Assembly (NCBI GenBank): GCA_016722505.1
Contig: JADKJH010000005.1
Location: 190,872 to 254,871 of the forward strand
Direction of reading: 5' to 3'
Length of the DNA stretch: 64,000 nt
Source of the DNA: Holophagaceae bacterium
GTDB taxonomy: Bacteria > Acidobacteriota > Holophagae > Holophagales > Holophagaceae
The number at the start of each line of letters is the position of its first letter. The stretch's first letter is position 1. Under the pieces are notes generated by a model. That model ran no database searches. It worked only from the letters and a program-made list of their open reading frames with translations, and was not told the origin of the DNA. Position numbers and translations under genes: made by a program. This document shows, piece by piece, positions 1-64,000 of this stretch.

Positions 1-86
1 CGTATTGACCTACAGCACAAAGGGGACAGGGAGCAAGAACCGAAAAAGGAATAGCGAAATAAAGACGAATGCCATAAACTTCCACC

Positions 87-1454
87 ATGGCTAAAAGCAC
101 ACCGGTTTTCGAATGCACGGCCTGCGGAACCCGGTTCCCCAAGGCAATGGGGAAATGCACGAACTGTGGCGCCTGGGACAGCATCGAAGAGGTGCGGGGC
201 TCCTTGAAACGCGATCTACAGCGCACCCGCAGCTCATTCGCGCAAGGACACTACAACGGCCCAGTGGCCATTCTCGATGTGGAAATCACCGAAACGGAAC
301 GCACCGCCACGGGACTTGTGGAGCTGGATCGCGTGCTGGGCGGCGGTGTTGTGCCAGGCATGGTGGTGCTGCTGGGGGGCGAACCTGGCATCGGCAAATC
401 AACACTGGTGCTGCAATGGGCCGCCACGGAACCAGGCCTCGTGCTCTATGCCAGCGGCGAAGAAAGCGAGCGTCAGATCAAGCTCCGCGCACAACGTTTG
501 GGGACTGAAAATCCTGGCATCCACCTGCTCGCGGAAACCGATGTGCGCATCATCCTGGAAGAGGCCGAACGCATGAAGCCGGCCCTGCTGTTGATTGATT
601 CCATCCAGACCCTGTTCGATCCGGATTTCGAAAGCAGCGCGGGGTCCGTCAGCCAGGTGCGCGGCTGTGCGCAACTGCTCACCCGCTGGGCCAAAGCCAC
701 CGGGACGCCCCTCGTGCTGGTCGGCCACGTCACAAAAGACGGTAGCCTGGCAGGCCCCAAAGTATTGGAGCATCTGGTGGATACGGTGCTGGCCTTCGAA
801 GGCGACCGCCACCACCATCACCGCCTGCTGCGGAGCCTGAAGAATAGATTTGGCGCCGCTTTTGAATTGGGTGTTTTCGCCATGACTGAGCGGGGTCTCG
901 TGGCCGCCGAAGGCAATCCATTTTTTCTTGACGCCGAGCCACGGCCCGGTTGCGCTGCCACAGTGGTTCTGAGCGGCACACGGCCCATGGTGGTGGAGAT
1001 CCAGGCGCTCGTTGCATCCGCAGGGCTTGGGATCCCCCGTCGAACCGCCTTGGGCATTGATGGACAACGGTTAGCCATGCTCTGCGCGGTAGCCGAGCGA
1101 CGCGGTGGAATCCAACTGCATGATCGCGATGTCTACGTGAACGTGGCTGGAGGTCTCGAGATCGAAGATCCAGCCGCGGACCTGGCGGTGCTGGCGGCTC
1201 TGACGAGCAGCGCCACTGGGCGCCTGCTCGCCGAAAAAAGCCTGTTCATGGGTGAAGTCGGACTCACCGGAGAAGTCCGCCCCATCGCTCAGCTTCCCTT
1301 GCGATTACAGGAAGGCGCCCGCCTCGGTTTTTCCTGCGCTGTCGTACCGAAGGTGGGCCTCGAAGGCAAAGCGCCCATCGAAGTAATGCCAGAGACCAGC
1401 GTCGAGCGGCTGCGGGGGAAGGCAGGGCTGCGGCATTCTGCCGAAGAAGAATGA
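87..1454 (+). CDS. radA: DNA repair protein RadA/Sms
   Basis: N-terminal C4 zinc finger (CTACG...CTNCG), Walker A GEPGIGKST, KNRFG motif, Lon-protease-like C-terminal domain; 455 aa typical length. Confidence 0.95.
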   Translation: MAKSTPVFECTACGTRFPKAMGKCTNCGAWDSIEEVRGSLKRDLQRTRSSFAQGHYNGPVAILDVEITETERTATGLVELDRVLGGGVVPGMVVLLGGEPGIGKSTLVLQWAATEPGLVLYASGEESERQIKLRAQRLGTENPGIHLLAETDVRIILEEAERMKPALLLIDSIQTLFDPDFESSAGSVSQVRGCAQLLTRWAKATGTPLVLVGHVTKDGSLAGPKVLEHLVDTVLAFEGDRHHHHRLLRSLKNRFGAAFELGVFAMTERGLVAAEGNPFFLDAEPRPGCAATVVLSGTRPMVVEIQALVASAGLGIPRRTALGIDGQRLAMLCAVAERRGGIQLHDRDVYVNVAGGLEIEDPAADLAVLAALTSSATGRLLAEKSLFMGEVGLTGEVRPIAQLPLRLQEGARLGFSCAVVPKVGLEGKAPIEVMPETSVERLRGKAGLRHSAEEE

Positions 1455-1470
1455 ATGCCAGCAAATTGAA

Positions 1471-2407
1471 TCAGTGATGCCCGTAATTCTTCTCCCCGGC
1501 CTTCACCGCGATCGGAAGCCGGTTCTGCTGGGGTGGTAGCGGGCAGGTGGCGAAGGGCGTGAAGACGCAGGGCGGATTGTAGGCCCGGTTGAAATCCAGG
1601 GTGACCTTGCCTTCCTTCGGCATGGCGGCATAGAGGAAACGCCCCGCCGGGTAGGTACCCTTCCCACTTGTCTTATCGCGGAATATGAAGAACAGCTGCG
1701 GATCCGCCGGGTCTTCAATGACAGGCTCCAGCGTCAGTTCCTTCCCGCGCAATTTAAATTTGACGTAACCCGGAGCCTGCATGGTCTCCGTGGTGCCCAG
1801 CACCGTAAGGGATTTGGACATCCTTGGGCTTTTCATAGGGAACGAACTGGGCATCCACCCGGAAAGTTGGATTCGCGGGATAGGAAGCAATGCCTTTGAA
1901 GTTGAGCCGGACTGGACTGTTGGAATCCTTCACCCGGATGCCAAAGCGGTCTCCCCTTTTGATCACATAAAACGAAAGATCTCCCAGCGTGAGGACATCC
2001 GGTTTGCCTTCCGCATCGCTCTTCAAGGCTTGATCCACATCCGCCTCCACGGACTTGCCATTCAGGTTCACGCCGCTGCCCGGAGCCGCTTTCACTTTCA
2101 CGACTCCATGCTCGAGCACAAAAAGACCAGCCTTGGCGGGAGCTTTCTTCTGAGGCAGTGGAACAGCGTTGGATGGGTCCGAACCGAAAGGATTCTCGCC
2201 TTCGGCCAGCCAGCTCAATCCCACCAGCGTGAGCCATCCGTTTTCACGGCTCAGGCTGTCATGTCTCGTCTTGCGCCACTGCTCCAACTCCTTGAAAAAC
2301 GCAGTCTGCTTCACGCCCTCGGATGACATCGATGCGCCGATTGGGGTCACAACGGCGGGCGGCATGGCAAGCGGAATCATCGGCATAGCAATCTCCTGGG
2401 GGCGCAA
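1471..2407 (-). pseudogene. DUF1684 family protein, interrupted by a frameshift (N-terminal part 1754..2407, C-terminal part 1471..1890 in another frame)
   Basis: Two overlapping minus-strand ORFs in different frames together reconstruct a DUF1684 fold (N part ...TFRVDAQFVPYEKPKDVQIP, C part ...TVLGTTETMQAPGYVKF...DFNRAYNPPCVFTPFATCPLPP). Junction maps to about 1826-1838 in ccc/aaa runs. Confidence 0.7.
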
Positions 2408-2487
2408 GAACGGCCACCGATCCTATTTTTGTATTGTCCAGGCCTCTTGTGGCTGATTTAGTTTTCCCGGCTTGCCGCGGCTGCTGC

Positions 2488-4208
2488 CTAGCGGCCCTGC
2501 AATCCCGGGTCCTGGGTGAGCTCCTCGATGAGATCATGCACGCTCATCATGTCCTTGAGGCGGGCGCCATTGCTGCCGGAAAAGAAGAGCCCGCTCTCGC
2601 GGTCCCCGTGCCAAGCATCCGCCAAGCGATCTGCAATGCAATAGCCGACCTCCATGGCGCCTTTGCCGTGGCCACAAGGTGTAAGGCATTGGCTCACGCA
2701 ACGAATTTGAGGCGCGGTGCCTTCTTCCATGCGGGACTGCAGCGCTGTGCGCACTCCGCGGGCGGGCATTCCCACGGGCGACTTCATCAGGACGATGTCA
2801 TCGGCTTCCGCTTTCAGAATCGTTTCTTTGAAGTTGGGGTGGGCGTCACATTCAAAGGTGCCGATGAAGCGTGTGCCCATCTGCACACCGGATGCGCCTA
2901 GCGCCAGGAAACGCATGATGTCAGCGCGGTCCCATACACCACCGGCCACCAGCACGGGGAAATCCCCCCAGTTATCCCGCTCCGCGAGCACCGAGGGCAG
3001 CAGGTTCTCGATGGTGAAAGCAGGGTCCACGCATTGTTCAGGGCTGAAGCCCTGGTGGCCGCCGCTTTCGGGGCCTTCCAGCACCACCGCATCTGGCAAT
3101 CGCCCATATTTCCGTTGCCACTGCTTGCAGATGACACTCAAGGCGCGTGCGGAGGAAACGATCGGCACCAGCGCCACATCCGCATCCCCACATATCCTGG
3201 CAAAGCCAAGGGCAGCCCTGCGCCAGATACGATCATTTGCGCGCCAGCCGCCACCGCGGCCCGCACCGTGGCCTCGTAACCTTCGATGGCGCACAGGATG
3301 TTGACGCCCACGGCGCCTCGGCCTTCGGCCCGCTCCAACGCGGCGTGCAGGATGGTTGCAAGGGCTTCGGGTGGATTCAAAGAGGACGTCCCGTCAGGTC
3401 TGCCGAACCTCTGAGGACTGCGGGCAGAAGGGTGGTAGCCAGTTCCGATGGCTGATACTAGGCCTACGCAACCTTCTCGCGCCACGGCCCCCGCAAGGCC
3501 CTCCCAGGACACGCCCACGCCCATCCCGCCCTGTTGGATGGGATAGGACAAATCCAGATTGCGGATCCGCAAGCGAGACATATTACCTGGACCTTTTCGC
3601 AATAGCATCTGATCGGTCCGATCTAGGCCCTCCATCAACCGCGAGGTGAATTGCGGCAAAGAAGGCTCATCAAGGAGCACCGGTGACCGGGGTTGAAGGG
3701 CGAAAGCGCCTGCTTCCATGCCTTGCCGCGCCTGGGCTTCATTTTCAGCGATGGCGAGAATCGGCAATCCATGATGATTCAACGACTGGACCTTGTCAGC
3801 GGGCGCCAATAAGGCCGATGCGCCCTGGGCGCGAGCCTGGCTGGCTTCCTCCTCGTTCGCAACCGCCACAATGCGGGGGACATTAATTCCTAACAGGGCT
3901 TGCATCGCCGGTGGAAGTTCAGCCGTATGCAGCAAGAAGGCCACACCTGCTTCCCTTGCCGCCGCAAGAACCCCATCGGTGCCACCGCGAAGCCCCCGTA
4001 GATCAAGTCCAAGTTTGGCATTGCCTCGCACTGAAGCCGCTAATTCCTGCAAACGCTCTTTCAGCCGTGCCGCATCCGGGAATGCCTCGGTCCGCGGCAA
4101 GGCCCACCCGCCAGCCCTAAGAAATGTCGCGCTCAGATCCAAAGCGCCAGGGGCTTGCCATCCCTGAAGAACAGCGCTTGCATCATCTGCGAATAGGTAT
4201 TTGGCCAT
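2488..4208 (-). pseudogene. Nitronate monooxygenase / 2-nitropropane dioxygenase (NMO, FMN TIM-barrel) family protein with a roughly 200 aa N-terminal extension; frameshifted between 3138 and 3294
   Basis: N fragment carries IQQGGMGVGVS...VSGAGLP; C fragment carries VALVPIVSSARALSV...DAVVLEGPESGGHQGF. The two fragments are in different frames and overlap 3138..3294. Confidence 0.7.
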
Positions 4209-4335
4209 TCAGGCCTCCAGAGGAGACGGACACCGGCAAGCGGGACGCATCCATCCACAATGATGGACCCTCCCGGTGATCATGGACACGGAATTCATGC
4301 GCTTACAATTGCAAGGATCAACCTGGGGAGCGCTT

Positions 4336-5211
4336 ATGAGATCCATGACAGCCTATGCGGAGTTGGTGCGCCCTTTGGAACGAGGACAACTGCGGCTAAG
4401 TATTCGCAGCGTGAACAGCAAGGCCCTTGACTTGAATCTGCGCCTGCCTCCGGCGCTTTTCCCTTTGGAAACGAAGCTCAGGGCCGCGGTGCGCGAGGCA
4501 ACGGGCAGAGGGAAATTGGATCTCAGCATTGAGGTCCAGGATGAGCCAGACTTGGAACCTCAATTGAATCGCCCCCTGCTCCGCTCTATCGCCAAAACCT
4601 GGCAGGAGGATGCGGAATGGCTGAATCTGCCTCCTCTCACTGCGGAAGCCTTCTTCCGGTTGCCCGGCGCCTGGATGCCACCCGCTTCGGATCTGGCTCA
4701 GCGCTTGGAAACCCCGGTGCTGGATGCGCTGAGGGAACTCCTAGACAAATGGAACGAATGCCGCGTCAAAGAAGCGGACCGTCTGCGCCCGGCTTTTGAA
4801 TCCAACCTGTCTGAGCTTCGGCGGCTTCGCCAAATACTGCAGATCGAGGCTGAAACCCAGGCGGCGGAACTCCCAGAGCAATATCGCCTGCGACTGGATC
4901 AGGTTTTGAAGGATGCCCAACTCGCGGGGCAACTACCGGCCGAGCGTATTGTCGGCGAAGCTGGCGCTTTGGCTGAGCGTCAGGATGTAAGAGAGGAGCT
5001 GGTAAGGCTTTCCGCCCACTTGGATGATTTCGGGGAGCGGCTCGCAAAAGGCAAACTCGAAGGCAAGGCCGTGGATATCTGGTGCCAGGAAGTGCTTCGT
5101 GAACTCAACACCTGCGGCAGCAAGTGCAAGCGCTTGGCCATGACCCGCGCGGTGATGGAAGCCAAGGGCGTCCTCGATCAGATTCGCGAACAAGCCGCGA
5201 ATTTGGAATAG
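4336..5211 (+). CDS. yicC: YicC family stress-induced protein (YicC_N + DUF1732)
   Basis: MRSMTAYAEL...LSIRSVNSKALDLNLRLP matches the YicC N-terminal signature; ORF could start earlier at 4276. Confidence 0.8.
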   Translation: MRSMTAYAELVRPLERGQLRLSIRSVNSKALDLNLRLPPALFPLETKLRAAVREATGRGKLDLSIEVQDEPDLEPQLNRPLLRSIAKTWQEDAEWLNLPPLTAEAFFRLPGAWMPPASDLAQRLETPVLDALRELLDKWNECRVKEADRLRPAFESNLSELRRLRQILQIEAETQAAELPEQYRLRLDQVLKDAQLAGQLPAERIVGEAGALAERQDVREELVRLSAHLDDFGERLAKGKLEGKAVDIWCQEVLRELNTCGSKCKRLAMTRAVMEAKGVLDQIREQAANLE

Positions 5212-5240
5212 TCCGTTTATTGGCTAGCCAACTCATCAAC

Positions 5241-8200
5241 TCAACGGGGCACCGGAACAAAGGGGGAGGATTCCCCCAAGTCCCAGTCCAGAGGCGCATC
5301 CGGCGGAAGGGAAGACCTTACCTGGAGCGTTCCGTTCGAGATGAGATCAGGAATGCTCATGGATCGGGTCTCCAGAACCATGTCGGCATCCGCCACTTCC
5401 CCAGGGAATAGACCCACCCAGGCATCCCGTCCAGCCCGCTTTGCCGCATAGAGGCAATGATCCGCCACATCCACAACCCGCTCCCAGGCGAGAGCCTGGG
5501 GCAGTTCCGGTATGAATGGATAGAGCGCGAAACCCGATGAGCAGGTAAGGCGCAATGACTTGCCGTCTCCGATGTCGAAGAGATGAAAAGCGACTTGGGA
5601 GCGGATGCGTTCCACCAGGATGGTGGAGTCCCGGCGGCAGACATTGCGGGCCACGACAAGGAACTCCTCACCTCCCCAACGCACCACGGTATCCGTGTCG
5701 CGGGTGGCTTCCTTCATGATCTCGCCCATCTGCTGAAGCACCTTGTCGCCCGCAGCGTGGCCATGTTCGTCGTTCACGAGCTTGAAGTGGTCGAGGTCCA
5801 CCATGATGAAGAGTAGATCAATGTTCAGGGCCATCCGCTCTTTGCGGGGCGCTTCCAATTCGCGGAAAGCCCGATTCACCAAGGCCACATCCTCGGGCAG
5901 GCACTCCCCGAGAAAACGGCGGTTCCTCAATCCAGTCAGAGGATCCGTCAGGCTCTGGTTACGCAAAGCCTCATTCGCGGATTCGAGCGCGTCATTGGCC
6001 CATTCCATGGCGTCATTCGCCGCCTTCAACTCTTTCGTGCGGGCTGCGACCTGTGCTTCCAGCAACCGGTTCTGCTGTTGGAGGGCGAACATCCGCCAGC
6101 GTACGACCAGTGCGACCAGCCCTGCGGCGCCAAGACCCATGAGCATCCGGAACCACCAGGACTGCCACCAGGCTGGCAGCACTTTGAAATCAAAAGCGGC
6201 GACGGGACCCCAAGCACCCTGCCCTATCCGGGAACACACCTCAAGCCTGTAATGTCCAGGCCCTAATGCTGGGTACCGCGCCTCGCGGGTATCCGTCGGA
6301 TGCCATTCAGATTCCAGCCCCACGAGCCGGACCCTCTGATGCACCGCTTGCTCCCTTGGGAAGCTCAGGCATGCAAAACGGGCTTCCAGCGTATTCGACC
6401 CAAAGGGCACCTCGATTTCTTTCTGTCCAGGCCAAAAAGCCTGTTGCCCCAATCTCAGGGAAGTCAACTCCGTGGGGGGTGGCGCGGAAAGCCCATGATA
6501 TGCCTTCGCATCGAAGCGCGCGAGGCCCGTGCTGGTGCCAATCCAAACATCGCCATTTTCCTCCGGGAAGAAAGCCATGTTGTCGCAGTCCTCCCCAACC
6601 AAACCTTCAGCAACACCAAAATGCTCGATGCCTTCAGGCCTGATCAGATCCACACCCTTTCCGGTTCCGATCCAGATGCCGCCTTTGGCATCCTCGCCCG
6701 TGAGATAGACCATGTCTTCCACCAGCCCTGCGCTGGCATCGAACTGTTTGAGCACTTTCAGCCTGCCTTCTTCGTAGCGGGCAAGAGTCAGGCCGAGCGG
6801 CTCGTTGTAGGAGATCAAGAGGTCGCCGCCCTTGGTTGAAGCGATATAGGCCGCGTGATCCTGCTTGAGTCCATCTTTCATTGTGAACCGCCGCCATCGG
6901 CCATTCTCCAGCATCGCAAGGCCTCGCTCTCCAGGCGCCCAAATCCGCCCGGCAGCATCCTGGTGGACGTCGCTGATGTATTCCGTCGGCAGGCCCTGCG
7001 GAAGCTCCACCCGCTCGAATTTCAAGTTTCCTGGGGTCAACGGCGCCCTGAAGAGCCCCGCTCCATCCGTGCTGGCCCAAAGCACGCCATTTTGGTCGAT
7101 TTTAAGCCTGAAGATGCGTTTCGCGGCTGCATCGTGGCCGAGTTCAAAACGCTGGAGCACCCGCCGTTTCTGGTCGTACCTGAGCACTTCGTTTCCAGGG
7201 ACTCCTGCCATGTACAAGACTCCGTCCGGTCCCTGGACGATGGTGCGGATGACATGCCCCAGAGTACCTGGAATGACCTCCCACCCCGTTGCGATGGATC
7301 GTGCGAGACCATTGTCCGTGCCCACCCAGAGTTGCCGCTCCCGGTCCCTGAAGATTCGCCAGATGACGCTGCTGGGCAACCCGTCCACCTGAGTGTAGAT
7401 ATGCCAGAGGCCACGGCCCAGAAGTCTGTAGACGCCCACAGAGCCAACCCACAGAGAGCCTTCCCGATCCTCCAACGCTGTGCGGCACCAAGTGGTTGGT
7501 AATCCCTCCTTGGCTCCCAAAACGGACCAGGCATCTCCTTCCAGATGGGCTAATCCATGCTGTGTCGGGAGCCAGATATCGCCATGCCGGCCTGTGATCA
7601 GGAAACCCCTGTCGTTGATGACGGAAACGGGCGCGCTGGCCTCGCGAAACCGGGAAGCCCCAGGACCAAGCACCCACAAGCTGTGGGGGGTGCGGGCCCA
7701 GAGACGGCCAGCCCCATCCTCAGCTAGGGAGTCGATCCTCTCTTTGTCCAGGCCCGGAGGAGCTTCGAAAACCCGCCAACTTCCGCCACGGTGGGCCAGA
7801 ACCCGAGACCTGCCATCCCAGTTTGCCACCCACATGATGTCGGATTTCTTCCCCCCTGAGAGCGCGGTCGCCTCGCCTTTTGGCCATCCCGGAGCTTTCG
7901 TGAACCGTCCCGCCGGATCCTGGAAATAGGGGCCATCGTTTGTAGCGGCCCAAAACCCGCCGGGGCCGCTGGCCAGCCCTTCAATGGGAACCATTGGCAG
8001 CCCCTGAGCTGATGCGACCGCCTCGAAAGATTGGCCATTCCACCGCGCCAATCCCCGGCGGGTTCCCACCCAGAGGGTTCCATCAGGGTCTGAATACATG
8101 GCGAGGATATCGCTCGAAGGCAGCCCGTCTTTCACACCGAATGGTTCGAACCGGGATCCGTCATACCTGAAAAGCCCAGCCTCGGTGCCGGCCCAAATGA

Positions 8201-8420
8201 ATCCCCGGCTGTCCTGTGCCAGATGCCAGACAGCCAGGTTGGAAAGCCCCTGGTCCGCATCGTAGGCACGAAAGGTCTGGCGGCCAGGAGGCATTTCGTT
8301 TGAAGAGATAGGTGTCGGAAGAGCCATGAGCCCGCATGCGGACATGACGGCCGCAAAAAACAGGTAGCGGAAGAAAGAGGCCATGATTTCCTGGGAGGTT
8401 TCCACCTCAAGTATCGTCAA
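5241..8420 (-). CDS. Sensor diguanylate cyclase: signal peptide, two-component-regulator propeller (Reg_prop) repeats, Y_Y_Y domain, TM helix, coiled coil, GGDEF domain
   Basis: 1059 aa; N-terminal hydrophobic signal; many WVGT/WIGT propeller repeats; TM WWFRMLMGLGAAGLVALVV; C-terminal GGDEF with intact RWGGEEFLVV active site. Confidence 0.85.
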   Translation of the reverse strand: MTILEVETSQEIMASFFRYLFFAAVMSACGLMALPTPISSNEMPPGRQTFRAYDADQGLSNLAVWHLAQDSRGFIWAGTEAGLFRYDGSRFEPFGVKDGLPSSDILAMYSDPDGTLWVGTRRGLARWNGQSFEAVASAQGLPMVPIEGLASGPGGFWAATNDGPYFQDPAGRFTKAPGWPKGEATALSGGKKSDIMWVANWDGRSRVLAHRGGSWRVFEAPPGLDKERIDSLAEDGAGRLWARTPHSLWVLGPGASRFREASAPVSVINDRGFLITGRHGDIWLPTQHGLAHLEGDAWSVLGAKEGLPTTWCRTALEDREGSLWVGSVGVYRLLGRGLWHIYTQVDGLPSSVIWRIFRDRERQLWVGTDNGLARSIATGWEVIPGTLGHVIRTIVQGPDGVLYMAGVPGNEVLRYDQKRRVLQRFELGHDAAAKRIFRLKIDQNGVLWASTDGAGLFRAPLTPGNLKFERVELPQGLPTEYISDVHQDAAGRIWAPGERGLAMLENGRWRRFTMKDGLKQDHAAYIASTKGGDLLISYNEPLGLTLARYEEGRLKVLKQFDASAGLVEDMVYLTGEDAKGGIWIGTGKGVDLIRPEGIEHFGVAEGLVGEDCDNMAFFPEENGDVWIGTSTGLARFDAKAYHGLSAPPPTELTSLRLGQQAFWPGQKEIEVPFGSNTLEARFACLSFPREQAVHQRVRLVGLESEWHPTDTREARYPALGPGHYRLEVCSRIGQGAWGPVAAFDFKVLPAWWQSWWFRMLMGLGAAGLVALVVRWRMFALQQQNRLLEAQVAARTKELKAANDAMEWANDALESANEALRNQSLTDPLTGLRNRRFLGECLPEDVALVNRAFRELEAPRKERMALNIDLLFIMVDLDHFKLVNDEHGHAAGDKVLQQMGEIMKEATRDTDTVVRWGGEEFLVVARNVCRRDSTILVERIRSQVAFHLFDIGDGKSLRLTCSSGFALYPFIPELPQALAWERVVDVADHCLYAAKRAGRDAWVGLFPGEVADADMVLETRSMSIPDLISNGTLQVRSSLPPDAPLDWDLGESSPFVPVPR

Positions 8421-8474
8421 ATTCCAGGAATCGCCTTCCAGGTTTGTTTAGGACCAAGTAAAGAGATGGTTTCT

Positions 8475-9779
8475 TCAGGCGATTTCAGCGCCCAAAAACT
8501 GAGGTCCAGCCATGGTAACCGTTACATCCACCAACTCGCCAAAGGGCAATATCCGTCCATCTCCGGTTTGGATATGGACGTTTTTCCAATCCCCCGTCCG
8601 CCCCATCCAAAAGCCATCTTTAGCTGGGCTGTGGCTTTCGACCCGCGCCTGCACCGTGCGGCCGACGAACCGCAGATTGCTCTCTTTGGCCAGCTCCAAC
8701 TGCCGTTTTTGAAGCCGCTGCAACCGCCCGGTCTTCACAGAGGCTGGAATGTCATCCTTGAGCCGCAGCGCCGCCGTTCCTGGGCGTGGACTGTAGATGA
8801 AACTGAAGGAAGAGTCGAATTTCACAGTCTCCAGCAGCTTCATGGTGGCTTCAAAGTCTTCATCGGTTTCTCCCGGGAAACCCACGATGAAATCCGTGCT
8901 GAGGCCAAGTTTTACACGGCCATCCCCCAGGTAACCCAGAGACTCCAGATACTGTTCCACCGTGTACTCCCGGAGCATCCGCCGCAGCACCGCATTGGAA
9001 CCGCTCTGTACTGGAAGATGAAGGAATGGCGCTACTTTGGGATTAGTGACAAGGACTTTGGCCAGCTCTTTGGTGAAGTTCATGGGGTGGCTGGTAGTGA
9101 AACGGATCCATTCCAGGCCTTCAACTTCCGAGACTCGCTCCAACAATTCCGCGAAGCTGCAACCGCCACTGAAAGAGTTGACATTCTGGCCAAGCAATTC
9201 CACTTCACGATACCCACTTGCCACCACCCCCCGGACCTCGGCCACGATGTCCTGCCAGGGGCGATTTCGCTCAACCCCGCGGGTGGTGGGAACAATGCAA
9301 TATGTGCAGGCGTGGTTGCAACCTTCAATGATGGTCACAAGGGCTTTTGCGGTGCTTCTACGCCTCGCGGCTTCAGGTGGGAAAAGGTGGTTGTCGGGAT
9401 ATTCCCCGGTATCCATGACGCGTTTTTTGCCCGCCTTGGCTTCTTCCACAAGGCGTGGCAGCTGGTTCAAGGCCATGGTACCCAGCACAAAATCTATATG
9501 CGGGGCCCTCCTGAAAAGCGCAGCCTGTTCCTGCTGGGCCAGACAGCCGGTCACCCCAATGAGAATGTCCCGCTTCTGTTTCTCCTCCCGAAGGCGGCCC
9601 AGCACTGAAAAGACCTTGTGGACAGCCTTTTCGCGAATGGAGCAAGTATTCAAAAGCACCAGATCCGCCTCGCTCGAGGTGCTGACCTGAGTGAAGCCTT
9701 CCTTCAAGAGCAACCCCGACAGCCTTTCACCGTCGTGGTCGTTCATCTGGCATCCCCAGGTTTGGATATGGAACTTCAT
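8475..9779 (-). CDS. miaB: tRNA-2-methylthio-N6-dimethylallyladenosine synthase (radical SAM methylthiotransferase)
   Basis: MKFHIQTWGCQMN MTTase N-terminus, CTYCIVP radical-SAM motif, TRAM C-terminus; 434 aa. Confidence 0.95.
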   Translation of the reverse strand: MKFHIQTWGCQMNDHDGERLSGLLLKEGFTQVSTSSEADLVLLNTCSIREKAVHKVFSVLGRLREEKQKRDILIGVTGCLAQQEQAALFRRAPHIDFVLGTMALNQLPRLVEEAKAGKKRVMDTGEYPDNHLFPPEAARRRSTAKALVTIIEGCNHACTYCIVPTTRGVERNRPWQDIVAEVRGVVASGYREVELLGQNVNSFSGGCSFAELLERVSEVEGLEWIRFTTSHPMNFTKELAKVLVTNPKVAPFLHLPVQSGSNAVLRRMLREYTVEQYLESLGYLGDGRVKLGLSTDFIVGFPGETDEDFEATMKLLETVKFDSSFSFIYSPRPGTAALRLKDDIPASVKTGRLQRLQKRQLELAKESNLRFVGRTVQARVESHSPAKDGFWMGRTGDWKNVHIQTGDGRILPFGELVDVTVTMAGPQFLGAEIA

Positions 9780-10075
9780 AATCGTTCCCTATTCCTGGGA
9801 ATGCCGATGAAGTGGACTACCCCCCGATCACGCAGTCCACTGGACTGCGCTCCCGCTCGCCTCCGGCTCGCGGAGGGGGCCCCGTGGACTACCCCCCGAT
9901 CGCACGGTCCACTGGACCGTGCTCCCGCTCGCCTTCGGCTCGCGGAGGGGGCCCCGTTCTGGCATCCCCAGGTTTGGATATGGAACTTCATGCGCGGTCC
10001 TGACCAAACCTTTAATTCTAAGAGGCGGCCACCTGAAAGTCCTCGGAAAATATAGCGATGGTGGACTTCTGGCAT
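9776..10075 (-). promoter_or_regulatory. miaB leader: upstream ORF that begins with a perfect copy of the first 11 MiaB codons (MKFHIQTWGCQ) and ends in TGA overlapping the miaB ATG (ATGA)
   Basis: 33-bp exact direct repeat 9747..9779 and 9959..9991 (ctggcatccccaggtttggatatggaacttcat) brackets two 72-bp tandem repeats. The reading frame is open from 10075 or 9991 down to TGA at 9776..9778. Confidence 0.45.
9812..9955. repeat. 2 x 72-bp tandem direct repeat in the miaB leader (about 90% identical units)
   Basis: Unit 1 is 9812..9883 and unit 2 is 9884..9955 (gtggactaccccccgatc...cggctcgcggagggggcccc). Each unit contains a small hairpin ctccg-gctcg-cggag. Confidence 0.9.
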
Positions 10076-10121
10076 ATATTTTCAGAGATCAACGCAACCT
10101 GAACTAGCGCACACCCCCTGG

Positions 10122-11105
10122 ATGGGGTTATCTTGTGGCACTAATCCCAAGAAAGGCAGCTGCCCTGTGTCGGCCCCTACGAAAAAACTTGGTGAATTGC
10201 TTGTCGAGGCGGGATTACTCACGCCTGTGCAGCTTTCGGAGACCTTGAGGCACCAGCGATTCCATGGTGGTCGTATGGGTGGGAACCTGGTTTCCCTTGG
10301 CTTCATCAGCGAAGACATGCTGATGAATTTCCTAGCCCAGCAAACCGGTGTGCCTCGTCTGGAGGCCAAGGCCCTGGAACATATCCGCCCCGAAGTCCTC
10401 AAGCGGATACCGCAACGGATGGCTGAGCAGCTAACCATCCTCCCAATTGAGTTCAAGGAGCCCAAGAGCCTGATCCTGGCCATGGCCGACCCATCGGACC
10501 TCAACGCCATAGACAGCGCTCGTTTTGCTTCTGGTCTCAGCATCGAACCCCTGGTGGCATCCCACAGCATGCTGAAGGCCGCCATCGCCGAACAATATCG
10601 AAAAGCTGAGCCGCCCGTTGAGACCACCTTTGAAGTGAGCCGCGCATTCAATTCCAATGAAGCTCTGCCAGTCAGCTTTGACCTTCCCACCATCCAGGTC
10701 ACCCCCTCACGGGAAGCAAACAAATCCAACATCACGGGGAGTTTTGGCCGGGACCCATTTTTCGATGACGTGCCTGAAGTCCGCCACATCCAGGCTGAAG
10801 AGCCCTTGGGCGTTTTCGCGCCGATGAATGCCTTCGATTCTTTTGCCATTCCAAGTTTCGATATCACCGATGCCCCAGGGCTTAGGAATACTCAGCCTTC
10901 CGCGCCCACCCCGGGAGAGGGCGCCCTGATCGTCCACGACCGGGTTGCCGCACCTTCCTCCATGAAAAAAGCAGATTCCTACGGCACACGCCAATTGATC
11001 CTTGGGCTCGTCAAGATCCTTCAACGCCATGGCGTCATCGGTGACGACGAACTCCAGCGCACCATCCAGGGGATGATCGACACTGGCGAGATCAAGCCGG
11101 AATGA
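10122..11105 (+). CDS. Standalone T2SS-E N-terminal (MshEN-type) domain protein; predicted c-di-GMP receptor
   Basis: KLGELLVEAGLLTPVQLSETLRHQ fits the MshEN c-di-GMP-binding motif RLGxxLLxxGLLxxxxLxxxLxxQ exactly. Second GspE_N subdomain follows (ILPIEFKEPKSLILAMADPSDLNAID); no ATPase domain; low-complexity C-terminus. Confidence 0.8.
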   Translation: MGLSCGTNPKKGSCPVSAPTKKLGELLVEAGLLTPVQLSETLRHQRFHGGRMGGNLVSLGFISEDMLMNFLAQQTGVPRLEAKALEHIRPEVLKRIPQRMAEQLTILPIEFKEPKSLILAMADPSDLNAIDSARFASGLSIEPLVASHSMLKAAIAEQYRKAEPPVETTFEVSRAFNSNEALPVSFDLPTIQVTPSREANKSNITGSFGRDPFFDDVPEVRHIQAEEPLGVFAPMNAFDSFAIPSFDITDAPGLRNTQPSAPTPGEGALIVHDRVAAPSSMKKADSYGTRQLILGLVKILQRHGVIGDDELQRTIQGMIDTGEIKPE

Positions 11106-11110
11106 GGCCG

Positions 11111-11143
11111 TGAGGTACGAGGAGCCTCATTCCTCGTACCTCA
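11111..11143. terminator. Perfect 13-bp-stem hairpin between convergent genes (tgaggtacgagga-gcctcat-tcctcgtacctca)
   Basis: Inverted repeat seen directly; lies between the MshEN gene stop (11105) and the feoB-associated gene stop (11141). Arm motif resembles the IR of the repeat elements at 39.6 and 61.1 kb. Confidence 0.6.
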
Positions 11144-11335
11144 TGCCTGTTTCTTGGCTTCCCATTCTCGTTTCAAGGCCTCTAGCTTGCTCAGGGTGCA
11201 TCCACCTTCGCCGCAGTTGGAGCAGCCCCCGCTGGAACAACCACCCTTGCCCATGAGCCCCAAGAAAAACCCGCGGCCAAAGTAGAGCGCGGCCAAGGCC
11301 GCGAGGATCAGGGTAACGAGCAGTTGCCAGTTCAT
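11141..11335 (-). CDS. FeoB-associated Cys-rich small membrane protein
   Basis: MNWQLLVTLILAALAALYFGRGFFLGLMGKGGCSSGGCSNCGEGGC: one TM helix plus a Cys/Gly-rich tail, immediately downstream of feoB with an ATGA-type overlap. ORF finder extends it to 11425 inside feoB. Confidence 0.6.
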   Translation of the reverse strand: MNWQLLVTLILAALAALYFGRGFFLGLMGKGGCSSGGCSNCGEGGCTLSKLEALKREWEAKKQA

Positions 11336-13530
11336 ACGAATCCCATCATACGTCCGAAAACCACCGTGCTCCACGCCAGCAGCCAGCCCAATCCCAGCCC
11401 ATAGGCCACGGAGAAGCCCGCCCAACCCCAGCTTCCTGCCTCGCGGCGGATCATGGCGACCGTACCTAGGCAGGGTGTGTAGATAAGCGTGAAAATCATG
11501 AACGCCAAGGCGGTCAGGGGTGTGAGGCCTGTGTGGTCCCGCAGCGAAACCTGCAAGGGACTCAGCTTCTCCCCGGCACCAGGTTGCTCACTAGCCTGAT
11601 GGATCACCGCCATGGTGCTGACAACGATTTCCTTCGCGACAAAACCTGCGGTGAGGGCGATGACATCCTTCCAAGCCTCGGTGCGCTTGTGGTCAGGATC
11701 GAGGATAGGCCGCATCACGGGCTCTGCGAACTTGCCAAGGCCCGCGGCAAGGCTGTGGTTCACAATGCGACTCTCCTTGGCCAGATCCAGATCCTTCAGC
11801 CGCTCGTCCTTTTGCGCATCCGGAATCTGCAATGCCATCACTGCGGTTCGCTGCTGTTGGTATTCGTGGTTCCAATCCGCATTTGCGATGCCGGGATACC
11901 GCGAGAGGAACCACACCAGCGTCGCACCCGCGAAAATCGTGGTGCCTGCCCGCGTGAGGAAAACCTTGGCCTTGTCCCACATGTGGATGATGGTGGCTTT
12001 CAGCACTGGCATCCGATAGGGCGGAAGCTCCATCACAAAGGGTGCGGAAGGGCCTGAGAACAAGGTGCTGCGAAGGATGCGACCGATGACCATGGCCAAA
12101 CCAAAGCCCAGGAAATGCATGGCGATGACGGCCAACGCAGCGCCGAAGGGTTTAAAGAAAGTGCCGGCAATGACGATGTAGACCTGAAGCCGCGCTGAAC
12201 AAGAAATAAGCGGTGTCACCAGGATCGTGATGAGCCGGTCTTGTTTGCTTTCGATGGTGCGTGCGGCTTGGATCGCGGGCACATTGCAGCCAGATCCCAT
12301 GAGCAACGGAATGAAGCTCTTTCCATGCAGGCCCATCAGGTGCATGGCCCGGTCCATGATGAAGGCCGCACGGGCCATGTAGCCCGTGTCCTCCAGAAAG
12401 CTGATGCAGCCCATCAGGATCATGATCACCGGCAGGAAAACGATCACCGCCGAAACCCCTGGAATGATGCCGTCCGTGAGCAGGCTCGTCAGTTCTCCCG
12501 CCGGCAGCTTTGCGGAAAGGAAAGCCGACAAGATCTTGAACCCTTTATCAATCCAATTCTGCGGGTACTTGCCGATCACGAAGGAGAGCGTATAAATCGC
12601 AACCATCACCGCCAGGAAAATCGGAATGCCCAGGTGCCGATGGGTGAGCAGGCGATCCAGCTTGGTCGTGTGGCTGACCTCGGGTGTTTCCGGCAGCTTG
12701 GCCACCTCCTGCACAAGCCCATGAAGGAAACCGTATCGGTGCTCGGCCAGCAAGGTGGCCGCATCTTCACCTAAATGCGCATGAAGAAATGTCCGGCTGG
12801 CTTCAAGCTGCGCCATGATGGCTTCACGGGCATGGCTGCCCTCCACAAGTTTGATGGCCTCGGCACTTCCTTCAAGCAACTGCAGCGAGAGCCACCTGGG
12901 CTTGATGGATCCAGCGAGATCCTCATCCCGTTTGACGTGCGCGGCCACCTTGGCCAGTTCACCTTCAATGTCGTGGCCGTAGTCCATGGGCCCGTGGCCT
13001 GCGGTTTCGGCTGGGAAGTTCCGGACTTTGGATTCCGTGCCATCCAGCACCTTCAGTAATTCCGTTTTCAGCGCATCCACGCCTTCCGCGCGATTGCCGA
13101 TGGTGGGAACCACGGGTCCGCCAAGGAGGGTTTCCAATGCAGGAATATCAAGCTGGATGCCACGCTGCTCTGCATCGTCCATCATGTTCAACACGAACAC
13201 GACCGGCTTGCCCAGTTCCAATAGCTGCGTGGTCAGGTAGAGGTTGCGCTCCAAATTGGATGCATCCAGCACATTGATGATGAGGTCCACCTGCGATTCC
13301 GCCAGGAACGACGCAGCAATGCGCTCGTCCTCGCTTTTCGCGGAGAGCGAGTAGGTGCCGGGCAGATCCACCACCTCTAGATTCCGGCCTTCCACCTCGA
13401 GCGCCCCGCTGCGCCGCTCTACGGTCACACCGGGCCAGTTCCCCACGTGGCGGTGCGATCCTGTGAGTGCGTTGAAAAGCGTGGTCTTCCCGGAATTGGG
13501 ATTTCCCGCCAGCGCAATGATCACTGGCAT
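11332..13530 (-). CDS. feoB: Ferrous iron transporter FeoB
   Basis: N-terminal G-domain AGNPNSGKTTLFNALTG, Gate/nucleoside-recognition membrane domains; 732 aa. Confidence 0.95.
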   Translation of the reverse strand: MPVIIALAGNPNSGKTTLFNALTGSHRHVGNWPGVTVERRSGALEVEGRNLEVVDLPGTYSLSAKSEDERIAASFLAESQVDLIINVLDASNLERNLYLTTQLLELGKPVVFVLNMMDDAEQRGIQLDIPALETLLGGPVVPTIGNRAEGVDALKTELLKVLDGTESKVRNFPAETAGHGPMDYGHDIEGELAKVAAHVKRDEDLAGSIKPRWLSLQLLEGSAEAIKLVEGSHAREAIMAQLEASRTFLHAHLGEDAATLLAEHRYGFLHGLVQEVAKLPETPEVSHTTKLDRLLTHRHLGIPIFLAVMVAIYTLSFVIGKYPQNWIDKGFKILSAFLSAKLPAGELTSLLTDGIIPGVSAVIVFLPVIMILMGCISFLEDTGYMARAAFIMDRAMHLMGLHGKSFIPLLMGSGCNVPAIQAARTIESKQDRLITILVTPLISCSARLQVYIVIAGTFFKPFGAALAVIAMHFLGFGLAMVIGRILRSTLFSGPSAPFVMELPPYRMPVLKATIIHMWDKAKVFLTRAGTTIFAGATLVWFLSRYPGIANADWNHEYQQQRTAVMALQIPDAQKDERLKDLDLAKESRIVNHSLAAGLGKFAEPVMRPILDPDHKRTEAWKDVIALTAGFVAKEIVVSTMAVIHQASEQPGAGEKLSPLQVSLRDHTGLTPLTALAFMIFTLIYTPCLGTVAMIRREAGSWGWAGFSVAYGLGLGWLLAWSTVVFGRMMGFV

Positions 13531-13536
13531 GGCGGC

Positions 13537-13827
13537 CTAGCCCAGCGACTGGGTGACAGGCTGAACCAGAATGCAGGCGCCTTCGTCCCGGCGCAGGCTC
13601 AGGTGATACCCCTTTAGCACCAATTCCATCGGGTCGCCCATGGGCGCAAGTTTTTCGACCTTCAGGGTCGCGCCCCGGATGAATCCCATTTCCAATAGAC
13701 GCTGCCGGATGGCGCCTTTGGCCTGCAATTGCACCACCGTGGCGCTCATGCCCGGCAAGAGCTGGCTCAGGAACCGGGTCCCAGAACTGCTATCGGAATT
13801 TGTATCATCTTGTTGATTTTGAGTCAT
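13537..13827 (-). CDS. feoA: Ferrous iron transport protein FeoA
   Basis: Small SH3-like FeoA domain (...ATVVQLQAKGAIRQRLLEMGFIRGATLKVEK...) directly upstream of feoB. Confidence 0.85.
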   Translation of the reverse strand: MTQNQQDDTNSDSSSGTRFLSQLLPGMSATVVQLQAKGAIRQRLLEMGFIRGATLKVEKLAPMGDPMELVLKGYHLSLRRDEGACILVQPVTQSLG

Positions 13828-13931
13828 CGTCTCAACTCCACTTCTACAAGTGTACCGCTGGGACCGCCCTTCGCAATGTGCCTGAGATCACAATTGGAAG
13901 CGGCTGTTTGAACCGAACATCTCGCTACCGG

Positions 13932-15086
13932 TCAGCGCGTCAACCGGTAGATCAGGATCGCGGCGCGCTCGGCACCCTTCGGGAGTTCACCCAGTTCGAC
14001 GTACTCGCCCGGGGCGTGCTCATGCTCCCCCAGCGCGCCCAACCCATCCAGACAATCGACCAGGCCCGCTACAAACGAAATGTCTCCAGCGCCGCGCTTG
14101 TTCGGATCATGCTCCGTGATGGGGCCTGTTCCTAGATCGCGGCTCACGCCATCAAGGAGGCATAACAGCGCGCGATTGCCATCGGTCGGAGCCATGGAGG
14201 GCATACCGTCCTTGAAGATGATGGTGGCCGACGTTTTCGGCAGGCCCTTCTCGACTATGGCTTTCATTTTAGCCCGGGACTTTTCAAGCTGGTCGCGCGT
14301 TAGAAACCGCGTGTCACCCTCCACGATGGCCTTCCTGGGAACCACATTTTGCTTCCCCGCCGCCGTCCCCGAGGCCGTGGCGCCGTCGTAAGTGACGTCC
14401 GTGCCCCCTACGACGACGCTCGGATTGTAGGTGAGGTTGGGCTCCCGGAGCTCGTCGTGGAACGCTGTGAGGATCCGCGCCATCTCGAAGATCGCGCCAT
14501 CGCCACGGGTTTCGCTGAAGATCCCCGACGAGTGCCCTTGCGACCCGGCCACTTCGAGGTGGAACGAGCCAATCCCGCGACGGCCAATGACGGCCATACC
14601 CGGCTCGTAGCCCTCGAACGCGAGAGCGGCATCGCTTCTCTTCGCAGCGTCGATGAGCGCCGCCCGGCTTTCCGAATGCGGCCGCTTTGGTTCCTCCTCG
14701 TCGCCCGTCATCACGACGATCACCTGGCGTCCGTCGAGCGCCCCCTCGCGGTGGAGCGCTCGGAGCGCCTCGATCATCACGACGTCGCCCCCCTTCATGT
14801 CCGAGGCGCCGCTGCCGTATGCGCGATCTCCGTCGCGGCGGAATGGTTCGCCCTGGAGGACGGTGTCGAGGTGGCCGATCAAGAGGAGCCTCTTCCCCTT
14901 CGACCCACGCCGTTCGGCCACAAGATGCCCAACCCACCTCGTCTCGAAGCCGAGGCTCCGGAGCTCATCGGCGAAGACCTCGCCCACACGCTTCACTCCG
15001 CCGGTGTTCTCCGTCGCGCTGGGGATGTCCACGACCTTCTTTAGCAGCGCGATCGCGGCGTCGCGATTCGCCTCGATCCGCGCCAC
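13932..15086 (-). CDS. M20 family metallopeptidase (carboxypeptidase G2 / glutamate carboxypeptidase-like); probable signal peptide is encoded in another frame upstream (about 15110-15190)
   Basis: HLDTV, GASDMKGG, GDEE metal-binding motifs of M20. MPKRLAALATLSLMFTLAPLAAA signal peptide lies in the +1 frame just upstream, implying a 1-nt indel near 15105-15125. Confidence 0.85.
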   Translation of the reverse strand: MARIEANRDAAIALLKKVVDIPSATENTGGVKRVGEVFADELRSLGFETRWVGHLVAERRGSKGKRLLLIGHLDTVLQGEPFRRDGDRAYGSGASDMKGGDVVMIEALRALHREGALDGRQVIVVMTGDEEEPKRPHSESRAALIDAAKRSDAALAFEGYEPGMAVIGRRGIGSFHLEVAGSQGHSSGIFSETRGDGAIFEMARILTAFHDELREPNLTYNPSVVVGGTDVTYDGATASGTAAGKQNVVPRKAIVEGDTRFLTRDQLEKSRAKMKAIVEKGLPKTSATIIFKDGMPSMAPTDGNRALLCLLDGVSRDLGTGPITEHDPNKRGAGDISFVAGLVDCLDGLGALGEHEHAPGEYVELGELPKGAERAAILIYRLTR

Positions 15087-15446
15087 GATCGCCTTCTCAC
15101 TCGCGAGAGGCCGTCCGCGGCCGCTAGCGGCGCAAGGGTAAACATCAGACTGAGCGTGGCGAGAGCGGCAAGCCGTTTCGGCATCAATCCTCCAAGAGAA
15201 AAGAGTGCGTGCACCGCTGATTCATCCACCTGGGTTTGATGCGCAAGCAGTGGACGATTTCGAAGCTGTCGTGGGGAGAGAGCCTGGACTATTCTGCCAA
15301 GGTATAGAAAGAAATAAAATGACCGAATACGGCCCGGACTCACCTCAACCTTTTCTTGGGTTGGCCGCTTCACTATTCATCAGCTCTCCATCCCGGTTGG
15401 CTGGATACACTGCAAACTTGGCCCCACACATGAACCTGGACGTGAC

Positions 15447-16010
15447 ATGACTCCCCTCACCATTCCGAACGCGCTGACACTGCTTCGGATATTGGCTGTC
15501 CCTTTCTTCGCGATCGCGGTCTGGTACAACCACTTGTGGGAAGCCCTGGCCATCTTCGTGGCGGCGGGACTAACGGATCTCCTGGATGGCTGGATCGCTC
15601 GGCGATTCAACCAGAGCTCTGACTTGGGGGCGATTCTGGACCCGGCGGCTGACAAGCTGCTCATGACCACGGCCTTCATTCTCATGGCCTTGCCCAAGGA
15701 TCATTTAAAGATGCCCATCCCCACGTGGGTCGCCATTCTTTCCATCAGCCGGGATGTGGTGATCTCCTTCCTGGCGCTGCTCTCCCTGATACAGCACATC
15801 GGCCTGAACCGGCGGCCTTCCATGCTGGGCAAGTTCACCACCGGCGCCCAAATCGTATCCTTGGGAGTGGGTCTGCTGGCCAACGCCCAAGGGCCCCAAG
15901 CATGGCAGCGATACGCACTGCCTTGGGTCTACTACGTCATGGCAGCCCTGGTGTTGGCCAGTGGCATTCACTACTATTTCCGCGGCACCGCCCAGGGAGC
16001 CAGCGCGTGA
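15447..16010 (+). CDS. pgsA: CDP-diacylglycerol--glycerol-3-phosphate 3-phosphatidyltransferase
   Basis: CDP-alcohol phosphatidyltransferase motif DLLDGWIARR...GAILDPAADK; 187 aa. Confidence 0.85.
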   Translation: MTPLTIPNALTLLRILAVPFFAIAVWYNHLWEALAIFVAAGLTDLLDGWIARRFNQSSDLGAILDPAADKLLMTTAFILMALPKDHLKMPIPTWVAILSISRDVVISFLALLSLIQHIGLNRRPSMLGKFTTGAQIVSLGVGLLANAQGPQAWQRYALPWVYYVMAALVLASGIHYYFRGTAQGASA

Positions 16011-17074
16011 GCGACGCGCCCCGTCCACGCCATGCGCTGGAAGAATTGCTCGGCGGCTTGCCTCTGCGCTTCACCGCCATCTTCCTCGGAGCGATCGTAG
16101 CGGTATGGCTGCTCCGCCAAGCCCTGATGCCGTTCTTCGTCGCGATGGTGTTGGCATATCTGCTGAGCCCTCTAGTGGAACACTTGGCCCGGCACGTGCG
16201 CCGCAGCTTCGCCGTTATCTTCGTGCTGTTCAGCGCACTGGCCACCATGGCAGCAGTCTTGCTTTTTATATCCCCCTTCCTCGGGACCCAAATCAGCAGG
16301 TTCTACACCTCTCTGCCCAGGTGGCAGGAACTGATGCTGAAGAAACTCGACCCCATTGTCCAAACCCACCCTGCCTGGGTTGAAAAAGCGCATAGCGCCA
16401 TGGAGGCCCTGGACCCGAGCGCTACATTGAAAAGCCTGCTGCAAGCCGGCTCGGGTCTACTAGGCTTCGTTTTGGCCAGCGTGACCCTGATTCTAGTGCC
16501 GCTGATCCTCTATCATTTGCTGCTGGATGGTCCACGCATGCTCGCTTCCGTTGAAGCCCTGGTTCCGCCCCGGTTTCGAGGCCGCTCCGCGAATATGATT
16601 TCCGAGATCCACGAGCGACTGGGTGGTTTCATCAGGGGCCAGATCGCCGTGGCTTTAGCGATGGCGTTGCTGCAGAGCCTGGCGCTCACCATCATGGGTG
16701 TGCCCTATGCGTGGATCCTGGGCACATTGGCGGGTCTCTTCACGGTGATTCCGTATTCACCTTACCTGGTGGGCCTCGCCCCGGCCCTGGTGTTGGAGAT
16801 GTTGCAGGGCGCGAGCGGCGCCCGGCTGGGCGCCGTGGCACTCGTTTTCGCAGCCGTGCAGGCGGTGGAGGGGCTTTATCTGACACCTGTATGGGTGGGC
16901 CGCGCCAGCAAGCTGCATCCCTTGGAAGTGCTGCTCGCGCTGGTGGCTTTCGGGCATTGGTTCGGCCTATTGGGCTTGCTCTTCGCCGTACCTCTGATGG
17001 TGACGGTGAAGGTGGTGTTCCATGTGCTGCTAGAGGACTACCAAAAGCACCCCTGGTTCACCGAAACCCAGTGA
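16007..17074 (+). CDS. AI-2E family transporter (PerM/YhhT, UPF0118)
   Basis: Polytopic membrane protein with the AI-2E family signature layout; probable GTG start overlapping the pgsA stop. ORF finder extends spuriously back to 15725. Confidence 0.8.
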   Translation: MSDAPRPRHALEELLGGLPLRFTAIFLGAIVAVWLLRQALMPFFVAMVLAYLLSPLVEHLARHVRRSFAVIFVLFSALATMAAVLLFISPFLGTQISRFYTSLPRWQELMLKKLDPIVQTHPAWVEKAHSAMEALDPSATLKSLLQAGSGLLGFVLASVTLILVPLILYHLLLDGPRMLASVEALVPPRFRGRSANMISEIHERLGGFIRGQIAVALAMALLQSLALTIMGVPYAWILGTLAGLFTVIPYSPYLVGLAPALVLEMLQGASGARLGAVALVFAAVQAVEGLYLTPVWVGRASKLHPLEVLLALVAFGHWFGLLGLLFAVPLMVTVKVVFHVLLEDYQKHPWFTETQ

Positions 17075-17179
17075 CAGGCTGTTTCCTTAAACCTATGTCA
17101 GAATAATGCTTCCTCGGGCCGATCTTTGATCCACGGCCGACGGAATCAACCGCGCCGTGAGGCGCCACAGGAGAGTCAA

Positions 17180-17890
17180 ATGGCCCTTGAACGCGTGCAA
17201 AAAATTCTCGCAGCCGCTGGCATCGCCTCGCGCCGCGCCAGCGAGAAGCTGATCACAGAGGGACACATCCATGTGAACGGAAAACTGGTGACGGAGCTGG
17301 GCACCAAAGCCGATCCGCGCCGCGATGAGATCACCGTGGATTTCAATCCCATCCAGAAAGAACAGCCGGTCTACATCCTGATGAATAAGCCAAAGGGCTA
17401 CATCACCTCGGTGAAGGACGACGAGGGCCGTCCCACCGTAATGGCGCTGATCCACGGCGTCACGCAGCGGGTCTACCCCGTGGGCCGCCTAGACTTCAAT
17501 TCAGAAGGGCTGCTGCTGCTCACCAACGATGGCGAGTTGGCGCAGACGCTCATGAAGCCCGACCACGAAATTCCGAAAGTCTACCTGGTGAAGGTCCATC
17601 GCAATCCCAAACCAGAAACGCTCCAGGAGATGCGCGAAGGCTTCCGGCTCAGTGGCCGCAAGCTGAAACCCTGCGGCATCGAGATCGCCGAAAAGGCCGA
17701 CAATCCGTGGCTCAAGGTGACGCTCACCGAAGGCAAGAACCAGCAGATCCGCAAGATGTTCGCCGCCGTGGGCCATCCAGTGTCCAAGCTCAAGCGGATC
17801 CAGTACGGACCCCTCATCGACCCGGCCCTGAAGCCCGGTGCATGGCGCTTTCTCAATGGCATGGAGATGAGGGCATTGAAGAGTTTGTAG
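17180..17890 (+). CDS. rluB: Pseudouridine synthase, RsuA/RluB family (S4 domain + PseudoU_synth_2)
   Basis: S4 domain RVQKILAAAGIASRRASEKLI, catalytic-Asp motif RLDFNSEGLLLLTNDG. Confidence 0.85.
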   Translation: MALERVQKILAAAGIASRRASEKLITEGHIHVNGKLVTELGTKADPRRDEITVDFNPIQKEQPVYILMNKPKGYITSVKDDEGRPTVMALIHGVTQRVYPVGRLDFNSEGLLLLTNDGELAQTLMKPDHEIPKVYLVKVHRNPKPETLQEMREGFRLSGRKLKPCGIEIAEKADNPWLKVTLTEGKNQQIRKMFAAVGHPVSKLKRIQYGPLIDPALKPGAWRFLNGMEMRALKSL

Positions 17891-17900
17891 GATCGGTCCT

Positions 17901-20837
17901 TTAAATCACTTCAGCATCTTCGTCAGGTTCTTCCTTCCCGGGCTCGGGCTCTTTGGGCGGATCCACCACCAGCGGCGCTTCGCGCTTCTCAGTGCCCAGG
18001 CTCAAGACTAGCGTGTACTTGCCAGGCAGGATGAAGGGGCGGCGGCCGACGGGCAGGCCCTTGATCGTGCCGGCATCCACCAGCAGATCCCAATCCACGC
18101 GGTTCAGACCGGCGCTGGCATTGATTTTCCAGGTGCGGACGGGTTCCTTCTTTTCACTCAATAATTGCAGTTCGATGGCACCTGGTTTGGCGGCGCTGAA
18201 CCAAAAGGATTGGCCTTTGGTCTCGCCCCGAGGCCACCAGGTGGGGCGGTCGCGCTTCCAGCTTTTCTGAGCCAGGACTTTTTTCGGTTCAAACAAATGA
18301 ATCTTTTCTGCGGCTACTTCCGCCGTGAACTTTTCGAGGGCCTCGATGGGCGCGACCCAGGCGCTGCGGCCATGGGTGCCCACCACGAGGTCGTGGGCCT
18401 TGGCCTGGATGGCGAGATCATGCACCGGGACGTTGGGCATCTCGTGGGCGAGGGCCTGCCAATGGGCGCCAGCATCCATGCTGGTGTACAGGCCGAAGTC
18501 CGAACCCGCGAAGAGCAGATACTTGTTGGCCGGATCCTCGCGGATCACATTCAAGTTTTCTTCGGGCAGGTTGGCTTTGATGTTGGTCCAATTTGCGCCG
18601 AAATCCGCGGATTTGAAAATGTAGGCGGCGCTTTCATCATTGCGCAGGCCGCTGAGGGTCGCGTAGACCGTGCCTTCATCGAAATGGCTGGGCTCCAGGC
18701 GCGTGATCCAGCGGTTCGCGGGCAACCCCTTGGTGATCTCGCTCCAAACGTAACCACCGTCATGGCTCATCCAGGCGCGTCCGTCATCGGTCCCAGCGTA
18801 AAGCAGCCCGAAGCGTATCGGGCTTTCCGAAAGTGAAGTCACCGTGCCGAAGGGCACGTTGCCGACTTTGGGGTTCGTACTGAGATCCCTACTGATCGCC
18901 TTCCATGTGGCACCCTTATCAAGGCTGCGCATCACATGTTGGGTACCGGCATAAAGGATGTCGGAGCTATGGGGGCTCAGCAGCAGCGGCGTCATCCAGT
19001 TGAAGCGGTAGGGCGCATCTTTGAGCTTGTGGCGCGGTTGGATGGACTTGAATTCGCCCGCCTTGGCATTGATGCGGAACATGGAGCCGAACTGGTATTC
19101 GGCATAAGTCGTCGCGTTGTCGCGGGGGTCCACCTGCACGAAGCCACCATCGCCCCCCAGGATGTCGCGCCAGCCGTCGCTCTGCGCACCGGGCCTCAAG
19201 GGTTCCGAAGGTCCCATGCGCACGCTGTTGTCCTGCAGGCCACCGTAGATCCGGTAGGGTTCGGCGTTGTCGGTGGCGATGGTGTAGAACTGGCCGACGG
19301 GCAGGTTCTTGATGCCGCGCCAGCTCCGGCCGCCATTGGTGCTGACATCAAGGCCGCCATCGTGGCCCAGCACCACGCGGTCCGGGTCAGACGGATCCAT
19401 CCACAGGGCGTGGAAATCGGCGTGGGCGGCGTATTCCGGAGTTCCGTTCGCGCCGTGGAAGGTCTGCCCGCCGTCCTTGCTTTCGATCATGGGCATGCCC
19501 AGAAGATAGACATGGCGGTCGTCCTTGGGATCCACGCGCATCTGGCCGAAGTATTAGCCGTAGCTATAGACCACATTATCCAAGCGGCCCGTATGGGTGA
19601 GCTTCCAGGTGGTGCCGCCGTTCTCTGAAACGTAGAGTTCCGGGCCGATGATATGCACGTCGAAGAGGGCCCGCTCCGCATCGGAGACGTAGGCCAGCAG
19701 ATCCTTCACCTCGATCTTGCCGGTTTTGAGATCAGCCTTCACGCTCTCGGCGGTGATGTCCTTATGAAAGCCGTTATCCTTCAAAAACTCTTTGAGTTTC
19801 TTGTCGTCCAGTTTCAGCGCTTCATCCTTGCTCAGTTTCTCCAACTGTTTGAGGGTGAGCTTGTCGGGATCCTCGAAGGGATCCTTCTCAGAGTCTGGCC
19901 GCGCGGTCTGATTATCGACGAAGGCGTAAAGCTTTGAAGAGTTCTGGCGGCTCATGGCCAGGCCGATGCGACCTATTCCATCACCCTTCGGAAAGCCGTC
20001 CGCCATTTGCTTCCAAGTGGCACCACCGTCCCCGCTCTTGTAGATGCCGCTGTTGATGCCGCTTTCCAGGAAATCATTGGGCTTGCGATCCTTCTCCCAG
20101 AGTGCCGCATAGACAACGGCCGGATTGGCTGGATCCACCACGAGATCCACGGCCCCGGATCGGTTGGGCGCAGCCAGCACCTGCTTCCAGCTCTTGCCGC
20201 CATCCTCTGTCTTGAAGACGCCGCGCTCGCCGCCGCTGGTGTAGAGGGGGCCTTGGGCTGCCACATAAACCACTTCAGGATTGCGGGGATCAGGGACAAT
20301 ACGCGCGATGCGATGGCTGTTTTTCAAACCCATATTGACCCACGTCTTGCCGCCATCCGTACTCTTGAAAATTCCCGCGCCCCCATAGGAACTACGGCTG
20401 GCGTTGGCTTCACCGCTCCCCGCCCAGATCGTTTTAGGTTGTCCAGGTTCGCCCCATTGCACGGCGATGGCTCCTAGCGCGAAGGCCCCTTCATGATCGA
20501 ACAGCGAGGTCCAATCGGCGCCTTCGTTCTTCGTGTGCCACAGACCGCCAGTAGCAAAGGCAACAACCCACGCGGAGGGTTTGCGGTCATCGGCCGCAAG
20601 TCCCACTACTCGCCCGCCCTGCCCTAATGGGCCAACGCTGCGAAAAGGGATTGCCTTGAGCGTGCTTTCAGAAAGCAGCTTGTTCCGCTGCGCAAATGCC
20701 TGATCCCGAGCATCAGGCGATGGTGTGGCGGCGACCGGGTGAAACCGCTCGGCCTGTTCCGTCTTCGTCAATGGCTTGTCGCCCGCGGCCAAGGAAAAAG
20801 TCAGCAGGGCCAAACTGGCAAGCGATCCAACGCGCAT
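17901..20837 (-). pseudogene. Sortilin/VPS10-like BNR/Asp-box repeat protein (Ycf48-like beta-propellers) with signal peptide; one ORF of about 985 aa interrupted by an in-frame TAA at 19554..19556
   Basis: ORFs 19554..20837 and 17901..19541 are in the same frame, separated only by ...VVYSYG-TAA-YFGQMRVD.... The TAA sits where the aromatic of a YGYYFG-type repeat is expected. Confidence 0.7.
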
Positions 20838-20914
20838 GGAAACCTCAATGATGAACTCGTAAGACGAGGCATCCAGGTTAACGCACTGGTGTTGGTCAAT
20901 CTGAAAGGAAAAAA

Positions 20915-21571
20915 TTACAGCGGTTCTTCCTTGAAACTCAGCAAGTGGCCACTCTTCTTGGCTTTGGTTTTCAGATAGCGGAGATTATGGGGGTTGCTTG
21001 CCTGCTGGTGGGCCTCGCGCATGACCTCAATGCCGGCAGCTTCCAATGCGATTATTTTTTTCGGATTGTTGGTCAGCAGGCGCACCTTGCGGATGCCAAA
21101 AAAGCGCAACATCTCGATGGCGGAGTTGTAGGTGCGCAGGTCATCGGCGAACCCCAGCATTTGATTCGCTTCCACGGTATCGTGGCCCTGCTCCTGCAAT
21201 GCATAGGCCTTCAGCTTGTTCAGCAACCCAATACCGCGGCCTTCTTGCCTGAGATAAAGCACCATGCCGCCGTTTTCACCAATGTAGCGCAATGCGGATT
21301 CCAGCTGTTGCCGGCAATCGCATTTCAAGCTGCCCAGGACTTCGCCAGTCAGGCACTCGCTATGGATGCGGACATTGATGCGCTTGCGGCTATCAATGTC
21401 ACCAGCCACCACGGCCAAATGCTCCTTGCCCGTGGCCCTTTCGAGGAACCCATAGACCGTGAATTTCCCGAAGATCGAGGGAACGTCCGCCTTGGCGACA
21501 AAGGGCACCGATTCGGTCTCGAACTTCTGGATGAGATCGAGCTTGGGAGCGTTGCTGCACTCTTTGGACAT
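20915..21571 (-). CDS. ribA: GTP cyclohydrolase II
   Basis: CxC...C zinc motif (HSECLTGEVLGSLKCDC), NLRYLKTK tail; 218 aa. Confidence 0.9.
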   Translation of the reverse strand: MSKECSNAPKLDLIQKFETESVPFVAKADVPSIFGKFTVYGFLERATGKEHLAVVAGDIDSRKRINVRIHSECLTGEVLGSLKCDCRQQLESALRYIGENGGMVLYLRQEGRGIGLLNKLKAYALQEQGHDTVEANQMLGFADDLRTYNSAIEMLRFFGIRKVRLLTNNPKKIIALEAAGIEVMREAHQQASNPHNLRYLKTKAKKSGHLLSFKEEPL

Positions 21572-21669
21572 TATTTATCTTTCTTTGGATGAAAGAAGGA
21601 TCGGCCCTTCTTCCATTTGATGCCGTGAGCGTGGATTTGGGACAAATGTTTGAACATCTTGTTGTGATT

Positions 21670-22671
21670 TTAAATCCTGGATAAATCGCGGTCCAATTGG
21701 TCCAGCACTGCGGCTTCCACTCGTGCCTTGGCGGCGAGCACGGGACCATCCAGTTTAGCACCGGAGGCCAGGCGATGCCCCCCGCCACTGAACAGTTTGC
21801 AGACAGCGTTCACATCCACCGCCTCCTTCGACCGCAGCGAAAGCTTGATACGCCCATCTGCCAATTCGTATAGCAGCCCGGCCACTTCGACAGATGCCAA
21901 CCGCGTAGGTTCCTGCACCAATTCATCCAGATCATCATGGGTGGCGCCACACTCCCTCAGGTCTTCCAAGGTGATGACCATCAGGCCAAATGAGCCCCCA
22001 CCCAACAGTGCCATCCGCTCCAGAGCGCGGCCCCAAAGTTTCACCTTGGACGGCGTGTCTTGCAGATAGATCCGCTGGTAGCTTCGCGCTGGCTGCACGC
22101 CCTGCTCGATGAGCCCAGCGGCCATGCGATGCACCTTGCCAGTGGAATTGGAGAACCTGAAATTCCCCGTGTCTGAAATCAGCGATGCATATATGGCCTC
22201 GGCCATGGACACCGGCAGCGGCAGACCCATGCGGGGGGCGGCCAGATCGTAGACCAACTCACCGCTGGCTGTGGCCTTGGGATCGGTGAATTCCTGCTCG
22301 AAGCCCCTGGGCGCTTCCTTCAAGTGGTGGTCCAGACACGCGCGGGGCGCCTTGGTGGATTCGAAGGCCGGATACATCGCACCCAAACGATGGGGTTCGG
22401 ACGCGTCCACGAGCAACCAGGCATCCGGCCAAGCTGCCAATTCCAGGTGAGGGCCAGCGGGATCGTACCGCTCGATCCAGCCCTCAGTGTCCAACCAGTG
22501 CAGATTGGATGGCAGGGAGGGCGACACTACGATCCGCGCCTCCTTGCCTAGAAATCGCAGGTAATGCGCCAATCCAAGGCAGGCCCCGATTCCATCGCCA
22601 TCCGGATTTTCGTGAGTCGTGAGAAGGATCCGCGAGTGCTGATCGAAGAAGGCTTGCAGACGGTCGAGCAT
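21670..22671 (-). CDS. nrnA: DHH/DHHA1 phosphoesterase, NrnA-like bifunctional oligoribonuclease / pAp phosphatase
   Basis: HENPDGDGIGA DHH motif, GGGH DHHA1 motif. Confidence 0.8.
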   Translation of the reverse strand: MLDRLQAFFDQHSRILLTTHENPDGDGIGACLGLAHYLRFLGKEARIVVSPSLPSNLHWLDTEGWIERYDPAGPHLELAAWPDAWLLVDASEPHRLGAMYPAFESTKAPRACLDHHLKEAPRGFEQEFTDPKATASGELVYDLAAPRMGLPLPVSMAEAIYASLISDTGNFRFSNSTGKVHRMAAGLIEQGVQPARSYQRIYLQDTPSKVKLWGRALERMALLGGGSFGLMVITLEDLRECGATHDDLDELVQEPTRLASVEVAGLLYELADGRIKLSLRSKEAVDVNAVCKLFSGGGHRLASGAKLDGPVLAAKARVEAAVLDQLDRDLSRI

Positions 22672-22755
22672 TTCAGGCCTCAGATATCAGGTTATCAGTC
22701 GACGGAGAAGCGGGGAGCGAAGCATCGCTCCCTTGTTGAGCCTTCAGCAAACAGC

Positions 22756-23823
22756 CTAGAGATGCTCCCGCTTGCTCTCCAGGCTCTTCGGCTTGAAGTT
22801 CTTCAGCTCTTCCACCACCTCGCCCAGCATGGCGCGCTTGATGGCATAGGGCAGGAAGGCGCTCTTGAAGCCCATGATGATGACTTCTTTGATTTCCTCC
22901 AGGCTGAAACCCAGCTGTTCATGGATGGTCAGGAATTCCTTGCTCACGGTGGTATTGGTCATCAACCGGTTGTCGGTGTTCACGGTCACACGCAGACCCA
23001 GATCGTAGAACAACCGGATGGGATGATCCGCCATGCGTTTCACCGCCTTGGTCTGCACGTTCGACAGGGGGCAGCATTCCAGCGGAATGCGGTGGTCGTT
23101 GACGTAGTTCATCAGATCGCCATCCTCGATGAGCCGCACGCCGTGGCCGATGCGGTGGGCGCCGCACAGATGGATGGCCTGGTGGATGCTTTCGGGACCG
23201 TAGGCCTCGCCCGCGTGCAGCGTGCAGTTGATGTTGTTGGCTAGCACGCGCCCGAAGGCGTCCTTGAATTTCTTGGCGGGAAAGTTTTCTTCAGCCCCCG
23301 CAAGATCAAAGCCCACCACGCCCTTGTTCTTGAAGGCCACCGTCAGGTCCGCCATCTTGTTGCCCATCTCGGGACTGATATGCCGGATGCCGCAGATGAT
23401 CACCCCGGTGCGGATGCCGTACTTCTTGCTGGCCAGCTTCAGCCCTTCCAGCACGGCCTGAACGATGGTGTGCAGCGTCAAGCCCTTCTGCTGATGAAGG
23501 ATCGGCGCATAGCGGACCTCCATATAGCGGACATTTTCCTTGGCCGCATCCTCCGCCAGTTCAAAGGCGGTCCGTACCAGGGAGTCGTAGGTCTGCATCA
23601 CCGACAGGGTGACGTCGAAAGCCTTCAGATATTCAACAAGGGACTTGCACTCCTCCCCGACTTCCACAAAGGGCCGCAGCTTATCCACGCTATCTGCGGG
23701 CAGCTTCACTTTCTGCTCTTCCGCCAGTTCCAGGATGGTCGAAATGCGCAGCGATCCGTCCAGATGGACATGAAGGTCGGTCTTGGGAAGACGTTGGATG
23801 TCTTGATACGTAAGGTTTGCCAT
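22756..23823 (-). CDS. add: Adenosine deaminase
   Basis: HVHLDGS, HAGE, NTDN motifs of the adenosine/AMP deaminase family; 355 aa. Confidence 0.9.
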   Translation of the reverse strand: MANLTYQDIQRLPKTDLHVHLDGSLRISTILELAEEQKVKLPADSVDKLRPFVEVGEECKSLVEYLKAFDVTLSVMQTYDSLVRTAFELAEDAAKENVRYMEVRYAPILHQQKGLTLHTIVQAVLEGLKLASKKYGIRTGVIICGIRHISPEMGNKMADLTVAFKNKGVVGFDLAGAEENFPAKKFKDAFGRVLANNINCTLHAGEAYGPESIHQAIHLCGAHRIGHGVRLIEDGDLMNYVNDHRIPLECCPLSNVQTKAVKRMADHPIRLFYDLGLRVTVNTDNRLMTNTTVSKEFLTIHEQLGFSLEEIKEVIIMGFKSAFLPYAIKRAMLGEVVEELKNFKPKSLESKREHL

Positions 23824-23872
23824 GGTCCAGGCTAGCGCCAGGACGCTCGTTAGACAAATGCGGGTGTTCTGG

Positions 23873-24385
23873 TCAGGCGTGCAATTGGCTTACACGGTGG
23901 GCTACGTCGAGTCCCTCGGTGCCTTTGGCCTGGCAAGCGTGGCAGATTCCGAAAATCTGCAAGCTATGGTGCAGAGGCTTGAATTGGAATTCAGTGCAGA
24001 TGGTCTCCTGCATGGCTTCCAGATCAGGTCTGAAGAATTCGATGACCGTGTCGCAATTCAGACAAATCAAGTGGTCATGGTGTTCATCGCCATGGACGGC
24101 TTCGTAGTGAGCGTGTTGGTCGCCAAGGCTCTGCTTGCGGACCAGGCCACATTGCACAAGAAGATCCAAGGTCCTGTATACCGTGGCGCGTGAAATTTCA
24201 TTCCCCTTCTGCCTCAAGGTCAAATGGAGGCTATCGGCATCAAAGTGGTGTTTGGAGGCGAACACGGCATCCAGCAAGGCTTTTCGCTCCCCCGTGTACT
24301 TGAGGTCTCGGCTCCGGAGGAATGCTTCGAAGCGGGTCTGCTCCTCCGGGTGGAGCTGTCTTCGAGAAGGCTGAGTTCTGACCAT
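23873..24385 (-). CDS. fur: Fur family transcriptional regulator (Fur/Zur/PerR)
   Basis: Winged-helix N-terminal domain, HHDH and CxxC...CxxC metal sites (HHDHLICLNC...CHAC). Confidence 0.8.
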   Translation of the reverse strand: MVRTQPSRRQLHPEEQTRFEAFLRSRDLKYTGERKALLDAVFASKHHFDADSLHLTLRQKGNEISRATVYRTLDLLVQCGLVRKQSLGDQHAHYEAVHGDEHHDHLICLNCDTVIEFFRPDLEAMQETICTEFQFKPLHHSLQIFGICHACQAKGTEGLDVAHRVSQLHA

Positions 24386-24729
24386 CTGGACTCCTGAAGA
24401 ACAAAATAAGGATCGTTACAGTGTAGCCAGCAATTTTCCACTCGGACGACTACGACACATAAGACTCCTGGTGGGGCACGGGCTGAAGCCGAGTGGGCGT
24501 TAATAGTTTGAGGTATGGGTTTGATAGGTGCGGGCCAAGCGGCGCAGGCTCATCTTGAGGATGTCCTAAATGGTGGCCGCGGCTCCTGGCAGGAAACTCC
24601 GCACATAAGACTGGCCCGCACGGGTAGTGGTATCACATTGTGCTGCGACTTGGAAGAGTCTGCACGGATGACAGTGTCGTGTTTCGCCCTGCAGACATCC
24701 CTCCTTTTGAGAGGTCCCATGGACCGGGA

Positions 24730-25900
24730 AGTCGCGAGTCATCCATCCCGTGGCTTGCGGGCTGGATGTCCACTCACCATCCTCGTGGCCTGCCTGGTCG
24801 CTCTGGCCCCAGTGGCGGCCTCGCTACGAAGAGGAGTTCCGGCCTGGGGCCTGAGAGAGCTTCGGGATTGGCTCTTCGCCAGTGGCTGCCAGGCGGTGGG
24901 GATGGAGGCCACGGGCGTATTGATGCCCGTTTTCGCGGCACTGGAAGGCCACGTCCAGATGACCGTGGGGAATCCGAACCATACGCAAAACCTGGGCCAT
25001 AAGACCGACCGCGGATGCGAGGTGGACGCGGGCCTTGCGGCACGACCTCATTCGCCCAAGCTTCGTGCCCAAGCAGGAATTCCGCGATGCCCGGGAACTG
25101 ACGCGGTTTCGTCGTCAGCTCATCCGCGCGGACCAGCATGCGCAATGAAGTCCAGCGGCTTCTCGCACGTCAGGGGTCACCTTGGGAACCGTGCTGAGCA
25201 AGTGTTCGGCACATCCGGCATGGCGATTCTGGAATCCCTGGCGGAGGACGGACGTCGTGGACGAACTCCCAAGCTCATCCACCACTCTGTGAAGAAGAAA
25301 CTGGGGATGCTGACGGCGGCCCTGGAAGCGCCCCTGTTCCCGGTTCCCAGGAAGCTGCTGGCGCTGCAACTCAAGCGGCTGGAAGTCGTGGAGGAAAACA
25401 TCCAGGATGTGGAGGGGCTCACGCAGCGCAGATGGCCCCTCACAAGCAGCAGCTGGAGTTGCTGATGAGTATTCCCGGCATCAGCCCCATCCGCGTGTGA
25501 TCTTGCCGAGATCGGTGTGGACATGAGCGTGTGGCCCACCGAGAAACACCTATCGCCTGGGCGGGCGTAGCACCTGGGTGCCGAGAGAGTGGAGGCAAAA
25601 ATACGCGCCGCCGCCCGAAAGGGGAACCCGTACCTTTGCAGCGCCTTGATGGAATGCGCCATCGCCGCCGTGAAGGCGAAAGACTGCCACCTCGGGGGCA
25701 AATACCGCCACCTCTGCGCCCAGATTGGAAGCAAGAAGAAGGCACTGATGGCGATCGCTAGAAAACTCGCGGTGATCATCTACCGCCTGATGAGCAAAGG
25801 CGCCACCTACCAGGAACCCATCTCCCAACCTCCCTCCTCTAAGTCCCGCCACCGTAGCATCCAGAGGCACATTCGCGACCTCGAAAACTCGGTCTGATGG
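24730..25900 (+). mobile_element. Degraded IS110-family transposase gene (DEDD N-terminal domain + Transposase_20 C-terminal domain) broken by multiple frameshifts and stops
   Basis: Fragments in three frames: GLDVHS, VGMEATGV, HKTDRGCEVDA, EFRDARELTRFRRQLIRAD, LLMSIPGISPIRV, AARKGNPYLCSALMECAIAAVKAKD...ALMAIARKLAVIIYRLMSKGATYQEP. Confidence 0.7.
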
Positions 25901-26060
25901 TCCAGCTCACACCCATTCCGGCGTTTTCCTAAAACCTCCTATTTCAGGTTTTCAGATTGGCTTTCATGACAGGTGGACCAGGAGACAACAGTAATGGGTT
26001 ATTCACAAATGCCACTTGACCAGTTTATGAGCCTACTTAAACTGTAATCTCACCCTTAAA

Positions 26061-26840
26061 TTGGAGTTGCCCATGGCGATGGTAGTTATACACACATCAG
26101 CTCTTACCAGGGTCCAGAAACAGCGAATCGGAGATCGTGTCATCGAGGCGCTCCATAACGAAGGCCTCCCAGCCAGCACCGTGGTAGTGCTATTTAAGAG
26201 GGAAGATACCGATATCTACCTGGATGGTGGCCTGCTCCACGAGTCCGCTGCACCCCTTTCTACTACCCAACCCACCGCCGTTGCCCCAGGGTTTGTGCCA
26301 GGGCCCCCCTCAAATGGCCAGGATTTCAAAACCAAAGTCCGCCGCTCCCGCCAGGAATTGGATGAGTTGAGATCCAAGCTGGTGGCGCTGCTCCAAGATC
26401 GAGGCGCCCTCTCTAGTTTCGAGGCCCAGGATGGATTGGAACTCGCTGATTGCGATTGGGCTCCCGCCACCCTGCGCCGTTTCTTTGCGGAACTCGAAGC
26501 TGAAGGCGTCATTTTCAAACAGGGGCAAAAGCGGGGCACTCGCTATGTTTGGAAAGGCGTTGCCAACCTCCCCAGGGTTTCCGCACCTGTGAAACTGGTG
26601 AAGAAGGATGACAGTTCCGAGTCTGAGTCGAGAGTCGAGAGCTTTATAGCGATCGCGCCTCTGGCGTCGGCTTTTTTTAGCTCATGGCTCGTACCTACTT
26701 CAGCGCCCGCTCCACATCCTCGGCTTTCCTGGGTAGGTGTGCGCTCAGGTTCTTCGGACCTTCCTGCGTCACCAGGACATCGTCTTCGATGCGTACGCCG
26801 ATGCCCTGCCACTTGGGATCTACGCCTTCGGCACCTTTAG
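26061..26840 (+). CDS. Hypothetical protein: tautomerase-like N-terminal beta-alpha-beta module plus predicted winged-helix domain; C-terminus and stop uncertain
   Basis: MVVIHTSALTRVQKQRIGDRVIEALHNEGLPASTVVVLFKRED resembles a 4-OT fold without Pro1. LRSKLVALLQDRGALSSFEAQ...RRFFAELEAEGVIFKQGQKRGTRYVW is wHTH-like. Follows a low-GC patch next to the IS remnant; the 3' end overlaps pepP convergently by 145 bp. Confidence 0.45.
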   Translation: MELPMAMVVIHTSALTRVQKQRIGDRVIEALHNEGLPASTVVVLFKREDTDIYLDGGLLHESAAPLSTTQPTAVAPGFVPGPPSNGQDFKTKVRRSRQELDELRSKLVALLQDRGALSSFEAQDGLELADCDWAPATLRRFFAELEAEGVIFKQGQKRGTRYVWKGVANLPRVSAPVKLVKKDDSSESESRVESFIAIAPLASAFFSSWLVPTSAPAPHPRLSWVGVRSGSSDLPASPGHRLRCVRRCPATWDLRLRHL

Positions 26841-28110
26841 CGATATAGATGCCGGGCTCGACCGTCAGCACCATGCCAGCCTCCAACAGACGCCGACCCC
26901 CGGCGCGATAGATCGGGTCCTTCGATCCATAGTCGCCTGCATCATGCACATCCAGGCCTAACCAATGGCTTGTGCCGTGGAGAAAGAAACGTTTCCAATC
27001 ACCTCGCTTATAAACCTCGTCCCTATCGCCTTTAATAATTCCAAGATCAACCAAACCATCACTTACCACACGCGAAGTAGCGTAGTGGGTGGCGATGTGG
27101 GGACTGCCCACCACACAAGCCACGATCCCAGCCTCCTGGGCCTTGAATACAAGATCGTAAATCGCACGCTGCTCTGTCGAGAATTTCCCGTTCACGGGCC
27201 ATGTTCGGGTGATGTCGGCGGTGTAATAGCCCACTTCACCGCCCGCATCCATGAGCTGCAGCTCACCGGGATGCAGCGGCGCATCATTAAACGGGTAGTG
27301 CAGGATGCAGCTCTGGTTCCCGGCCCCCGCGATGGTGTCGTAGCCGAGGAAGCGCGCGCCGAGTCCCCGGACCGCGCCCTCGAAGGCCCCGGCCACCTGG
27401 CCTTCGTTGGTAGCTGTTCTAGATGCCTTCATGGCGGCAAGGTGGCCCTCGATGCTCACATCCACGGCCTTTTGGATCATGTCTATTTCGGCTGGTTGTT
27501 TGATGGAACGCATCTCCGCCACCATGTGGCGCCCATCCACAACGGACTTCCGGAACAGGCCATGGTTGTTGTCCGTCCCGAGCGGCAGCACGGCATCGAG
27601 GATTTTTGTCCGGAACTCGCGGTCCAGATTGCAGACGAGCACGATTCGCTGGGCTTTCTTGATAGCCTCGGTCAATACTTCGTCGCCCTTTGGAAAATCG
27701 AAAGCCTGGTCCGCACCCAGTTTCATCGCGCCTTCAATGCCCAGCCGCGGCCCGTTCCACGCCTCCCGTTTGAGATCCCGGGGCCGCACCAACAGGGTGT
27801 AGGGCTTGTCCCCATCGGCCGAAAGCAATGCCACGGCACCCGGTTCCTCCACACCCGTCAGGTAGTAGAAATCAGAATCCTGGCGGAATGCCTGTTCGCC
27901 ATCCCCATTGCGCGGCTGCTCGGGCATGGACTTGATGACTGCCAGCGTACCGGGCCCCAGGGCTCTCAGCTGTTGGACCATCCGTGCGCGATTCCCTGAA
28001 AAAAAGGAAATCGGAAGACGAAGGCCGTGGTAGCCAGTGGATGGAGCCTGGGCCGAAAGGATGGTCGTCACCACGGTGAGACCAAAGAGCATTCCCTTGA
28101 TTCGAAACAT
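26695..28110 (-). CDS. pepP: Xaa-Pro aminopeptidase (M24B, PepP-like) with signal peptide
   Basis: Signal peptide MFRIKGMLFGLTVVTTILSAQA, creatinase_N domain, M24 metal ligands (HGTSHWLGLDVHD, TVEPGIY, IEDDVLVT). Confidence 0.85.
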   Translation of the reverse strand: MFRIKGMLFGLTVVTTILSAQAPSTGYHGLRLPISFFSGNRARMVQQLRALGPGTLAVIKSMPEQPRNGDGEQAFRQDSDFYYLTGVEEPGAVALLSADGDKPYTLLVRPRDLKREAWNGPRLGIEGAMKLGADQAFDFPKGDEVLTEAIKKAQRIVLVCNLDREFRTKILDAVLPLGTDNNHGLFRKSVVDGRHMVAEMRSIKQPAEIDMIQKAVDVSIEGHLAAMKASRTATNEGQVAGAFEGAVRGLGARFLGYDTIAGAGNQSCILHYPFNDAPLHPGELQLMDAGGEVGYYTADITRTWPVNGKFSTEQRAIYDLVFKAQEAGIVACVVGSPHIATHYATSRVVSDGLVDLGIIKGDRDEVYKRGDWKRFFLHGTSHWLGLDVHDAGDYGSKDPIYRAGGRRLLEAGMVLTVEPGIYIAKGAEGVDPKWQGIGVRIEDDVLVTQEGPKNLSAHLPRKAEDVERALK

Positions 28111-28162
28111 CCGGGCCTCCTTACTCCAATCTACACTTTTAGGGGCCGTGCCAAAATAACCG

Positions 28163-28951
28163 GTGCAGTTCGGTTATTTTGCTACGGCCCCTTATGATCG
28201 GAATGACGCAAGCATGGACTGGTTCGCCTACGACTTCGATCACCCAGCATATTTCGATCACTACCGAGATAAAGAGGGCGACGCTTTCTATGAAGGCCCA
28301 GCTCTGGCGTCCCTGCTCGGATTGGAAGGAGGATCGACAGTGCTGGATCTGCCTTGCGGGTGGGGCCGGCTGCGCCCAGCACTGGAAACCCGTGGGTACC
28401 GGGTCGTCGGTGGTGATCTCAGCCCGCTGAACTTGCAACGCCACCGCATCGAATATCCAGGCGCTCTCGTTCGCCTGGATTTCCGGGCCCTGCCCTTCCG
28501 TACAGCCTGCGTGGACGGCGTTTTCTGCGCTTTCACATCCTGGGGCTACTTTGCGACCGAGGAAGAGAACCTCCGCCAGCTCCAGGAATTCGCACGGGTT
28601 CTGAAACCCGGAGGCACCCTGCTGTTGGATCTCTGCGGCCGCGAATCCCTGGAGCGTGGCGTGGCCTCCACCGAAGGGCGATGGATGGAACTGAAAGAAT
28701 TCGGATACCGCGAACGGGTGCGCTGGAGCCCAGACCGGAAACGCATCTGGACCGAAAGAAAGCAGGGCAAATATTCATTCCGCCACGACATCTGGATTCC
28801 CACGGACGGGGAAGTCCGCGAATCCCTGGATATCGCGGGATTCGAATTGGAAGATGCCTTTGGCGGCTTGCATGGAGGGCCATGGGCGAGGGATGCGGAG
28901 CGGTGGATCTACCGCGCGATTAAGGGGCAACCTTCCTCGTCACCAGGATGA
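28163..28951 (+). CDS. Class I SAM-dependent methyltransferase
   Basis: Motif I VLDLPCGWGR, motif post-I VVGGDLS, LKPGGTLLLD; start may be at 28214 (MDWFAY). Confidence 0.7.
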   Translation: MQFGYFATAPYDRNDASMDWFAYDFDHPAYFDHYRDKEGDAFYEGPALASLLGLEGGSTVLDLPCGWGRLRPALETRGYRVVGGDLSPLNLQRHRIEYPGALVRLDFRALPFRTACVDGVFCAFTSWGYFATEEENLRQLQEFARVLKPGGTLLLDLCGRESLERGVASTEGRWMELKEFGYRERVRWSPDRKRIWTERKQGKYSFRHDIWIPTDGEVRESLDIAGFELEDAFGGLHGGPWARDAERWIYRAIKGQPSSSPG

Positions 28952-30080
28952 AGCTTCCGAACCCAAGGCCAACCAGAATCAAGGCCGCCTGCAATCCCAA
29001 CAACTGCACCAGGGCGCTACCCACCAGGGGGCCCACCATCATGCCAACGGCGTAGGCGATATTTAGGATCGAAAAAGCCGATGCATAACTGGTGCTTCCA
29101 GCCTTTTCAACTGCATCCGCCACCGCCGGACTCGATGGCGACATGATCAGGCTCGCGATGCTGCCCAGGGCCATCATGCTGGCGATGACAAGTACCGTGT
29201 GCCGGAAGAACACCGGCAGCGGAATGAACACCACGCTCAAGGCCAAGCCGATGATGAGCACTTTCTTGCGGCCGATGCGATCTGACAAATGCCCCATCAA
29301 GGGCGAAGTGAGCGTGTGCGTGAGCGCAGCAGCCGCAAAGCAAAGGCCGATCTGGCCAGGGCCAAAACGCAGCACCGCATCAAAGTGCAGAGGTAGCGTG
29401 GACTCCAGCACCGCCCACAAGGCAGATCCCAAGGCCAGTGCGCCGCTGAAGACAAGAATCACCGGGTTCCGCGCGAATACCATCGGACTGGTGCGCAGCT
29501 CTTTTTCCACCACTGCTTCTTCCAGAAGAAAAGCCCGCCCCCCCGCATCCAGCACGACTAATCCAATCCCGAAAAGAAAGGGCGCAGAAGCTCCCAATTC
29601 CTGTGTGAGATAACCAGAAATAGGCGGCCCGATGAGAAAGCCGAGATTGGCACAAGCGAAGGCCGTGCCCATAGCTTTCCCGCGTTGTTCACGGGGAAAG
29701 TGATCCGCCAGCAAGGCCATCCCGGGAATCCAAGTAGCCGCGCCGGCCGCGCCTTGAAGCCCTCGCGCAAGCACGAGCAGCCAATAATTCTTGGCGAACA
29801 AGAAGAGCAGCGTGGTTGCGCCCAAGGCCAACAACCCAATGAGCATCGGCCTGCGCCGCCCCACCCGGTCCGCAAGGCTTCCCAAGGGAAGCGTCACAGC
29901 GACCAAAGCGATGGCATAGCTCCCAAACAGCAGGCCGACGCGCATCTGCCCAAGATGCAGCTCCCGCGCATAAATTGGCAGGAGCGGCACCAGGAGATAG
30001 TAAAGAAACATATCGGTGAAAAAGGCCAAGCCCACCACGAACAGAGCAAGGGACTTGGCTGATGGGCGAGACTTCCTCAA
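28920..30080 (-). CDS. MFS transporter
   Basis: 12-TM major facilitator layout, GSLADRVGRRRP loop motif; 386 aa. Confidence 0.8.
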   Translation of the reverse strand: MRKSRPSAKSLALFVVGLAFFTDMFLYYLLVPLLPIYARELHLGQMRVGLLFGSYAIALVAVTLPLGSLADRVGRRRPMLIGLLALGATTLLFLFAKNYWLLVLARGLQGAAGAATWIPGMALLADHFPREQRGKAMGTAFACANLGFLIGPPISGYLTQELGASAPFLFGIGLVVLDAGGRAFLLEEAVVEKELRTSPMVFARNPVILVFSGALALGSALWAVLESTLPLHFDAVLRFGPGQIGLCFAAAALTHTLTSPLMGHLSDRIGRKKVLIIGLALSVVFIPLPVFFRHTVLVIASMMALGSIASLIMSPSSPAVADAVEKAGSTSYASAFSILNIAYAVGMMVGPLVGSALVQLLGLQAALILVGLGFGSFILVTRKVAP

Positions 30081-30805
30081 TGGTCGGCCGCCGAGACCTT
30101 ATCCACCCAAATGACTTCACAGGCTCCATCGCCTGAATCATCACGGGTCATGGAACTCTGCCATGTCCAACCATCCTTTCCATCCACGTGGACCAGATAG
30201 CCGTCCAGAGTCGCGATCTGGCCTTCCCGGACGCTCAGCAATCCGCGTTCCACCGCCTTGCTGGCTGGGATCATATGCATGTTGGCCGCATGGGATGTGA
30301 TCACATCCATGGGCAGCGGCAGTGTGCTTGCATTCCAGTGGAACCAGCGGTCGCTTTGGTTGATGTTCAATTTTTCAAGCACCGCAGAATCAGACATGGG
30401 GCCCCACCCCATCGCAAAATCTATTGGCGAAATTTCAGCAGCGCGGTCAAAGCGATAGCGTTCGGTGGAAAGCACCCGCGCATGGATATGGAAATTGGCC
30501 AGCGCAGTGAAGCGGTGGTCCTTTGCGGTCCAAGTCGTGCCTTTCAAAAGGTTCTCCTGCGCGGGGTCATCCGCCGCCAATACACCCGCAGGATGCCTGA
30601 CAGCGCGGGAATGCCAGTTGGAGCAACCCCAGCCCGCCATCAACACGGCGCCCAGCACCAGGGGCCAACGGGCCTTCAACCAGTAAAGCCATTCAGCGTC
30701 ATTTTCGTAGGGATCCATACCTGACCTTGGAAGCCCAGGATAACCCATCAAATCACCCGGCTGGCCGATGGGTTCTGTCCTCTCGGCGGCGCCTTGAACT
30801 ACCAT
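30077..30805 (-). CDS. Hypothetical membrane-anchored/secreted protein, ATGA-coupled to the downstream MFS transporter gene
   Basis: N-terminal signal-anchor WPLVLGAVLMAGWGCS; no recognisable domain; 4-nt overlap with the MFS gene. True start possibly at 30718 (MDPYEN). Confidence 0.5.
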   Translation of the reverse strand: MVVQGAAERTEPIGQPGDLMGYPGLPRSGMDPYENDAEWLYWLKARWPLVLGAVLMAGWGCSNWHSRAVRHPAGVLAADDPAQENLLKGTTWTAKDHRFTALANFHIHARVLSTERYRFDRAAEISPIDFAMGWGPMSDSAVLEKLNINQSDRWFHWNASTLPLPMDVITSHAANMHMIPASKAVERGLLSVREGQIATLDGYLVHVDGKDGWTWQSSMTRDDSGDGACEVIWVDKVSAADH

Positions 30806-30846
30806 CCGGGAGAATGAGGAGCCAGAGTTAGAATCAACGCTGCTCT

Positions 30847-32908
30847 TTGAAAGGAGTCTTCATGGACCTCACCTGGTTCCTTGACCATCCCGGCACCGCC
30901 TTCTTGCTGGCGCTGCTTTCCATCTTCCTGCTGGTGCTGCTCTCGAAATGGATCCGGTACATCCCCAACAACCGCGTAGGCATCGTGGAAAAGCTCATCA
31001 GCGGGAAGGGGTCCGTGAAAACCGGCCTCATCGCGCTTAGGGGGCGAGGCAGGATTCCAGCCTCAGCTCCTCCGCGGCGGCTGGCATTTCCTCATGCCCT
31101 TCCAGTACCGCATCCACAAGATGCCTCTGGTCACGATTCCCCAAGGCAAGATCGGCTACGTCTTCGCACGGGATGGCAAGGACCTCCCGGCCTCCCAGGC
31201 CCTGGCCTCCAATGAGCGCGCGCGGGATTTCCAGGATGTGGAGGCCTTCCTGCAGAACGGCGGCACCAAGGGCCCCCAGCGCATGATCCTCCGCGAAGGC
31301 ATCTACGCCATCAACCTGGTGCAGTTCGTGGTGCTCACCGAGGACCAGATGCTCTACCTGCCCCTGGACCGCAGCGAAGTGGACACCTTCACCAAGATGA
31401 GCGCCGTGATCGCCGAGCGGGGCGGCTACCGCCCCGTGGTCATCAAGGGCACCGACGACATCATCGGCGTCATCACGGTCCACGATGGGCCGAGCCTCCC
31501 GTCCGACGAAATCATCGCGCCCTCGGTGGGTAACGATCCCGCGCATCCCGACACCTACCACAACAATTTCCAGGACCCGGACAAATTCCTGAAGGCGGGA
31601 GGCCTCCGCGGCCGCCAGCTCCAGGTCATCGTGGAAGGCACCTACTACGTGAACCGCCTTTTCGCGACGGTGGAGTCCATCCCCAAGACCGTGGTGGAAG
31701 TGGGCACCGTGGGCGTGGTGGTGAGCTACACCGGCGTCGAGGGCACGGACATGACCGGCGCGGACTACAAGCACGGCGAGCTGGTGGCCGTGGGCACCCG
31801 CGGCGTGTGGAACGATCCATTGCTGCCCGGCAAGTACGCCTTCAACACCTACGCCGGAAAGGTGGTGATGGTGCCCACCACGAACTTCATCCTGAAGTGG
31901 AGCCAATCCGAAGTCGGTGCGCACCGCTACGACGAGAACCTGGCAGAGGTGAGCCTCATCACCAAGGACGCCTTCGAACCCAGCCTGCCGCTGTCGGTGG
32001 TGGTGCACATCGACTACCGCAAGGCGCCGCTCGTCATCCAGCGCTTCGGCGACATCAAACGGCTGGTGGAGCAGACCCTGGATCCCATGGTGGCCGCCTA
32101 CTTCAAGAACATCGGCCAGACCCGCACGCTCATCCAGCTCATCCAGGACCGCAGCGCCATCCAGGACCAGTCCGGCGTCCAGATGCGCGCCAAGTTCGAA
32201 CAGTACAACCTGGAATTGCAGGAAGTCCTGATCGGCACGCCCACCAGCGGAACCCAAGGCGGCCAGATCGAGCAGATCCTCATCCAGCTCCGTTCCCGCC
32301 AGATCGCCAACGAACAGGTGGAGACCTATTCCCGGCAGCAGGGCGCAGCCATCAAGGAGCGCGAACTGCGCGAGGCTGAAGCCAAGGCCAAGCAGCAGAC
32401 CATGCTGACGGAATCGGAGATCTCCATCACCGTGCAGAGCAACCAGGGCAAGGCGGATTACGCCCGCGCCCAGCAGGAGGCCAACCGCATCCAGACCCTC
32501 GCAGGCGCCGAAGCCGAGAAGGTGCGGATCATGGGCGAAGGCGAGGGCAAGCGCATCAAGGCCATCGCCGATGGTGAAGCCGAGCGCGCGGCGCGAGTGG
32601 GCATCGCCCAGGCCATCGCCATCGAGGAGCAGGTGCGCGCCTACGGCGGCCCGCAGTTCCAGCTCACCCAGCAGGTCATGAACCGCTTCGCCGAAGCCAT
32701 CGAAAAGGGCCAGATCGATGTGGTGCCGAAGATCAACATGTCCGGCGGCGGCGCGGGCGGAGGCAATCTTATCGAGAATCTGCTCGGGTTGTTGATGACC
32801 ACGAAGCTAGGCGAGACCGTCGGGGTGGTGGCGCCCACCGAACGCGATCCCGAGGTCCAGGCCATGCGCGATGCGCTGAAGGCGCAAATGAAAAGGCCCA
32901 AGGCGTAA
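30847..32908 (+). CDS. Flotillin / SPFH-domain protein (YqiK/FloA-like). N-terminal membrane anchor (30847..31018) is out of frame with the body (31022..32908) because of an indel in a G5 run
   Basis: N-terminal TM FLLALLSIFLLVLLSKWIRYIPNNRVGIVEKLISGKGSVKTG, then the frame changes at cttagggggcgagg. SPFH domain, long EA-rich coiled coil, Gly-rich tail. Confidence 0.75.
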
Positions 32909-32926
32909 GCAGTGCCGTTGCCAGCA

Positions 32927-32960
32927 AAACGGGGCGGGTTCATCCCGCTCCGTTTTTTTT
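32927..32960. terminator. Bidirectional rho-independent terminator (aaaacggggcggg-ttcat-cccgctccg + T8)
   Basis: GC-rich hairpin followed by 8 T on the plus strand and preceded by A4 (T-run for the minus strand), between the convergent flotillin and TonB-receptor genes. Confidence 0.65.
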
Positions 32961-32967
32961 CATCAGC

Positions 32968-35685
32968 CTAGAAGGCGGCCCTGGCGCTGAATTGCATGAC
33001 GCGGCCCTGCTGGTAGTTGTTGGGCTTCTGGGCCAGGTTGTTCGTAGCGCTCAAAGGCTGGGCATTGGTGAGATTCAAGACGTCCAATCCCAGGCGCAGA
33101 TCAGCGCCCTGGACTTTTTTGTGCCATGCGAAAGTGATGTCGAAACTACGGGCCCAAGGCAACTCACGGGCACCGCGAGCTTCACCTGGCGCTAGAACGG
33201 CGTTCCCGGAGACCTTGGCCAGGTTCGCGTAATGCAGGCCTGAGCGGATATTGAACGTCCCGGAAAGCTCAAGATTCAAGGGCAGCTTGGCCAATCCATA
33301 GGCTTTGAAATTGTGGCGGACATCTTCGTTGAGCGGACCGTCATACTTGCCCTGCCGGTAGTCTTCCGCAAGACCAGGAATCTGCGCGAAACCCGTGTTG
33401 GAAGGCGAGCTGCTGGCCACGTTCCCGACCTCGGAATTGCCGCTTAACCGGGCATTCGTGTAACTGAATCGCATCCAGTGGCCACCGTCAAAGGCGTGTT
33501 CCGCCACCAGATCCAAGCCGTTGTAATCGCGCTTCAGTCCCGGCAGATTGCCGATGACCCTCACGCCTGGCATAAAAGCCGGCAGGCCGAGATCAGCTGG
33601 GGCCAGGTAGCCCCAGGAAGGGTTGTAGGTGTCCACGAGATCTCTCATTGTTTTGCGGGTGTAAAGCACATCCAAAGTCCATTCACCCATGAATGCGCCG
33701 AGGTTCTGGACGCGCTGGGCGCCCACCTGGATCAGATCGGTGGAAGGCGACTTCAAACCCGGTTGCACTGCGAGTGTTTTCGGCACCACGACGCCCGCGG
33801 AGGCATAAGTCTTCCAAGCTGCCTGGGAGGGCACCCAAACCTGCTGCGTGGTGGAAGGTCCATCCGTCGTGGCGCCTGCGGGGCGCAGCGCGCCCGGCGA
33901 AGGCGGGCTGAAGATGCGGCCGAAGTAAGCGAACACGCGGGTCTGCCCGCGGCCATCGGGGTTCCAGGACACGCCCAAGCGCGGGCTCACCAGGGTTTGG
34001 CTGTAGAGTTCGTGTCCATCCTCGCCATCCGCGCTGGCCTTGTCCACGCGAAGGCCCAGATTGAAAGTCCAATAGGCATCGAGATGGTAGTCATCCTGAG
34101 CATAGAGGCCGATAGTCTTGGCCTTGAGAGGGCTCCCATATTCATTCAGGTCACTGAGAGTCCGACGGTAGAGAAAGCTCGCCACGCCCCCAAACAACTG
34201 GCCCGAAATAGGGCTCGGGGTCACCAGACTATCTAGATTCGCATAACCAAAATCGGATCCGCTGTTGGAGATCAACCCGGCGCGAATGGCCGCGATGTCT
34301 CCATTGCTAGGGCCTGCGCCGCCCGCGGCGCGATCCAGGTAGGAAAGGCCACCTGAGGGCCGCAAGAATACCCGGGTGAATTCCGAATCCAGCGCCTGGA
34401 GTCCGCCTTTGACAACATGCTCACCGTAATACCAGGTGAGTTCGCTCTTCACGGTCAGGTTTTTCACGCGCTCCAGGCGGTCCTCCGGGCTGCGGCCAAA
34501 GGACTCGCCGCCTGCGGCATCCAATTGGCCCCGGTAGGGACCGGCCTCGGGCGTGGCTGGCGACCATTGGAAAGCCGTCTGGTGCAACCCGATGGTGTTC
34601 TCCCAGGCGAGATTTCCGCCCAACAAACCCACATGCTTTGCCAAGAAGCTGTTGCCGCCCCGGGTGCGGTTGGCCTGCTGGAAATCCTTCACGGAGCTGT
34701 CGCCGGCCAGATCGAAATTGTATTGGGTGACGGGGTCGCCGAACCAGCTCAGATCCAGCCGATGGTTTTCGTTGAGGACCCAGGAGAGCTTGAGAAAGCG
34801 GTAGCTCCGGTCTTCGGATTGGATGCGGCGATGCGGCGGTGTTCCGATGGGCTGTACGTTCTCGAAATCCTGGGCCAGCAACTGGCGGTTGAAGGTGCCG
34901 AAGAAAAACAGTTTGTCCTTTATGAGAGGGCCGCTGAAGGAGAACCCGAATTCCGATGCGTCCGTGGGCCGCTCTTCGGGGGTGTTGGTTTTGCCGTCCT
35001 CTGGCTTGGCATTGTTGCCGCGGTTGATGCGGCTCGCGAACAGCGCGCCGTGGAAATCGTTGCCGCCGCTCCGGGTGACCTGGTTGTACACGGCTCCGGC
35101 CGCGAATCCATCCTCTGCCTTGTGGCCGCCGGTGGTGATGACCTGGCTTTCCAGGATTTCGCTGCTCATGTTCATGCCGAAGCGGCCCGTGGAGCTGAGA
35201 TTGGTGCTCATGCCATCCACCAGGAAGGCGTTGGCGTCCAGCATGGAGCCGTAGACCACGGGCTCGGGTTTTCCGCTAGGCGTGATGCCCGGCGCCAAAT
35301 AGCTGTGCTCCACGAAGCGGTGCGGCGCGAAGGGCAGGCTCTGCAGCTCAGCCTGGGTGAATCGCGTCTGCACACCCACGGAGCTGGTTTCCGCCAACAA
35401 AGGGGAAGCTTCCACCGCGACGGTGGCCTGCGCGTCGCCGATGCGCACGGTGACAAAGACCCGCTCATCCGGACGGAGGAGCACTTCCTTGCCATTGAGC
35501 CGGTAGCGGCCGGGGATCAGGCCGGAAGTTCCGGCCACACCCTCAGCATCGGTCACAAGGGTCCGGACTTCGCCGCGGTCCACAGTTTTGTCGAATTGAT
35601 CAGAAAATTCACAAAAGCTCCACGGAGAAGAAGGAGCCAGTCTATCTGACAAGAACATTAAATGTACATGGCAAAAACCATTCAA
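32968..35685 (-). CDS. TonB-dependent receptor-like outer-membrane beta-barrel with CarboxypepD_reg domain; 5'-truncated, no signal peptide
   Basis: CarboxypepD_reg segment starts at about residue 35; TonB plug/barrel features; C-terminal aromatic ...QFSARAAF. The annotated ATG abuts the stop of the upstream gene, leaving no room for the expected signal peptide and first roughly 45 aa. Confidence 0.7.
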   Translation of the reverse strand: MNGFCHVHLMFLSDRLAPSSPWSFCEFSDQFDKTVDRGEVRTLVTDAEGVAGTSGLIPGRYRLNGKEVLLRPDERVFVTVRIGDAQATVAVEASPLLAETSSVGVQTRFTQAELQSLPFAPHRFVEHSYLAPGITPSGKPEPVVYGSMLDANAFLVDGMSTNLSSTGRFGMNMSSEILESQVITTGGHKAEDGFAAGAVYNQVTRSGGNDFHGALFASRINRGNNAKPEDGKTNTPEERPTDASEFGFSFSGPLIKDKLFFFGTFNRQLLAQDFENVQPIGTPPHRRIQSEDRSYRFLKLSWVLNENHRLDLSWFGDPVTQYNFDLAGDSSVKDFQQANRTRGGNSFLAKHVGLLGGNLAWENTIGLHQTAFQWSPATPEAGPYRGQLDAAGGESFGRSPEDRLERVKNLTVKSELTWYYGEHVVKGGLQALDSEFTRVFLRPSGGLSYLDRAAGGAGPSNGDIAAIRAGLISNSGSDFGYANLDSLVTPSPISGQLFGGVASFLYRRTLSDLNEYGSPLKAKTIGLYAQDDYHLDAYWTFNLGLRVDKASADGEDGHELYSQTLVSPRLGVSWNPDGRGQTRVFAYFGRIFSPPSPGALRPAGATTDGPSTTQQVWVPSQAAWKTYASAGVVVPKTLAVQPGLKSPSTDLIQVGAQRVQNLGAFMGEWTLDVLYTRKTMRDLVDTYNPSWGYLAPADLGLPAFMPGVRVIGNLPGLKRDYNGLDLVAEHAFDGGHWMRFSYTNARLSGNSEVGNVASSSPSNTGFAQIPGLAEDYRQGKYDGPLNEDVRHNFKAYGLAKLPLNLELSGTFNIRSGLHYANLAKVSGNAVLAPGEARGARELPWARSFDITFAWHKKVQGADLRLGLDVLNLTNAQPLSATNNLAQKPNNYQQGRVMQFSARAAF

Positions 35686-36059
35686 TTTCCCTTGCCGCTC
35701 CAGGCCTGCAACCCCACCCCCACCACAATGATGGCGAGGGCCACCCAGCGCATGGGCGGGATCGCTTCAGCCAGGAAGGCCCTCGCCAGCACCGCGTTGG
35801 CGATGAACCCGAGCGCAAGGAAGGGATAGGCGTAGTTCACGTCCACCAGGGATAGGGCGCCCAACCACACCACCACACTCACCGCGTAGCAGGCGAGACC
35901 TGCCAGCACCCAGGGCTGAAGCATCAAACGCACCAGCGCGCCAAATTCCACTTGCATTCCGCCCGCGGCGTTAAGGCCCTTCTTAAGGCAGATTTGCGCC
36001 AGGGCATTGAGCAACACACCGATAACGATTAGAGGGATGGCTTTAAAGTTGGGGGACAT
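35682..36059 (-). CDS. ArnE/ArnF-like SMR/EamA-family small membrane protein (undecaprenyl-phosphate-aminoarabinose flippase subunit-like)
   Basis: 4-TM 125 aa protein with an EamA-like half; sits immediately downstream of GT-C glycosyltransferases. Confidence 0.7.
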   Translation of the reverse strand: MSPNFKAIPLIVIGVLLNALAQICLKKGLNAAGGMQVEFGALVRLMLQPWVLAGLACYAVSVVVWLGALSLVDVNYAYPFLALGFIANAVLARAFLAEAIPPMRWVALAIIVVGVGLQAWSGKGN

Positions 36060-36078
36060 GGTTCACCTCTCACGGTCT

Positions 36079-37506
36079 TCATTTAAGGAGTTGGTGCGTC
36101 ATCGGATCCTTGGCATTGATTTGACTGCGCAGTTTGGAGTCCAGACCGCGGAAACCCCAGGTGCCGATAATGAAAAACACCACGCAAACGGTCGCGGCGG
36201 TTTCGCGCACCAGGAATTCGCCCTCTCCATTGGCGCACCGAACACTCACCGAAAGCGCTCCCAGGGCCAATACCAGCGTAGCCAACCGCAGGGGTCCAAG
36301 CATGGGTGCGGCGGCGGCCTGAAGCCCAGCTCCCCCCAGACGAACCATACAAACTGCGAAAAAAGCGATGGAGGCCAACCAAAGCGCCGTGGCCATCACG
36401 GCTCCGATGCGCCGGATGCGGCCCATGCTGACGCCTTCCACGTAGACGGGTTGCAGCAACCCCGCCAGCAGCAAGGCCAGAAATGGATAGGCCATCAGCG
36501 GATCGGTCCCCCGCGTTCCATCACCCCACAGGCAGCTTGAAAACGGAACCAGGAACGCGAGTATCAAGAAGCGGGCGATGGGCGCTTTGTGGGCGCCGCT
36601 GCCCCTCAGGAAAATGACCAGGGCCGGCAGCAGCAGCGCCCAAGGGAACAGGTCCCGCACCAGGTATTCAGCATAAATCCAGGGGGATTGGATGCTTGAA
36701 AAACCCTGCAAGACGGCCTTAAACCCCGGCACCGGGACCAGGTTCCATGCGCATCCTGTAACCCCGACCGCGGCGAGAAGGAAGAATCCCCGATTCAAAA
36801 GGGTTTCTTTCAGGGCTTTCAAATCGGCCTGCCAGACCAGGAAGAGCAGAAGCAGCAGCGACGAGAACAGGAGCGGTTGCGGGCCTTTGATGAGAAAAGC
36901 GAGGCCAAGCCAGAGAGGCGATTTCCTGAACCAGCTCCGATGCTCATTCTCCTGTCCTTCGGCCTGGCGCCGCAGCAGCAGGTAGCCGGCCAGCCAACTG
37001 AGCCAGCTCCAGGCGAGCAGGGCGGAATACAGCAGGTCCACCTGGATGGCCTGCGACTGCCAGAACCAGATTGGCGTGGAACAAAGTATCAGCGTCGCCA
37101 GGCCCGCCACGTCGCCTTGGAGAAAGCGGGACGCCCACCGCCGGAAAAAACAAAGAAACAAGATGGAGCCGAGGATCGATGGAAGGCGCAGCGGCCAGGC
37201 CGGAAATCCGGATGCCGATCCGCTTCCCTGAAGCCCGGCCAACGCTGCCGGAATCTTTGTCAGCCAGAGATACAGGATGGATGATTCACCCAGTTCCTGG
37301 GGAGACCAGCTCCCCCGGTTCAGGAGGTCCCAGGTCAGGTCCGATATCCGGCGTTCATCGCCCCCCCAGGAACCCCGGCTGGATATCACGGCGATGAGCA
37401 ATATCCCGTACAGGATGACGATGCGGTTCTCCCGCACCCACTCCCCTAGCCGCTGCCCGGGAATCCGGGTTTCGCGGTGCTCTGAAAATTCATCAACTTC
37501 ATCCAT
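36079..37506 (-). CDS. GT-C fold membrane glycosyltransferase (GT39/GT83 PMT_2-like)
   Basis: Polytopic, 475 aa, GDERR first-loop motif, PMT_2-like hydrophobic core. Confidence 0.7.
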   Translation of the reverse strand: MDEVDEFSEHRETRIPGQRLGEWVRENRIVILYGILLIAVISSRGSWGGDERRISDLTWDLLNRGSWSPQELGESSILYLWLTKIPAALAGLQGSGSASGFPAWPLRLPSILGSILFLCFFRRWASRFLQGDVAGLATLILCSTPIWFWQSQAIQVDLLYSALLAWSWLSWLAGYLLLRRQAEGQENEHRSWFRKSPLWLGLAFLIKGPQPLLFSSLLLLLFLVWQADLKALKETLLNRGFFLLAAVGVTGCAWNLVPVPGFKAVLQGFSSIQSPWIYAEYLVRDLFPWALLLPALVIFLRGSGAHKAPIARFLILAFLVPFSSCLWGDGTRGTDPLMAYPFLALLLAGLLQPVYVEGVSMGRIRRIGAVMATALWLASIAFFAVCMVRLGGAGLQAAAAPMLGPLRLATLVLALGALSVSVRCANGEGEFLVRETAATVCVVFFIIGTWGFRGLDSKLRSQINAKDPMTHQLLK

Positions 37507-37559
37507 CCCCCCAGTGTCCCCCGGCGCCCTCGCCGGGCAAAGCGCATACTCAACAGGGA

Positions 37560-37853
37560 ATGGGAGGACCTATGCGCACCTTCATCCTTTGCACCCTGCT
37601 CGCCGTGCTGCCCTGCGTCGCCCAGGGCGCCAAGGAACAGATCAAATCGGATTTCAAGGAAGCTGGCAAAGACATCGCTCAAGCGGGGAAGAAAATAGGG
37701 CATGCCGCCAAGAAAGGTGGCAAAAAGGTCGGCCTGGTTGCGAAGGATAGTGGCAAAGCCATCGGCAAAGCCGCGAAGGAAAGCGGAAAAGCTGTTGGGA
37801 AAGGTGCCAAGGATGCCGGCCAAGGCGTGAAGAAAGCCCTGAAGAAGAAATAG
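37560..37853 (+). CDS. Secreted lysine-rich protein with five 11-residue repeats ([IV]G-x-AAK-x-SGKA)
   Basis: Signal peptide MRTFILCTLLAVLPCVAQG; mature part about 75 aa and highly cationic; repeats KIGHAAKKGGK / VGLVAKDSGKA / IGKAAKESGKA / VGKGAKDAGQG. Confidence 0.6.
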   Translation: MGGPMRTFILCTLLAVLPCVAQGAKEQIKSDFKEAGKDIAQAGKKIGHAAKKGGKKVGLVAKDSGKAIGKAAKESGKAVGKGAKDAGQGVKKALKKK

Positions 37854-37870
37854 ACCGGGTCCGACTGTTC

Positions 37871-39551
37871 CTATTTCAACCTTGCCAAAACCGTGCTGGG
37901 GCTGCGTCTAAGTTCCTGCCATTCCGACCGTTGGGTTTCGGGCAATCTGCCCCAATCATCCCTGTGGGCCAGCACCATCACCGGCTTCGATGGATCCTCG
38001 GATCTCATCCGCTGGGCGACGGTGCCAAGTTTCAATGGATCCTCCATGAACCAGCGATCCTGCTCAGCCTGGGCCAGCTGCCGTTTGCCGAATCCCAGCT
38101 CGCCGGTGCCGGCCACCACCACACAGCGCTGGCGCGTATGGAATGGAAGGCCCTGGAAATAGACGCCGAAGCTGATCCACTGGGCATTTGAAGGAGCGCG
38201 ATGGATCAGGGGGGCAACATCTTTTCCCGCGCTGGCCACGCGATCCGACACGAACACCAGCGCCAGCATGCAGCCGCCCAGGGAGGCCATCCAGCGAGGC
38301 GCGGTCAGGTGCTTCGGATACAAGGCGAACAGACCGACCAGTCCGAACGCGATGCCCAGTGCAACCACCCAGCCGTTGGCGTGGTTGAGATCCTTGGCGA
38401 AAACGAATCCGCCGATCAGGAAGATGGCGCCGAGCACGAACAACTCAACAGCGATCCGCTTCAAGCTGCGGAATTCTTCACCCTTTTCCTCGAAGGTGCA
38501 CCCCAGGGCCAGCATCGGCACTACGACGGGCAGGATGTAGGGCGCCAGCTTCGAGCCCGACACGCTGAAGAAAAAGAGGGGCCAGGCGAACGCCATCAGC
38601 ATCGTCGCCACGGTCCAACGGTTCAAGGCGGCTTCGAGGCCTTGAGGCCCCGTGGTCCGGCGTACGAAGGCGAGGCCCCGCTTGAGCCCGACAAGGCTAT
38701 GGCTGAGCCATGGGAGCATCCCCACCAGCAGGATTCCCGGGAAGTAGAGCTTGTCCAAGAACGGATTATCCGAACCCTGACGCGCGTGCTCATGCGTGAG
38801 GAACCGCGTGATGTGCTCATGGATGAAAAAGAACTGCGCGTGCCCCGGGTTGGCTTTGTTGACGAAGTAGAACCAGGGTGCCGTCAGCGCGAGGAAGAGC
38901 AGCCAGCCCAAAGGGATTGAACCCCATCGTCAGCACCGCTTTCCGCAGCTTCAGGTCCTTCCACGCGAAGGGCAGCGAAAGCCCCAGGATTCCGACCAGC
39001 AGCACCAGCGCGACAGGTCCCTTGGTCAGCACGGCAGCCGACAACGCGATGTAGGTCAGGAGAGTCCAGCCCATCGAGGCTTCGTTTCGGAATCTTGCTG
39101 CCACCGCTTCTAGCGCCGCTGTGAGTCCCAATACCAGGAATGCGGAAAAGAGCGCATCCAGCGTCAGTAGCTGGCTGCACACAAACGTCAGAAGCACCGT
39201 GGCCGTCATGACCATGGCCCAGATCGGTCCACGGGCGCCCAGGCGCCGCGCCAGCCGCCAGGCGCACCAGAACAGGATCAGCGAAGCCAGCGCCAAGGGG
39301 AGCCGGGCCGCCACCGCATTCAATCCAAAAAGCTTCATGGATGCCGCGGAAATCCAGTACTGCAACGGCGGTTTTTCGAAATACAGTACGCCGTTGAGGG
39401 TTGGCGTGAGCCAATCGCCAGAAGCCAGCATCTCCCGCGGAATTTCCGCGTAGCGGCCTTCGTCAGGTTCCCAAAGCGGCCGCATGAACAGCGGCAGCAG
39501 CCCCAGGATGGCCCAGAGCATCAGGTAGGTGGTGCGATCACGCTTGGTCAT
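37871..39551 (-). pseudogene. ArnT-like undecaprenyl-phosphate-sugar:lipid A / protein glycosyltransferase (GT83), frameshifted near 38880-38910 (gggg run)
   Basis: N fragment has the EPDEGRYAEIPREMLASGDWLTPTLNGVLYFEKPPLQYW ArnT/PMT signature; C fragment continues with APWFYF...HEHITRFL. The two are in different frames and overlap 38817..38911. Confidence 0.75.
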
Positions 39552-39564
39552 GGCTCGGCAGGTG

Positions 39565-39665
39565 GTGAGGTGGAGAGGTATGAGGGGCGAGGTTCAATAA
39601 GGTGGCGGCCAAAGGCCACATCAGCTAGTGCGCTGAAGGCGCACCCCTCATATCTCATACCTCAC
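39565..39665. repeat. Structured intergenic repeat element, copy 1 (about 101 bp, 25-bp imperfect terminal inverted repeats, internal hairpins); overlaps the stop codon of the arnA-like gene
   Basis: Left arm gtgaggtggagaggtatgaggggcg, right arm gcgcacccctcatatctcatacctcac. Core ttcaataaggtggcggccaaaggccacatcagctagtgcgctgaaggcgcac is about 80% identical to 61038..61145. Confidence 0.7.
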
Positions 39666-40732
39666 CCCTCCTCCTCCACCTGCTCCATGGCTTCGTACTC
39701 TTTCAGGAAGAAGTCGAGGCTCTTGGCCAGGGCCTCCTTCATGCTGACTTTGGGATCGAACCCGAAGGCGTCCTGCATCCGCTTGATGCTGGGTGTCCGC
39801 GTCAGCACATCCTGGTAGCCCTTGCCATAGAACGTCCCGCTGCTGGTTTCCACCAGTTCCGATAGCGGAATATTCCGCTTGATGCGCTCCGGGTGGACCC
39901 TCCACAACTCCAGCAGCATCTCCGCCACCTCGCGGACGCTGTGGTCGAGCTTGGGATTGCCGATGTTGAAGATATGGCCATCGGCCTTCCCTCCTTCATT
40001 TTTCAGCACCATCATCAGCCCGTCCATGGCGTCTTCCACGTCAATGAAGCAACGGCGCTGGGCGCCGCCGTCCACTAGCTGCAGCGGTTCGCCCTGGATC
40101 AGGTTCCACACGAATTGGGTCACCAGCCGCGAACTGCCTTCCTTCGCGGTGTTGAGGCTGTCCAGTTTGGGTCCCATCCAATTGAAAGGCCGGATCAGCG
40201 TGAATTTCAAACCATCCCGCTGGCCGTAGCCCCAGATCACGCGGTCCAGCAGCTGCTTGCTGGTGGAATAGATCCAGCGCTGCATGGGGATGGGGCCGGT
40301 CACTAGGGGAGAGGTCTCCTCGTCGAAAGCCGCGTCCGGGCACATGCCATAGACTTCCGAAGTGCTCGGGAACACCACGCGCTTTTTGTACTTCACGCAT
40401 TGGCGCACGATTCGCAGATTCTCTTCGAAATCCAACTCGAAAACCCGCAACGGATCCTGGACATAGATCTTCGGCGTAGCGATGGCGACCAGGGGCAGCA
40501 CCACGTCGCACTTCTTCACGTGGTACTCGATCCATTCTTTGGAGATGGTGATGTCGCCTTCCACGAAATGGAAGCGGTCATGGCCCAAATGTTCCGTGAC
40601 CTTATGGGTGCCGAGATCCATCCCGTACACCTCCCAATTGGTATCGCGCAAGATGCGCCCCACCAGGTGGGAACCGATGAATCCGTTGACGCCGAGGATG
40701 AGGACTTTCACATGTGCTCCAGAACAAACCAT
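39662..40732 (-). CDS. Standalone ArnA C-terminal dehydrogenase domain homolog (UDP-glucuronic acid oxidative decarboxylase, UDP-4-keto-pentose forming)
   Basis: Strong collinear similarity to E. coli ArnA residues about 317-660 (ILGVNGFIG, HFVEGDI, EWIEYHVKKCDVVLPLVAIATP, RVFELDFEENLRI, FPSTSEVYGMC, RWIYSTSKQLLDRVIWGYG, GNP...). Confidence 0.9.
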   Translation of the reverse strand: MVCSGAHVKVLILGVNGFIGSHLVGRILRDTNWEVYGMDLGTHKVTEHLGHDRFHFVEGDITISKEWIEYHVKKCDVVLPLVAIATPKIYVQDPLRVFELDFEENLRIVRQCVKYKKRVVFPSTSEVYGMCPDAAFDEETSPLVTGPIPMQRWIYSTSKQLLDRVIWGYGQRDGLKFTLIRPFNWMGPKLDSLNTAKEGSSRLVTQFVWNLIQGEPLQLVDGGAQRRCFIDVEDAMDGLMMVLKNEGGKADGHIFNIGNPKLDHSVREVAEMLLELWRVHPERIKRNIPLSELVETSSGTFYGKGYQDVLTRTPSIKRMQDAFGFDPKVSMKEALAKSLDFFLKEYEAMEQVEEEG

Positions 40733-40794
40733 TCAGTCTACCAGTGGATCGCGGCGGCCCAAATTCCTCAGAACGGCGAAACCGCCGGGGACAT

Positions 40795-41490
40795 TCAGAT
40801 CCCCAGCGTCCGCCGCAATTCTTCCATCCGGCGGCGGCTGACGGGGATCCGCCCGCTCGACAGCACCAGATCATCGTCCGCGCTCAGCTCCCGGATGGCC
40901 TGGACCCGGACCAGCGCGTTGCGGTGAACCCGGAAGAAGCCCTGGTCCTTCAAGCGTTCCTCCCAGAAGGCCAGTGTGCCGTCCACCGGTAGGCGGCCCT
41001 CCGCCACCCAGGCCACGCAATCACCCAAATCCGCCACCAGCGCGTCCACCTCTTCGGGCTGCAACAGGCGGGTGCCGGACTTTCGGCGGACGGGGATGCG
41101 CCGCCACTCCCGCTGGAGCGGCTCGTCCTTGGGGCGGATCCTGGAGATGGCCTGCGCCACACCGACCCGCGAAATGGGCTTGAGTAGATAGTGGACCGCG
41201 CCGCCAGCGAAGGCCTCCACAGCGTGCTGCGGATGGGCCGTCACGAAAACCACCGCAGGTTTCGGTTCCGACAGGAGCTGCATCAGTTCCACACCTTTCA
41301 TCCCTGGCATCTCGATGTCGAGGAACGCCGCGTCAGGCTTTAGTCCGGCAATAGCGGCAAGTCCAGCGCGGCCGTTTTCGGCCGTGGCCACCACTTCGAT
41401 TCCCGGAAGCTCCGAGAGCAGGTCCGCCAGATGCTGGCGCGCCAAGGGCTCGTCCTCCACCACGACCACGCGTATCAAGGTTGCCTCCAC
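40795..41490 (-). CDS. LytR/AlgR-family response regulator (CheY receiver + LytTR DNA-binding domain)
   Basis: Receiver with phospho-acceptor D (FLDIEMPGMKG); LytTR domain at the C-terminus. Confidence 0.85.
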   Translation of the reverse strand: MEATLIRVVVVEDEPLARQHLADLLSELPGIEVVATAENGRAGLAAIAGLKPDAAFLDIEMPGMKGVELMQLLSEPKPAVVFVTAHPQHAVEAFAGGAVHYLLKPISRVGVAQAISRIRPKDEPLQREWRRIPVRRKSGTRLLQPEEVDALVADLGDCVAWVAEGRLPVDGTLAFWEERLKDQGFFRVHRNALVRVQAIRELSADDDLVLSSGRIPVSRRRMEELRRTLGI

Positions 41491-42518
41491 CGGAAGCTTG
41501 CCACGGTGCGGGCATCTATTCGTTCCAGGCTCAAATCCTGGGGCTTCGAGAGGCGGCCCCGGAGCGTCGCCAGCGCCGTGCCGGTCCCCCGCTGGAAGCC
41601 GATGCCCGTGCCAGGATCGCTCACCTCCACCACCAGGACTTTCCCCTCCTGCCTCGCCCCGATGCGGATCTCCCCGCCACCCTCCAATGGCGCGATGCCA
41701 TGCTTCACAGCATTCTCCACGAGCACCTGCAGCGAAAGCGGCGGCACCGATGCGGATTCAAGTTCTTCGGGGATGTCCACGCGGACCCTCAGCCTTTCGC
41801 CCAGCCGCGCCTGCTCGATGCCCAGGTAGGCTTCGACGAATCCAAGCTCCTGCTTGAGCGGGATCGCCGCCGAATCCGAAACCTCGATCGCCTGCCGGAA
41901 GAGCTGGGCCAACCGCTCCGTAGTGGCCTGTGCCCCGCGCGGATCCGCTTCGATCTGCGCGTGGAGCGTGTTCAACGTGTTGAAGATGAAATGCGGCGCG
42001 AGCTTCGCGCGGAGCGCCTGCTCCCTGGCCAGCAGTTCCAGGTTTTCCAGCCGGGACTGATGTTCGCGGCCCACGATGCTTCCCAATATCATCACGGGGA
42101 AAAGCACGAGGAACAGCACCGAAACCGGCGCGTGGTGCCCCAGGATTTGGGAACCGGCCGCCAGGGCAACGCCAACAGGGACCGCGATCATCACGCTGCG
42201 GGCTTCCATCCGGGCCCGCCAGGCCTCAAATTCACGGGGCGAGAAGGTAGCCAGTTTGGATCGGCGGATTTCCTTCAATCTGAGCAGGATGATGAAATAG
42301 CAAACAAACCCCGCGCACAGGAGCAATCCAATCATCCAAGGATGAGGCAACCCGCCCCGCGCCTCCATCCAACGGCTATCGAGAAGACCCTGCACAACGG
42401 CATAGGGGAGCACCAGGGTCAAGATCCACCCTAGCCCACCATCAAGAGACCGGGTCATCCCAAGGGGGTGGAAAAGTTGCTGCAGCTTGAACGGGGGACT
42501 TGCGGGGACCTGCGACAT
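41475..42518 (-). CDS. LytS/YehU-type sensor histidine kinase (His_kinase PF06580 + HATPase_c)
   Basis: 4 N-terminal TM helices; HFIFNTLN H-box typical of LytS-type kinases; N/G boxes (LVENAVKHG, DPGTGIG); 16-nt overlap with the response regulator gene. Confidence 0.8.
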   Translation of the reverse strand: MSQVPASPPFKLQQLFHPLGMTRSLDGGLGWILTLVLPYAVVQGLLDSRWMEARGGLPHPWMIGLLLCAGFVCYFIILLRLKEIRRSKLATFSPREFEAWRARMEARSVMIAVPVGVALAAGSQILGHHAPVSVLFLVLFPVMILGSIVGREHQSRLENLELLAREQALRAKLAPHFIFNTLNTLHAQIEADPRGAQATTERLAQLFRQAIEVSDSAAIPLKQELGFVEAYLGIEQARLGERLRVRVDIPEELESASVPPLSLQVLVENAVKHGIAPLEGGGEIRIGARQEGKVLVVEVSDPGTGIGFQRGTGTALATLRGRLSKPQDLSLERIDARTVASFRWRQP

Positions 42519-42716
42519 GAAATTCCTCCAACACCAGAATCGCCCAATCGCTCAAGTCCGGTTCAGCCACCCCGTGATCGGCAATACGACGCCGTGAATG
42601 GCTTCACCGTGCCCTTGAACGGTCGCGCAGAGCAGCGCTTGCCCTGCCCGGTTCCCATTTCGGCCGCTCCGCCCCTCGCGGTTCGGCTTTCCCCGGTACT
42701 TCCTGCGACCCGAAGT

Positions 42717-43771
42717 TCAAACCCGGCAGACCACTTTCCCGAAGCCCTGCCCCGCCTCCAGGTGCCGCTGCGCCTCGGGGTAATCAGCGAGATTGAACAC
42801 CCGGTCGATGACGGGCCGGAAGGGCGGGTTGGTGGGATTGCGCTGGATATGCCCCAGCAGGGTCCACAGGTGTTCGCGGCGGCCCATGTAGGATCCGAGG
42901 AAGGTGAGTTGCCGGGCGAAAAGGGAGCGGAGGTCCAGCGTGATTTCGCGGCCCGTGGTGGCGCCGCAGGTGACGATGCGGCCCCCACGCGCGACGGAGG
43001 CGACGCTGGTCGCCCAGCTCGCGGCCCCCGTGTGTTCAAAAACCAGGTCCACTCCGCGCTTCTGGGTCAGCTCCTTCACTTTTATCGCCACATCCTGGAT
43101 GTCGCGGACGATGACATGCTCGGCGCCCAGTTCCCAGCACTTCACGGCTTTCATCTGATTGCCCACCACGGCGATGGCATGGCCACCAAGGAATTTCACC
43201 AATTGGATGGCCGCACTGCCTACGCCGCTGCTACCACCCCAAATCAAGACCGTTTCGCCCGGTTTCAGGTTGGCTTTATGCACAAGCATTTCCCAAGCAG
43301 TGAGGAAGACCAGCGGAAACGCCGCCGCCTGCTCAAAGTCCCAGTTTCCCGGGATGGGCAGCAGGTTGGCCGCAGGCACCATCACCTGGGTGGCTGCGGT
43401 GCCATCACAGGCATGGCCCATAACCTTATAGTCGCGGCAAAGCATATCGTCGCCCCGCAGGCAGGCCGCGCAGACGCCGCAGCTGAGCCCCGGCGCGATC
43501 ATTGCGCTGCCATTCAGTTCCACGCCTGGCGGCAAAATCGTGCCTTCCCCCACGGCCTCCACGAGGCCTGCGCCATCGCACCGGGGGTGAGCGGCAGCGG
43601 CAAGGGATACCCTTTCAGCCCCACCGTGGTCCACAGATCCAGATGGTTGAGCGCCATAGCCTTTAGTTGAAGCCTCACCCAGCCTGGCTTTGGGTCCTGC
43701 GGTTCGAAACCTTCCCGAACCACAGAACCGGCGGGGCCATGCTCATTCACGCGGAAACGGTAGGCGTTCAT
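42717..43771 (-). pseudogene. Zinc-type/MDR-family quinone oxidoreductase (alcohol dehydrogenase superfamily), frameshifted near 43540-43600
   Basis: N fragment MNAYRFRVNEHGPAGSVVREGFEPQDPKPGWVRLQLKAMALNHLDLWTTVG (GroES-like); C fragment ...CDGAGLVEAVGEGT...LIWGGSSGVGSAAIQL (Rossmann). Different frames, overlap 43514..43634. Confidence 0.7.
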
Positions 43772-43902
43772 GGGGGCTCCATGGGCTGTGGGTGTAACCG
43801 GAAGGTTTGGGATTTAGATGCTTATGGTTTCGAACCCTGGGTTTTATGCGCTCTATGCGCTCTATGTGATTGACAACCGGAAATCATCAATGGCAATTCA
43901 AA

Positions 43903-44916
43903 TTACTCTGATTTCAAGGATCTCTTCATGAGCCGTCCCACGGCTTCCTTTGGATTGGCACCGTCCAGCAACCGGGCTACTTCCTCGGCGATGGGTAATT
44001 CCACGCCCCATTGCAGGGCCAGGGCCAGCGCGGCTTTGGTGGTGCTGGCACCCTCCATGACTTGGCCGCCCATCAGGTCCTGGGCTTCGGCCATGCTTTT
44101 GCCCTCGGCGAGATAGGCGCCCAACCTTCGGTTGCGGCTTTGAGGCCCGGTGGCGGTAAGCAGCAGATCGCCCATGCCCGCCAGCCCCATGACTGTGTCC
44201 GGCTCCCCCCCCATGGCCGCGACGAGCCGTGAGATTTCAGCCAGCCCCCGGGTGATGAGCGCTGCTCTCGCATTGTGTCCAAGGCCCAGGTTTTCCACCA
44301 AACCCGCCGCGATGGCGAGGACATTTTTCAACGCTCCGCAAAGTTCCACGCCCACTACATCGCGGCTTAAATAAATGCGCAAATGTTCTGTGGCCAGATC
44401 GTGCTGGAGGGCCACGGCCCGCGCGGCAGAGACACCTGGAGGAAGTGCCAAGACCATGGCGGAAGGTAGGTTTTTGGCCACCTCGTCTGCGAAGGTTGGA
44501 CCCGAAAGCACACCCACGGGAATCCCCAGTAGCGGCTCCAGCGCTTCGGAAAGGCGCTGGTGGCTGTCTGCCAGAATGCCCTTGCTGGTGTGCAACAGGA
44601 CATCCGGCGCCTGGGATGTCCAGCTTGGCGCCTGGGTTCGAAGCGCTGCCCAGGCTCCGGGGCTCGCCTGGGTGGCGATGCTAGAGATCCACAACCCGGC
44701 CGAGAAGGCTTCGGCAGGGTCAGACATGGGGTAGAGGTTGGGCGGCAGCTCAGCCCCATTCAAGCGGGGGTGGCGCCGCGTGGTGGCCAATTCCTTCATT
44801 TTCGAAGGCGTGTGTCCCCATAACGCCACATGATGCCCGGCCTTGGCCCAGGCGATGGCTAGGGCCGTGCCCCAGACGCCGGCGCCGAATATCGCGATAT
44901 CAGGGCGGCTAGGCAT
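43903..44916 (-). CDS. gpsA: NAD(P)H-dependent glycerol-3-phosphate dehydrogenase
   Basis: IAIFGAGVWGTALA Rossmann, GALKNV motif. ORF finder extends to 45006 but the conserved start is MPSRPDIAIFG. Confidence 0.9.
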   Translation of the reverse strand: MPSRPDIAIFGAGVWGTALAIAWAKAGHHVALWGHTPSKMKELATTRRHPRLNGAELPPNLYPMSDPAEAFSAGLWISSIATQASPGAWAALRTQAPSWTSQAPDVLLHTSKGILADSHQRLSEALEPLLGIPVGVLSGPTFADEVAKNLPSAMVLALPPGVSAARAVALQHDLATEHLRIYLSRDVVGVELCGALKNVLAIAAGLVENLGLGHNARAALITRGLAEISRLVAAMGGEPDTVMGLAGMGDLLLTATGPQSRNRRLGAYLAEGKSMAEAQDLMGGQVMEGASTTKAALALALQWGVELPIAEEVARLLDGANPKEAVGRLMKRSLKSE

Positions 44917-45589
44917 TTGGCTTATCTTCTGGCGACGTGCCCCAGAGTTTGGATTCAGTGCCCATTTGCAGCCGGCAGATGTTCTCGTGATGCTTCGCGA
45001 TGACAAGGACCGCTACGCAAGTCCAGGCCAACAGGTAGGGGAAATGTTCCCCCAAGGCGCGGAAGCCGCCATACGGGCCGCTCAGCGCCAGCAGGAAGAC
45101 CTCCAAAGGCAACATCAACGCTGCGAGAATGCTGCCGAGGCTCACATGCCGGGTGAGCCAAAGGGCTGCCACGAAGAAAGCCAAAGGCAGGGCACCCAGG
45201 CGCCATTGCACCGCCAGGATGATGCCGAGGGCTGTCGCTACGCCCTTGCCACCCTTGAAGCGCAGCCAAGGGGAAAATGCGTGGCCCGATACCGCTGCGA
45301 AACCGACCCAGGGCAGGAAGGCTTCCTCGATTCCCGCACGGCGGGCCAGAATCACCGGAACGATTCCTTTTGCCACGTCCAGCAGAAGCACGATGATGCC
45401 GGCTCCCTTCCCGGCCACCCGGCTGACATTCGTCGCCCCTATGTTGCCGCTGCCCTTGGATCGGACATCGCCTTGCCCGAGCAACTTCACCACGATCAAA
45501 CCGAAAGGGACGCTGCCGCACAAAAAAGCGCCTAAGCACCAGAGCACTAGCCTGGTGGGCGCAAGCTGAAACAGTTGGGCAGATTCCAT
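44909..45589 (-). CDS. plsY: Glycerol-3-phosphate acyltransferase PlsY
   Basis: GSGNIGATN and FKGGKGVAT motifs; polytopic; conserved plsY-gpsA order. Confidence 0.85.
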   Translation of the reverse strand: MESAQLFQLAPTRLVLWCLGAFLCGSVPFGLIVVKLLGQGDVRSKGSGNIGATNVSRVAGKGAGIIVLLLDVAKGIVPVILARRAGIEEAFLPWVGFAAVSGHAFSPWLRFKGGKGVATALGIILAVQWRLGALPLAFFVAALWLTRHVSLGSILAALMLPLEVFLLALSGPYGGFRALGEHFPYLLAWTCVAVLVIAKHHENICRLQMGTESKLWGTSPEDKPNA

Positions 45590-45593
45590 CGAA

Positions 45594-46829
45594 TCACATT
45601 AGCAGAGGCGAGGTCTGCATCGCCCGCCTGAGCAGATCCAGCGCCCAGGCGGCGCTTCGTAGTTGGATATCCACGCGGTCCCCGGGAACAATCAGCGTGC
45701 GGACTTCCTCAGCCCTGGGTCCCACCACGGCGAGGGCGCATTCACCCAGGTTGCGCTCTATTCCACCGGCATCCAACGTTGGTCCCGCATTGCCGGTGAT
45801 GGCAAGTCCCCAGGTTGTGCCCAATCTCCCACGGATGCCCTTCGCGAGGGCCAAGGTCGTGGATTCACCAATGGTTCCATGCTCCTGGATGAAGGCCGGG
45901 TCAAGACCTGCCAAAGCGATTTTGGCGGTTGCGCTGTAGGCCACCGCGCCACCCAGAAATACCCTGCTGGCACCAGGGATGGCCGTAAGCCGTGAAGCCA
46001 CCAGCCCTCCGCTCATGCTTTCGGCCACCGCCAGGGTTTCGTTGCGTGATTCCAGCGTGTCCAGAATTGTACTTTCCAGATCGCCGCTGCCCACGCAAAC
46101 AAGGTCGCCACCCAGCTCCAAGGCCAGTTCCTCGCGCGCCACATCCAATGCGCCGGAATCAACGCTGCGGACAATGAACTCGACCTGGGCAAGGCCAGCG
46201 AGAATCGTCCAGTCGAGATGCGGATGGCGATGCCGGATGCCTTCGGTGCGCTGATCCAGCGTGCTCTCAGGCACGCCGCAAACAACCATGCGAAGTGTAT
46301 GCATCGCCAATCCAGCCATAGGTTTCAGATGTGGTTCCACGTGGTCCAGCCACATGCGCTTCATTTCCCTGGGCACGCCCGGCAGCATAAAAATAATTTT
46401 GCCGCCGCGCTCCCAGACGACACCAGGCGCGGTCCCCAATGGATTGGCCAGGGGCCTCGACCCCTCCGGGAAAAGCACCTGCTTGAAATTCGCGGGAGGA
46501 GGAACACGCTGTCTCTGCGCGTACCAAGCCACGAGATCCTCATGGCTCTGGGCGTCTTCAATCAGTTCCACACCAAAGGTGTCCGCCCACACCTCCTTGG
46601 TGAAGTCGTCAAAAGTAGGGCCGAGACCCCCGGTGCAGATAATCACGTCGCTGCGCCAGAAGGCCTCCTGGCAGAGTTCTGCGAGATCTTCCCGATGGTC
46701 TCCGATGGCCGTTTTGCGATGGAGTCCCAGCCCCAACCCTGCCAAGCGTTCGGCGATCCACACAGAATTGGTGTCCAGCCGCTTGGTGGTAAGCAACTCT
46801 GAGCCAATGGCGATGCATTCGATACGCAT
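45594..46829 (-). CDS. cinA: CinA family protein (MoCF-binding N-domain + NMN deamidase PncC C-domain)
   Basis: MRIECIAIGSELL...ICTGGLGPT and ESMSGGL motifs; 411 aa. Confidence 0.85.
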   Translation of the reverse strand: MRIECIAIGSELLTTKRLDTNSVWIAERLAGLGLGLHRKTAIGDHREDLAELCQEAFWRSDVIICTGGLGPTFDDFTKEVWADTFGVELIEDAQSHEDLVAWYAQRQRVPPPANFKQVLFPEGSRPLANPLGTAPGVVWERGGKIIFMLPGVPREMKRMWLDHVEPHLKPMAGLAMHTLRMVVCGVPESTLDQRTEGIRHRHPHLDWTILAGLAQVEFIVRSVDSGALDVAREELALELGGDLVCVGSGDLESTILDTLESRNETLAVAESMSGGLVASRLTAIPGASRVFLGGAVAYSATAKIALAGLDPAFIQEHGTIGESTTLALAKGIRGRLGTTWGLAITGNAGPTLDAGGIERNLGECALAVVGPRAEEVRTLIVPGDRVDIQLRSAAWALDLLRRAMQTSPLLM

Positions 46830-46899
46830 AGGCGCTCCGTGTGGATTGGCGATGAAGAAACTGGATTAAGGCATCGCGGCGAAGTAGTAACTTTGATAC

Positions 46900-47178
46900 A
46901 TGATCATCCCCGATATTGACGACTTGGTGCTGGAGCATGACGACGATACGGCCCTGGAAGAGGTCGGGCGGCGGGTCCTGAGCCGTGGCCCCTGGACCAC
47001 CGTGGCCTTTCTCGTCAATACCCGCAACGGTCCCGAGACCCCCTGGGAAGGCCCTTTCCTCTGGTTGCACCGTTACCAGAAAGTGGCGCAAGGCTACAAA
47101 CTTGTGAGCCGGTTCCACACTACAGACAAAGGCCAGCTGGATGCGCTTTCGGAGGCGATGCGGGAGTGGGAGCTTTGA
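46900..47178 (+). CDS. Hypothetical protein (92 aa, acidic N-terminus)
   Basis: ORF only; no recognisable motif; divergent from cinA. Confidence 0.3.
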   Translation: MIIPDIDDLVLEHDDDTALEEVGRRVLSRGPWTTVAFLVNTRNGPETPWEGPFLWLHRYQKVAQGYKLVSRFHTTDKGQLDALSEAMREWEL

Positions 47179-47208
47179 GCTATCAGCTCAAACCTCATAG
47201 CCTACCGA

Positions 47209-47370
47209 TCATCCAAAATATTCCCGATCGATCCAGCGTGCGGCCCAAAGGCCAAATCCGCTGGCCACCATGGAAAGCACCACGGCCGTAGTGATTCCAA
47301 CAAACGCCCCAAGCCACCACCCGATCCAGCCAGTGATCGTCATGAGCAAAAGGCTGATCATTCCTTTCAT
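47209..47370 (-). CDS. Small transglycosylase-associated/YeaQ-YmgE-like membrane protein (53 aa), in a different frame from the ORF-finder call 47195..47377
   Basis: Hand-translated: MKGMISLLLMTITGWIGWWLGAFVGITTAVVLSMVASGFGLWAARWIDREYFG. Two hydrophobic helices with the GxxG pattern typical of the GlsB/YeaQ/YmgE family. Confidence 0.5.
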   Translation of the reverse strand: MKGMISLLLMTITGWIGWWLGAFVGITTAVVLSMVASGFGLWAARWIDREYFG

Positions 47371-47440
47371 GATTCACCAGGGCATGAAGCGAGAGCCTTG
47401 GGCATTAAATCGGCGCGATCAGGGTTAAGGTGCCGCAATC

Positions 47441-48863
47441 TCAAAACGACATCACCTTCATCGTGTTCGTGCTGCCGCTCTTCCATAAGGGCAGCCCCAT
47501 GGTCATCACGATTTGATCTCCGGGATTCAGTTCGTGGTGGGCTAGAAGGAGTTCACGAAGGGCTTCCACCATTTCATCGGAACTTTCCACCCGGGGAATG
47601 ATGAGGGCCTTCACGCCCCGCAACAGGCCCATGCGCCGGGCACTTGCGATATCCGTGGTGGCGCCCAGCACGGATATCTTGCCAGCCAGGCGCGAAACCA
47701 TGCGGGCGCTGCCACCGCCTTCAGTGAAGGCCACGATCCAGCGAGCTTGAATTTCTTCAGCCGTGCGGCAGGCGGAAAAGGCCACGGAAATATCAGCCCG
47801 ACCATGGATTTTCGTGGCCAGTTCCCGCTGGATGGAATCGGTCCCGCGCTGCTGCTGGGAATCCGCTTCCATGGCGATGCGCACCAGCCATTGCACCGCT
47901 TCCACCGGGTACTGTCCTGTGGCGCTCTCGGCGCTGAGCATGACGGCATCGGTGCCATCCCAGATGGCATTGGCCACGTCGCTGGCCTCGGCTCTTGTGG
48001 GCTGAGGATTCACGATCATAGACTCGAGCATTTGCGTCGCAGTGATGACCGGCTTCAGCGCCCTTCGCGCGGCGCGGATGATGCGCTTTTGCAGCCCCGG
48101 CACGCGCTCCACGCCTAATTCGACCCCGAGGTCTCCCCGGGCCACCATCACCCCCCAGGAGACTTCGAGAATTTCCTCGAGATGGGCCAGGGCCAGGGGG
48201 TGCTCGATCTTGGCGATGATGGGTTGCGAGCCGCCTTGCTGCTCAATGCGCGCCTGCAGCAGCCGCACATCTTCTGCCCCCCGCACGAAACTCTGCGCGA
48301 ACAGATCCACGTCGTGGGCCACACCCCATTTGATATCGGCGAGATCTTTTTCCGTCAAGGGATCCATCGCCACATCGAGGCCCACGGGATGGACGCCTTT
48401 CCGCGCTTTCAGCAGGCCCCCCACCACCACCCGCGCCACCACAACCACCCCATTGGATTTGGTGACTTCCAGCTTCAACGCGCCATCATCCAACAGCCAG
48501 ACCTGGCCCGGCCTGGCCGCAGCAAAAAGTTCTGGATGAGGCAATGGCGCGGCCCACGCAAAGCCGGTGGGCGCGGGCGTTTCCGGGGGAATGCAACACT
48601 CCCGTGCTGCCTACCTCCAACTGCACCGGTTCATCCAGCAACCCGATGCGCCACTTGGGTCCTTGAAGATCCAAAAATATCGGGATGTGACGTCCCAGTT
48701 CCAAGCTGACAGCCCGGACCTCGGAGAGCACTTTTGCCCTGGATTCTGGGTCGCCATGGCTGGCGTTGAGGCGCACCGCGTCCGCCTCCAATAATATTTC
48801 CCGCAGCTTGGAAGAATCCTGAAGCGCCGGTCCCATGGTTATGACGATCTTGGTTTTGCGCAC
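47441..48863 (-). pseudogene. pyk: Pyruvate kinase, split by a frameshift in a C5 run (about 48555-48565)
   Basis: N fragment MRKTKIVITMGPA...IFLDLQGPK; C fragment ...MVARGDLGVE...AMLSAESATGQYPVEAV.... Different frames, overlap 48486..48544; junction at cattcccccggaaacg. Confidence 0.85.
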
Positions 48864-49010
48864 GTAGTTGGCCTTTCAATCCACAAGTATTCCACAGTGT
48901 TTTCCACACCGTGGGCCCCGAAACCTGCCTGCCGGTTAAAAAAAATGGGCTATGCACCACCCTGAGTGCAATGCTACAACCTTGAACTCTTCTGATTGTG
49001 GAGTACTGGA

Positions 49011-49235
49011 ATGCGTGAGCAGCTGCGGAATCTCGTGGCAGAAATGGTGCGTAGGGGCATCCCGTTGGAGATGGCCAAACGAGAATTCGAGCGGGCCTAC
49101 CTCGAAGAAGTCCTCATGTCCCATCAAGGCAATCAGAGCGCGGCGGCGCGGCATCTTGGCATTCATCGGAACACCTTTTCCAAGAAGCTGGAAGCGCCTC
49201 CGGTAAGGCTCCGCCGAGTGACGATGGCGAGTTGA
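49011..49235 (+). CDS. Fis-family small DNA-binding protein (HTH_8)
   Basis: GNQSAAARHLGIHRNTFSKKL is the Fis/NtrC-type HTH; 74 aa from MREQLRN. Confidence 0.6.
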   Translation: MREQLRNLVAEMVRRGIPLEMAKREFERAYLEEVLMSHQGNQSAAARHLGIHRNTFSKKLEAPPVRLRRVTMAS

Positions 49236-49278
49236 ACTCGGACCCTCTGGCTGAAAGGCCTCAAGCCTGGAGTCTGGC

Positions 49279-50282
49279 ATGAAGAAACTTGCAATCAACG
49301 GCCTGGGCCGGATCGGCCGGCTGGTCCTTCGGCTCTTGATAAAAGACCCCCAAGTCCAGGTGGTAGCGGTGAACGATCTCACCGACGCGGCGACATTGGC
49401 GCATCTCATAAAACACGACTCTGTGCACGGCACCGCGGATTTCCCTGTGGCCGCCGATGGCGATTTTCTTGTGCTGGATGGAAAGCGCATCCGCGTTTAC
49501 GCGGAAAAAGATCCACAGCTCATCCCGTTCGGCGCGTTGGGCGCGCAAGTGGTGTTGGAGTGCACTGGCATCTTCACCAAGAAAAATCAGCTTCCGCGCA
49601 TATCCAGGGCACCGTGAGCCACGTCATCATCAGCGCACCGGCCGACGATGCCGATCGCACGGTGGTGATGGGCATCAACGAGCAGGAGATCGATCCCGCC
49701 AAAGAATCCGTCCTTTCAAATGCCAGCTGCACCACCAACTGCCTGGCACCCATGGTCCAGGTGCTGGATCAGGCATTCGGCCTTGAACTCGGATTGATGA
49801 CCACGATCCACAGCTACACCAACGATCAACGGATCCTCGATCTCCCCCACAAGGACTTGCGCAGGGCCCGGGCCGCTGCACTTTCCATGATTCCCACCAG
49901 CACGGGGGCGGCAAAAGCCATAGGGCTCGTGATGCCGCATCTCAAGGGAAAGCTGGATGGCATTTCGGTCAGGGTTCCCACTGCGGACGTAAGCCTTACG
50001 GATCTGACCGCGACGCTCAAAACCGACGCATCCAAGGACGCTGTGAACGCGGCATTCAAGCAGGCCAGCCTTGAAGGCCCCCTGGCGCCTTATCTGGACT
50101 ATCTGGAAGAAGAACTCGTCAGCGTGGATCTCATCGGCAGCCCCGCCAGCTGCAGCTTCGATCCCTATCTCACCAAAGCTCTCGGGCCTCGCATGGTCAA
50201 GGTCTTCGGCTGGTACGACAACGAATGGGGATATTCAGCCCGGCTCAAGGATCTCTGTATGCATGTCTTGAACAAGCTTTGA
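49279..50282 (+). pseudogene. gap: Glyceraldehyde-3-phosphate dehydrogenase (type I), split by a frameshift in an A5 run (about 49583-49590)
   Basis: N fragment MKKLAINGLGRIGR...LECTGIFTKK; C fragment ...VSHVIISAPA...SNASCTTNCLAP...WYDNEWGYS. Different frames, overlap 49560..49617. Confidence 0.85.
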
Positions 50283-50297
50283 GGACGTGGCCAGCGC

Positions 50298-51302
50298 ATG
50301 ATTGGAATCAATGGCCTGGGGCGGATCGGAAGACTGTTGGTGCAGCGCCTCGCGGTGGCCGCGCCAGCCCGCCTTGGCGCCTTGAATGATCCGGCGGACC
50401 TGCAAACCATCGTTCATCTGCTACGCCATGATTCAATTCATGGCCCCTGCCCCATTCCAGTGACTGGCTTGGTGCGAAACGGCCGCGACTGGCTTCGCAT
50501 CGCCGACCTGGAGCTTCCACTTTTCCATGAACCGGACCCAGGCAACATCCCCTTCGAAGGATGCGGCGCAACCTTGGTGGTGGAAGCCTCGGGCCGCTTC
50601 ACCAAGCGGGAGATGGCCGCGCGGCATCTCAAAGGAGGCGTGAAACACGTCATCATCTCGGCCCCGAGCCCCGACGCGGACATCACGATCATTGCTCCCA
50701 TGAATTTCGATGCGCTGGATCTCCAGCGGCACCAGATCATCAGCAACGCCAGTTGTACCGCCCATGCCACCGCGCCTATGTTGCAGGTGTTGGAGGAAGG
50801 GTTCGGGATAGAATCCGCCGGAATGAGCACAGTCCATGTGGTGACCAACGATCAGCGCCTGGCCGACGCGCCCCACAAGGATCTCCGCCGGGCCCGCCAC
50901 GCCTTCCAGAGCATCATTCCCACGACATCCTCGGCCTTTGGCGCGCTGCACCGGGCCATGCCCAGCCTGCCGCCCGGCTTCAGCGGTTCTGCCCTGCGAG
51001 TGCCCACGCTCAGCGTGAATCTGGTGGACATCACAGCCACGTTGAAGTGCGACGTGGATGCGGCAGCCGTGGACCAGGTATTTCTCACGGCGGCTGCGGC
51101 CCCGCGCTGGCGCGGCATCCTGGGAATCGCAGAACAGGACTGTGTAAGCCATGATTTCATTGGACGCACCGAGAGCGTCGTGATGGATCTGCAACTCACC
51201 CGTGTGCTCGGGAAACGCTTCGTGAAGATCTGTGGATGGCACGACAACGAGACCGCCTACGCCGAGCGGCTGATGGAGCTGGTGCTGCGCATCAGTCAGT
51301 GA
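50298..51302 (+). CDS. Divergent GAPDH-family paralog (NAD-binding + catalytic domains, catalytic Cys retained, active-site motif SNASCTAHATAP)
   Basis: MIGINGLGRIGR, HVIISAPS, SNASCT..., WHDNETAYA; 334 aa intact; immediately downstream of gap. Confidence 0.8.
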   Translation: MIGINGLGRIGRLLVQRLAVAAPARLGALNDPADLQTIVHLLRHDSIHGPCPIPVTGLVRNGRDWLRIADLELPLFHEPDPGNIPFEGCGATLVVEASGRFTKREMAARHLKGGVKHVIISAPSPDADITIIAPMNFDALDLQRHQIISNASCTAHATAPMLQVLEEGFGIESAGMSTVHVVTNDQRLADAPHKDLRRARHAFQSIIPTTSSAFGALHRAMPSLPPGFSGSALRVPTLSVNLVDITATLKCDVDAAAVDQVFLTAAAAPRWRGILGIAEQDCVSHDFIGRTESVVMDLQLTRVLGKRFVKICGWHDNETAYAERLMELVLRISQ

Positions 51303-51696
51303 AACTCCAGATTTGGATATCACTGAGCTTCTCCACCACCGCCCTGATAACGTCGGGCGCGGGCTCTCCGTAACTCCGCACCTGGGCTTCACCATCGCGT
51401 TTGAGATGAACCACGTGGACAGAGGCCCCGCCCTCAAAGTCAGGGTGATGGGCCAAGGGCCGCGCCAGGGATTCCAGATCCAAGGTCTCGAACCACTGTT
51501 CTGGCATGGGCGCCGTCCGCGCGCCCGGCACCAGAGCGCCCACTTCGCGTGCCTGGAGCAGCACGAGGTGCCGTCGCCCCTGCTTTATTCCCAGCCAGCT
51601 TAAGAATGGCGGCAAGGTCCCAAATCCAATGCCGCCTTTGCGCGCTTCAGGCCATGCGCTGAGTTGCCGCACTTCGAGTAGATCCGCCACCTCCAT
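51292..51696 (-). CDS. Hypothetical protein (about 135 aa from MEVADLL; ORF extends to 51822)
   Basis: ORF with no recognisable motif; 11-nt tail overlap with the gap paralog; divergent from bshC. Confidence 0.35.
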   Translation of the reverse strand: MEVADLLEVRQLSAWPEARKGGIGFGTLPPFLSWLGIKQGRRHLVLLQAREVGALVPGARTAPMPEQWFETLDLESLARPLAHHPDFEGGASVHVVHLKRDGEAQVRSYGEPAPDVIRAVVEKLSDIQIWSFTD

Positions 51697-51870
51697 GGAA
51701 AACCGGGCGAGATCCGGTTGGAGCGGCAGGATCCAGGGTGCGACCAGCAGATCACTCACGGTTGTCCTCCAGCAGCCCTTTGCAGGCTTCAATCCAGACC
51801 GTACACACCTTCCGAGATACATTTCTTAAGCCTATCTCTTTCAAAACAGTCCCGCGGTTAGACTTCGAAG

Positions 51871-53069
51871 ATGCCAATTCTGAATGCCGCAGCGCAAAGG
51901 CCCGTGGTCGCCACCGGGCAGCAGATCGGTGCCGGTTGGACACCTGCGCTTTCCGTGGCCAAGGCCTTGGCGGCTTTGGCCGAAGCCACGCGCCTCGGCA
52001 TGGATGCGGTCTATTGGATGGCGGATGAAGATCACGACCGCGCCGAGGTGGCCACTACGGCGGGGCTTGAAGACGGCAGGTTGGTGCGCCACCGCTTCCG
52101 CTTTGATGCGCCGGAGGGTACCGCCGCAGGCTGGCTGCCCTGGGATACTCCACAGCAACACCAAGCCGAAGCGCTTTGGGGCGAAGCGCCGGCAGCTGTT
52201 GAAAAGACCTTGCGAGGGCACACTTTGGGACTGGGCGGGCCCCTCTGGGAGTTGGGACTGCAGCCCTTCTCACCCACAAATCCCACGCTACGCGAACCCA
52301 TCCAGCCAGAACTGGAACGCTGGCGCAGCCTGGATCTGGAAACCCAGCTTCTCCTATCGGCGGCGCGTCTGGAAGCTGAAGGCGCCCCCCTGCCCCTGGA
52401 CCCGCGGCAACAAGCCGCTTGGTTTTCCCTGGACCCTCAGACTGGCCTTCGCCGCCGCCTGGAACGCGGGGATGTCTGCCCCAAGGGCCACTGGCTCAGC
52501 CCTGGCGCAGCTCTCCGGCCCCTGATGCAGTCCTTGATGTTGCCGGTGGCGGCCGCCGTGCTGGGACCTTCAGAACGGGCCTATTGGCGGCTGACGGAGC
52601 CACTGTGGGAACAGGTGGGACTGAAGGCACCAAGAATCATTGCCAGGCCTTCTGTCTTCGTATTGCCTAAAGGCGCCCATGTGGAAGCTTCAAAACTTTC
52701 GGATCTGGATGCCCTCAGAGATGGCCGCTGGCAGGCATTCTCACATCCAGAAAATCGGCTCCCATCCCAGCGCCTGGGGATTCGGCCCCGGATCCAAGCT
52801 GGGGCCCGGCCATCGGCTCACGGTATGCCAAGGAGCTGGGTCGCACGCGGCATCGTCTGGAACGCCTGGACCAAAGGTGGGTCCGGGATCTTGCGGCGCA
52901 ACAGTTCAACATGGATCCAGAACGGCTTCGGCAGCGGCTCTTCCCCTTTGGCAAAGCCCAGGAGCGGGTACTGCCAGGCCTTTTTTGGCTGCGGGATAAA
53001 CTGCTCATTCGCCGCATATTGGAATCCCTGGACGGAAACAGAAGCCTGATCCTTGTGGAGGAATCATGA
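51871..53069 (+). pseudogene. bshC: Bacillithiol biosynthesis cysteine-adding enzyme BshC (YllA family), C-terminal third shifted into another frame (about 52780-52840)
   Basis: N part VATGQQIGAGW...VYWMADEDHDRAEV (TGQQ/EDHD hallmarks). C-terminal coiled-coil ...YAKELGRTRHRLERLDQRWVRDLAAQQFNMDPERLRQRLFPFGKAQERVLPGLFWLRDKLL found in frame +2, ending TGA 53067..53069. Confidence 0.7.
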
Positions 53070-53179
53070 GCAAGGGCCTCGACCTGTTCATCGGCGAGCA
53101 CCCGGAGCCTGCCGTACCAACATCTTGGCCCTTCCGGCCACGGCCTCGGTGCGCGGGCATTTCAGGGAGGAAGGCATGA
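53066..53179 (+). promoter_or_regulatory. 37-codon upstream ORF derived from a diverged duplicate of the bshB 5' end, ATGA-coupled on both sides (bshC stop / uORF start; uORF stop / bshB start)
   Basis: MSKGLDLFIGEHPE... versus BshB MSHEGLDLLVIGAHPDDAE; about 110-bp degenerate tandem duplication (53060..53175 versus 53168..53280). GGGAGGAAGG RBS precedes the bshB ATG. Confidence 0.4.
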
Positions 53180-53910
53180 GCCACGAAGGTCTCGATCTCC
53201 TTGTCATCGGCGCGCACCCGGACGACGCGGAAGTCCATGTCGGGGGCCTGCTGGCGCTGGCTTCCCTGCACGGCCTGAGGGCTGGAATCCTGGATCTCAC
53301 CAGTGGCGATCTTGGCACCCGGGGCACCGCGGAAACGCGCCGGGCGGAAGCTGCCGCCTCAGCCAGCATTCTCGGCGTCCAGCGCTATGATCTGGGTTTT
53401 CCAGATGGACGGTTTTCTGAAGAAGAGAGCTATCGCTTGCTGCTCATGTCGAAACTGAGGGAATTGAGGCCATCCGTACTCATCCTTCCGGCGCCAGAGG
53501 ATCGCCACCCAGACCATCGGCGAGCCTACCGTCTAGGCCGCGAAGCGGCGTATTACGCGGGTCTGAAAAATTATCCCTGCCCAGGAGACCCCTGGCGGCC
53601 CAAGGCTATCGCGTGGATGGCTGGAGAGAACCCGGGCCAGCCTGACCTTGTGGTGGACGTCAGCGAAGTTTGGGCCGCCCGGATGGCGGCCTTCGACGCA
53701 TTCGGCAGCCAGTTCTCCGCAGACCCTAGCGCCTCCACTCGCATCGCGCATCCCGCTTTCCGGCGGGGCGTAGAAGGGCGCGCCATGCACTACGCATCGT
53801 TTCTTCTCTGCAATTGGGCCGAAGCCCTTTGGTGCGAAAAACCCGTGCCTCCCGCGCTGCTGAACCTGCTTGAGCGATTGAACCAGCCTGTTCCGGGCAG
53901 CAGAACGTGA
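53176..53910 (+). CDS. bshB: Bacillithiol biosynthesis deacetylase BshB (PIG-L/LmbE family)
   Basis: LLVIGAHPDDAE, HPDH motifs of LmbE-like deacetylases; adjacent to bshC. ORF finder extends upstream to 53053 via TTG. Confidence 0.8.
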   Translation: MSHEGLDLLVIGAHPDDAEVHVGGLLALASLHGLRAGILDLTSGDLGTRGTAETRRAEAAASASILGVQRYDLGFPDGRFSEEESYRLLLMSKLRELRPSVLILPAPEDRHPDHRRAYRLGREAAYYAGLKNYPCPGDPWRPKAIAWMAGENPGQPDLVVDVSEVWAARMAAFDAFGSQFSADPSASTRIAHPAFRRGVEGRAMHYASFLLCNWAEALWCEKPVPPALLNLLERLNQPVPGSRT

Positions 53911-54920
53911 ATCGATTCGAAGCAACCCTGCTCTCTCAAATTCGCCATCGCAACGATGCGCTTGGGAATGGGCGTGTGGTGGTGGCATGCTCCGGCGGTG
54001 GTGACTCCACTGCTCTGTTAGCTCTGCTGGTCTCCCTCCGCGGGAGTTTGGGCCTGGAATTGTCCATGGCCCACGCGGACCATCAGCTGCGTGCGGAAGC
54101 TCGCGAGGACAGCCAATTCGTCAGGGAGCTTGCGCGGTATTTCGATTTGGATCTTGCCGAGGCGCGCCTTGATGTCGTAGCCCATGCTGCAAAGGAGCGG
54201 CTGGGAGTGGAAACCGCGGCTCGAGACCTCCGCTGGACCTGGCTTCGCCGTGAGGCTGACTCCTGCGGAGCTGATCTCATCGCCACTGGCCACACGCTGG
54301 AAGATCACACTGAAACGGTTTTTTTGCGGCTCAGCCGGGGTGGTGGAATCGGATCGCTGACTCCGCTGCCCGCCCGCCAAAGCCACCGCTGGTCCCCACT
54401 CATCGAGGCCCGCCGGGAAGAGCTGCGTGAATACTTGAGGAGCGAGGGGCTTCCATGGCGCGAAGATGCCAGCAATTTGACGGGCTTCACCCCTCGCAAC
54501 CGTTGGCGCGCCTTGCTTCCAACCTTACGGCGGGAGTCCCCAGCCTTGGATCAGCACCTATGGGAGACGCACCTGCAAGTGCGTGAGTTGAGTGACTTGC
54601 GGGATCGCCTGGTCGAAGCTTGGCGTGGTCCACGCTGGAATCTGGACGAAGACCAACATCCTACGGTGCGGTTGCGCATGGAATACTGGCGCGAAGACGA
54701 ACTGCGCTGGGTTCTGGAGGCCGCTTTCCGTCGCTCGGGTTGGACACGGGAAGCCGCCCTGTTGCGCGATTTAAGCGGCTGGGCGGCGCCCCATTTAGCC
54801 AGCCGCGGAAGGCATCATCAGTTCGGCCACTGGGCTTTGGATCCGCGCAAAGATGAACCTTTGCAATGGTGCTTGCATCCAATAGAGCGTGGCCCTGCTT
54901 CCATGGCTGGGTTAAACTGA
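53907..54920 (+). CDS. tilS: tRNA(Ile)-lysidine synthetase
   Basis: PP-loop SGGGDS; GTGA overlap with bshB; conserved tilS-ftsH neighbourhood. Confidence 0.85.
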   Translation: MNRFEATLLSQIRHRNDALGNGRVVVACSGGGDSTALLALLVSLRGSLGLELSMAHADHQLRAEAREDSQFVRELARYFDLDLAEARLDVVAHAAKERLGVETAARDLRWTWLRREADSCGADLIATGHTLEDHTETVFLRLSRGGGIGSLTPLPARQSHRWSPLIEARREELREYLRSEGLPWREDASNLTGFTPRNRWRALLPTLRRESPALDQHLWETHLQVRELSDLRDRLVEAWRGPRWNLDEDQHPTVRLRMEYWREDELRWVLEAAFRRSGWTREAALLRDLSGWAAPHLASRGRHHQFGHWALDPRKDEPLQWCLHPIERGPASMAGLN

Positions 54921-54971
54921 AAGGCTCCAAAGCCCGTAAGGCTTTAGAGGTAGGCCTTAAGGAGGCTCGTT

Positions 54972-56906
54972 TTGAATTCAGCCGTCAAAAGCATGTTGGT
55001 CTGGGTTGGAATCGTGGTGCTGGTCTACGTGGCCATCATCCAGATTCCCAAAACCAACAATGTGCAGGAAGTGCCCTTCTCCACCTTCATTGCTGAAGGC
55101 GTGGGTGGCAAATACAAGACCGTGACCCTTTCAGGCCAGGATGTGGAAGGCACCTATCGCGCTCCCTTCCGTAACGCCAAGGGCGACCAGATCGAGAAAT
55201 TCAAGACCATCGCCCCGCCCATGCAGGATCTCGGCAAGGTGATTCTCAGCTGGCGCCAGGAAGAGCCCCCCAAGCTCGATGAATTCAAAGCCACCAAGCC
55301 TTCGGACAACCAGTTCATGTACCTCCTGATTTTCTGGGGGCCTCTGCTGGTGTTCGTGGTGCTCTGGTTTGTATTCATGCGCCAGGCCCAGTCTGGTGGC
55401 AACAAGGCGCTTTCTTTCGGAAAAGCCCGCGCGAAGGGGCTTTCCAGCTCCAACAAGCGCATCACCTTCGCGGACGTGGCCGGGTGCGAGGAAGCCAAGG
55501 AGGAGCTCAAGGAAATCGTGGATTTCCTGAAGGATCCAGCCCGTTTCGTGAAACTGGGCGGCAAGATCCCCAAGGGTGTGCTGCTCATGGGCCCTCCCGG
55601 CACCGGCAAGACGCTGCTCGCCAGAGCCATTTCCGGTGAAGCCAAGGTGCAGTTCTTCTCCATCTCCGGCTCGGATTTCGTCGAGATGTTCGTGGGCGTC
55701 GGCGCATCCCGGGTGCGTGACCTCTTCGAGCAAGGGAAGAAGAGCGCGCCCTGCATCATTTTCATTGATGAAATTGACGCCGTGGGACGTCATCGCGGCG
55801 CGGGCATGGGCGGCGGCCACGATGAGCGCGAACAGACTTTGAATCAGCTGCTGGTGGAGATGGATGGCTTCGAGGGTAATGAAGGCGTCATTCTCATCGC
55901 CGCCACCAACCGCCCGGATGTCCTTGATCCAGCCCTGTTGCGCCCCGGCCGCTTCGACCGCCGGGTGGTCGTGGACCGCCCGGATGTGAAGGGGCGATTC
56001 GAAATCCTGAAGGTTCATACCGCCAACAAGATTCCCCTTTCCCCGGATGTGGATCTAGAAGTCATCGCCCGCGGCACGCCAGGGTTCGCGGGTGCCGATC
56101 TCGCCAACCTTTGCAATGAAGCTGCGCTCTATGCCGCCCGCACCAACAAGAAATGGGTGGAGATGTCGGATTTCGAGAATGCCAAGGACAAGGTCTACAT
56201 GGGCTCTGAGCGGCGCTCCATGGTCATGACGGACGAAGACAAAAAGATCACCGCCTACCACGAAGCGGGACACACGGTCCTGGCCGTCACGGTCCAGGGT
56301 GCCGATCCGCTGCACAAAGTCACCATCATCCCCCGGGGCCGCGCCCTGGGCGTCACCTGGCAGTTGCCGGTGGGAGACCGCTACAACACCACCAAGGAGT
56401 TCATGGAAGGCCGTATCGCGATCTCCATGGGCGGCCGCATCGCCGAGGAGATCTTCTTCAACCAGTTCTCCACCGGCGCCAGCAACGACATCCAGCAGGC
56501 CACTAGCATGGCCCGCTCCATGGTCACTGAGTACGGCATGAGCACCAAGCTAGGCCCACTCAATTTCGCTGGCGAACAGCAGGAGATTTTCCTTGGGCGC
56601 GATTACGGGCATCAACGGAATTTCTCCGAGGACACCGCCCGGGTCATTGATTCCGAGGTGCATGACATCGTGATGCGGAACTACGAGCGCGCCAAGCGGA
56701 TCATCCTCGAAAAGCGCGATTCGCTGGTCGCCATCGCTGAAGCGTTGCTGGTCCGTGAAACACTGGACGGAAATGACGTGGAACTGCTCATGAAGGGTGG
56801 CACGCTTCCGCCCCGCCCCGCTTCTGGAACCGGCGGCCCCACCGGCGTCGCAAGCGATGAAAAAAGTCCAGATCCAGGCCTTGATCCGGCTTTGAATCCT
56901 GCATGA
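54972..56906 (+). CDS. ftsH: ATP-dependent zinc metalloprotease FtsH
   Basis: Two N-terminal TM helices, AAA Walker [17 protein letters not shown] zinc motif; 644 aa. Confidence 0.95.
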
Positions 56907-57724
56907 AGCGCTGCTTCTTTTCCGAGGAAGGGCCACTCTCCCCGGGTGGCCCTTTCTTCATTGGAATCCTGAATATCACGCCAGATTCATTCAGCGACGG
57001 GGGACGTTTTTTGGCGCCAGGAATGGCGCTGGCCCAGGCCCTGAAGCTGGTGGCTTCAGGCGCCCGCATGCTCGATATCGGCGCTGAGAGCACCCGCCCA
57101 GGAGCCGCCGTCGTGCCGTGGCTGGAGGAATGGGAACGGCTGGAACCCGTGATCTCAACGCTCCAAGAAAACCTTCCTGGAATCCCGCTTAGCCTTGACA
57201 CCCGCCATGTCCGGGTTGCCGCGAAGGGCCTGGATGCTGGTATCTCCGTACTGAATGACGTGGCCGGATTCTCGGGTCCCGGAATGCTTGAACTGGCGAT
57301 GAGTTCAGATTGCGGGCTCATCGCCATGCGTAGCCGCATGAAAGACGGCTTGCTCTGGATGCCCGAGTACAGCGATTCGGCGCCTCATAGCGTTGACTTG
57401 GCGCTTTCTGAATTGCGGCATGTGCGGGATCGCCTGCTTGGCAGCAACATCGAACCAGAAAGAATCCTTCTGGATCCTGGATTTGGGTTCGGGACGACTT
57501 ATGCCGAGGACTCAGCCCTATGGGGCCTGCTCCCAGAAATTCCAGCGCTGTTGTCCTGGCCCCACGAACGTTTCTGCCTCGGCATCTCCCGAAAACGATT
57601 TCTCGCCTGGCGGAATGGGACACCAGCGCTGCCCCCGATCGACCGGGATGGCCTCACGGACTTGGCTCACCAAGAAGCTGTATCTATGGGCTATCGCATC
57701 TTCAGAACACACGAGCTACCTTAG
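56903..57724 (+). CDS. folP: Dihydropteroate synthase
   Basis: Pterin-binding TIM barrel motifs ([24 protein letters not shown]); ATGA overlap with ftsH. Confidence 0.9.
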
Positions 57725-57727
57725 AGC

Positions 57728-59044
57728 ATGACTTTGAATTATTTCGGCACAGATGGCATACGCGGCCGCGCCTATGAATCCCCTCTCAGCCTTTCCGAAG
57801 TTGCCCGCTGGGGACAGGCCTGGGGCCAGGTGGCGCAATCCAGGGGCATTTCAGGGCTGATCCTTGGATGGGACCCGCGCACTAGCTCCGAACCCATGGC
57901 CCGGGCTCTGCTGCAAGGCCTCGGAGCCTTCCCCACTACCATTCTCGGCATGGTTCCGACACCCGCTGTGGCCCTGCTCACCCAGCAATCTTCCAACGCC
58001 TGGGGCATCATGCTCAGCGCCAGCCACAATCCACCTGAAGACAACGGCATCAAGGGTTTCAATGGACTGGGCGAGAAACTGGAAGCGGAAGAAGAACAGG
58101 CCATCGAATCAGCATTCGGTCTCGCCGCTCTGCAGAATCCGCCAACTCCGCCGCTGCGCCCCGATCAAAGCCTTGCGGAAGGCTATCTCCACCACCTCGG
58201 CGGTGTGGATCTTCCGGACGATTTTTCGATCGTCGTGGACTGCGCCCATGGAGCCACAGCTCCATTCGCCCCGAGAGTGTTGCGGGGAAACATCCATTGG
58301 ATCGGCATCCCAGCAGATGGGGAACGCATCAATGTTGGAGTTGGATCCACTCATCTGGCAGCGCTGCGGGAGGCTGTAATAGCCTCTGGAGCAGAGCTCG
58401 GCATCGCATTCGATGGAGATGGCGACCGTTGTCTGATGGTGGATTCCCAGGGGACCCTAGTGGACGGCGACCAGATGCTCTGGCTGCTGGCCCAGGATCG
58501 CCTGGACGAGGGCGGATCACTTCCCGGCGTTGTGGGCACAGTGATGACCAACGGGGCCCTGGAAGCAGCGCTTGCTACCAGGGGCGTGGGATTTGTGCGG
58601 ACGCCGGTGGGGGACAAATTCCTTTTGCGTGAACTTCAGGCCCGAGGTTGGGATCTGGCCGCGGAAGCCTCCGGGCACGTGATCCAGAAACACGAAGGGC
58701 CTTCGGGAGATGGCTTGGCCACAGCCATCGCCCTGCTCCGGGCCCTCTTGCGCCGTCCTAGATCCGAGCGCTGGTCCTGGCGATTCGATCCCTGGCCCCT
58801 GAAATTGGTGAATCTGAAAGCAAAGAAACGCCGGGCCGTAGAGGAATGCGCGGCTTTGAGCGCCGCCATGAGGGATTTGGAAGCACGCCATGGTGGCACG
58901 GGTGGTTCGTTAAGATTGGTGGTTCGCTGGTCCGGCACAGAACCCAAACTGCGGCTCATGGCCGAAGCCAGGGAACCCGCATTGCTCGACTCCGCCATGG
59001 TTGCCCTTGAGACTGCCGCCCGCGCAGACTTGGGTATGTCATGA
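57728..59044 (+). CDS. glmM: Phosphoglucosamine mutase
   Basis: FGTDGIRG, active-site SASHNP, metal-binding DGDGDR; classic ftsH-folP-glmM order. Confidence 0.95.
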   Translation: MTLNYFGTDGIRGRAYESPLSLSEVARWGQAWGQVAQSRGISGLILGWDPRTSSEPMARALLQGLGAFPTTILGMVPTPAVALLTQQSSNAWGIMLSASHNPPEDNGIKGFNGLGEKLEAEEEQAIESAFGLAALQNPPTPPLRPDQSLAEGYLHHLGGVDLPDDFSIVVDCAHGATAPFAPRVLRGNIHWIGIPADGERINVGVGSTHLAALREAVIASGAELGIAFDGDGDRCLMVDSQGTLVDGDQMLWLLAQDRLDEGGSLPGVVGTVMTNGALEAALATRGVGFVRTPVGDKFLLRELQARGWDLAAEASGHVIQKHEGPSGDGLATAIALLRALLRRPRSERWSWRFDPWPLKLVNLKAKKRRAVEECAALSAAMRDLEARHGGTGGSLRLVVRWSGTEPKLRLMAEAREPALLDSAMVALETAARADLGMS

Positions 59045-59118
59045 TGCCCGTGCCCAAAGCCTGGAATCTGGTATCTTGGGCTATCTACATGTCCGCATCA
59101 ATGGGAGCCCGTTCTTGA

Positions 59119-59849
59119 GTCCACGCCTGGGTGTGAATATTGATCACGTGGCAACGCTGCGCCAGGCGCGTGTGGGTCGTGAGCCGGAACCCGTGGCCGC
59201 GGCCTTGGCGGCCCAAAGCGCTGGCTGCAATGGCATCACAGTCCACCTCCGGGCGGACCGGCGTCATATCCAGGACCGGGATTTAAAAGTATTGAAAGAA
59301 GTCCTGTCCTTGCCCTTGAATGTCGAGTGCGCCGCCACGCCAGAGGCTTTGGAATCCGTCATTGGACCCAAGCCTCAGATGGTGACTCTTGTCCCAGAGA
59401 CACGGGAGGAGCTCACCACGACGGGAGGATTGGATGCCATTTTCCTTCAAGCGCCCCTGCGCCAGATCATCCGTGAGCTCAAGGCCTCCGACATCCGAGT
59501 GAGCCTCTTCCTTGATCCTTCCAGGGAGCAGGTGATGATGGCGGCCAAACTCGAAGCTGACGCCGTTGAACTCAATACCGGCGTATATTCAGACCTCCCT
59601 TTCGGCAGCGACCCGAGTCTCGAATTAGGCCGCATCAGGGACGCAGCCAAGCGCTCAGCGAATTTGGGACTGCGTGTCCTGGCCGGCCACGGCCTCTCGC
59701 TCCGGAACGTCGGGCCAATCGCCGCCATTCCCGAAATCGAAGAATTGAACATTGGGCACAGCATCATCGCCAGGGCGATTTTCGTAGGTATGGAACGGGC
59801 GGTTAAGGAGATGCTGTCAGCCATGAATGGTAGGGGTGGCATCTCATGA
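59119..59849 (+). CDS. pdxJ: Pyridoxine 5'-phosphate synthase
   Basis: LGVNIDHVATLRQAR..., HLRADRRHI; probable TTG start at 59119 (ORF finder extends to 59001). Confidence 0.85.
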
Positions 59850-60211
59850 AGACCGTCCTGGTGGTAGATGACCAGCCGGAGGTCGTGGGCCTCCTTCAGG
59901 ATATTTTGTCTCTTGAAGGCTATCGCGTGCTCACGGCGGACAGCTCGGATCCTGCCCGGAAATGGCTGGCCATTAAAAAGGTGGATTTGGCATTTCTGGA
60001 TGTGGATATGCCAGGCGAGAGCGGCTACGAGCTCTGCGAATTCATCAAAGGCTTTCCAGGGGCGCCAAAAGTCGTGATGCTCACAGGCCTTGAAGATGAA
60101 GCGCACTGGCAAGAAGGGCATCGTGTCGGAGCGGATGTCTATGCGGTGAAGCCCTTCGGACGGGACCGCATTCTTATGATCGTGCAAGAGCTCATCGGAG
60201 AGGCTGACTGA
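59846..60211 (+). CDS. Single-domain response regulator (CheY-like receiver)
   Basis: VLVVDD..., phospho-acceptor FLDVDMPGESG, K in AVKPF; ATGA overlap with pdxJ. Confidence 0.8.
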   Translation: MKTVLVVDDQPEVVGLLQDILSLEGYRVLTADSSDPARKWLAIKKVDLAFLDVDMPGESGYELCEFIKGFPGAPKVVMLTGLEDEAHWQEGHRVGADVYAVKPFGRDRILMIVQELIGEAD

Positions 60212-61032
60212 TGTCGAATCTTCGCGGCAACTTGTCGAGCATTTCCCTCACGGATGTGGCCCAGCTGCTGCATGTGAACAAGAAAACAGGTCTCCTCAAA
60301 GTCACTGCCGGGAAGATCGCCGGAACCCTTTTCGTCGTGAACGGCGAAGTCATCCACGCCGAGACACCCCACAGCAAAGGCGAAATGGCGGCTTTCGAGA
60401 TATTGGAATGGGACAAGGGCGAGTTCGAGTTCATCGCCATGAAGGTGCAGGCCCCCAACAGCATCCGCCGTTCGGTTCCAGACCTGCTCATGGAGTCGGC
60501 CCGCACCTCGGATTCCCGCAAGCGATTGCGCAGCCTGTTTCCGAACCTCAAATCCGTGCCGTGGCCAACCCTTCAGGGCGATGAGTTGCTTCAGGGCATC
60601 AAGATCTACACAGAGGATCGGAAAATCATTCCTTATTTCGACGGGTTCCGGGACTTCATGGATGTCATGGCCACCACCGAACTAAACGAAGTCGCGGTGC
60701 TCCAGGCCGCGAGCATTCTTTATGATGCGGGACGCCTTAAATTATTCGAACCCGAGGTGCAGGTGAATGTCGGGATCATGAAAACAGGATTCTTCAAGAA
60801 GGGTGATCACTTGGAAGCGCCCAAGTCCCTCGAGGCCCAATGGCGTCAGCTGGAGCCCTACAGCAGCGCGCCCATCACCAACGTGCGCGTCATGTGGGCC
60901 AACGGTCCCGCCGTAGACCCCATCCAATTCGTCACCGGAATGAATGATTTCACCCTCGCGATCTCGAAGGACCTCTTGGGTGCATGGGGCCTGAATGAAG
61001 GTGACGTCGTGCAGGTTCGGCCAGCGCCCTGA
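60211..61032 (+). CDS. DUF4388 domain-containing protein
   Basis: GNLSSISLTDVAQLLHVNKKTGLLKV...GTLFVVNGEVIHA...GEMAAFEILEWDKGEFEF matches the DUF4388 pattern; 1-nt overlap with the receiver gene. Confidence 0.7.
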   Translation: MSNLRGNLSSISLTDVAQLLHVNKKTGLLKVTAGKIAGTLFVVNGEVIHAETPHSKGEMAAFEILEWDKGEFEFIAMKVQAPNSIRRSVPDLLMESARTSDSRKRLRSLFPNLKSVPWPTLQGDELLQGIKIYTEDRKIIPYFDGFRDFMDVMATTELNEVAVLQAASILYDAGRLKLFEPEVQVNVGIMKTGFFKKGDHLEAPKSLEAQWRQLEPYSSAPITNVRVMWANGPAVDPIQFVTGMNDFTLAISKDLLGAWGLNEGDVVQVRPAP

Positions 61033-61037
61033 CGAGG

Positions 61038-61145
61038 GTTGAGGTACAAGAGACGAGGGGCGAAGTTCAATAAGGCAGCGGCCGAGGGCCGCATCACCTA
61101 GTGCGCCGGAGGCGCCCCCCTCATACCTCGCACCTCATACCTCAC
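61038..61145. repeat. Structured intergenic repeat element, copy 2 (about 108 bp); overlaps the stop codon of the recombinase gene
   Basis: Left arm gttgaggtacaagagacgaggggcg, right arm gcgcccccctcatacctcgcacctcatacctcac. Core ttcaataaggcagcggccgagggccgcatcacctagtgcgccggaggcgcc about 80% identical to copy 1. Confidence 0.7.
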
Positions 61146-62056
61146 GACTTCTTCGCCCTGGGGTGCGCGGAGTTATAGGTCTTCGAGAGCTGTTCCAGGT
61201 CCAGGTGGGTGTAACGCTGGGTCGTGCTGAGGCTGGCGTGGCCCAGGAGTTCCTGGATGGCCCGAAGGTCCATGCCATGGGCAAGCAGGTGGGATGCAAA
61301 GCTGTGGCGCAGGGCATGTGGACTGATGCGTGCCCTGAGCGCCGCCCCTTCCACGGCCTTCTGAAGCAGATTGCGGATGCTGGTGGTGGTCAGGCGTCCT
61401 CCGCGCAGGTTTAAAAAAATCGCAGCGGTGGGTGGCAGGGATTTCAATGCCAGATGATCGCTTCTGAAACCCAGATAGCGTTCTAAGGCCTCGGCGGCTC
61501 CGGGATGAAAAGGCACCAACCGTTCTTTGCTGCCCTTTCCGACTACCCGCAGTGTCCTCTGTTCAAAAAACACATCTTGAAGATCCAGCCCCACCAACTC
61601 GGAAACGCGCAATCCAGAGGCGTAGAGCAATTCCAGGAGGCAGCGCAGCCGCGCGGATGGAAAATCAACAGCCGCTGGAAGATCCAGCAAGGAAGCGCTT
61701 TCACCTTCCGTTAAAAAGGCCGGGAGCTTGATGGCTTGCTTGGGGTTTCTGAGACCTGAAGCAGGATTCGCCGGTATGCGGCCCGTATCCCAAAGCCAAC
61801 GGAAGAATCCCCGGGCCGTGGATAAGATCCGGGCCTGGCTCGCAGGGTCCAGTCCACGCGTGCCCAGTTCCAAAGCGAATCGCCGCAAGGTGCGTGGAGT
61901 CACATCCCACCCCGCCCATGATTCTTGAAGCGCATGGGCAACGAGTTTTTCCAGGTCGCCTTTTTGTGCCATGACAGTGTGCGGCGAGACCCCTCTGGCG
62001 CGTTGTTCCAGATGGAAGGCTTGGACCGATTCAGTCAGCGGAGAAGAGGCATTCAT
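61142..62056 (-). CDS. Tyrosine recombinase XerC/XerD family
   Basis: Phage-integrase N-terminal SAM-like domain, catalytic R...HxxR...Y (ALRHSFASHLL...TQRYTHL); 304 aa. Confidence 0.85.
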   Translation of the reverse strand: MNASSPLTESVQAFHLEQRARGVSPHTVMAQKGDLEKLVAHALQESWAGWDVTPRTLRRFALELGTRGLDPASQARILSTARGFFRWLWDTGRIPANPASGLRNPKQAIKLPAFLTEGESASLLDLPAAVDFPSARLRCLLELLYASGLRVSELVGLDLQDVFFEQRTLRVVGKGSKERLVPFHPGAAEALERYLGFRSDHLALKSLPPTAAIFLNLRGGRLTTTSIRNLLQKAVEGAALRARISPHALRHSFASHLLAHGMDLRAIQELLGHASLSTTQRYTHLDLEQLSKTYNSAHPRAKKS

Positions 62057-62065
62057 CCTGTTACC

Positions 62066-63946
62066 ATGCCATCACATCTTCAATCCACCCAAGCTGGAGT
62101 CTTAACGGTGAACGAATCTGTCACGACCATCGCAGAATTATTTTATGCGGCGGTGGAGCACAACCTGCCGGACGCTCTCGCCTACAAAAAAGATGGAAGC
62201 TATGTCCCCATCTCGAGCCGGGAGCTGCTGGGCTCCGTGGAATGCTTGGCTCTGGCCATGCATGATCGCGGGTTGAGGCCAGGGACCAACGTGGCCATAC
62301 TCGCGGAAAACAGCCCGGAATGGGCCATGACTGACTACGCATGCGCCATATCAGGCCTTCCCACCGCTACGATCTACGCCACCCTTATCGCTTCCCAAGC
62401 CGCGTTCATTTTGAACAACTCGAAGTCCCAATGGGTGTTCTGTTCCGACCAGGCCCAACTGGACAAAGTGCTGGAGCTTTGGCATAACCTGCCGGACCTT
62501 CAGCTGGCCGTGCTCATGAATGGGCCAGTGCCAGAAGTCGAAGGCCGCGCAATCCTGTCCTGGTCCCAGCTCATGGAAGAAGGCAAGGCGCAGGCGGCAC
62601 GCGCCCCACAAGTGCGGCAGTGGGGGCTGGAGCGCAAGCCGGGTGATCTGCTCACGATCATCTACACATCGGGCACCACAGCCGACCCCAAAGGCGCCAT
62701 GTTGAGCCATGGCAATATCGTTTCCAACGTACATGCATCCTTGAAGGTGCTGCCGATGCAGGTTAAGGATCGTTGTCTTTCCTTCCTGCCTCTGACCCAT
62801 ATCTTCGAACGCATGGCGGGCCATTTCGTGATGCTGCATATAGGGGCGAGCATCTATTACGCAGAGAGCGTAGGCACCGTAGCGGAAAACCTGATGGAAG
62901 TAAGGCCCACTGTGCTTTGCAGCGTGCCCCGCATCTACGAGAAGATCTTCGCAAAAGTCATGGATGGCGTCGCAGGCTCCGGCTGGCCCAAGCACCAACT
63001 TTTCCACTGGGCCTATCTCGTCGGACTGCAGGCGGTGCCCCTCCTCTACGACGGAAAGAAACCCACAGGCTGGCTGGGTTTACGCTTCGCTTTGGCGAAA
63101 GCGCTTGTTTTTTCCAAAATCAAAGCCCGCACCGGCGGCCAGATCCGCTTTGCGGTCTCCGGCGGCGCACCCCTGATGCCCAAAGTGATGGAGTTTTTCT
63201 GGGCCATCGGCCTGCCGATCCTGGAAGGCTACGGCCTTACAGAAACAAGCCCCGTCATCACGGCCAACCGTTTTGGCGTGGTCGGTCCTGGTACCGTGGG
63301 CCTCGCGCTCTATGACACCTGGGAAGGCAAGCCCTTCCTCAAGATCGCCGAAGACGGCGAGATTCTATGCCACGGACCCAATGTGATGCTGGGCTACTGG
63401 GACAATGAGGCCGCCACCAAGGAAGCCATTGATGCCGATGGCTATTTCCATACGGGGGATATCGGTGAATTCGATGCCCGCGGGCGTCTGAAGATCACTG
63501 ATCGCAAGAAGGAACTCATCATCACCAGCGGCGGGAAAAAAATCGCGCCCCAGCCTATCGAGAATGAATTGAAAACCGACAAATATGTATCCCAAGCCGT
63601 GCTCATCGGGGACAAACGCAATTTCATCACTGCCCTGGTCGTCCCCAATTTTGATTCCCTGGAGCGCTGGGCTGGATACAAGCATTTGCATTATGCCAAT
63701 CGCCGGGAGTTGGTCGAGCAGCCCATCGTGATGGCGAAACTCATGACCCGGATCGAAAAGGTCAACGCCACCCTATCGAAATATGAGCGCATCAAGAAAA
63801 TCGTCATTGTCCCTGATGAATTGACCGTGGAAAACGGCGCCCTGACCCCCAGCCTGAAGATCAAACGGCGGATCGTGAACCATATGTACGATGGCCTTAT
63901 CGAGGCGCTGCACGAAGTCCATAAAGGCGAGTCCGAAGCGCACTGA
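62066..63946 (+). CDS. Long-chain fatty-acid--CoA ligase (AMP-dependent synthetase/ligase)
   Basis: AMP-binding motif IIYTSGTTADPKGAML, TGDIGEFD, KIAPQ; ORF finder extends to 61925 inside the recombinase gene. Confidence 0.85.
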   Translation: MPSHLQSTQAGVLTVNESVTTIAELFYAAVEHNLPDALAYKKDGSYVPISSRELLGSVECLALAMHDRGLRPGTNVAILAENSPEWAMTDYACAISGLPTATIYATLIASQAAFILNNSKSQWVFCSDQAQLDKVLELWHNLPDLQLAVLMNGPVPEVEGRAILSWSQLMEEGKAQAARAPQVRQWGLERKPGDLLTIIYTSGTTADPKGAMLSHGNIVSNVHASLKVLPMQVKDRCLSFLPLTHIFERMAGHFVMLHIGASIYYAESVGTVAENLMEVRPTVLCSVPRIYEKIFAKVMDGVAGSGWPKHQLFHWAYLVGLQAVPLLYDGKKPTGWLGLRFALAKALVFSKIKARTGGQIRFAVSGGAPLMPKVMEFFWAIGLPILEGYGLTETSPVITANRFGVVGPGTVGLALYDTWEGKPFLKIAEDGEILCHGPNVMLGYWDNEAATKEAIDADGYFHTGDIGEFDARGRLKITDRKKELIITSGGKKIAPQPIENELKTDKYVSQAVLIGDKRNFITALVVPNFDSLERWAGYKHLHYANRRELVEQPIVMAKLMTRIEKVNATLSKYERIKKIVIVPDELTVENGALTPSLKIKRRIVNHMYDGLIEALHEVHKGESEAH

Positions 63947-64000
63947 TGACTGACGGCTGACGACAGACAGCGCCAGAGCTGTTCTGCCCTTTTCACCTTT

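Follow-up and report, generated by a model that had tools for sequence, protein, structure and literature searches.

A low-copy palindromic repeat with tandem-heptamer arms at gene 3′ ends in Holophagaceae

Gene context and anatomy of the two copies

Within the window (the whole 64-kb stretch of Holophagaceae DNA analyzed here), an arnA-like gene encoding a UDP-4-keto-pentose/UDP-xylose synthase (39662..40732) and an ArnT-like glycosyltransferase gene (37871..39551) are neighbors on the minus strand, and a palindromic intergenic repeat (copy 1, 39561..39673; plus strand, 'forward-core' orientation) lies between the stop codon of the former and the start codon of the latter, at site A. A second copy of the same repeat (copy 2, 61034..61146; plus strand) is located 21 kb away at site B, between two convergent genes: a DUF4388/PatA_N gene (60211..61032, plus strand; stop codon at 61030-61032) and xerC (61142..62056, minus strand). 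The first-pass annotation had described two copies of about 100 bp with about 80% identity, which agreed with the 83% identity that we found over 89 nt in an ungapped comparison (39582-39670 and 61055-61143). When the 64-kb window was scanned with R1, a covariance model made from five copies, copy 1 scored 118.9 bits (E 1e-25) and copy 2 scored 107.4 bits (E 5e-23), and apart from these no match exceeded 33 bits. The gene beside copy 2, which had been called a recombinase, indeed encodes a tyrosine recombinase; however, it is the housekeeping XerC and not a mobile-element integrase, showing 73-77% identity to its counterparts in Holophaga foetida, Geothrix rubra and many Holophagaceae metagenome-assembled genomes (MAGs), with synteny kept.

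The element is approximately 113 nt long, has a G+C content of 55-64% and ends in GAGG.../...CCTC. As previously claimed, it carries terminal inverted repeats and two internal hairpins. The arms, of approximately 25-30 nt, are imperfectly complementary and consist of tandem GAGGNNN heptamers, whose number varies, in inverted arrays that form a stem of approximately 25-35 bp. They enclose a 61-nt core with three modules: the TTCAATAAGG box, hairpin 1 (GCGGCC-n3-GGCCGC) and hairpin 2 (GTGCGCC-n3-GGCGCAC). In copy 1 (all features on the plus strand), the left arm (39561..39588) is a degenerate GAGGNNN array, ggtggtGAGGtggaGAGGtatGAGGggc, with a period of 7-8 that pairs with 39650-39673; the core with its closing GAGG/CCTC stem (39589..39649) contains the box at 39593-39602, hairpin 1 (GCGGCC-AAA-GGCCAC) at 39605-39619 and hairpin 2 (GTGCGCT-GAA-GGCGCAC) at 39628-39644; and the right arm (39650..39673) is a CCTCNNN array. 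The corresponding parts of copy 2 are the arms at 61034-61061 and 61118-61146, the box at 61066-61075, hairpin 1 (GCGGCC-GAG-GGCCGC) at 61078-61092 and hairpin 2 (GTGCGCC-GGA-GGCGCCC) at 61101-61117. In both copies, just as had been noted, the right arm holds the TGA codon (TCA on the plus strand) of a minus-strand gene: that of the arnA-like gene at 39662-39664 and that of xerC at 61142-61144.

Folding of both strands of both copies gave energies of -50.6 to -63.2 kcal/mol, with z-scores of -3.7 to -6.4 against shuffled sequences. For copy 1 the values were -59.8 (plus strand) and -56.1 kcal/mol (minus strand), with z-scores of -6.4 and -5.2, and for copy 2 they were -50.6 and -63.2 kcal/mol on its two strands. 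Considering this strong folding relative to shuffles and the recurrence of the element in independent assemblies, it is neither a chance occurrence nor an assembly artefact.

The arm motif GAGGTATGAGG (allowing at most one mismatch) occurred 8 times in the 64-kb window, compared with 0.62 expected, and was confined to three loci. A core-less relative was found at site D, where a perfect 12-bp hairpin, TGAGGTACGAGG-AGCCTCATT-CCTCGTACCTCA (11111..11143; no strand assigned), lies between an MshEN-domain gene (stop codon at 11103-11105) and a convergent small ORF upstream of feoB, whose stop codon is the final triplet (TCA) of the hairpin. Here R1 matched the arms alone, with 25.7 bits. The proposed relationship of this hairpin to the two copies thus held through its arm heptamer, whereas its perfect stem is 12 bp and not 13 bp as first given.

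Distribution, orthologous sites and conservation of the core

Full copies were confined to Holophagaceae assemblies and to three sites: arnA-like|ArnT (site A), xerC|DUF4388 (site B) and SCP2|ECF-sigma (site C). Based on approximately 330 kb of related DNA and exact-pattern scans, we found about two to three full copies per genome; the 64-kb window contained two, and no further one was detected in the related DNA. An exact-pattern scan of 185,579 species genomes revealed one match in each of three MAGs. This pattern was too strict, missing a true copy in L029 (the orthologue of copy 2) that reads TTCAATAATG and TCAGTGCGC, and in metagenomes the same strict pattern returned nothing but chance matches. 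No match was detected in plasmid and phage collections (blastn) or in viral contigs (pattern scan), and none in Rfam when the whole window was scanned at gathering thresholds; a permissive Rfam scan yielded generic miRNA-hairpin models only, with at most 24 bits against thresholds of 55-168. Together with our literature search on Holophagaceae repeats and on the core sequence, in which nothing relevant was found, these results are in line with the initial impression that the element belongs to no known family. As far as our searches show, no element of this type had previously been described for Holophagaceae (Acidobacteriota). At just two to three copies per genome, however, the term 'repeat family' fits only weakly and may be less suitable than 'duplicated functional site'.

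The build of the element is modular. Core modules occur jointly or singly, and other heptamer arm types are present in related genomes; across the palindromes of the clade, arms were built from GAGGTAT, GGGCTGT, GAGTCGA or a decamer. Free-standing hairpins 1 and 2 were absent outside element copies, except for one relative with hairpin 2 only (L027, 5510-5580), and L030 combined TTCAAT with a different hairpin. A look-alike at 32872-32886 lies inside a coding region and is coincidental.

Orthologous sites were seen in full, core-less, decayed, core-inverted or empty states. Both orientations relative to transcription occur across the three sites, and orientation flips even within one site. First, comparison of filled site A (window, L019 and L025) with empty site A (L021 and L022) revealed that the last four codons of the upstream gene had been replaced: in the window the arnA-like gene ends inside the heptamer array (EEEG*), whereas empty-site genomes finish with ADEA* or ADEG* and have a spacer of 12-15 nt. 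Second, site D was empty in L035, with a spacer of 3 nt, and was occupied in L036 by another heptamer-armed palindrome with a hairpin-1-like module; in Ga0485187, sites B and D were both occupied by different heptamer-armed palindromes. No direct repeat indicating a target-site duplication was found at the junctions, either in the site A comparison or at site D (window versus L035). The contig of L028 breaks exactly at the element. Finally, copies grouped by site and not by genome (0.84 between the two window copies, 0.92 between copy 1 and L019, and 0.79 between L005 and L029), and the junctions common to orthologues across both major arnA-like clades argue for descent over re-insertion. Overall, the element is present at a few gene 3′ ends, where it has been inherited mostly vertically. 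Site A states were patchy on the arnA-like tree and flanking similarity was mosaic, consistent with a spread of the filled allele by homologous recombination.

The core was far better conserved than its surroundings. The copy 1 core shared 89-92% identity with its orthologues in L004, L005 and L019 and 84% with copy 2, whereas four-fold sites in the flanking 450 nt were only 37-65% identical between site A orthologues, so that the core is under nucleotide-level constraint (purifying selection); against the gene-wide four-fold rate, the binomial P values for core conservation were 1.5e-7 to 4e-5. The TTCAATAAGG box was invariant in six of the seven well-preserved copies, with one substitution in L029. 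Hairpin stems were nearly invariant and their 3-nt loops free to vary, and the stem changes observed were uncompensated (GGCCAC in copy 1 and GACCGC in L005). The arms retained complementarity and GAGG phase rather than sequence, including compensatory changes from TAT:ATA to TAC:GTA. The 5′ arm contained stop codons in two or three frames in 13 of 14 arm readings, 3′ arms were nearly stop-free, and the stop codons of upstream genes fell within the arm.

In an alignment of eight similar sequences, 92.6% of the stem cells were paired. Covariation in these eight sequences was not significant, with 4 compensatory pairs compared with 2.2 +/- 1.0 after shuffling (42 of 500 shuffles were as high), and the RNAalifold covariation term was unfavourable. 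No consistent strand bias was found, either by G-U versus A-C asymmetry or by per-strand folding energy. Thus, copies are few and covariation is not significant, a combination that the earlier annotation would have counted against a genuine element, and yet the conservation of the core across genomes exceeds that expected of a chance duplicate.

Possible roles of the element

The reading that we tentatively prefer, at somewhat less than an even chance, is that of a low-copy, lineage-restricted mosaic palindrome, ERIC/BIME-like, which is limited to a Holophagaceae sub-clade and co-transcribed with its neighbors. Co-transcription would take place in either orientation. Since both the arms and the hairpin stems are palindromic, either strand would yield RNA of the same architecture, in which a three-way junction is bounded by a (GAGGNNN)n arm on the 5′ side and an (NNNCCTC)n arm on the 3′ side, with a predicted energy of -50 to -80 kcal/mol. 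TGA codons, often accompanied by ATG, would be present in two or three frames of the 5′ arm, and because the 3′ arm is almost stop-free, it is within the first heptamers of the 5′ arm that the upstream ORF would end. In the arnA-like-ArnT operon, a short ORF would then be translated across the element and stop on the ArnT start codon, which would keep the translational coupling suggested by the short spacer (12-15 nt) at empty sites. Where genes converge, the element may instead act as a 3′-end barrier or insulator hairpin. In either context, the invariant core would most simply be a recognition site for a trans-acting host factor reading DNA or RNA.

The candidate 'relay' ORF across copy 1 has 36 codons (MRYEGCAFSALADVAFGRHLIEPRPSYLSTSPPAEP*; 39548..39658, minus strand). 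It starts with an ATG in the 5′ arm, 3 nt past the arnA-like stop codon, and its TGA overlaps the ATG of ArnT (ATGA). Six filled site A variants were compared (window, L019, L025, L004, L020 and L027); in all six the ORF ends within 5 nt of the ArnT ATG, and in four the two codons overlap as ATGA. The ORF could simply be inherited, given the common ancestry of the six variants and a 3′ arm unable to hold stop codons. ArnT itself is a single ORF of 559-562 aa in relatives, including those with the element at site A, where it is intact, and is split in the window by a +1 indel near 38907-38923. This frameshift may mean that coupling is irrelevant in this genome, or it may be an assembly indel error.

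A bolder extension of these ideas, unlikely but worth keeping in view, is that the 61-nt core represents a new kind of functional cis element, and that a hitherto undescribed process in this clade builds tandem-repeat-armed palindromes at gene 3′ ends. An unknown Holophagaceae factor would read the core (an AT-rich box plus two palindromes with 3-nt spacers) on DNA or RNA, and the core would be delivered to gene 3′ ends inside 'foldback' palindromes with interchangeable arm types and core modules. As stop and start codons are available in most frames, such palindromes could be inserted into operons with translational coupling unbroken.

We also consider it rather unlikely, though by no means negligible, that the element is a double-stranded DNA protein-binding site whose core serves for nucleoprotein assembly and whose function is independent of transcription, in the manner of operator, centromere-like or nucleoid-protein sites. 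The two palindromes, operator-like and with 9-10 bp between their half-site centres, would then act together with the AT-rich box, and symmetric accessory sites, or aids to cruciform extrusion, would be provided by the heptamer arrays. Such a site would account well for the invariance of the half-sites next to variable 3-nt spacers, for stem changes that are not compensated, and for the conservation of a box that is predicted to be unpaired. The occurrence of both orientations, also between convergent genes, the absence of strand asymmetry and the distance of merely 21 kb between the window copies would fit as well. However, it leaves unexplained the constant abutment of stop codons and the maintenance of complementary arms, including the TAT:ATA to TAC:GTA changes. 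In addition, none of the three contexts has a candidate binding protein linked to it, the element is dispensable in close relatives with empty or core-less sites, and no origin or partition genes are nearby: we observed no GC-skew switch, and no dnaA or parAB among the annotated genes of the window.

Distinctly unlikely is a selfish non-autonomous mobile element (MITE- or foldback-like) devoid of host function, in which the core would be conserved because a conserved master copy spread recently or because a transposase encoded elsewhere in the genome requires it. Terminal inverted repeats, filled and empty sites among close relatives, different heptamer-armed palindromes at the same intergenic sites (B and D in Ga0485187), the patchy pattern on the arnA-like tree and the L028 contig break all suggest mobility. 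On the other hand, the absence of target-site duplications and TA termini, the GC-rich composition and the lack of a transposase in the window and syntenic loci (approximately 400 kb of context) do not match a canonical MITE, a MITE-like element having been among the suggestions of the first-pass annotation; only two to three copies per genome were found, these cluster by site with no within-genome homogenisation, and the shared junctions across both major arnA-like clades point to descent.

Independently transcribed small-RNA genes, folding into a three-way junction with single-stranded UUCAAUAAGG or its complement as a seed or protein-binding loop, appear improbable. The very stable predicted folds on both strands, the conserved unpaired box flanked by hairpins, the intergenic location and a core conserved well above neutral expectation would suit such genes. 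Nevertheless, a scan for sigma-70 promoters found no consensus site at either copy, there is no terminator T-run in or near either window copy, and the immediate flanks are variable heptamer arrays overlapping coding sequence. Orientation relative to neighbors flips even at one site, covariation is not significant and Rfam gave no match; hence the small-RNA gene suggested at first gained no positive support.

That the 36-codon ORF encodes a functional small protein is scarcely credible and effectively refuted by the substitution pattern: the same frame is open through the core in all four full site A copies, but core substitutions were all non-synonymous (F/L, S/G, A/D/V, V/A, F/L and R/H), the conserved codons GGC CGC CAC CTT ATT GAA CCT showed no synonymous change while neighboring genes differed at 35-63% of four-fold sites, and no ORF of this kind is present in the copies at sites B and C. 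Constraint thus acts on nucleotides and not on a peptide, and judging from the sequence the relay ORF is probably not a functional peptide.

Some other candidates were rejected, including, from the GC skew and the annotated genes of the window, a replication origin or terminus. A dif site comprises two 11-bp recombinase-binding arms around a 6-8-bp spacer; a Xer dif or integrase attachment site was dismissed, as the palindrome spacers here are 3 nt by inspection, XerC is chromosomal and a recombinase is nearby at only one of the three sites. By eye, the defining motifs or partner genes of a tRNA-like T-arm, an IHF site, an integron attC (R″/R′ boxes) and a retron msr/msd were absent.

Comparison with known repeat systems

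To our knowledge, work on REP, ERIC, BOX, Correia and similar small palindromic repeats has dealt almost solely with Proteobacteria and Firmicutes. The function of several of these repeats is unsettled, above all that of ERIC. With few copies at defined orthologous sites, natural full, core-less, inverted and empty alleles and a core under selection, the Holophagaceae element offers a tractable case for studying a host role, which might be that of an RNA barrier, the preservation of translational coupling or a protein-binding site. For annotation it matters as well: stop codons come from the element, C-termini are changed by it, and assemblies of these common freshwater and wastewater bacteria can break at it.

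Similar to intrinsic terminators, the element places a GC-rich hairpin right after stop codons, also between convergent genes. However, it is far larger, conserved in sequence and without a T-run, and a terminator scan around both copies returned no site, the sequence beyond the 3′ arm being C-rich. As site A lies inside an operon whose downstream gene is intact in relatives, the terminator role proposed earlier was not borne out in its canonical, intrinsic form. Canonical T-run terminators do exist in the window, at 32925-32960 and 26650-26680.

Tandem-repeat arms recall two further systems, with no homology implied. Cyanobacterial STRR sequences are intergenic arrays of tandem heptanucleotides, and eukaryotic foldback elements are kilobase-sized, with long inverted arms of short tandem repeats. 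We know of no description of STRR arrays flanking a conserved core.

REPs are units of 20-40 nt with copy numbers from tens to hundreds; they often form inverted doublets and are usually accompanied by a RAYT gene. In contrast with REPs and REPINs, the unit described here is approximately 113 nt and was found in two to three full copies per genome at three sites, so that the REP-like element suggested at first does not apply in the sense of a high-copy family; no RAYT gene was seen in approximately 400 kb of context. What the element does share with REP and BIME sequences is that it is a GC-rich extragenic palindrome at gene 3′ ends with stems that are conserved rather than covarying, and its mosaic, modular build of palindromic units and conserved linker motifs resembles that of BIMEs.

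Bacterial MITEs are shorter than 200 bp and typically A+T-rich, with TA ends, target-site duplications and around 100 or more copies (PMC2229807). The 155-bp Correia element and RUP carry stop codons in many frames, and MITE transcripts form stem-loops (PMC2229807). Like Correia/NEMIS and RUP, our element is below 200 bp and has terminal inverted repeats and stop codons in many frames, but it lacks the A+T-richness, TA ends and target-site duplications of MITEs, and an abundance of about 100 copies was not found in the DNA scanned. YPAL/RU-2 of Yersinia is not A+T-rich, has no TA termini and inserts at or beside dyad symmetry (PMC2229807). It resembles our element in showing filled and empty sites between close relatives; however, YPAL is abundant, with variable target-site duplications, internal inverted repeats and no heptamer arrays.

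Finally, the 127-bp ERIC/IRU sequences are similar to the element in architecture only. Long stem-loops in ERIC transcripts affect how stable the neighboring mRNA is, and ERIC can carry ORFs (PMC2229807). Unlike ERIC, the element is GC-rich, has neither TA termini nor target-site duplications, possesses heptamer-array arms of variable length and was found at two to three copies in a narrow Holophagaceae clade alone. On the other hand, both are imperfect palindromes of approximately 110-127 bp with a conserved centre. Both occupy gene 3′ ends and intergenic regions that are transcribed, presumably so here, can lie in either orientation and vary in presence between orthologous sites; both have no mobilising enzyme identified and share a low copy number, which in the case of ERIC is seen in some genomes.

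Architecture and distribution of the element

The element is present in the window as copy 1 (w1, 39561-39673) and copy 2 (w2, 61034-61146). On the + strand it runs from a left arm of degenerate tandem GAGGNNN heptamers through a 4-bp closing stem (GAGG/CCTC), an unpaired box (TTCAATAAGG), hairpin 1 (GCGGCC-n3-GGCCGC), a linker of 5-8 nt, CTA and hairpin 2 (GTGCGCC-n3-GGCGCAC) to a right arm of complementary NNNCCTC heptamers. Either strand adopts the same general fold, owing to the palindromic nature of the arms and of both hairpin stems; a strand swap alters only the hairpin order and the unpaired-box sequence. The first-pass annotation had proposed that two such segments were related, and its described features were found in both copies, which shared 83% identity over 89 nt without gaps (39582-39670 vs 61055-61143) and 81% in a wider MAFFT alignment. 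The arm motif GAGGTATGAGG (up to one mismatch) occurred eight times in the window against 0.62 expected, with all occurrences confined to three loci at 11.1, 39.6 and 61.1 kb. A covariance model built from five copies (R1) detected only w1 and w2 as full copies in the 64-kb window (118.9 and 107.4 bits). It also gave an arms-only match of 25.7 bits to the hairpin at 11111-11143, whose claimed kinship to the arms was thus supported by both motif and model, but whose stem measured 12 bp rather than 13.

Searching 185,579 species genomes for the exact pattern TTCAATAAGG-N22-CTAGTGCGC revealed three true copies, all in Holophagaceae MAGs (L004, L005 and L009), and six chance matches; no true copy appeared among metagenome or viral contigs. 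The pattern was too strict and missed a true copy in the related locus L029, so these counts are lower bounds. R1 yielded no further full copy when run over roughly 200 kb of related sequence. A hairpin-2-only relative lies in L027 (5510-5580). Eight distinct full copies entered the analysis. The MshEN-domain protein of the window had 100%-identical matches in a Holophagaceae MAG, and orthologues of three window genes were overwhelmingly from Holophagaceae, Geothrix or Holophaga. In agreement with the initial impression of an unfamiliar family, there was no blastn match to plasmids or phages, no matching Rfam family and no description in the literature searched.

Orthologous sites and inheritance

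Syntenic loci were retrieved via orthologues of the flanking genes. At site A, between the co-directional arnA-like and ArnT genes (w1), the full element was present in the window, L019, L004 and L025/L026 (L026 and L005 being one and the same contig), a heptamer hairpin without core in L020 and L027, and only a 12-15 nt spacer, typical of coupled genes, in L021 and L022-L024. In the filled alleles the C-terminal codons of the arnA-like gene were swapped from ADEA-stop/ADEG-stop to EEEG-stop/EEES-stop. At site B, between the convergent xerC and DUF4388/PatA_N genes (w2), the window and L029 had the full element in the same orientation; since L029 and L005 belong to the same MAG, that MAG contains at least two copies. 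L032-L034 retained a decayed copy with inverted core, L030/L031 had a different 92-nt palindrome (GGCTGTA-type heptamer arms, GGTTCAAT box, one hairpin), and the L028 contig stopped 6 nt past the xerC stop. At site C (L009), the element had an SCP2 gene on one side and an ECF-sigma/ChrR operon on the other, and relative to transcription its core was oriented opposite to site A. Site D, between convergent MshEN and small ORF-feoB genes, contained the 12-bp hairpin without core in the window and was empty in L035 (3-nt spacer). In L036 it was occupied by a palindrome of 87 nt, with a T-run, arms of the GGGCTNT type and a centre resembling hairpin 1 (GGCAGCGGCC-TAC-GGCC). These varied states show a modular, low-copy family whose members have appeared, disappeared, decayed and flipped in the course of evolution.

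The 61-nt core was 89-92% identical among site-A orthologues and 79-87% between paralogous sites. In the arnA-like gene, four-fold degenerate sites were 48-68% identical between different genomes, and those in the 450 nt directly flanking the element 37-65%; if the core had diverged at the four-fold rate of the whole gene, differences as few as those observed would have a binomial probability of 1.5e-7 to 4e-5. Most core variation fell in the linker and the pair of 3-nt loops, the box and stems being nearly invariant. Copies clustered by site rather than by genome, so concerted evolution does not account for core conservation. Arm identity was lower than that of the core (46-88%), with GAGG phase and complementarity kept and a few compensatory changes (e.g. 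TAT:ATA to TAC:GTA). In the arnA-like protein tree, full elements occurred in both major clades, and L020 and L022 lacked them. The 5' region of the window ArnT was 80-91% similar to L025/L027 vs 74-82% to its tree neighbours L020/L022, a mosaic consistent with homologous recombination having moved the filled allele.

The window ArnT (37871..39551, minus) is split into two overlapping ORFs at 38907-38923 by one extra base (CCCTTTGGG vs CCCCTTGG in L019) and is a single protein of 559-562 aa in relatives; the frameshift could be genuine, or the assembly may have miscounted a homopolymer. The Sortilin/BNR-repeat gene forms two ORFs in the window (17901..19541 and 19554..20837, minus) and one gene of 920-978 aa in L035 and L036, and the NMO gene (2488..3294) covers only the C-terminal part of the Pfam profile, the L036 protein having 573 aa; both breaks are candidate assembly indels or pseudogenes. 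Given ArnT, Sortilin/BNR and possibly NMO, indel errors in the window assembly are possible; the element itself was corroborated by independent assemblies. Directly upstream of arnA-like-ArnT lies a LytTR response regulator and His_kinase (LytS-like) pair (40795..42518, minus), an arrangement kept in L025 and L026 and absent from L020, L021 and L027, which possibly regulates Ara4N-type lipid modification genes.

Transcript, DNA and coding readings

The reading we tentatively place first, short of calling it probable, is an ERIC/BIME-like mosaic palindrome that would be co-transcribed with neighbouring genes, terminate the upstream ORF and fold as RNA into a very stable three-way-junction stem-loop whose core would be recognised by a putative factor. 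Both strands of both copies folded more stably than shuffled controls (-50.6 to -63.2 kcal/mol; z -3.7 to -6.4), and the consensus structure on eight copies had 92.6% of cells paired. Covariation of stem positions, suggested earlier as a check, did not stand out: double-change pairs numbered 4 vs 2.2 +/- 1.0 in shuffles (42/500 as high), the RNAalifold covariation term was unfavourable, and inner-hairpin stems carried mutations without compensation (GGCCAC in w1, GACCGC in L005). Neither strand was consistently more stable or G-U-richer relative to mRNA sense. At the level of sequence comparison, these results show an element under nucleotide-level constraint with long-range complementarity maintained.

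The invariance of the half-sites, the free variation of their 3-nt spacers and the orientation independence of the element would also suit a double-stranded DNA protein-binding site, which we regard as unlikely. Somewhat less likely still is a selfish MITE or foldback-like element: no target-site duplication was visible on comparing filled and empty site A, and neither the annotated window parts nor the syntenic loci encoded a transposase, RAYT, reverse transcriptase or integrase. The recombinase reported beside copy 2 is the housekeeping XerC. The window had no GC-skew switch. An independent sRNA gene is improbable; neither a sigma-70-like promoter nor a terminator T-run occurred at w1 or w2, which also disfavours the earlier terminator proposal, and canonical T-run terminators were present elsewhere in the window.

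Termination of the upstream ORF, as envisaged for the co-transcribed palindrome, touches on the arm sequence. The heptamer TGAGGNN moves the reading frame by one per repeat, and therefore the 5' arm places stops in two to three frames, as observed in 13/14 cases on either strand, often together with ATG; the 3' arm is nearly without stop codons. Because the 5' arm is so rich in stops, upstream genes end within it, in accordance with the overlap of arm and stop codon originally noted. In all six filled site-A variants, an ORF (36 codons in copy 1) begins in the 5' arm, spans the element and stops within 5 nt of the ArnT ATG, four of them with an ATGA overlap. This relay ORF might preserve translational coupling, on evidence that is weak because the filled variants share ancestry. 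As a conserved peptide it is ruled out, since its core substitutions were all non-synonymous and conserved codons showed no synonymous change; a small protein is essentially rejected.

Other repeats in the clade and comparison with known systems

A 72-nt unit forms two tandem copies in the window (9812-9883 and 9884-9955; 92% identical), with a 43-nt direct repeat on either side (9746-9788, 9958-10000) that duplicates the 5' end (MKFHIQTWGCQ) of a MiaB-like radical-SAM gene (8475..9779, minus). The arrangement is kept in L035 (9615-10000, two units) and L036 (9647-10000, one diverged unit), and the hairpin of the unit, GCACGGTCCACTGGACCGTGC, is found again in L035 (~1758). The unit had no Rfam match, and the recurrence suggests that it is a structured leader or belongs to a second family of dispersed repeats. 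Intergenic palindromes with other short-tandem-repeat arms (GAGTCGA, GGGCTGT, ATCCGTGnnn decamer) were located at window 26610-26700, L032 3448-3615, L035 16228-16304, L036 10940-11026 and 15585-15712, and L025 1456-1546; such foldback-like palindromes appear general in these Holophagaceae, and the arm type seems genome-specific. In L029, a GC-rich insert of ~300 nt (14440-14735) with a 19-nt inverted repeat at its ends (GAGCTTGTCCGTAAATTAG ... CTAATTTACGGACAAGCTC) separates PGM_PMM and Pterin_bind genes, whose window orthologues (56903..57724, 57728..59044) are only 3 nt apart; it may be a structured RNA or a mobile insert. A 22-nt inverted repeat (28141-28192; AGGGGCCGTGCCAAAATAACCG / CGGTTATTTTGCTACGGCCCCT, 91% complementary, 8-nt loop) between the divergent aminopeptidase P gene (26695..28110, minus) and methyltransferase ORF (28163..28951, plus) extends into the called 5' end of the latter and could be an operator or leader hairpin.

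Intergenic non-palindromic heptamer arrays of the GATTTTC / CGAAAAT type (L020 5255-5284 and 6153-6179, L025 3266-3288, L029 14396-14428) recall cyanobacterial STRR repeats. The element itself was compared with bacterial MITEs, ERIC, Correia, RUP and YPAL (PMC2229807). It shares their architecture and location but shows no target-site duplication, does not end in TA and is not A+T-rich, and the copies found are too few for the usual copy number. We therefore file it among the small intergenic palindromic repeats, outside every named family.

Follow-up and report, generated by a model that had tools for sequence, protein, structure and literature searches.

On the plus strand of the window (the whole 64,000-nucleotide stretch of Holophagaceae DNA analysed here), a short gene of the BshC family (bshC, 51871..53069; TIGR03998 partial, 72 bits; PF10079) is followed by bshB1 (53176..53910), whose 244-aa product is a genuine BshB1, scoring 191.5 bits with TIGR04001 (cut-off 182.5). 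The TGA of bshB in turn overlaps the GTG start of tilS (GTGA, 53907-53910). An exact look-up of the window's BshB protein returned no record; the protein differs by one residue from P0001. The bshC gene of the window is frameshifted by a 1-nt deletion in the G-run at 52776-52779, which reads GGGG, versus GGGGG in two near-identical assemblies; the intact form of bshC is 399 aa long in L201 and L202, and the shortened run in the window is probably a consensus error. An earlier reading made from the sequence alone (the sequence-only reading) had placed the end of the bshC frame at 53069, which is right, but only the last ~98 bshC codons lie in that frame as the sequence is given.

Between the two bsh genes lies an upstream open reading frame (uORF; 53066..53179, plus strand) of 37 codons that encodes the peptide MSKGLDLFIGEHPEPAVPTSWPFRPRPRCAGISGRKA. 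Its ATG (53066-68) overlaps the TGA (53067-69) that closes the C-terminal bshC frame (...SLILVEES*), and its own TGA (53177-79) overlaps the bshB ATG (53176-78), again as ATGA. Both stop/start pairs, at 53066-53069 (bshC/uORF) and at 53176-53179 (uORF/bshB), are co-directional, and each has a Shine-Dalgarno (SD) sequence inside the ORF upstream of it: the last bshC codons, GTG GAG GAA TCA TGA, hold GGAGGA (53057-62) for the uORF, and the 3' end of the uORF holds GGGAGGAAGG (53165..53174, plus strand) for bshB, which in copy 2 corresponds to the SD at the end of bshC. The sequence-only reading had described this uORF, its two overlaps and the internal SD, and all of its coordinates for them match the sequence. 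The bshB frame is likewise open across the insert and the DNA is GC-rich, so an open uORF frame says little on its own.

The uORF begins in a duplicate of the bshB translation-initiation region. Copy 1 (53057..53107, plus strand) comprises the SD GGAGGA (53057-62), ATGAGC and the codons GLDL(F)IG(E)HPE; copy 2 (53166-53223, plus strand) comprises the bshB SD and 5' end. The two are similar beyond chance, as a local alignment of 53057-53160 with 53166-53288 scores 73, against 37.5 ± 5.4 for dinucleotide shuffles (z = 6.5), and 0 of 3000 shuffles reach 73. The first ~50 nt (SD, ATGAGC ... GGCGxGCACCCGGA, codons 1-15) account for this similarity, at ~85% identity with two in-frame gaps, while the remaining ~56 nt of the uORF show no significant similarity to bshB codons 16-45 in the window or in five lineages (z from -1.3 to 0.8). 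The copy-1 part is thus far closer to bshB than is the spacer (53108..53164, plus strand), which has a variable centre and an uncertain origin, and the statistics give no support to the spacer as a diverged form of codons 16-45. The proposal that bshB is preceded by a duplicate of its own 5' end therefore stands for the first ~50 nt, but a copy of roughly 75% identity over 110 nt was an overstatement, because the similarity is confined to those first ~50 nt; nor does the copy start at the ATG, as had been proposed, since it begins at the SD, at 53057. The two copies are too diverged or too gapped for Tandem Repeats Finder, which reported no repeat at the junction.

Two other sequences of the same species, an ENA contig and an independent Logan assembly (L201, L202), match the junction (52776-53664) at 100% identity, and the same insert, with the same CAYCCRGAG-CYTGC junction, is present in six further Holophagaceae lineages (L001, L209, L204, L210/L211, L203, and L017). 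The insert-bearing Holophagaceae come from soil and water. Among five insert lineages (the window's own, L001, L209, L204, and L210), bshB pS is 0.58 (dS ~1.1), and the earlier view of the duplication as old and real is upheld by the identical assemblies together with orthologous inserts in six lineages at a synonymous divergence of ~1. The presence of a direct repeat and the one probable consensus error nearby (52776-52779) might suggest that the locus was misassembled or that a repeat was collapsed or expanded, but the chance of such an error here is negligible: besides the identity of the independent assemblies, which with the orthologous inserts refutes an artefact, those inserts come from six other MAGs of different studies, at 22-36% divergence, and the two copies differ from each other. 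A scan of metagenome contigs with the pattern GGNGNNCAYCCNGAGCYTGCC gave at least 120 chance matches, with none beside bshB among the matches listed.

The orthologous uORFs in L001, L209, L204, L210, L203, and L017 are 36-43 codons long, and both ATGA overlaps are retained in 6 of the 7 insert-bearing lineages. A GGAGG-like SD is also found in L001, L209, L210, and L017, and a weak one (GGGGG) in L204. In 6/7 lineages the stop follows the Glu codon at a distance of exactly 75 nt despite a spacer identity of 64-78%, and copy 1 has indels of -3 and +18 nt, both of which, like every indel observed, are in frame. L017 carries the conserved block discussed below in a different codon phase, and its ORF still ends on ATGA.

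Some 40 other Holophagae loci have no insert and show a direct bshC-bshB ATGA overlap, GTGGAGGAAyCATGA, which is the ancestral state. The sequence-only reading had counted orthologous loci without a duplicated segment, together with signs of misassembly, as evidence against itself; many relatives do lack the insert, but these are secondary losses or outgroups and do not point to misassembly. The insert has been lost in at least five close relatives and is therefore dispensable. L204, which has the insert, is sister to L003/L217, which do not (100% bootstrap), and the BshB N-terminus of L003/L217, MSEGLDLL, is that of the L204 uORF, not the MSHKDFDLL of L204 BshB; in L208, a 12-nt scar remains. 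L017 and L001 each have lineage-specific variants common to their own two copies, and the identity between copies is 30.0/36 within genomes versus 27.8/36 between genomes, a small excess. These observations show that the copies keep recombining, with some homogenisation and repeated clean loss of the insert as the outcome. They do not amount to strong concerted evolution, as the within-genome excess is small and the signal consists of a few lineage-specific variants and the recombinant N-termini. Loss of the insert can thus swap the N-terminus of an enzyme, and direct repeats at a gene start go on exchanging sequence.

The peptide itself does not appear to be what is maintained. In the spacer, dN/dS is 0.68 in the uORF frame versus 0.75 and 1.15 in the other two frames, compared with 0.09 for bshB, and a value no lower than in the other frames rules out peptide-level selection on the uORF. 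In terms of the check that the sequence-only reading had set, conservation of the uORF peptide versus that of the nucleotide spacing only, the length and a nucleotide block are conserved and the peptide is not. The mean pairwise difference is ~0.14 in this block versus ~0.40 in the loop, with bshB third positions at 0.36-0.53; the variable centre of the spacer, or loop, changes at about the third-codon-position rate. A neutral simulation that assumes 0.05-0.1 indels per substitution leaves the relay arrangement intact in only 0.24-0.40 of lineages, and with substitutions only the ORF survives in 0.69-0.77 of lineages. Judging from these comparisons, selection would seem to act on the frame, the length, the two overlaps, the SD and the RNA segment GGCCTGGGTGCGCG, and not on the peptide.

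The conserved nucleotide block, which we call the "anti" segment (CACGGCCTCGGTGCGCGGGC, 53139..53158, plus strand), matches, at 53142-53155, the complement of GCGCACCC(A/G)G in both copies, and the conserved sequence CACGGCCTGGGTGCGCG is able to pair with the GCGCACCCAG segment of either copy. In the RNA, the segment GGCCTGGGTGCGCG can pair with GCGCACCCAG(AGCC) of copy 1 (hairpin A) or of copy 2 (hairpin B). The 5' arm of hairpin A, the copy-1 segment CGAGCACCCGGAGCC (53095..53109, plus strand), pairs with 53142-53155; across the lineages, this stem has 14 pairs, with 89.8% of cells paired and 2 compensatory pairs, whereas 9/500 shuffles reach its score and slid controls are 13-44% paired. 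In the window, hairpin A is degraded, its pairing being weakened by two substitutions. The 3' arm of hairpin B is formed by bshB codons 12-15, CGCGCACCCGG (53211..53221, plus strand), pairs with the anti segment, and so closes a stem of 11 pairs (89.6% paired, 1 compensatory pair) that encloses the bshB SD and ATG. Support for the stems comes from 7 related sequences with 2-3 compensatory events. When sub-sequences were folded, the region of hairpin A came out at -19 to -34 kcal/mol and that of hairpin B at -31 to -39 kcal/mol, and the minimum free energy (MFE) form is hairpin B in the window, L001, and L209 but not in L204, L210, and L017. The predicted P(unpaired) of the bshB ribosome-binding site, 0.29-0.61, is unremarkable, and folding of the window's region showed no extra stability relative to shuffles (z = +1.0). 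A search of 52500-53800 with the Rfam 15 covariance models gave no match at E <= 1, no terminator-like site was found in 53000-53300 and no conserved U-tract follows the stem; no known RNA family, terminator or promoter was found in the insert. Neither the anti block nor the spacer has a second occurrence as a dispersed repeat within the window.

We consider it probable, from these sequence comparisons, that an ancient duplication of the junction has been retained as a relay uORF that serves termination-reinitiation coupling, together with a conserved stem. In the ancestor of a Holophagaceae subclade, the bshC-bshB junction would have been duplicated in tandem, the duplicated stretch taking in the SD at the end of bshC, the ATGA overlap and bshB codons 1-15 or more. 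From the upstream copy, the catalytic DDAEVHVGG codons would then have disappeared; today this copy is a short ORF of 36-43 codons that runs from the bshC stop to the bshB start, with ATGA at both ends. Because its start and stop overlap its neighbours exactly, this uORF most likely passes ribosomes from bshC to bshB. Ribosomes that finish bshC, or that load at the strong SD in the bshC tail, would necessarily translate the uORF and, since it stops on the bshB ATG, could be handed over to bshB by termination-reinitiation, so that the chain bshC > uORF > bshB > tilS (GTGA) would remain translationally coupled. Huber et al. (2019, PMC6728339) tested 14 gene pairs with ATGA overlaps and found strict coupling in 13. 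The proposal of the sequence-only reading that the uORF is ATGA-coupled to both neighbours is thus borne out at the sequence level, with both overlaps in 6/7 lineages; from that arrangement we infer the coupling itself, that is, translation of the uORF and reinitiation at bshB. With a good SD of its own, bshB may not need the relay, and in L203, where copy 2 lacks an ATG, BshB is fused to an upstream ATG and the anti block is absent, the relay is abandoned. For the stem, the most likely role, though a speculative one, would be to limit independent ribosome loading on bshB, so that bshB translation would rely on uORF ribosomes.

It could also be that the insert is a decaying, functionless pseudo-5'-end, with the open frame and the terminal ATGA as by-products. 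An ATGA comes with copy 2 in any case, stop codons are scarce in GC-rich DNA and deletion might merely be pending, and the repeated losses in close relatives, the near-equal dN/dS in three frames, the third-position rate of the loop, the substitutions-only survival of the ORF and the unexceptional fold are all in keeping with a neutral relic. Yet the insert has been kept across the bshB divergence given above although its flanking direct repeats favour deletion, its 75-nt length is exact in six lineages with all indels in frame, a block of 17-19 nt shows conservation irrespective of codon position, its complementarity to the copies is accompanied by compensatory changes, and the copy-1 part is much more bshB-like than the spacer; we therefore regard neutral decay as unlikely. 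At the other extreme, the copy-1 arm, the anti segment and the copy-2 arm could form a three-segment switch that is read by the uORF ribosome and tunes BshB and TilS, and the signal might be charged Cys-tRNA at the Cys codon present in every uORF. The two stems are mutually exclusive and nearly isoenergetic, with an MFE form that varies by lineage, and Cys occurs in 7/7 uORF peptides, even with other nucleotides or in another codon phase (L017, L203). The bacillithiol pathway consumes cysteine, through the established role of BshC. Progress of the uORF ribosome would set whether the bshB SD and ATG are open; scarce cysteinyl-tRNA might slow the ribosome at the conserved Cys codon, and because that codon lies 8 codons before the stop (in five lineages), a stalled ribosome would cover the bshB SD. 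Against this, each uORF has one or two Cys codons and no tandem run, and a rough composition estimate made by hand gives a probability of ~0.46 that 23 GC-rich codons include one or more Cys codons, hence ~0.1 for three independent cases, which is not significant. In five lineages, moreover, the Cys codon just falls within the conserved sequence of the stem. The stems are followed by no terminator or U-tract and have no Rfam match, and the logic of such a switch is hard to see, since both of its states leave bshB translatable. A regulatory leader of this kind is improbable, and its specific form, a cysteine-sensing translational attenuator for bacillithiol synthesis in Acidobacteriota whose switch was born from the gene's own 5' end, would be a long shot.

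A further alternative concerns origin only and is compatible with a relay function: instead of a simple tandem duplication of ~110-135 nt of bshB, a foreign or mobile spacer of ~56 nt may have been inserted after bshB codon 15 with a long target duplication. The lack of significant similarity of the spacer to bshB codons 16-45 in any lineage fits such an event, as does the leader of miaB elsewhere in the window (9746-10001, minus strand), where the first 34 nt of miaB recur exactly further upstream and the two duplicates surround two 72-nt palindromic repeats. There, a 72-codon ORF from the duplicate ATG ends in ATGA on the real miaB start, and the event is recent, the duplicates being 100% identical. 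The claim that the bshB insert has the same architecture as this leader holds in outline (a 5'-end copy and an ATGA on the start) but not for the intervening DNA, which at miaB is made up of the palindromic repeats and not of diverged gene sequence; compared with the miaB element on both strands, the spacer shows no similarity (z at most 0.6), so the two are not the same element. The anti motif, too, is unique in the window, and at a dS of ~1 unconstrained duplicated sequence would be undetectable anyway. By eye, one can make out collinear fragments (TGGC..TTCC..CACGGCCTG..GGGC, matched to bshB codons 27-37) and, where the borders of the duplication are predicted, an ATCCTGG microhomology, both without statistical support, and a duplication of ~135 nt between ATCCTGG microhomologies is our conjecture. 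An insertion remnant appears rather unlikely.

The proposed relay uORF is a modest variation on ordinary translational coupling. Like the ATGA/TGATG termination-reinitiation pairs, of which the ancestral bshC-bshB and the bshB-tilS junctions are ordinary examples, it is co-directional, shares the common ATGA and has the SD inside the 3' end of the upstream ORF; it differs from them in that two overlaps are chained via a 37-codon ORF without protein-level conservation and in that the relay ORF is made from the downstream gene's own initiation region. In the E. coli iraD leader (Park et al. 2017, PMC5574718), coupling works through a uORF whose stop overlaps the main start and through a structure that sequesters the SD. 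The bshB arrangement resembles this leader in the stop-on-start overlap, in a predicted RNA structure that could enclose the main-gene SD and in the proposed dependence of main-gene translation on uORF translation. Unlike that of iraD, however, the bshB uORF does not open a transcript but would itself be coupled to the enzyme gene before it, nothing points to a regulator such as CsrA and none is known, and sequestration of the bshB SD is inconsistent between lineages. Leader attenuation in trpL, hisL, and pheL involves a short translated leader, three segments pairing 1:2 versus 2:3 and codons for the amino acid of the pathway. The bshB uORF likewise is short, has three segments with alternative pairing and contains a codon for its pathway's amino acid, but it lacks a terminator hairpin with a U-tract and a run of regulatory codons, and it is intra-operonic, lying between coding genes.

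Unless the stem proves regulatory, this locus leaves the understanding of bacillithiol synthesis and of translational coupling unchanged. A limited literature search found nothing on a bshC-bshB uORF or on uORF birth via junction duplication. The locus offers a dated, multi-lineage natural example of the birth of a bacterial uORF, in which a junction was duplicated and the surplus start site gave rise to a short ORF, and it displays the features retained afterwards (frame, length, stop-on-start overlap, SD and stem) and the one that was not, the peptide. For annotation, such inserts lead to mis-called starts, as in the BshB calls of 253 aa and 267 aa, P0004 and P0013.

The bshB gene (53176..53910, plus strand; NCBIfam BshB1 equivalog, 191.5 bits against a cut-off of 182.5) lies in a co-directional row of two gap paralogues, bshC, bshB, tilS, and ftsH. 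The short BshC-family gene bshC (PF10079 was found on the intact orthologue) has a C-terminal frame reading ...SLILVEES, followed by a TGA at 53067-69. This stop overlaps the ATG (53066-68) of a plus-strand uORF of 37 codons encoding MSKGLDLFIGEHPEPAVPTSWPFRPRPRCAGISGRKA, and the uORF TGA (53177-79) overlaps the bshB ATG (53176-78), upstream of which sits GGGAGGAAGG (53165-74, plus strand). Because a GTGA at 53907-53910 also joins the bshB stop to the GTG start of tilS, each of the four reading frames is linked to the next by a 4-nt overlap. All coordinates in the sequence-only reading were correct. The gap paralogues (GAPDH, PF00044/PF02800; 49560-51302) are adjacent and directly 5' of the bshC region, a pairing also found in the related assemblies L201, L204, and L209.

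The bshB initiation region has undergone an ancient duplication. Local alignment of 53057-53160 with 53166-53288 scored 73 (dinucleotide shuffles, 37.5 ± 5.4; z = 6.5), a score reached by 0/3000 shuffles and 0/~3000 random pieces of the window. The similarity comes from the Shine-Dalgarno sequence (SD), ATGAGC, and the codons up to GxHP(E/D), with 53057-53107 and 53166-53223 ~85% identical across two gaps, both in-frame. The ~56 nt that follow copy 1, the upstream duplicate, had no significant similarity to bshB codons 16-45 in the window and five other genomes (z, −1.3 to 0.8), so the demonstrable duplicate is ~50 nt long and begins at the SD. The earlier description of the uORF as a copy of the bshB start is thus demonstrable for this stretch only; the remainder may have been inserted or may be bshB sequence that has decayed. 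For the origin alone, an insertion that duplicated a long target, in the style of the miaB leader described below, is a less likely alternative.

The window derives from a Holophagaceae bacterium (Acidobacteriota). Over 52776-53664 it shows 100% identity to L201 (ENA/NCBI) and L202 (Logan), both independent assemblies of its species, and the same insert occurs in six more lineages (L001, L209, L204, L210/L211, L203, and L017). These observations exclude misassembly and bear out the proposal that the duplicate is old and real. All insert-bearing lineages share the junction CAYCCRGAG-CYTGC. Among five of them, bshB has a pS of 0.58 (dS ~1.1) and a dN/dS of 0.09, which places the insert before deep splits in the family. 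In the ancestral state, seen in ~40 other Holophagae loci, bshC and bshB overlap directly (GTGGAGGAAyCATGA), the final bshC codons serving as the bshB SD. At 52776-52779 the window has GGGG where the near-identical L201 and L202 have GGGGG, which shifts the bshC frame; the shifted ORF (51871..53049) stops 17 nt before the uORF ATG, and the intact 399-aa gene stops at 53069. Either the consensus is in error at this homopolymer, or bshC is a pseudogene specific to this strain.

Insert-bearing and insert-free lineages are interspersed, and the insert has been lost recurrently through recombination between the copies. L204, which has it, is sister to L003/L217, which lack it (100% bootstrap). The L003/L217 BshB begins MSEGLDLL, the N terminus of the L204 uORF, while BshB of L204 itself begins MSHKDFDLL; this pattern bears the mark of a deletion by copy-copy recombination. 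L208 (2760-2790) retains 12 nt, GTGAGTGCTGGC, before ATGAGTCAC in front of bshB, and copy 1 of L001 carries a related extra ATGAGCGAAGCC (3989-4005); both resemble scars of inter-copy recombination or deletion. In L017 and L001, lineage-specific variants are common to the genome's own two copies, and the overall excess of within-genome copy identity is small (30.0 versus 27.8 of 36).

L203 (JADKKO010000001.1, 2990-3140) has resolved the insert in another way, with a Pro-rich spacer that lacks the conserved block and no start codon at copy 2. Its BshB is called as 267 aa from an ATG within copy 1, 7 nt 3' of the uORF ATG, so two ORF starts lie 7 nt apart in different frames. The public BshB calls P0004 (L204, 253 aa) and P0013 (L203, 267 aa) both start inside the insert, and since their extra N-terminal residues come from the spacer or copy 1 read in the bshB frame, the duplicate has likely caused their mis-annotation.

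The short ORF overlapping both neighbours is conserved, and the constraint falls on its frame, its length, and a stem-forming block rather than on its peptide. Overlaps with the bshC stop and bshB start are retained in 6/7 lineages. The copy-1 indels (−3 and +18 nt) are both in-frame, and in L017 the conserved block lies one nucleotide out of phase with its counterparts elsewhere, but ATGA still closes the ORF. In a simple neutral simulation (assumed indel/substitution ratios, 0.05-0.1) such a relay survives in only 0.24-0.40 of lineages. Asked whether peptide or nucleotide spacing is conserved, the comparison favored spacing: six lineages, the distant L017 included, have exactly 75 nt between the Glu codon that follows His-Pro and the stop, despite spacer identities of only 64-78%, and no peptide selection was found on the spacer (dN/dS of 0.68 in the uORF frame versus 0.75 and 1.15 in the others). 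Conservation, third codon positions included, covers GAGCCTGC, CACGGCCTGGGTGCGCG, the SD, and ATGA; pairwise difference is ~0.14 in the conserved block, ~0.40 in the 25-nt centre, and 0.36-0.53 at bshB third positions.

The conserved block, which occurs once in the window, is complementary to GCGCACCCAG(AGCC) in copy 1 (hairpin A) and to GCGCACCCAG in copy 2 (hairpin B). Across seven related sequences, hairpin A has 14 pairs with 89.8% of cells paired (13-44% with the partner slid), 2 compensatory pairs, and a covariation score reached by 9/500 shuffles; the corresponding figures for hairpin B are 11 pairs, 89.6%, and 1 compensatory pair. L001 has GGATGCGCG opposite CGCGCATCC in both copies. 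In hairpin B the block pairs with bshB codons 12-15, and the SD and ATG of bshB lie inside the structure. Hairpins A and B are both stable in predicted folds; B is the minimum-free-energy choice in the window, L001, and L209, L204 and L017 favor A, and L210 favors neither. In the window, the region showed no extra fold stability over shuffles (z = +1.0), and the predicted accessibility of the bshB ribosome-binding site is ordinary. No Rfam family, terminator, or promoter was found at the insert.

We infer that ribosomes leaving bshC, or loading on the SD in its tail, translate the uORF and would then reinitiate on bshB by termination-reinitiation (PMC6728339). The stem may keep ribosomes from loading on bshB independently, in the manner of the iraD leader (PMC5574718), whose ORF is the closest functional analogue. 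The proposed mechanism is ordinary ATGA coupling, here chained through a uORF. What is unusual is that this uORF is made of the start region of the very gene that follows it, is placed between two enzyme genes, and has long been retained without peptide constraint; a limited literature search found no published description of such a junction uORF.

Two rival readings of the insert were weighed. We consider a neutral relic unlikely, and less probable still is a translation-read switch, possibly cysteine-sensing.

A second leader lies upstream of miaB (8475..9779) at 9746-10001 on the minus strand, where an exact second copy of the first 34 nt of miaB stands 212 nt upstream. The two copies are separated by two tandem 72-nt palindromic elements (92% identical, hairpin GGTCCAGTGGACC), with no Rfam match and not found elsewhere in the window, and by ~33 nt with the SD. 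The upstream ATG opens a 72-codon ORF with an ATGA end on the miaB start. The likeness drawn earlier between the two leaders is apt in outline, each having a 5'-end repeat and an ORF that ends in ATGA on the real start.
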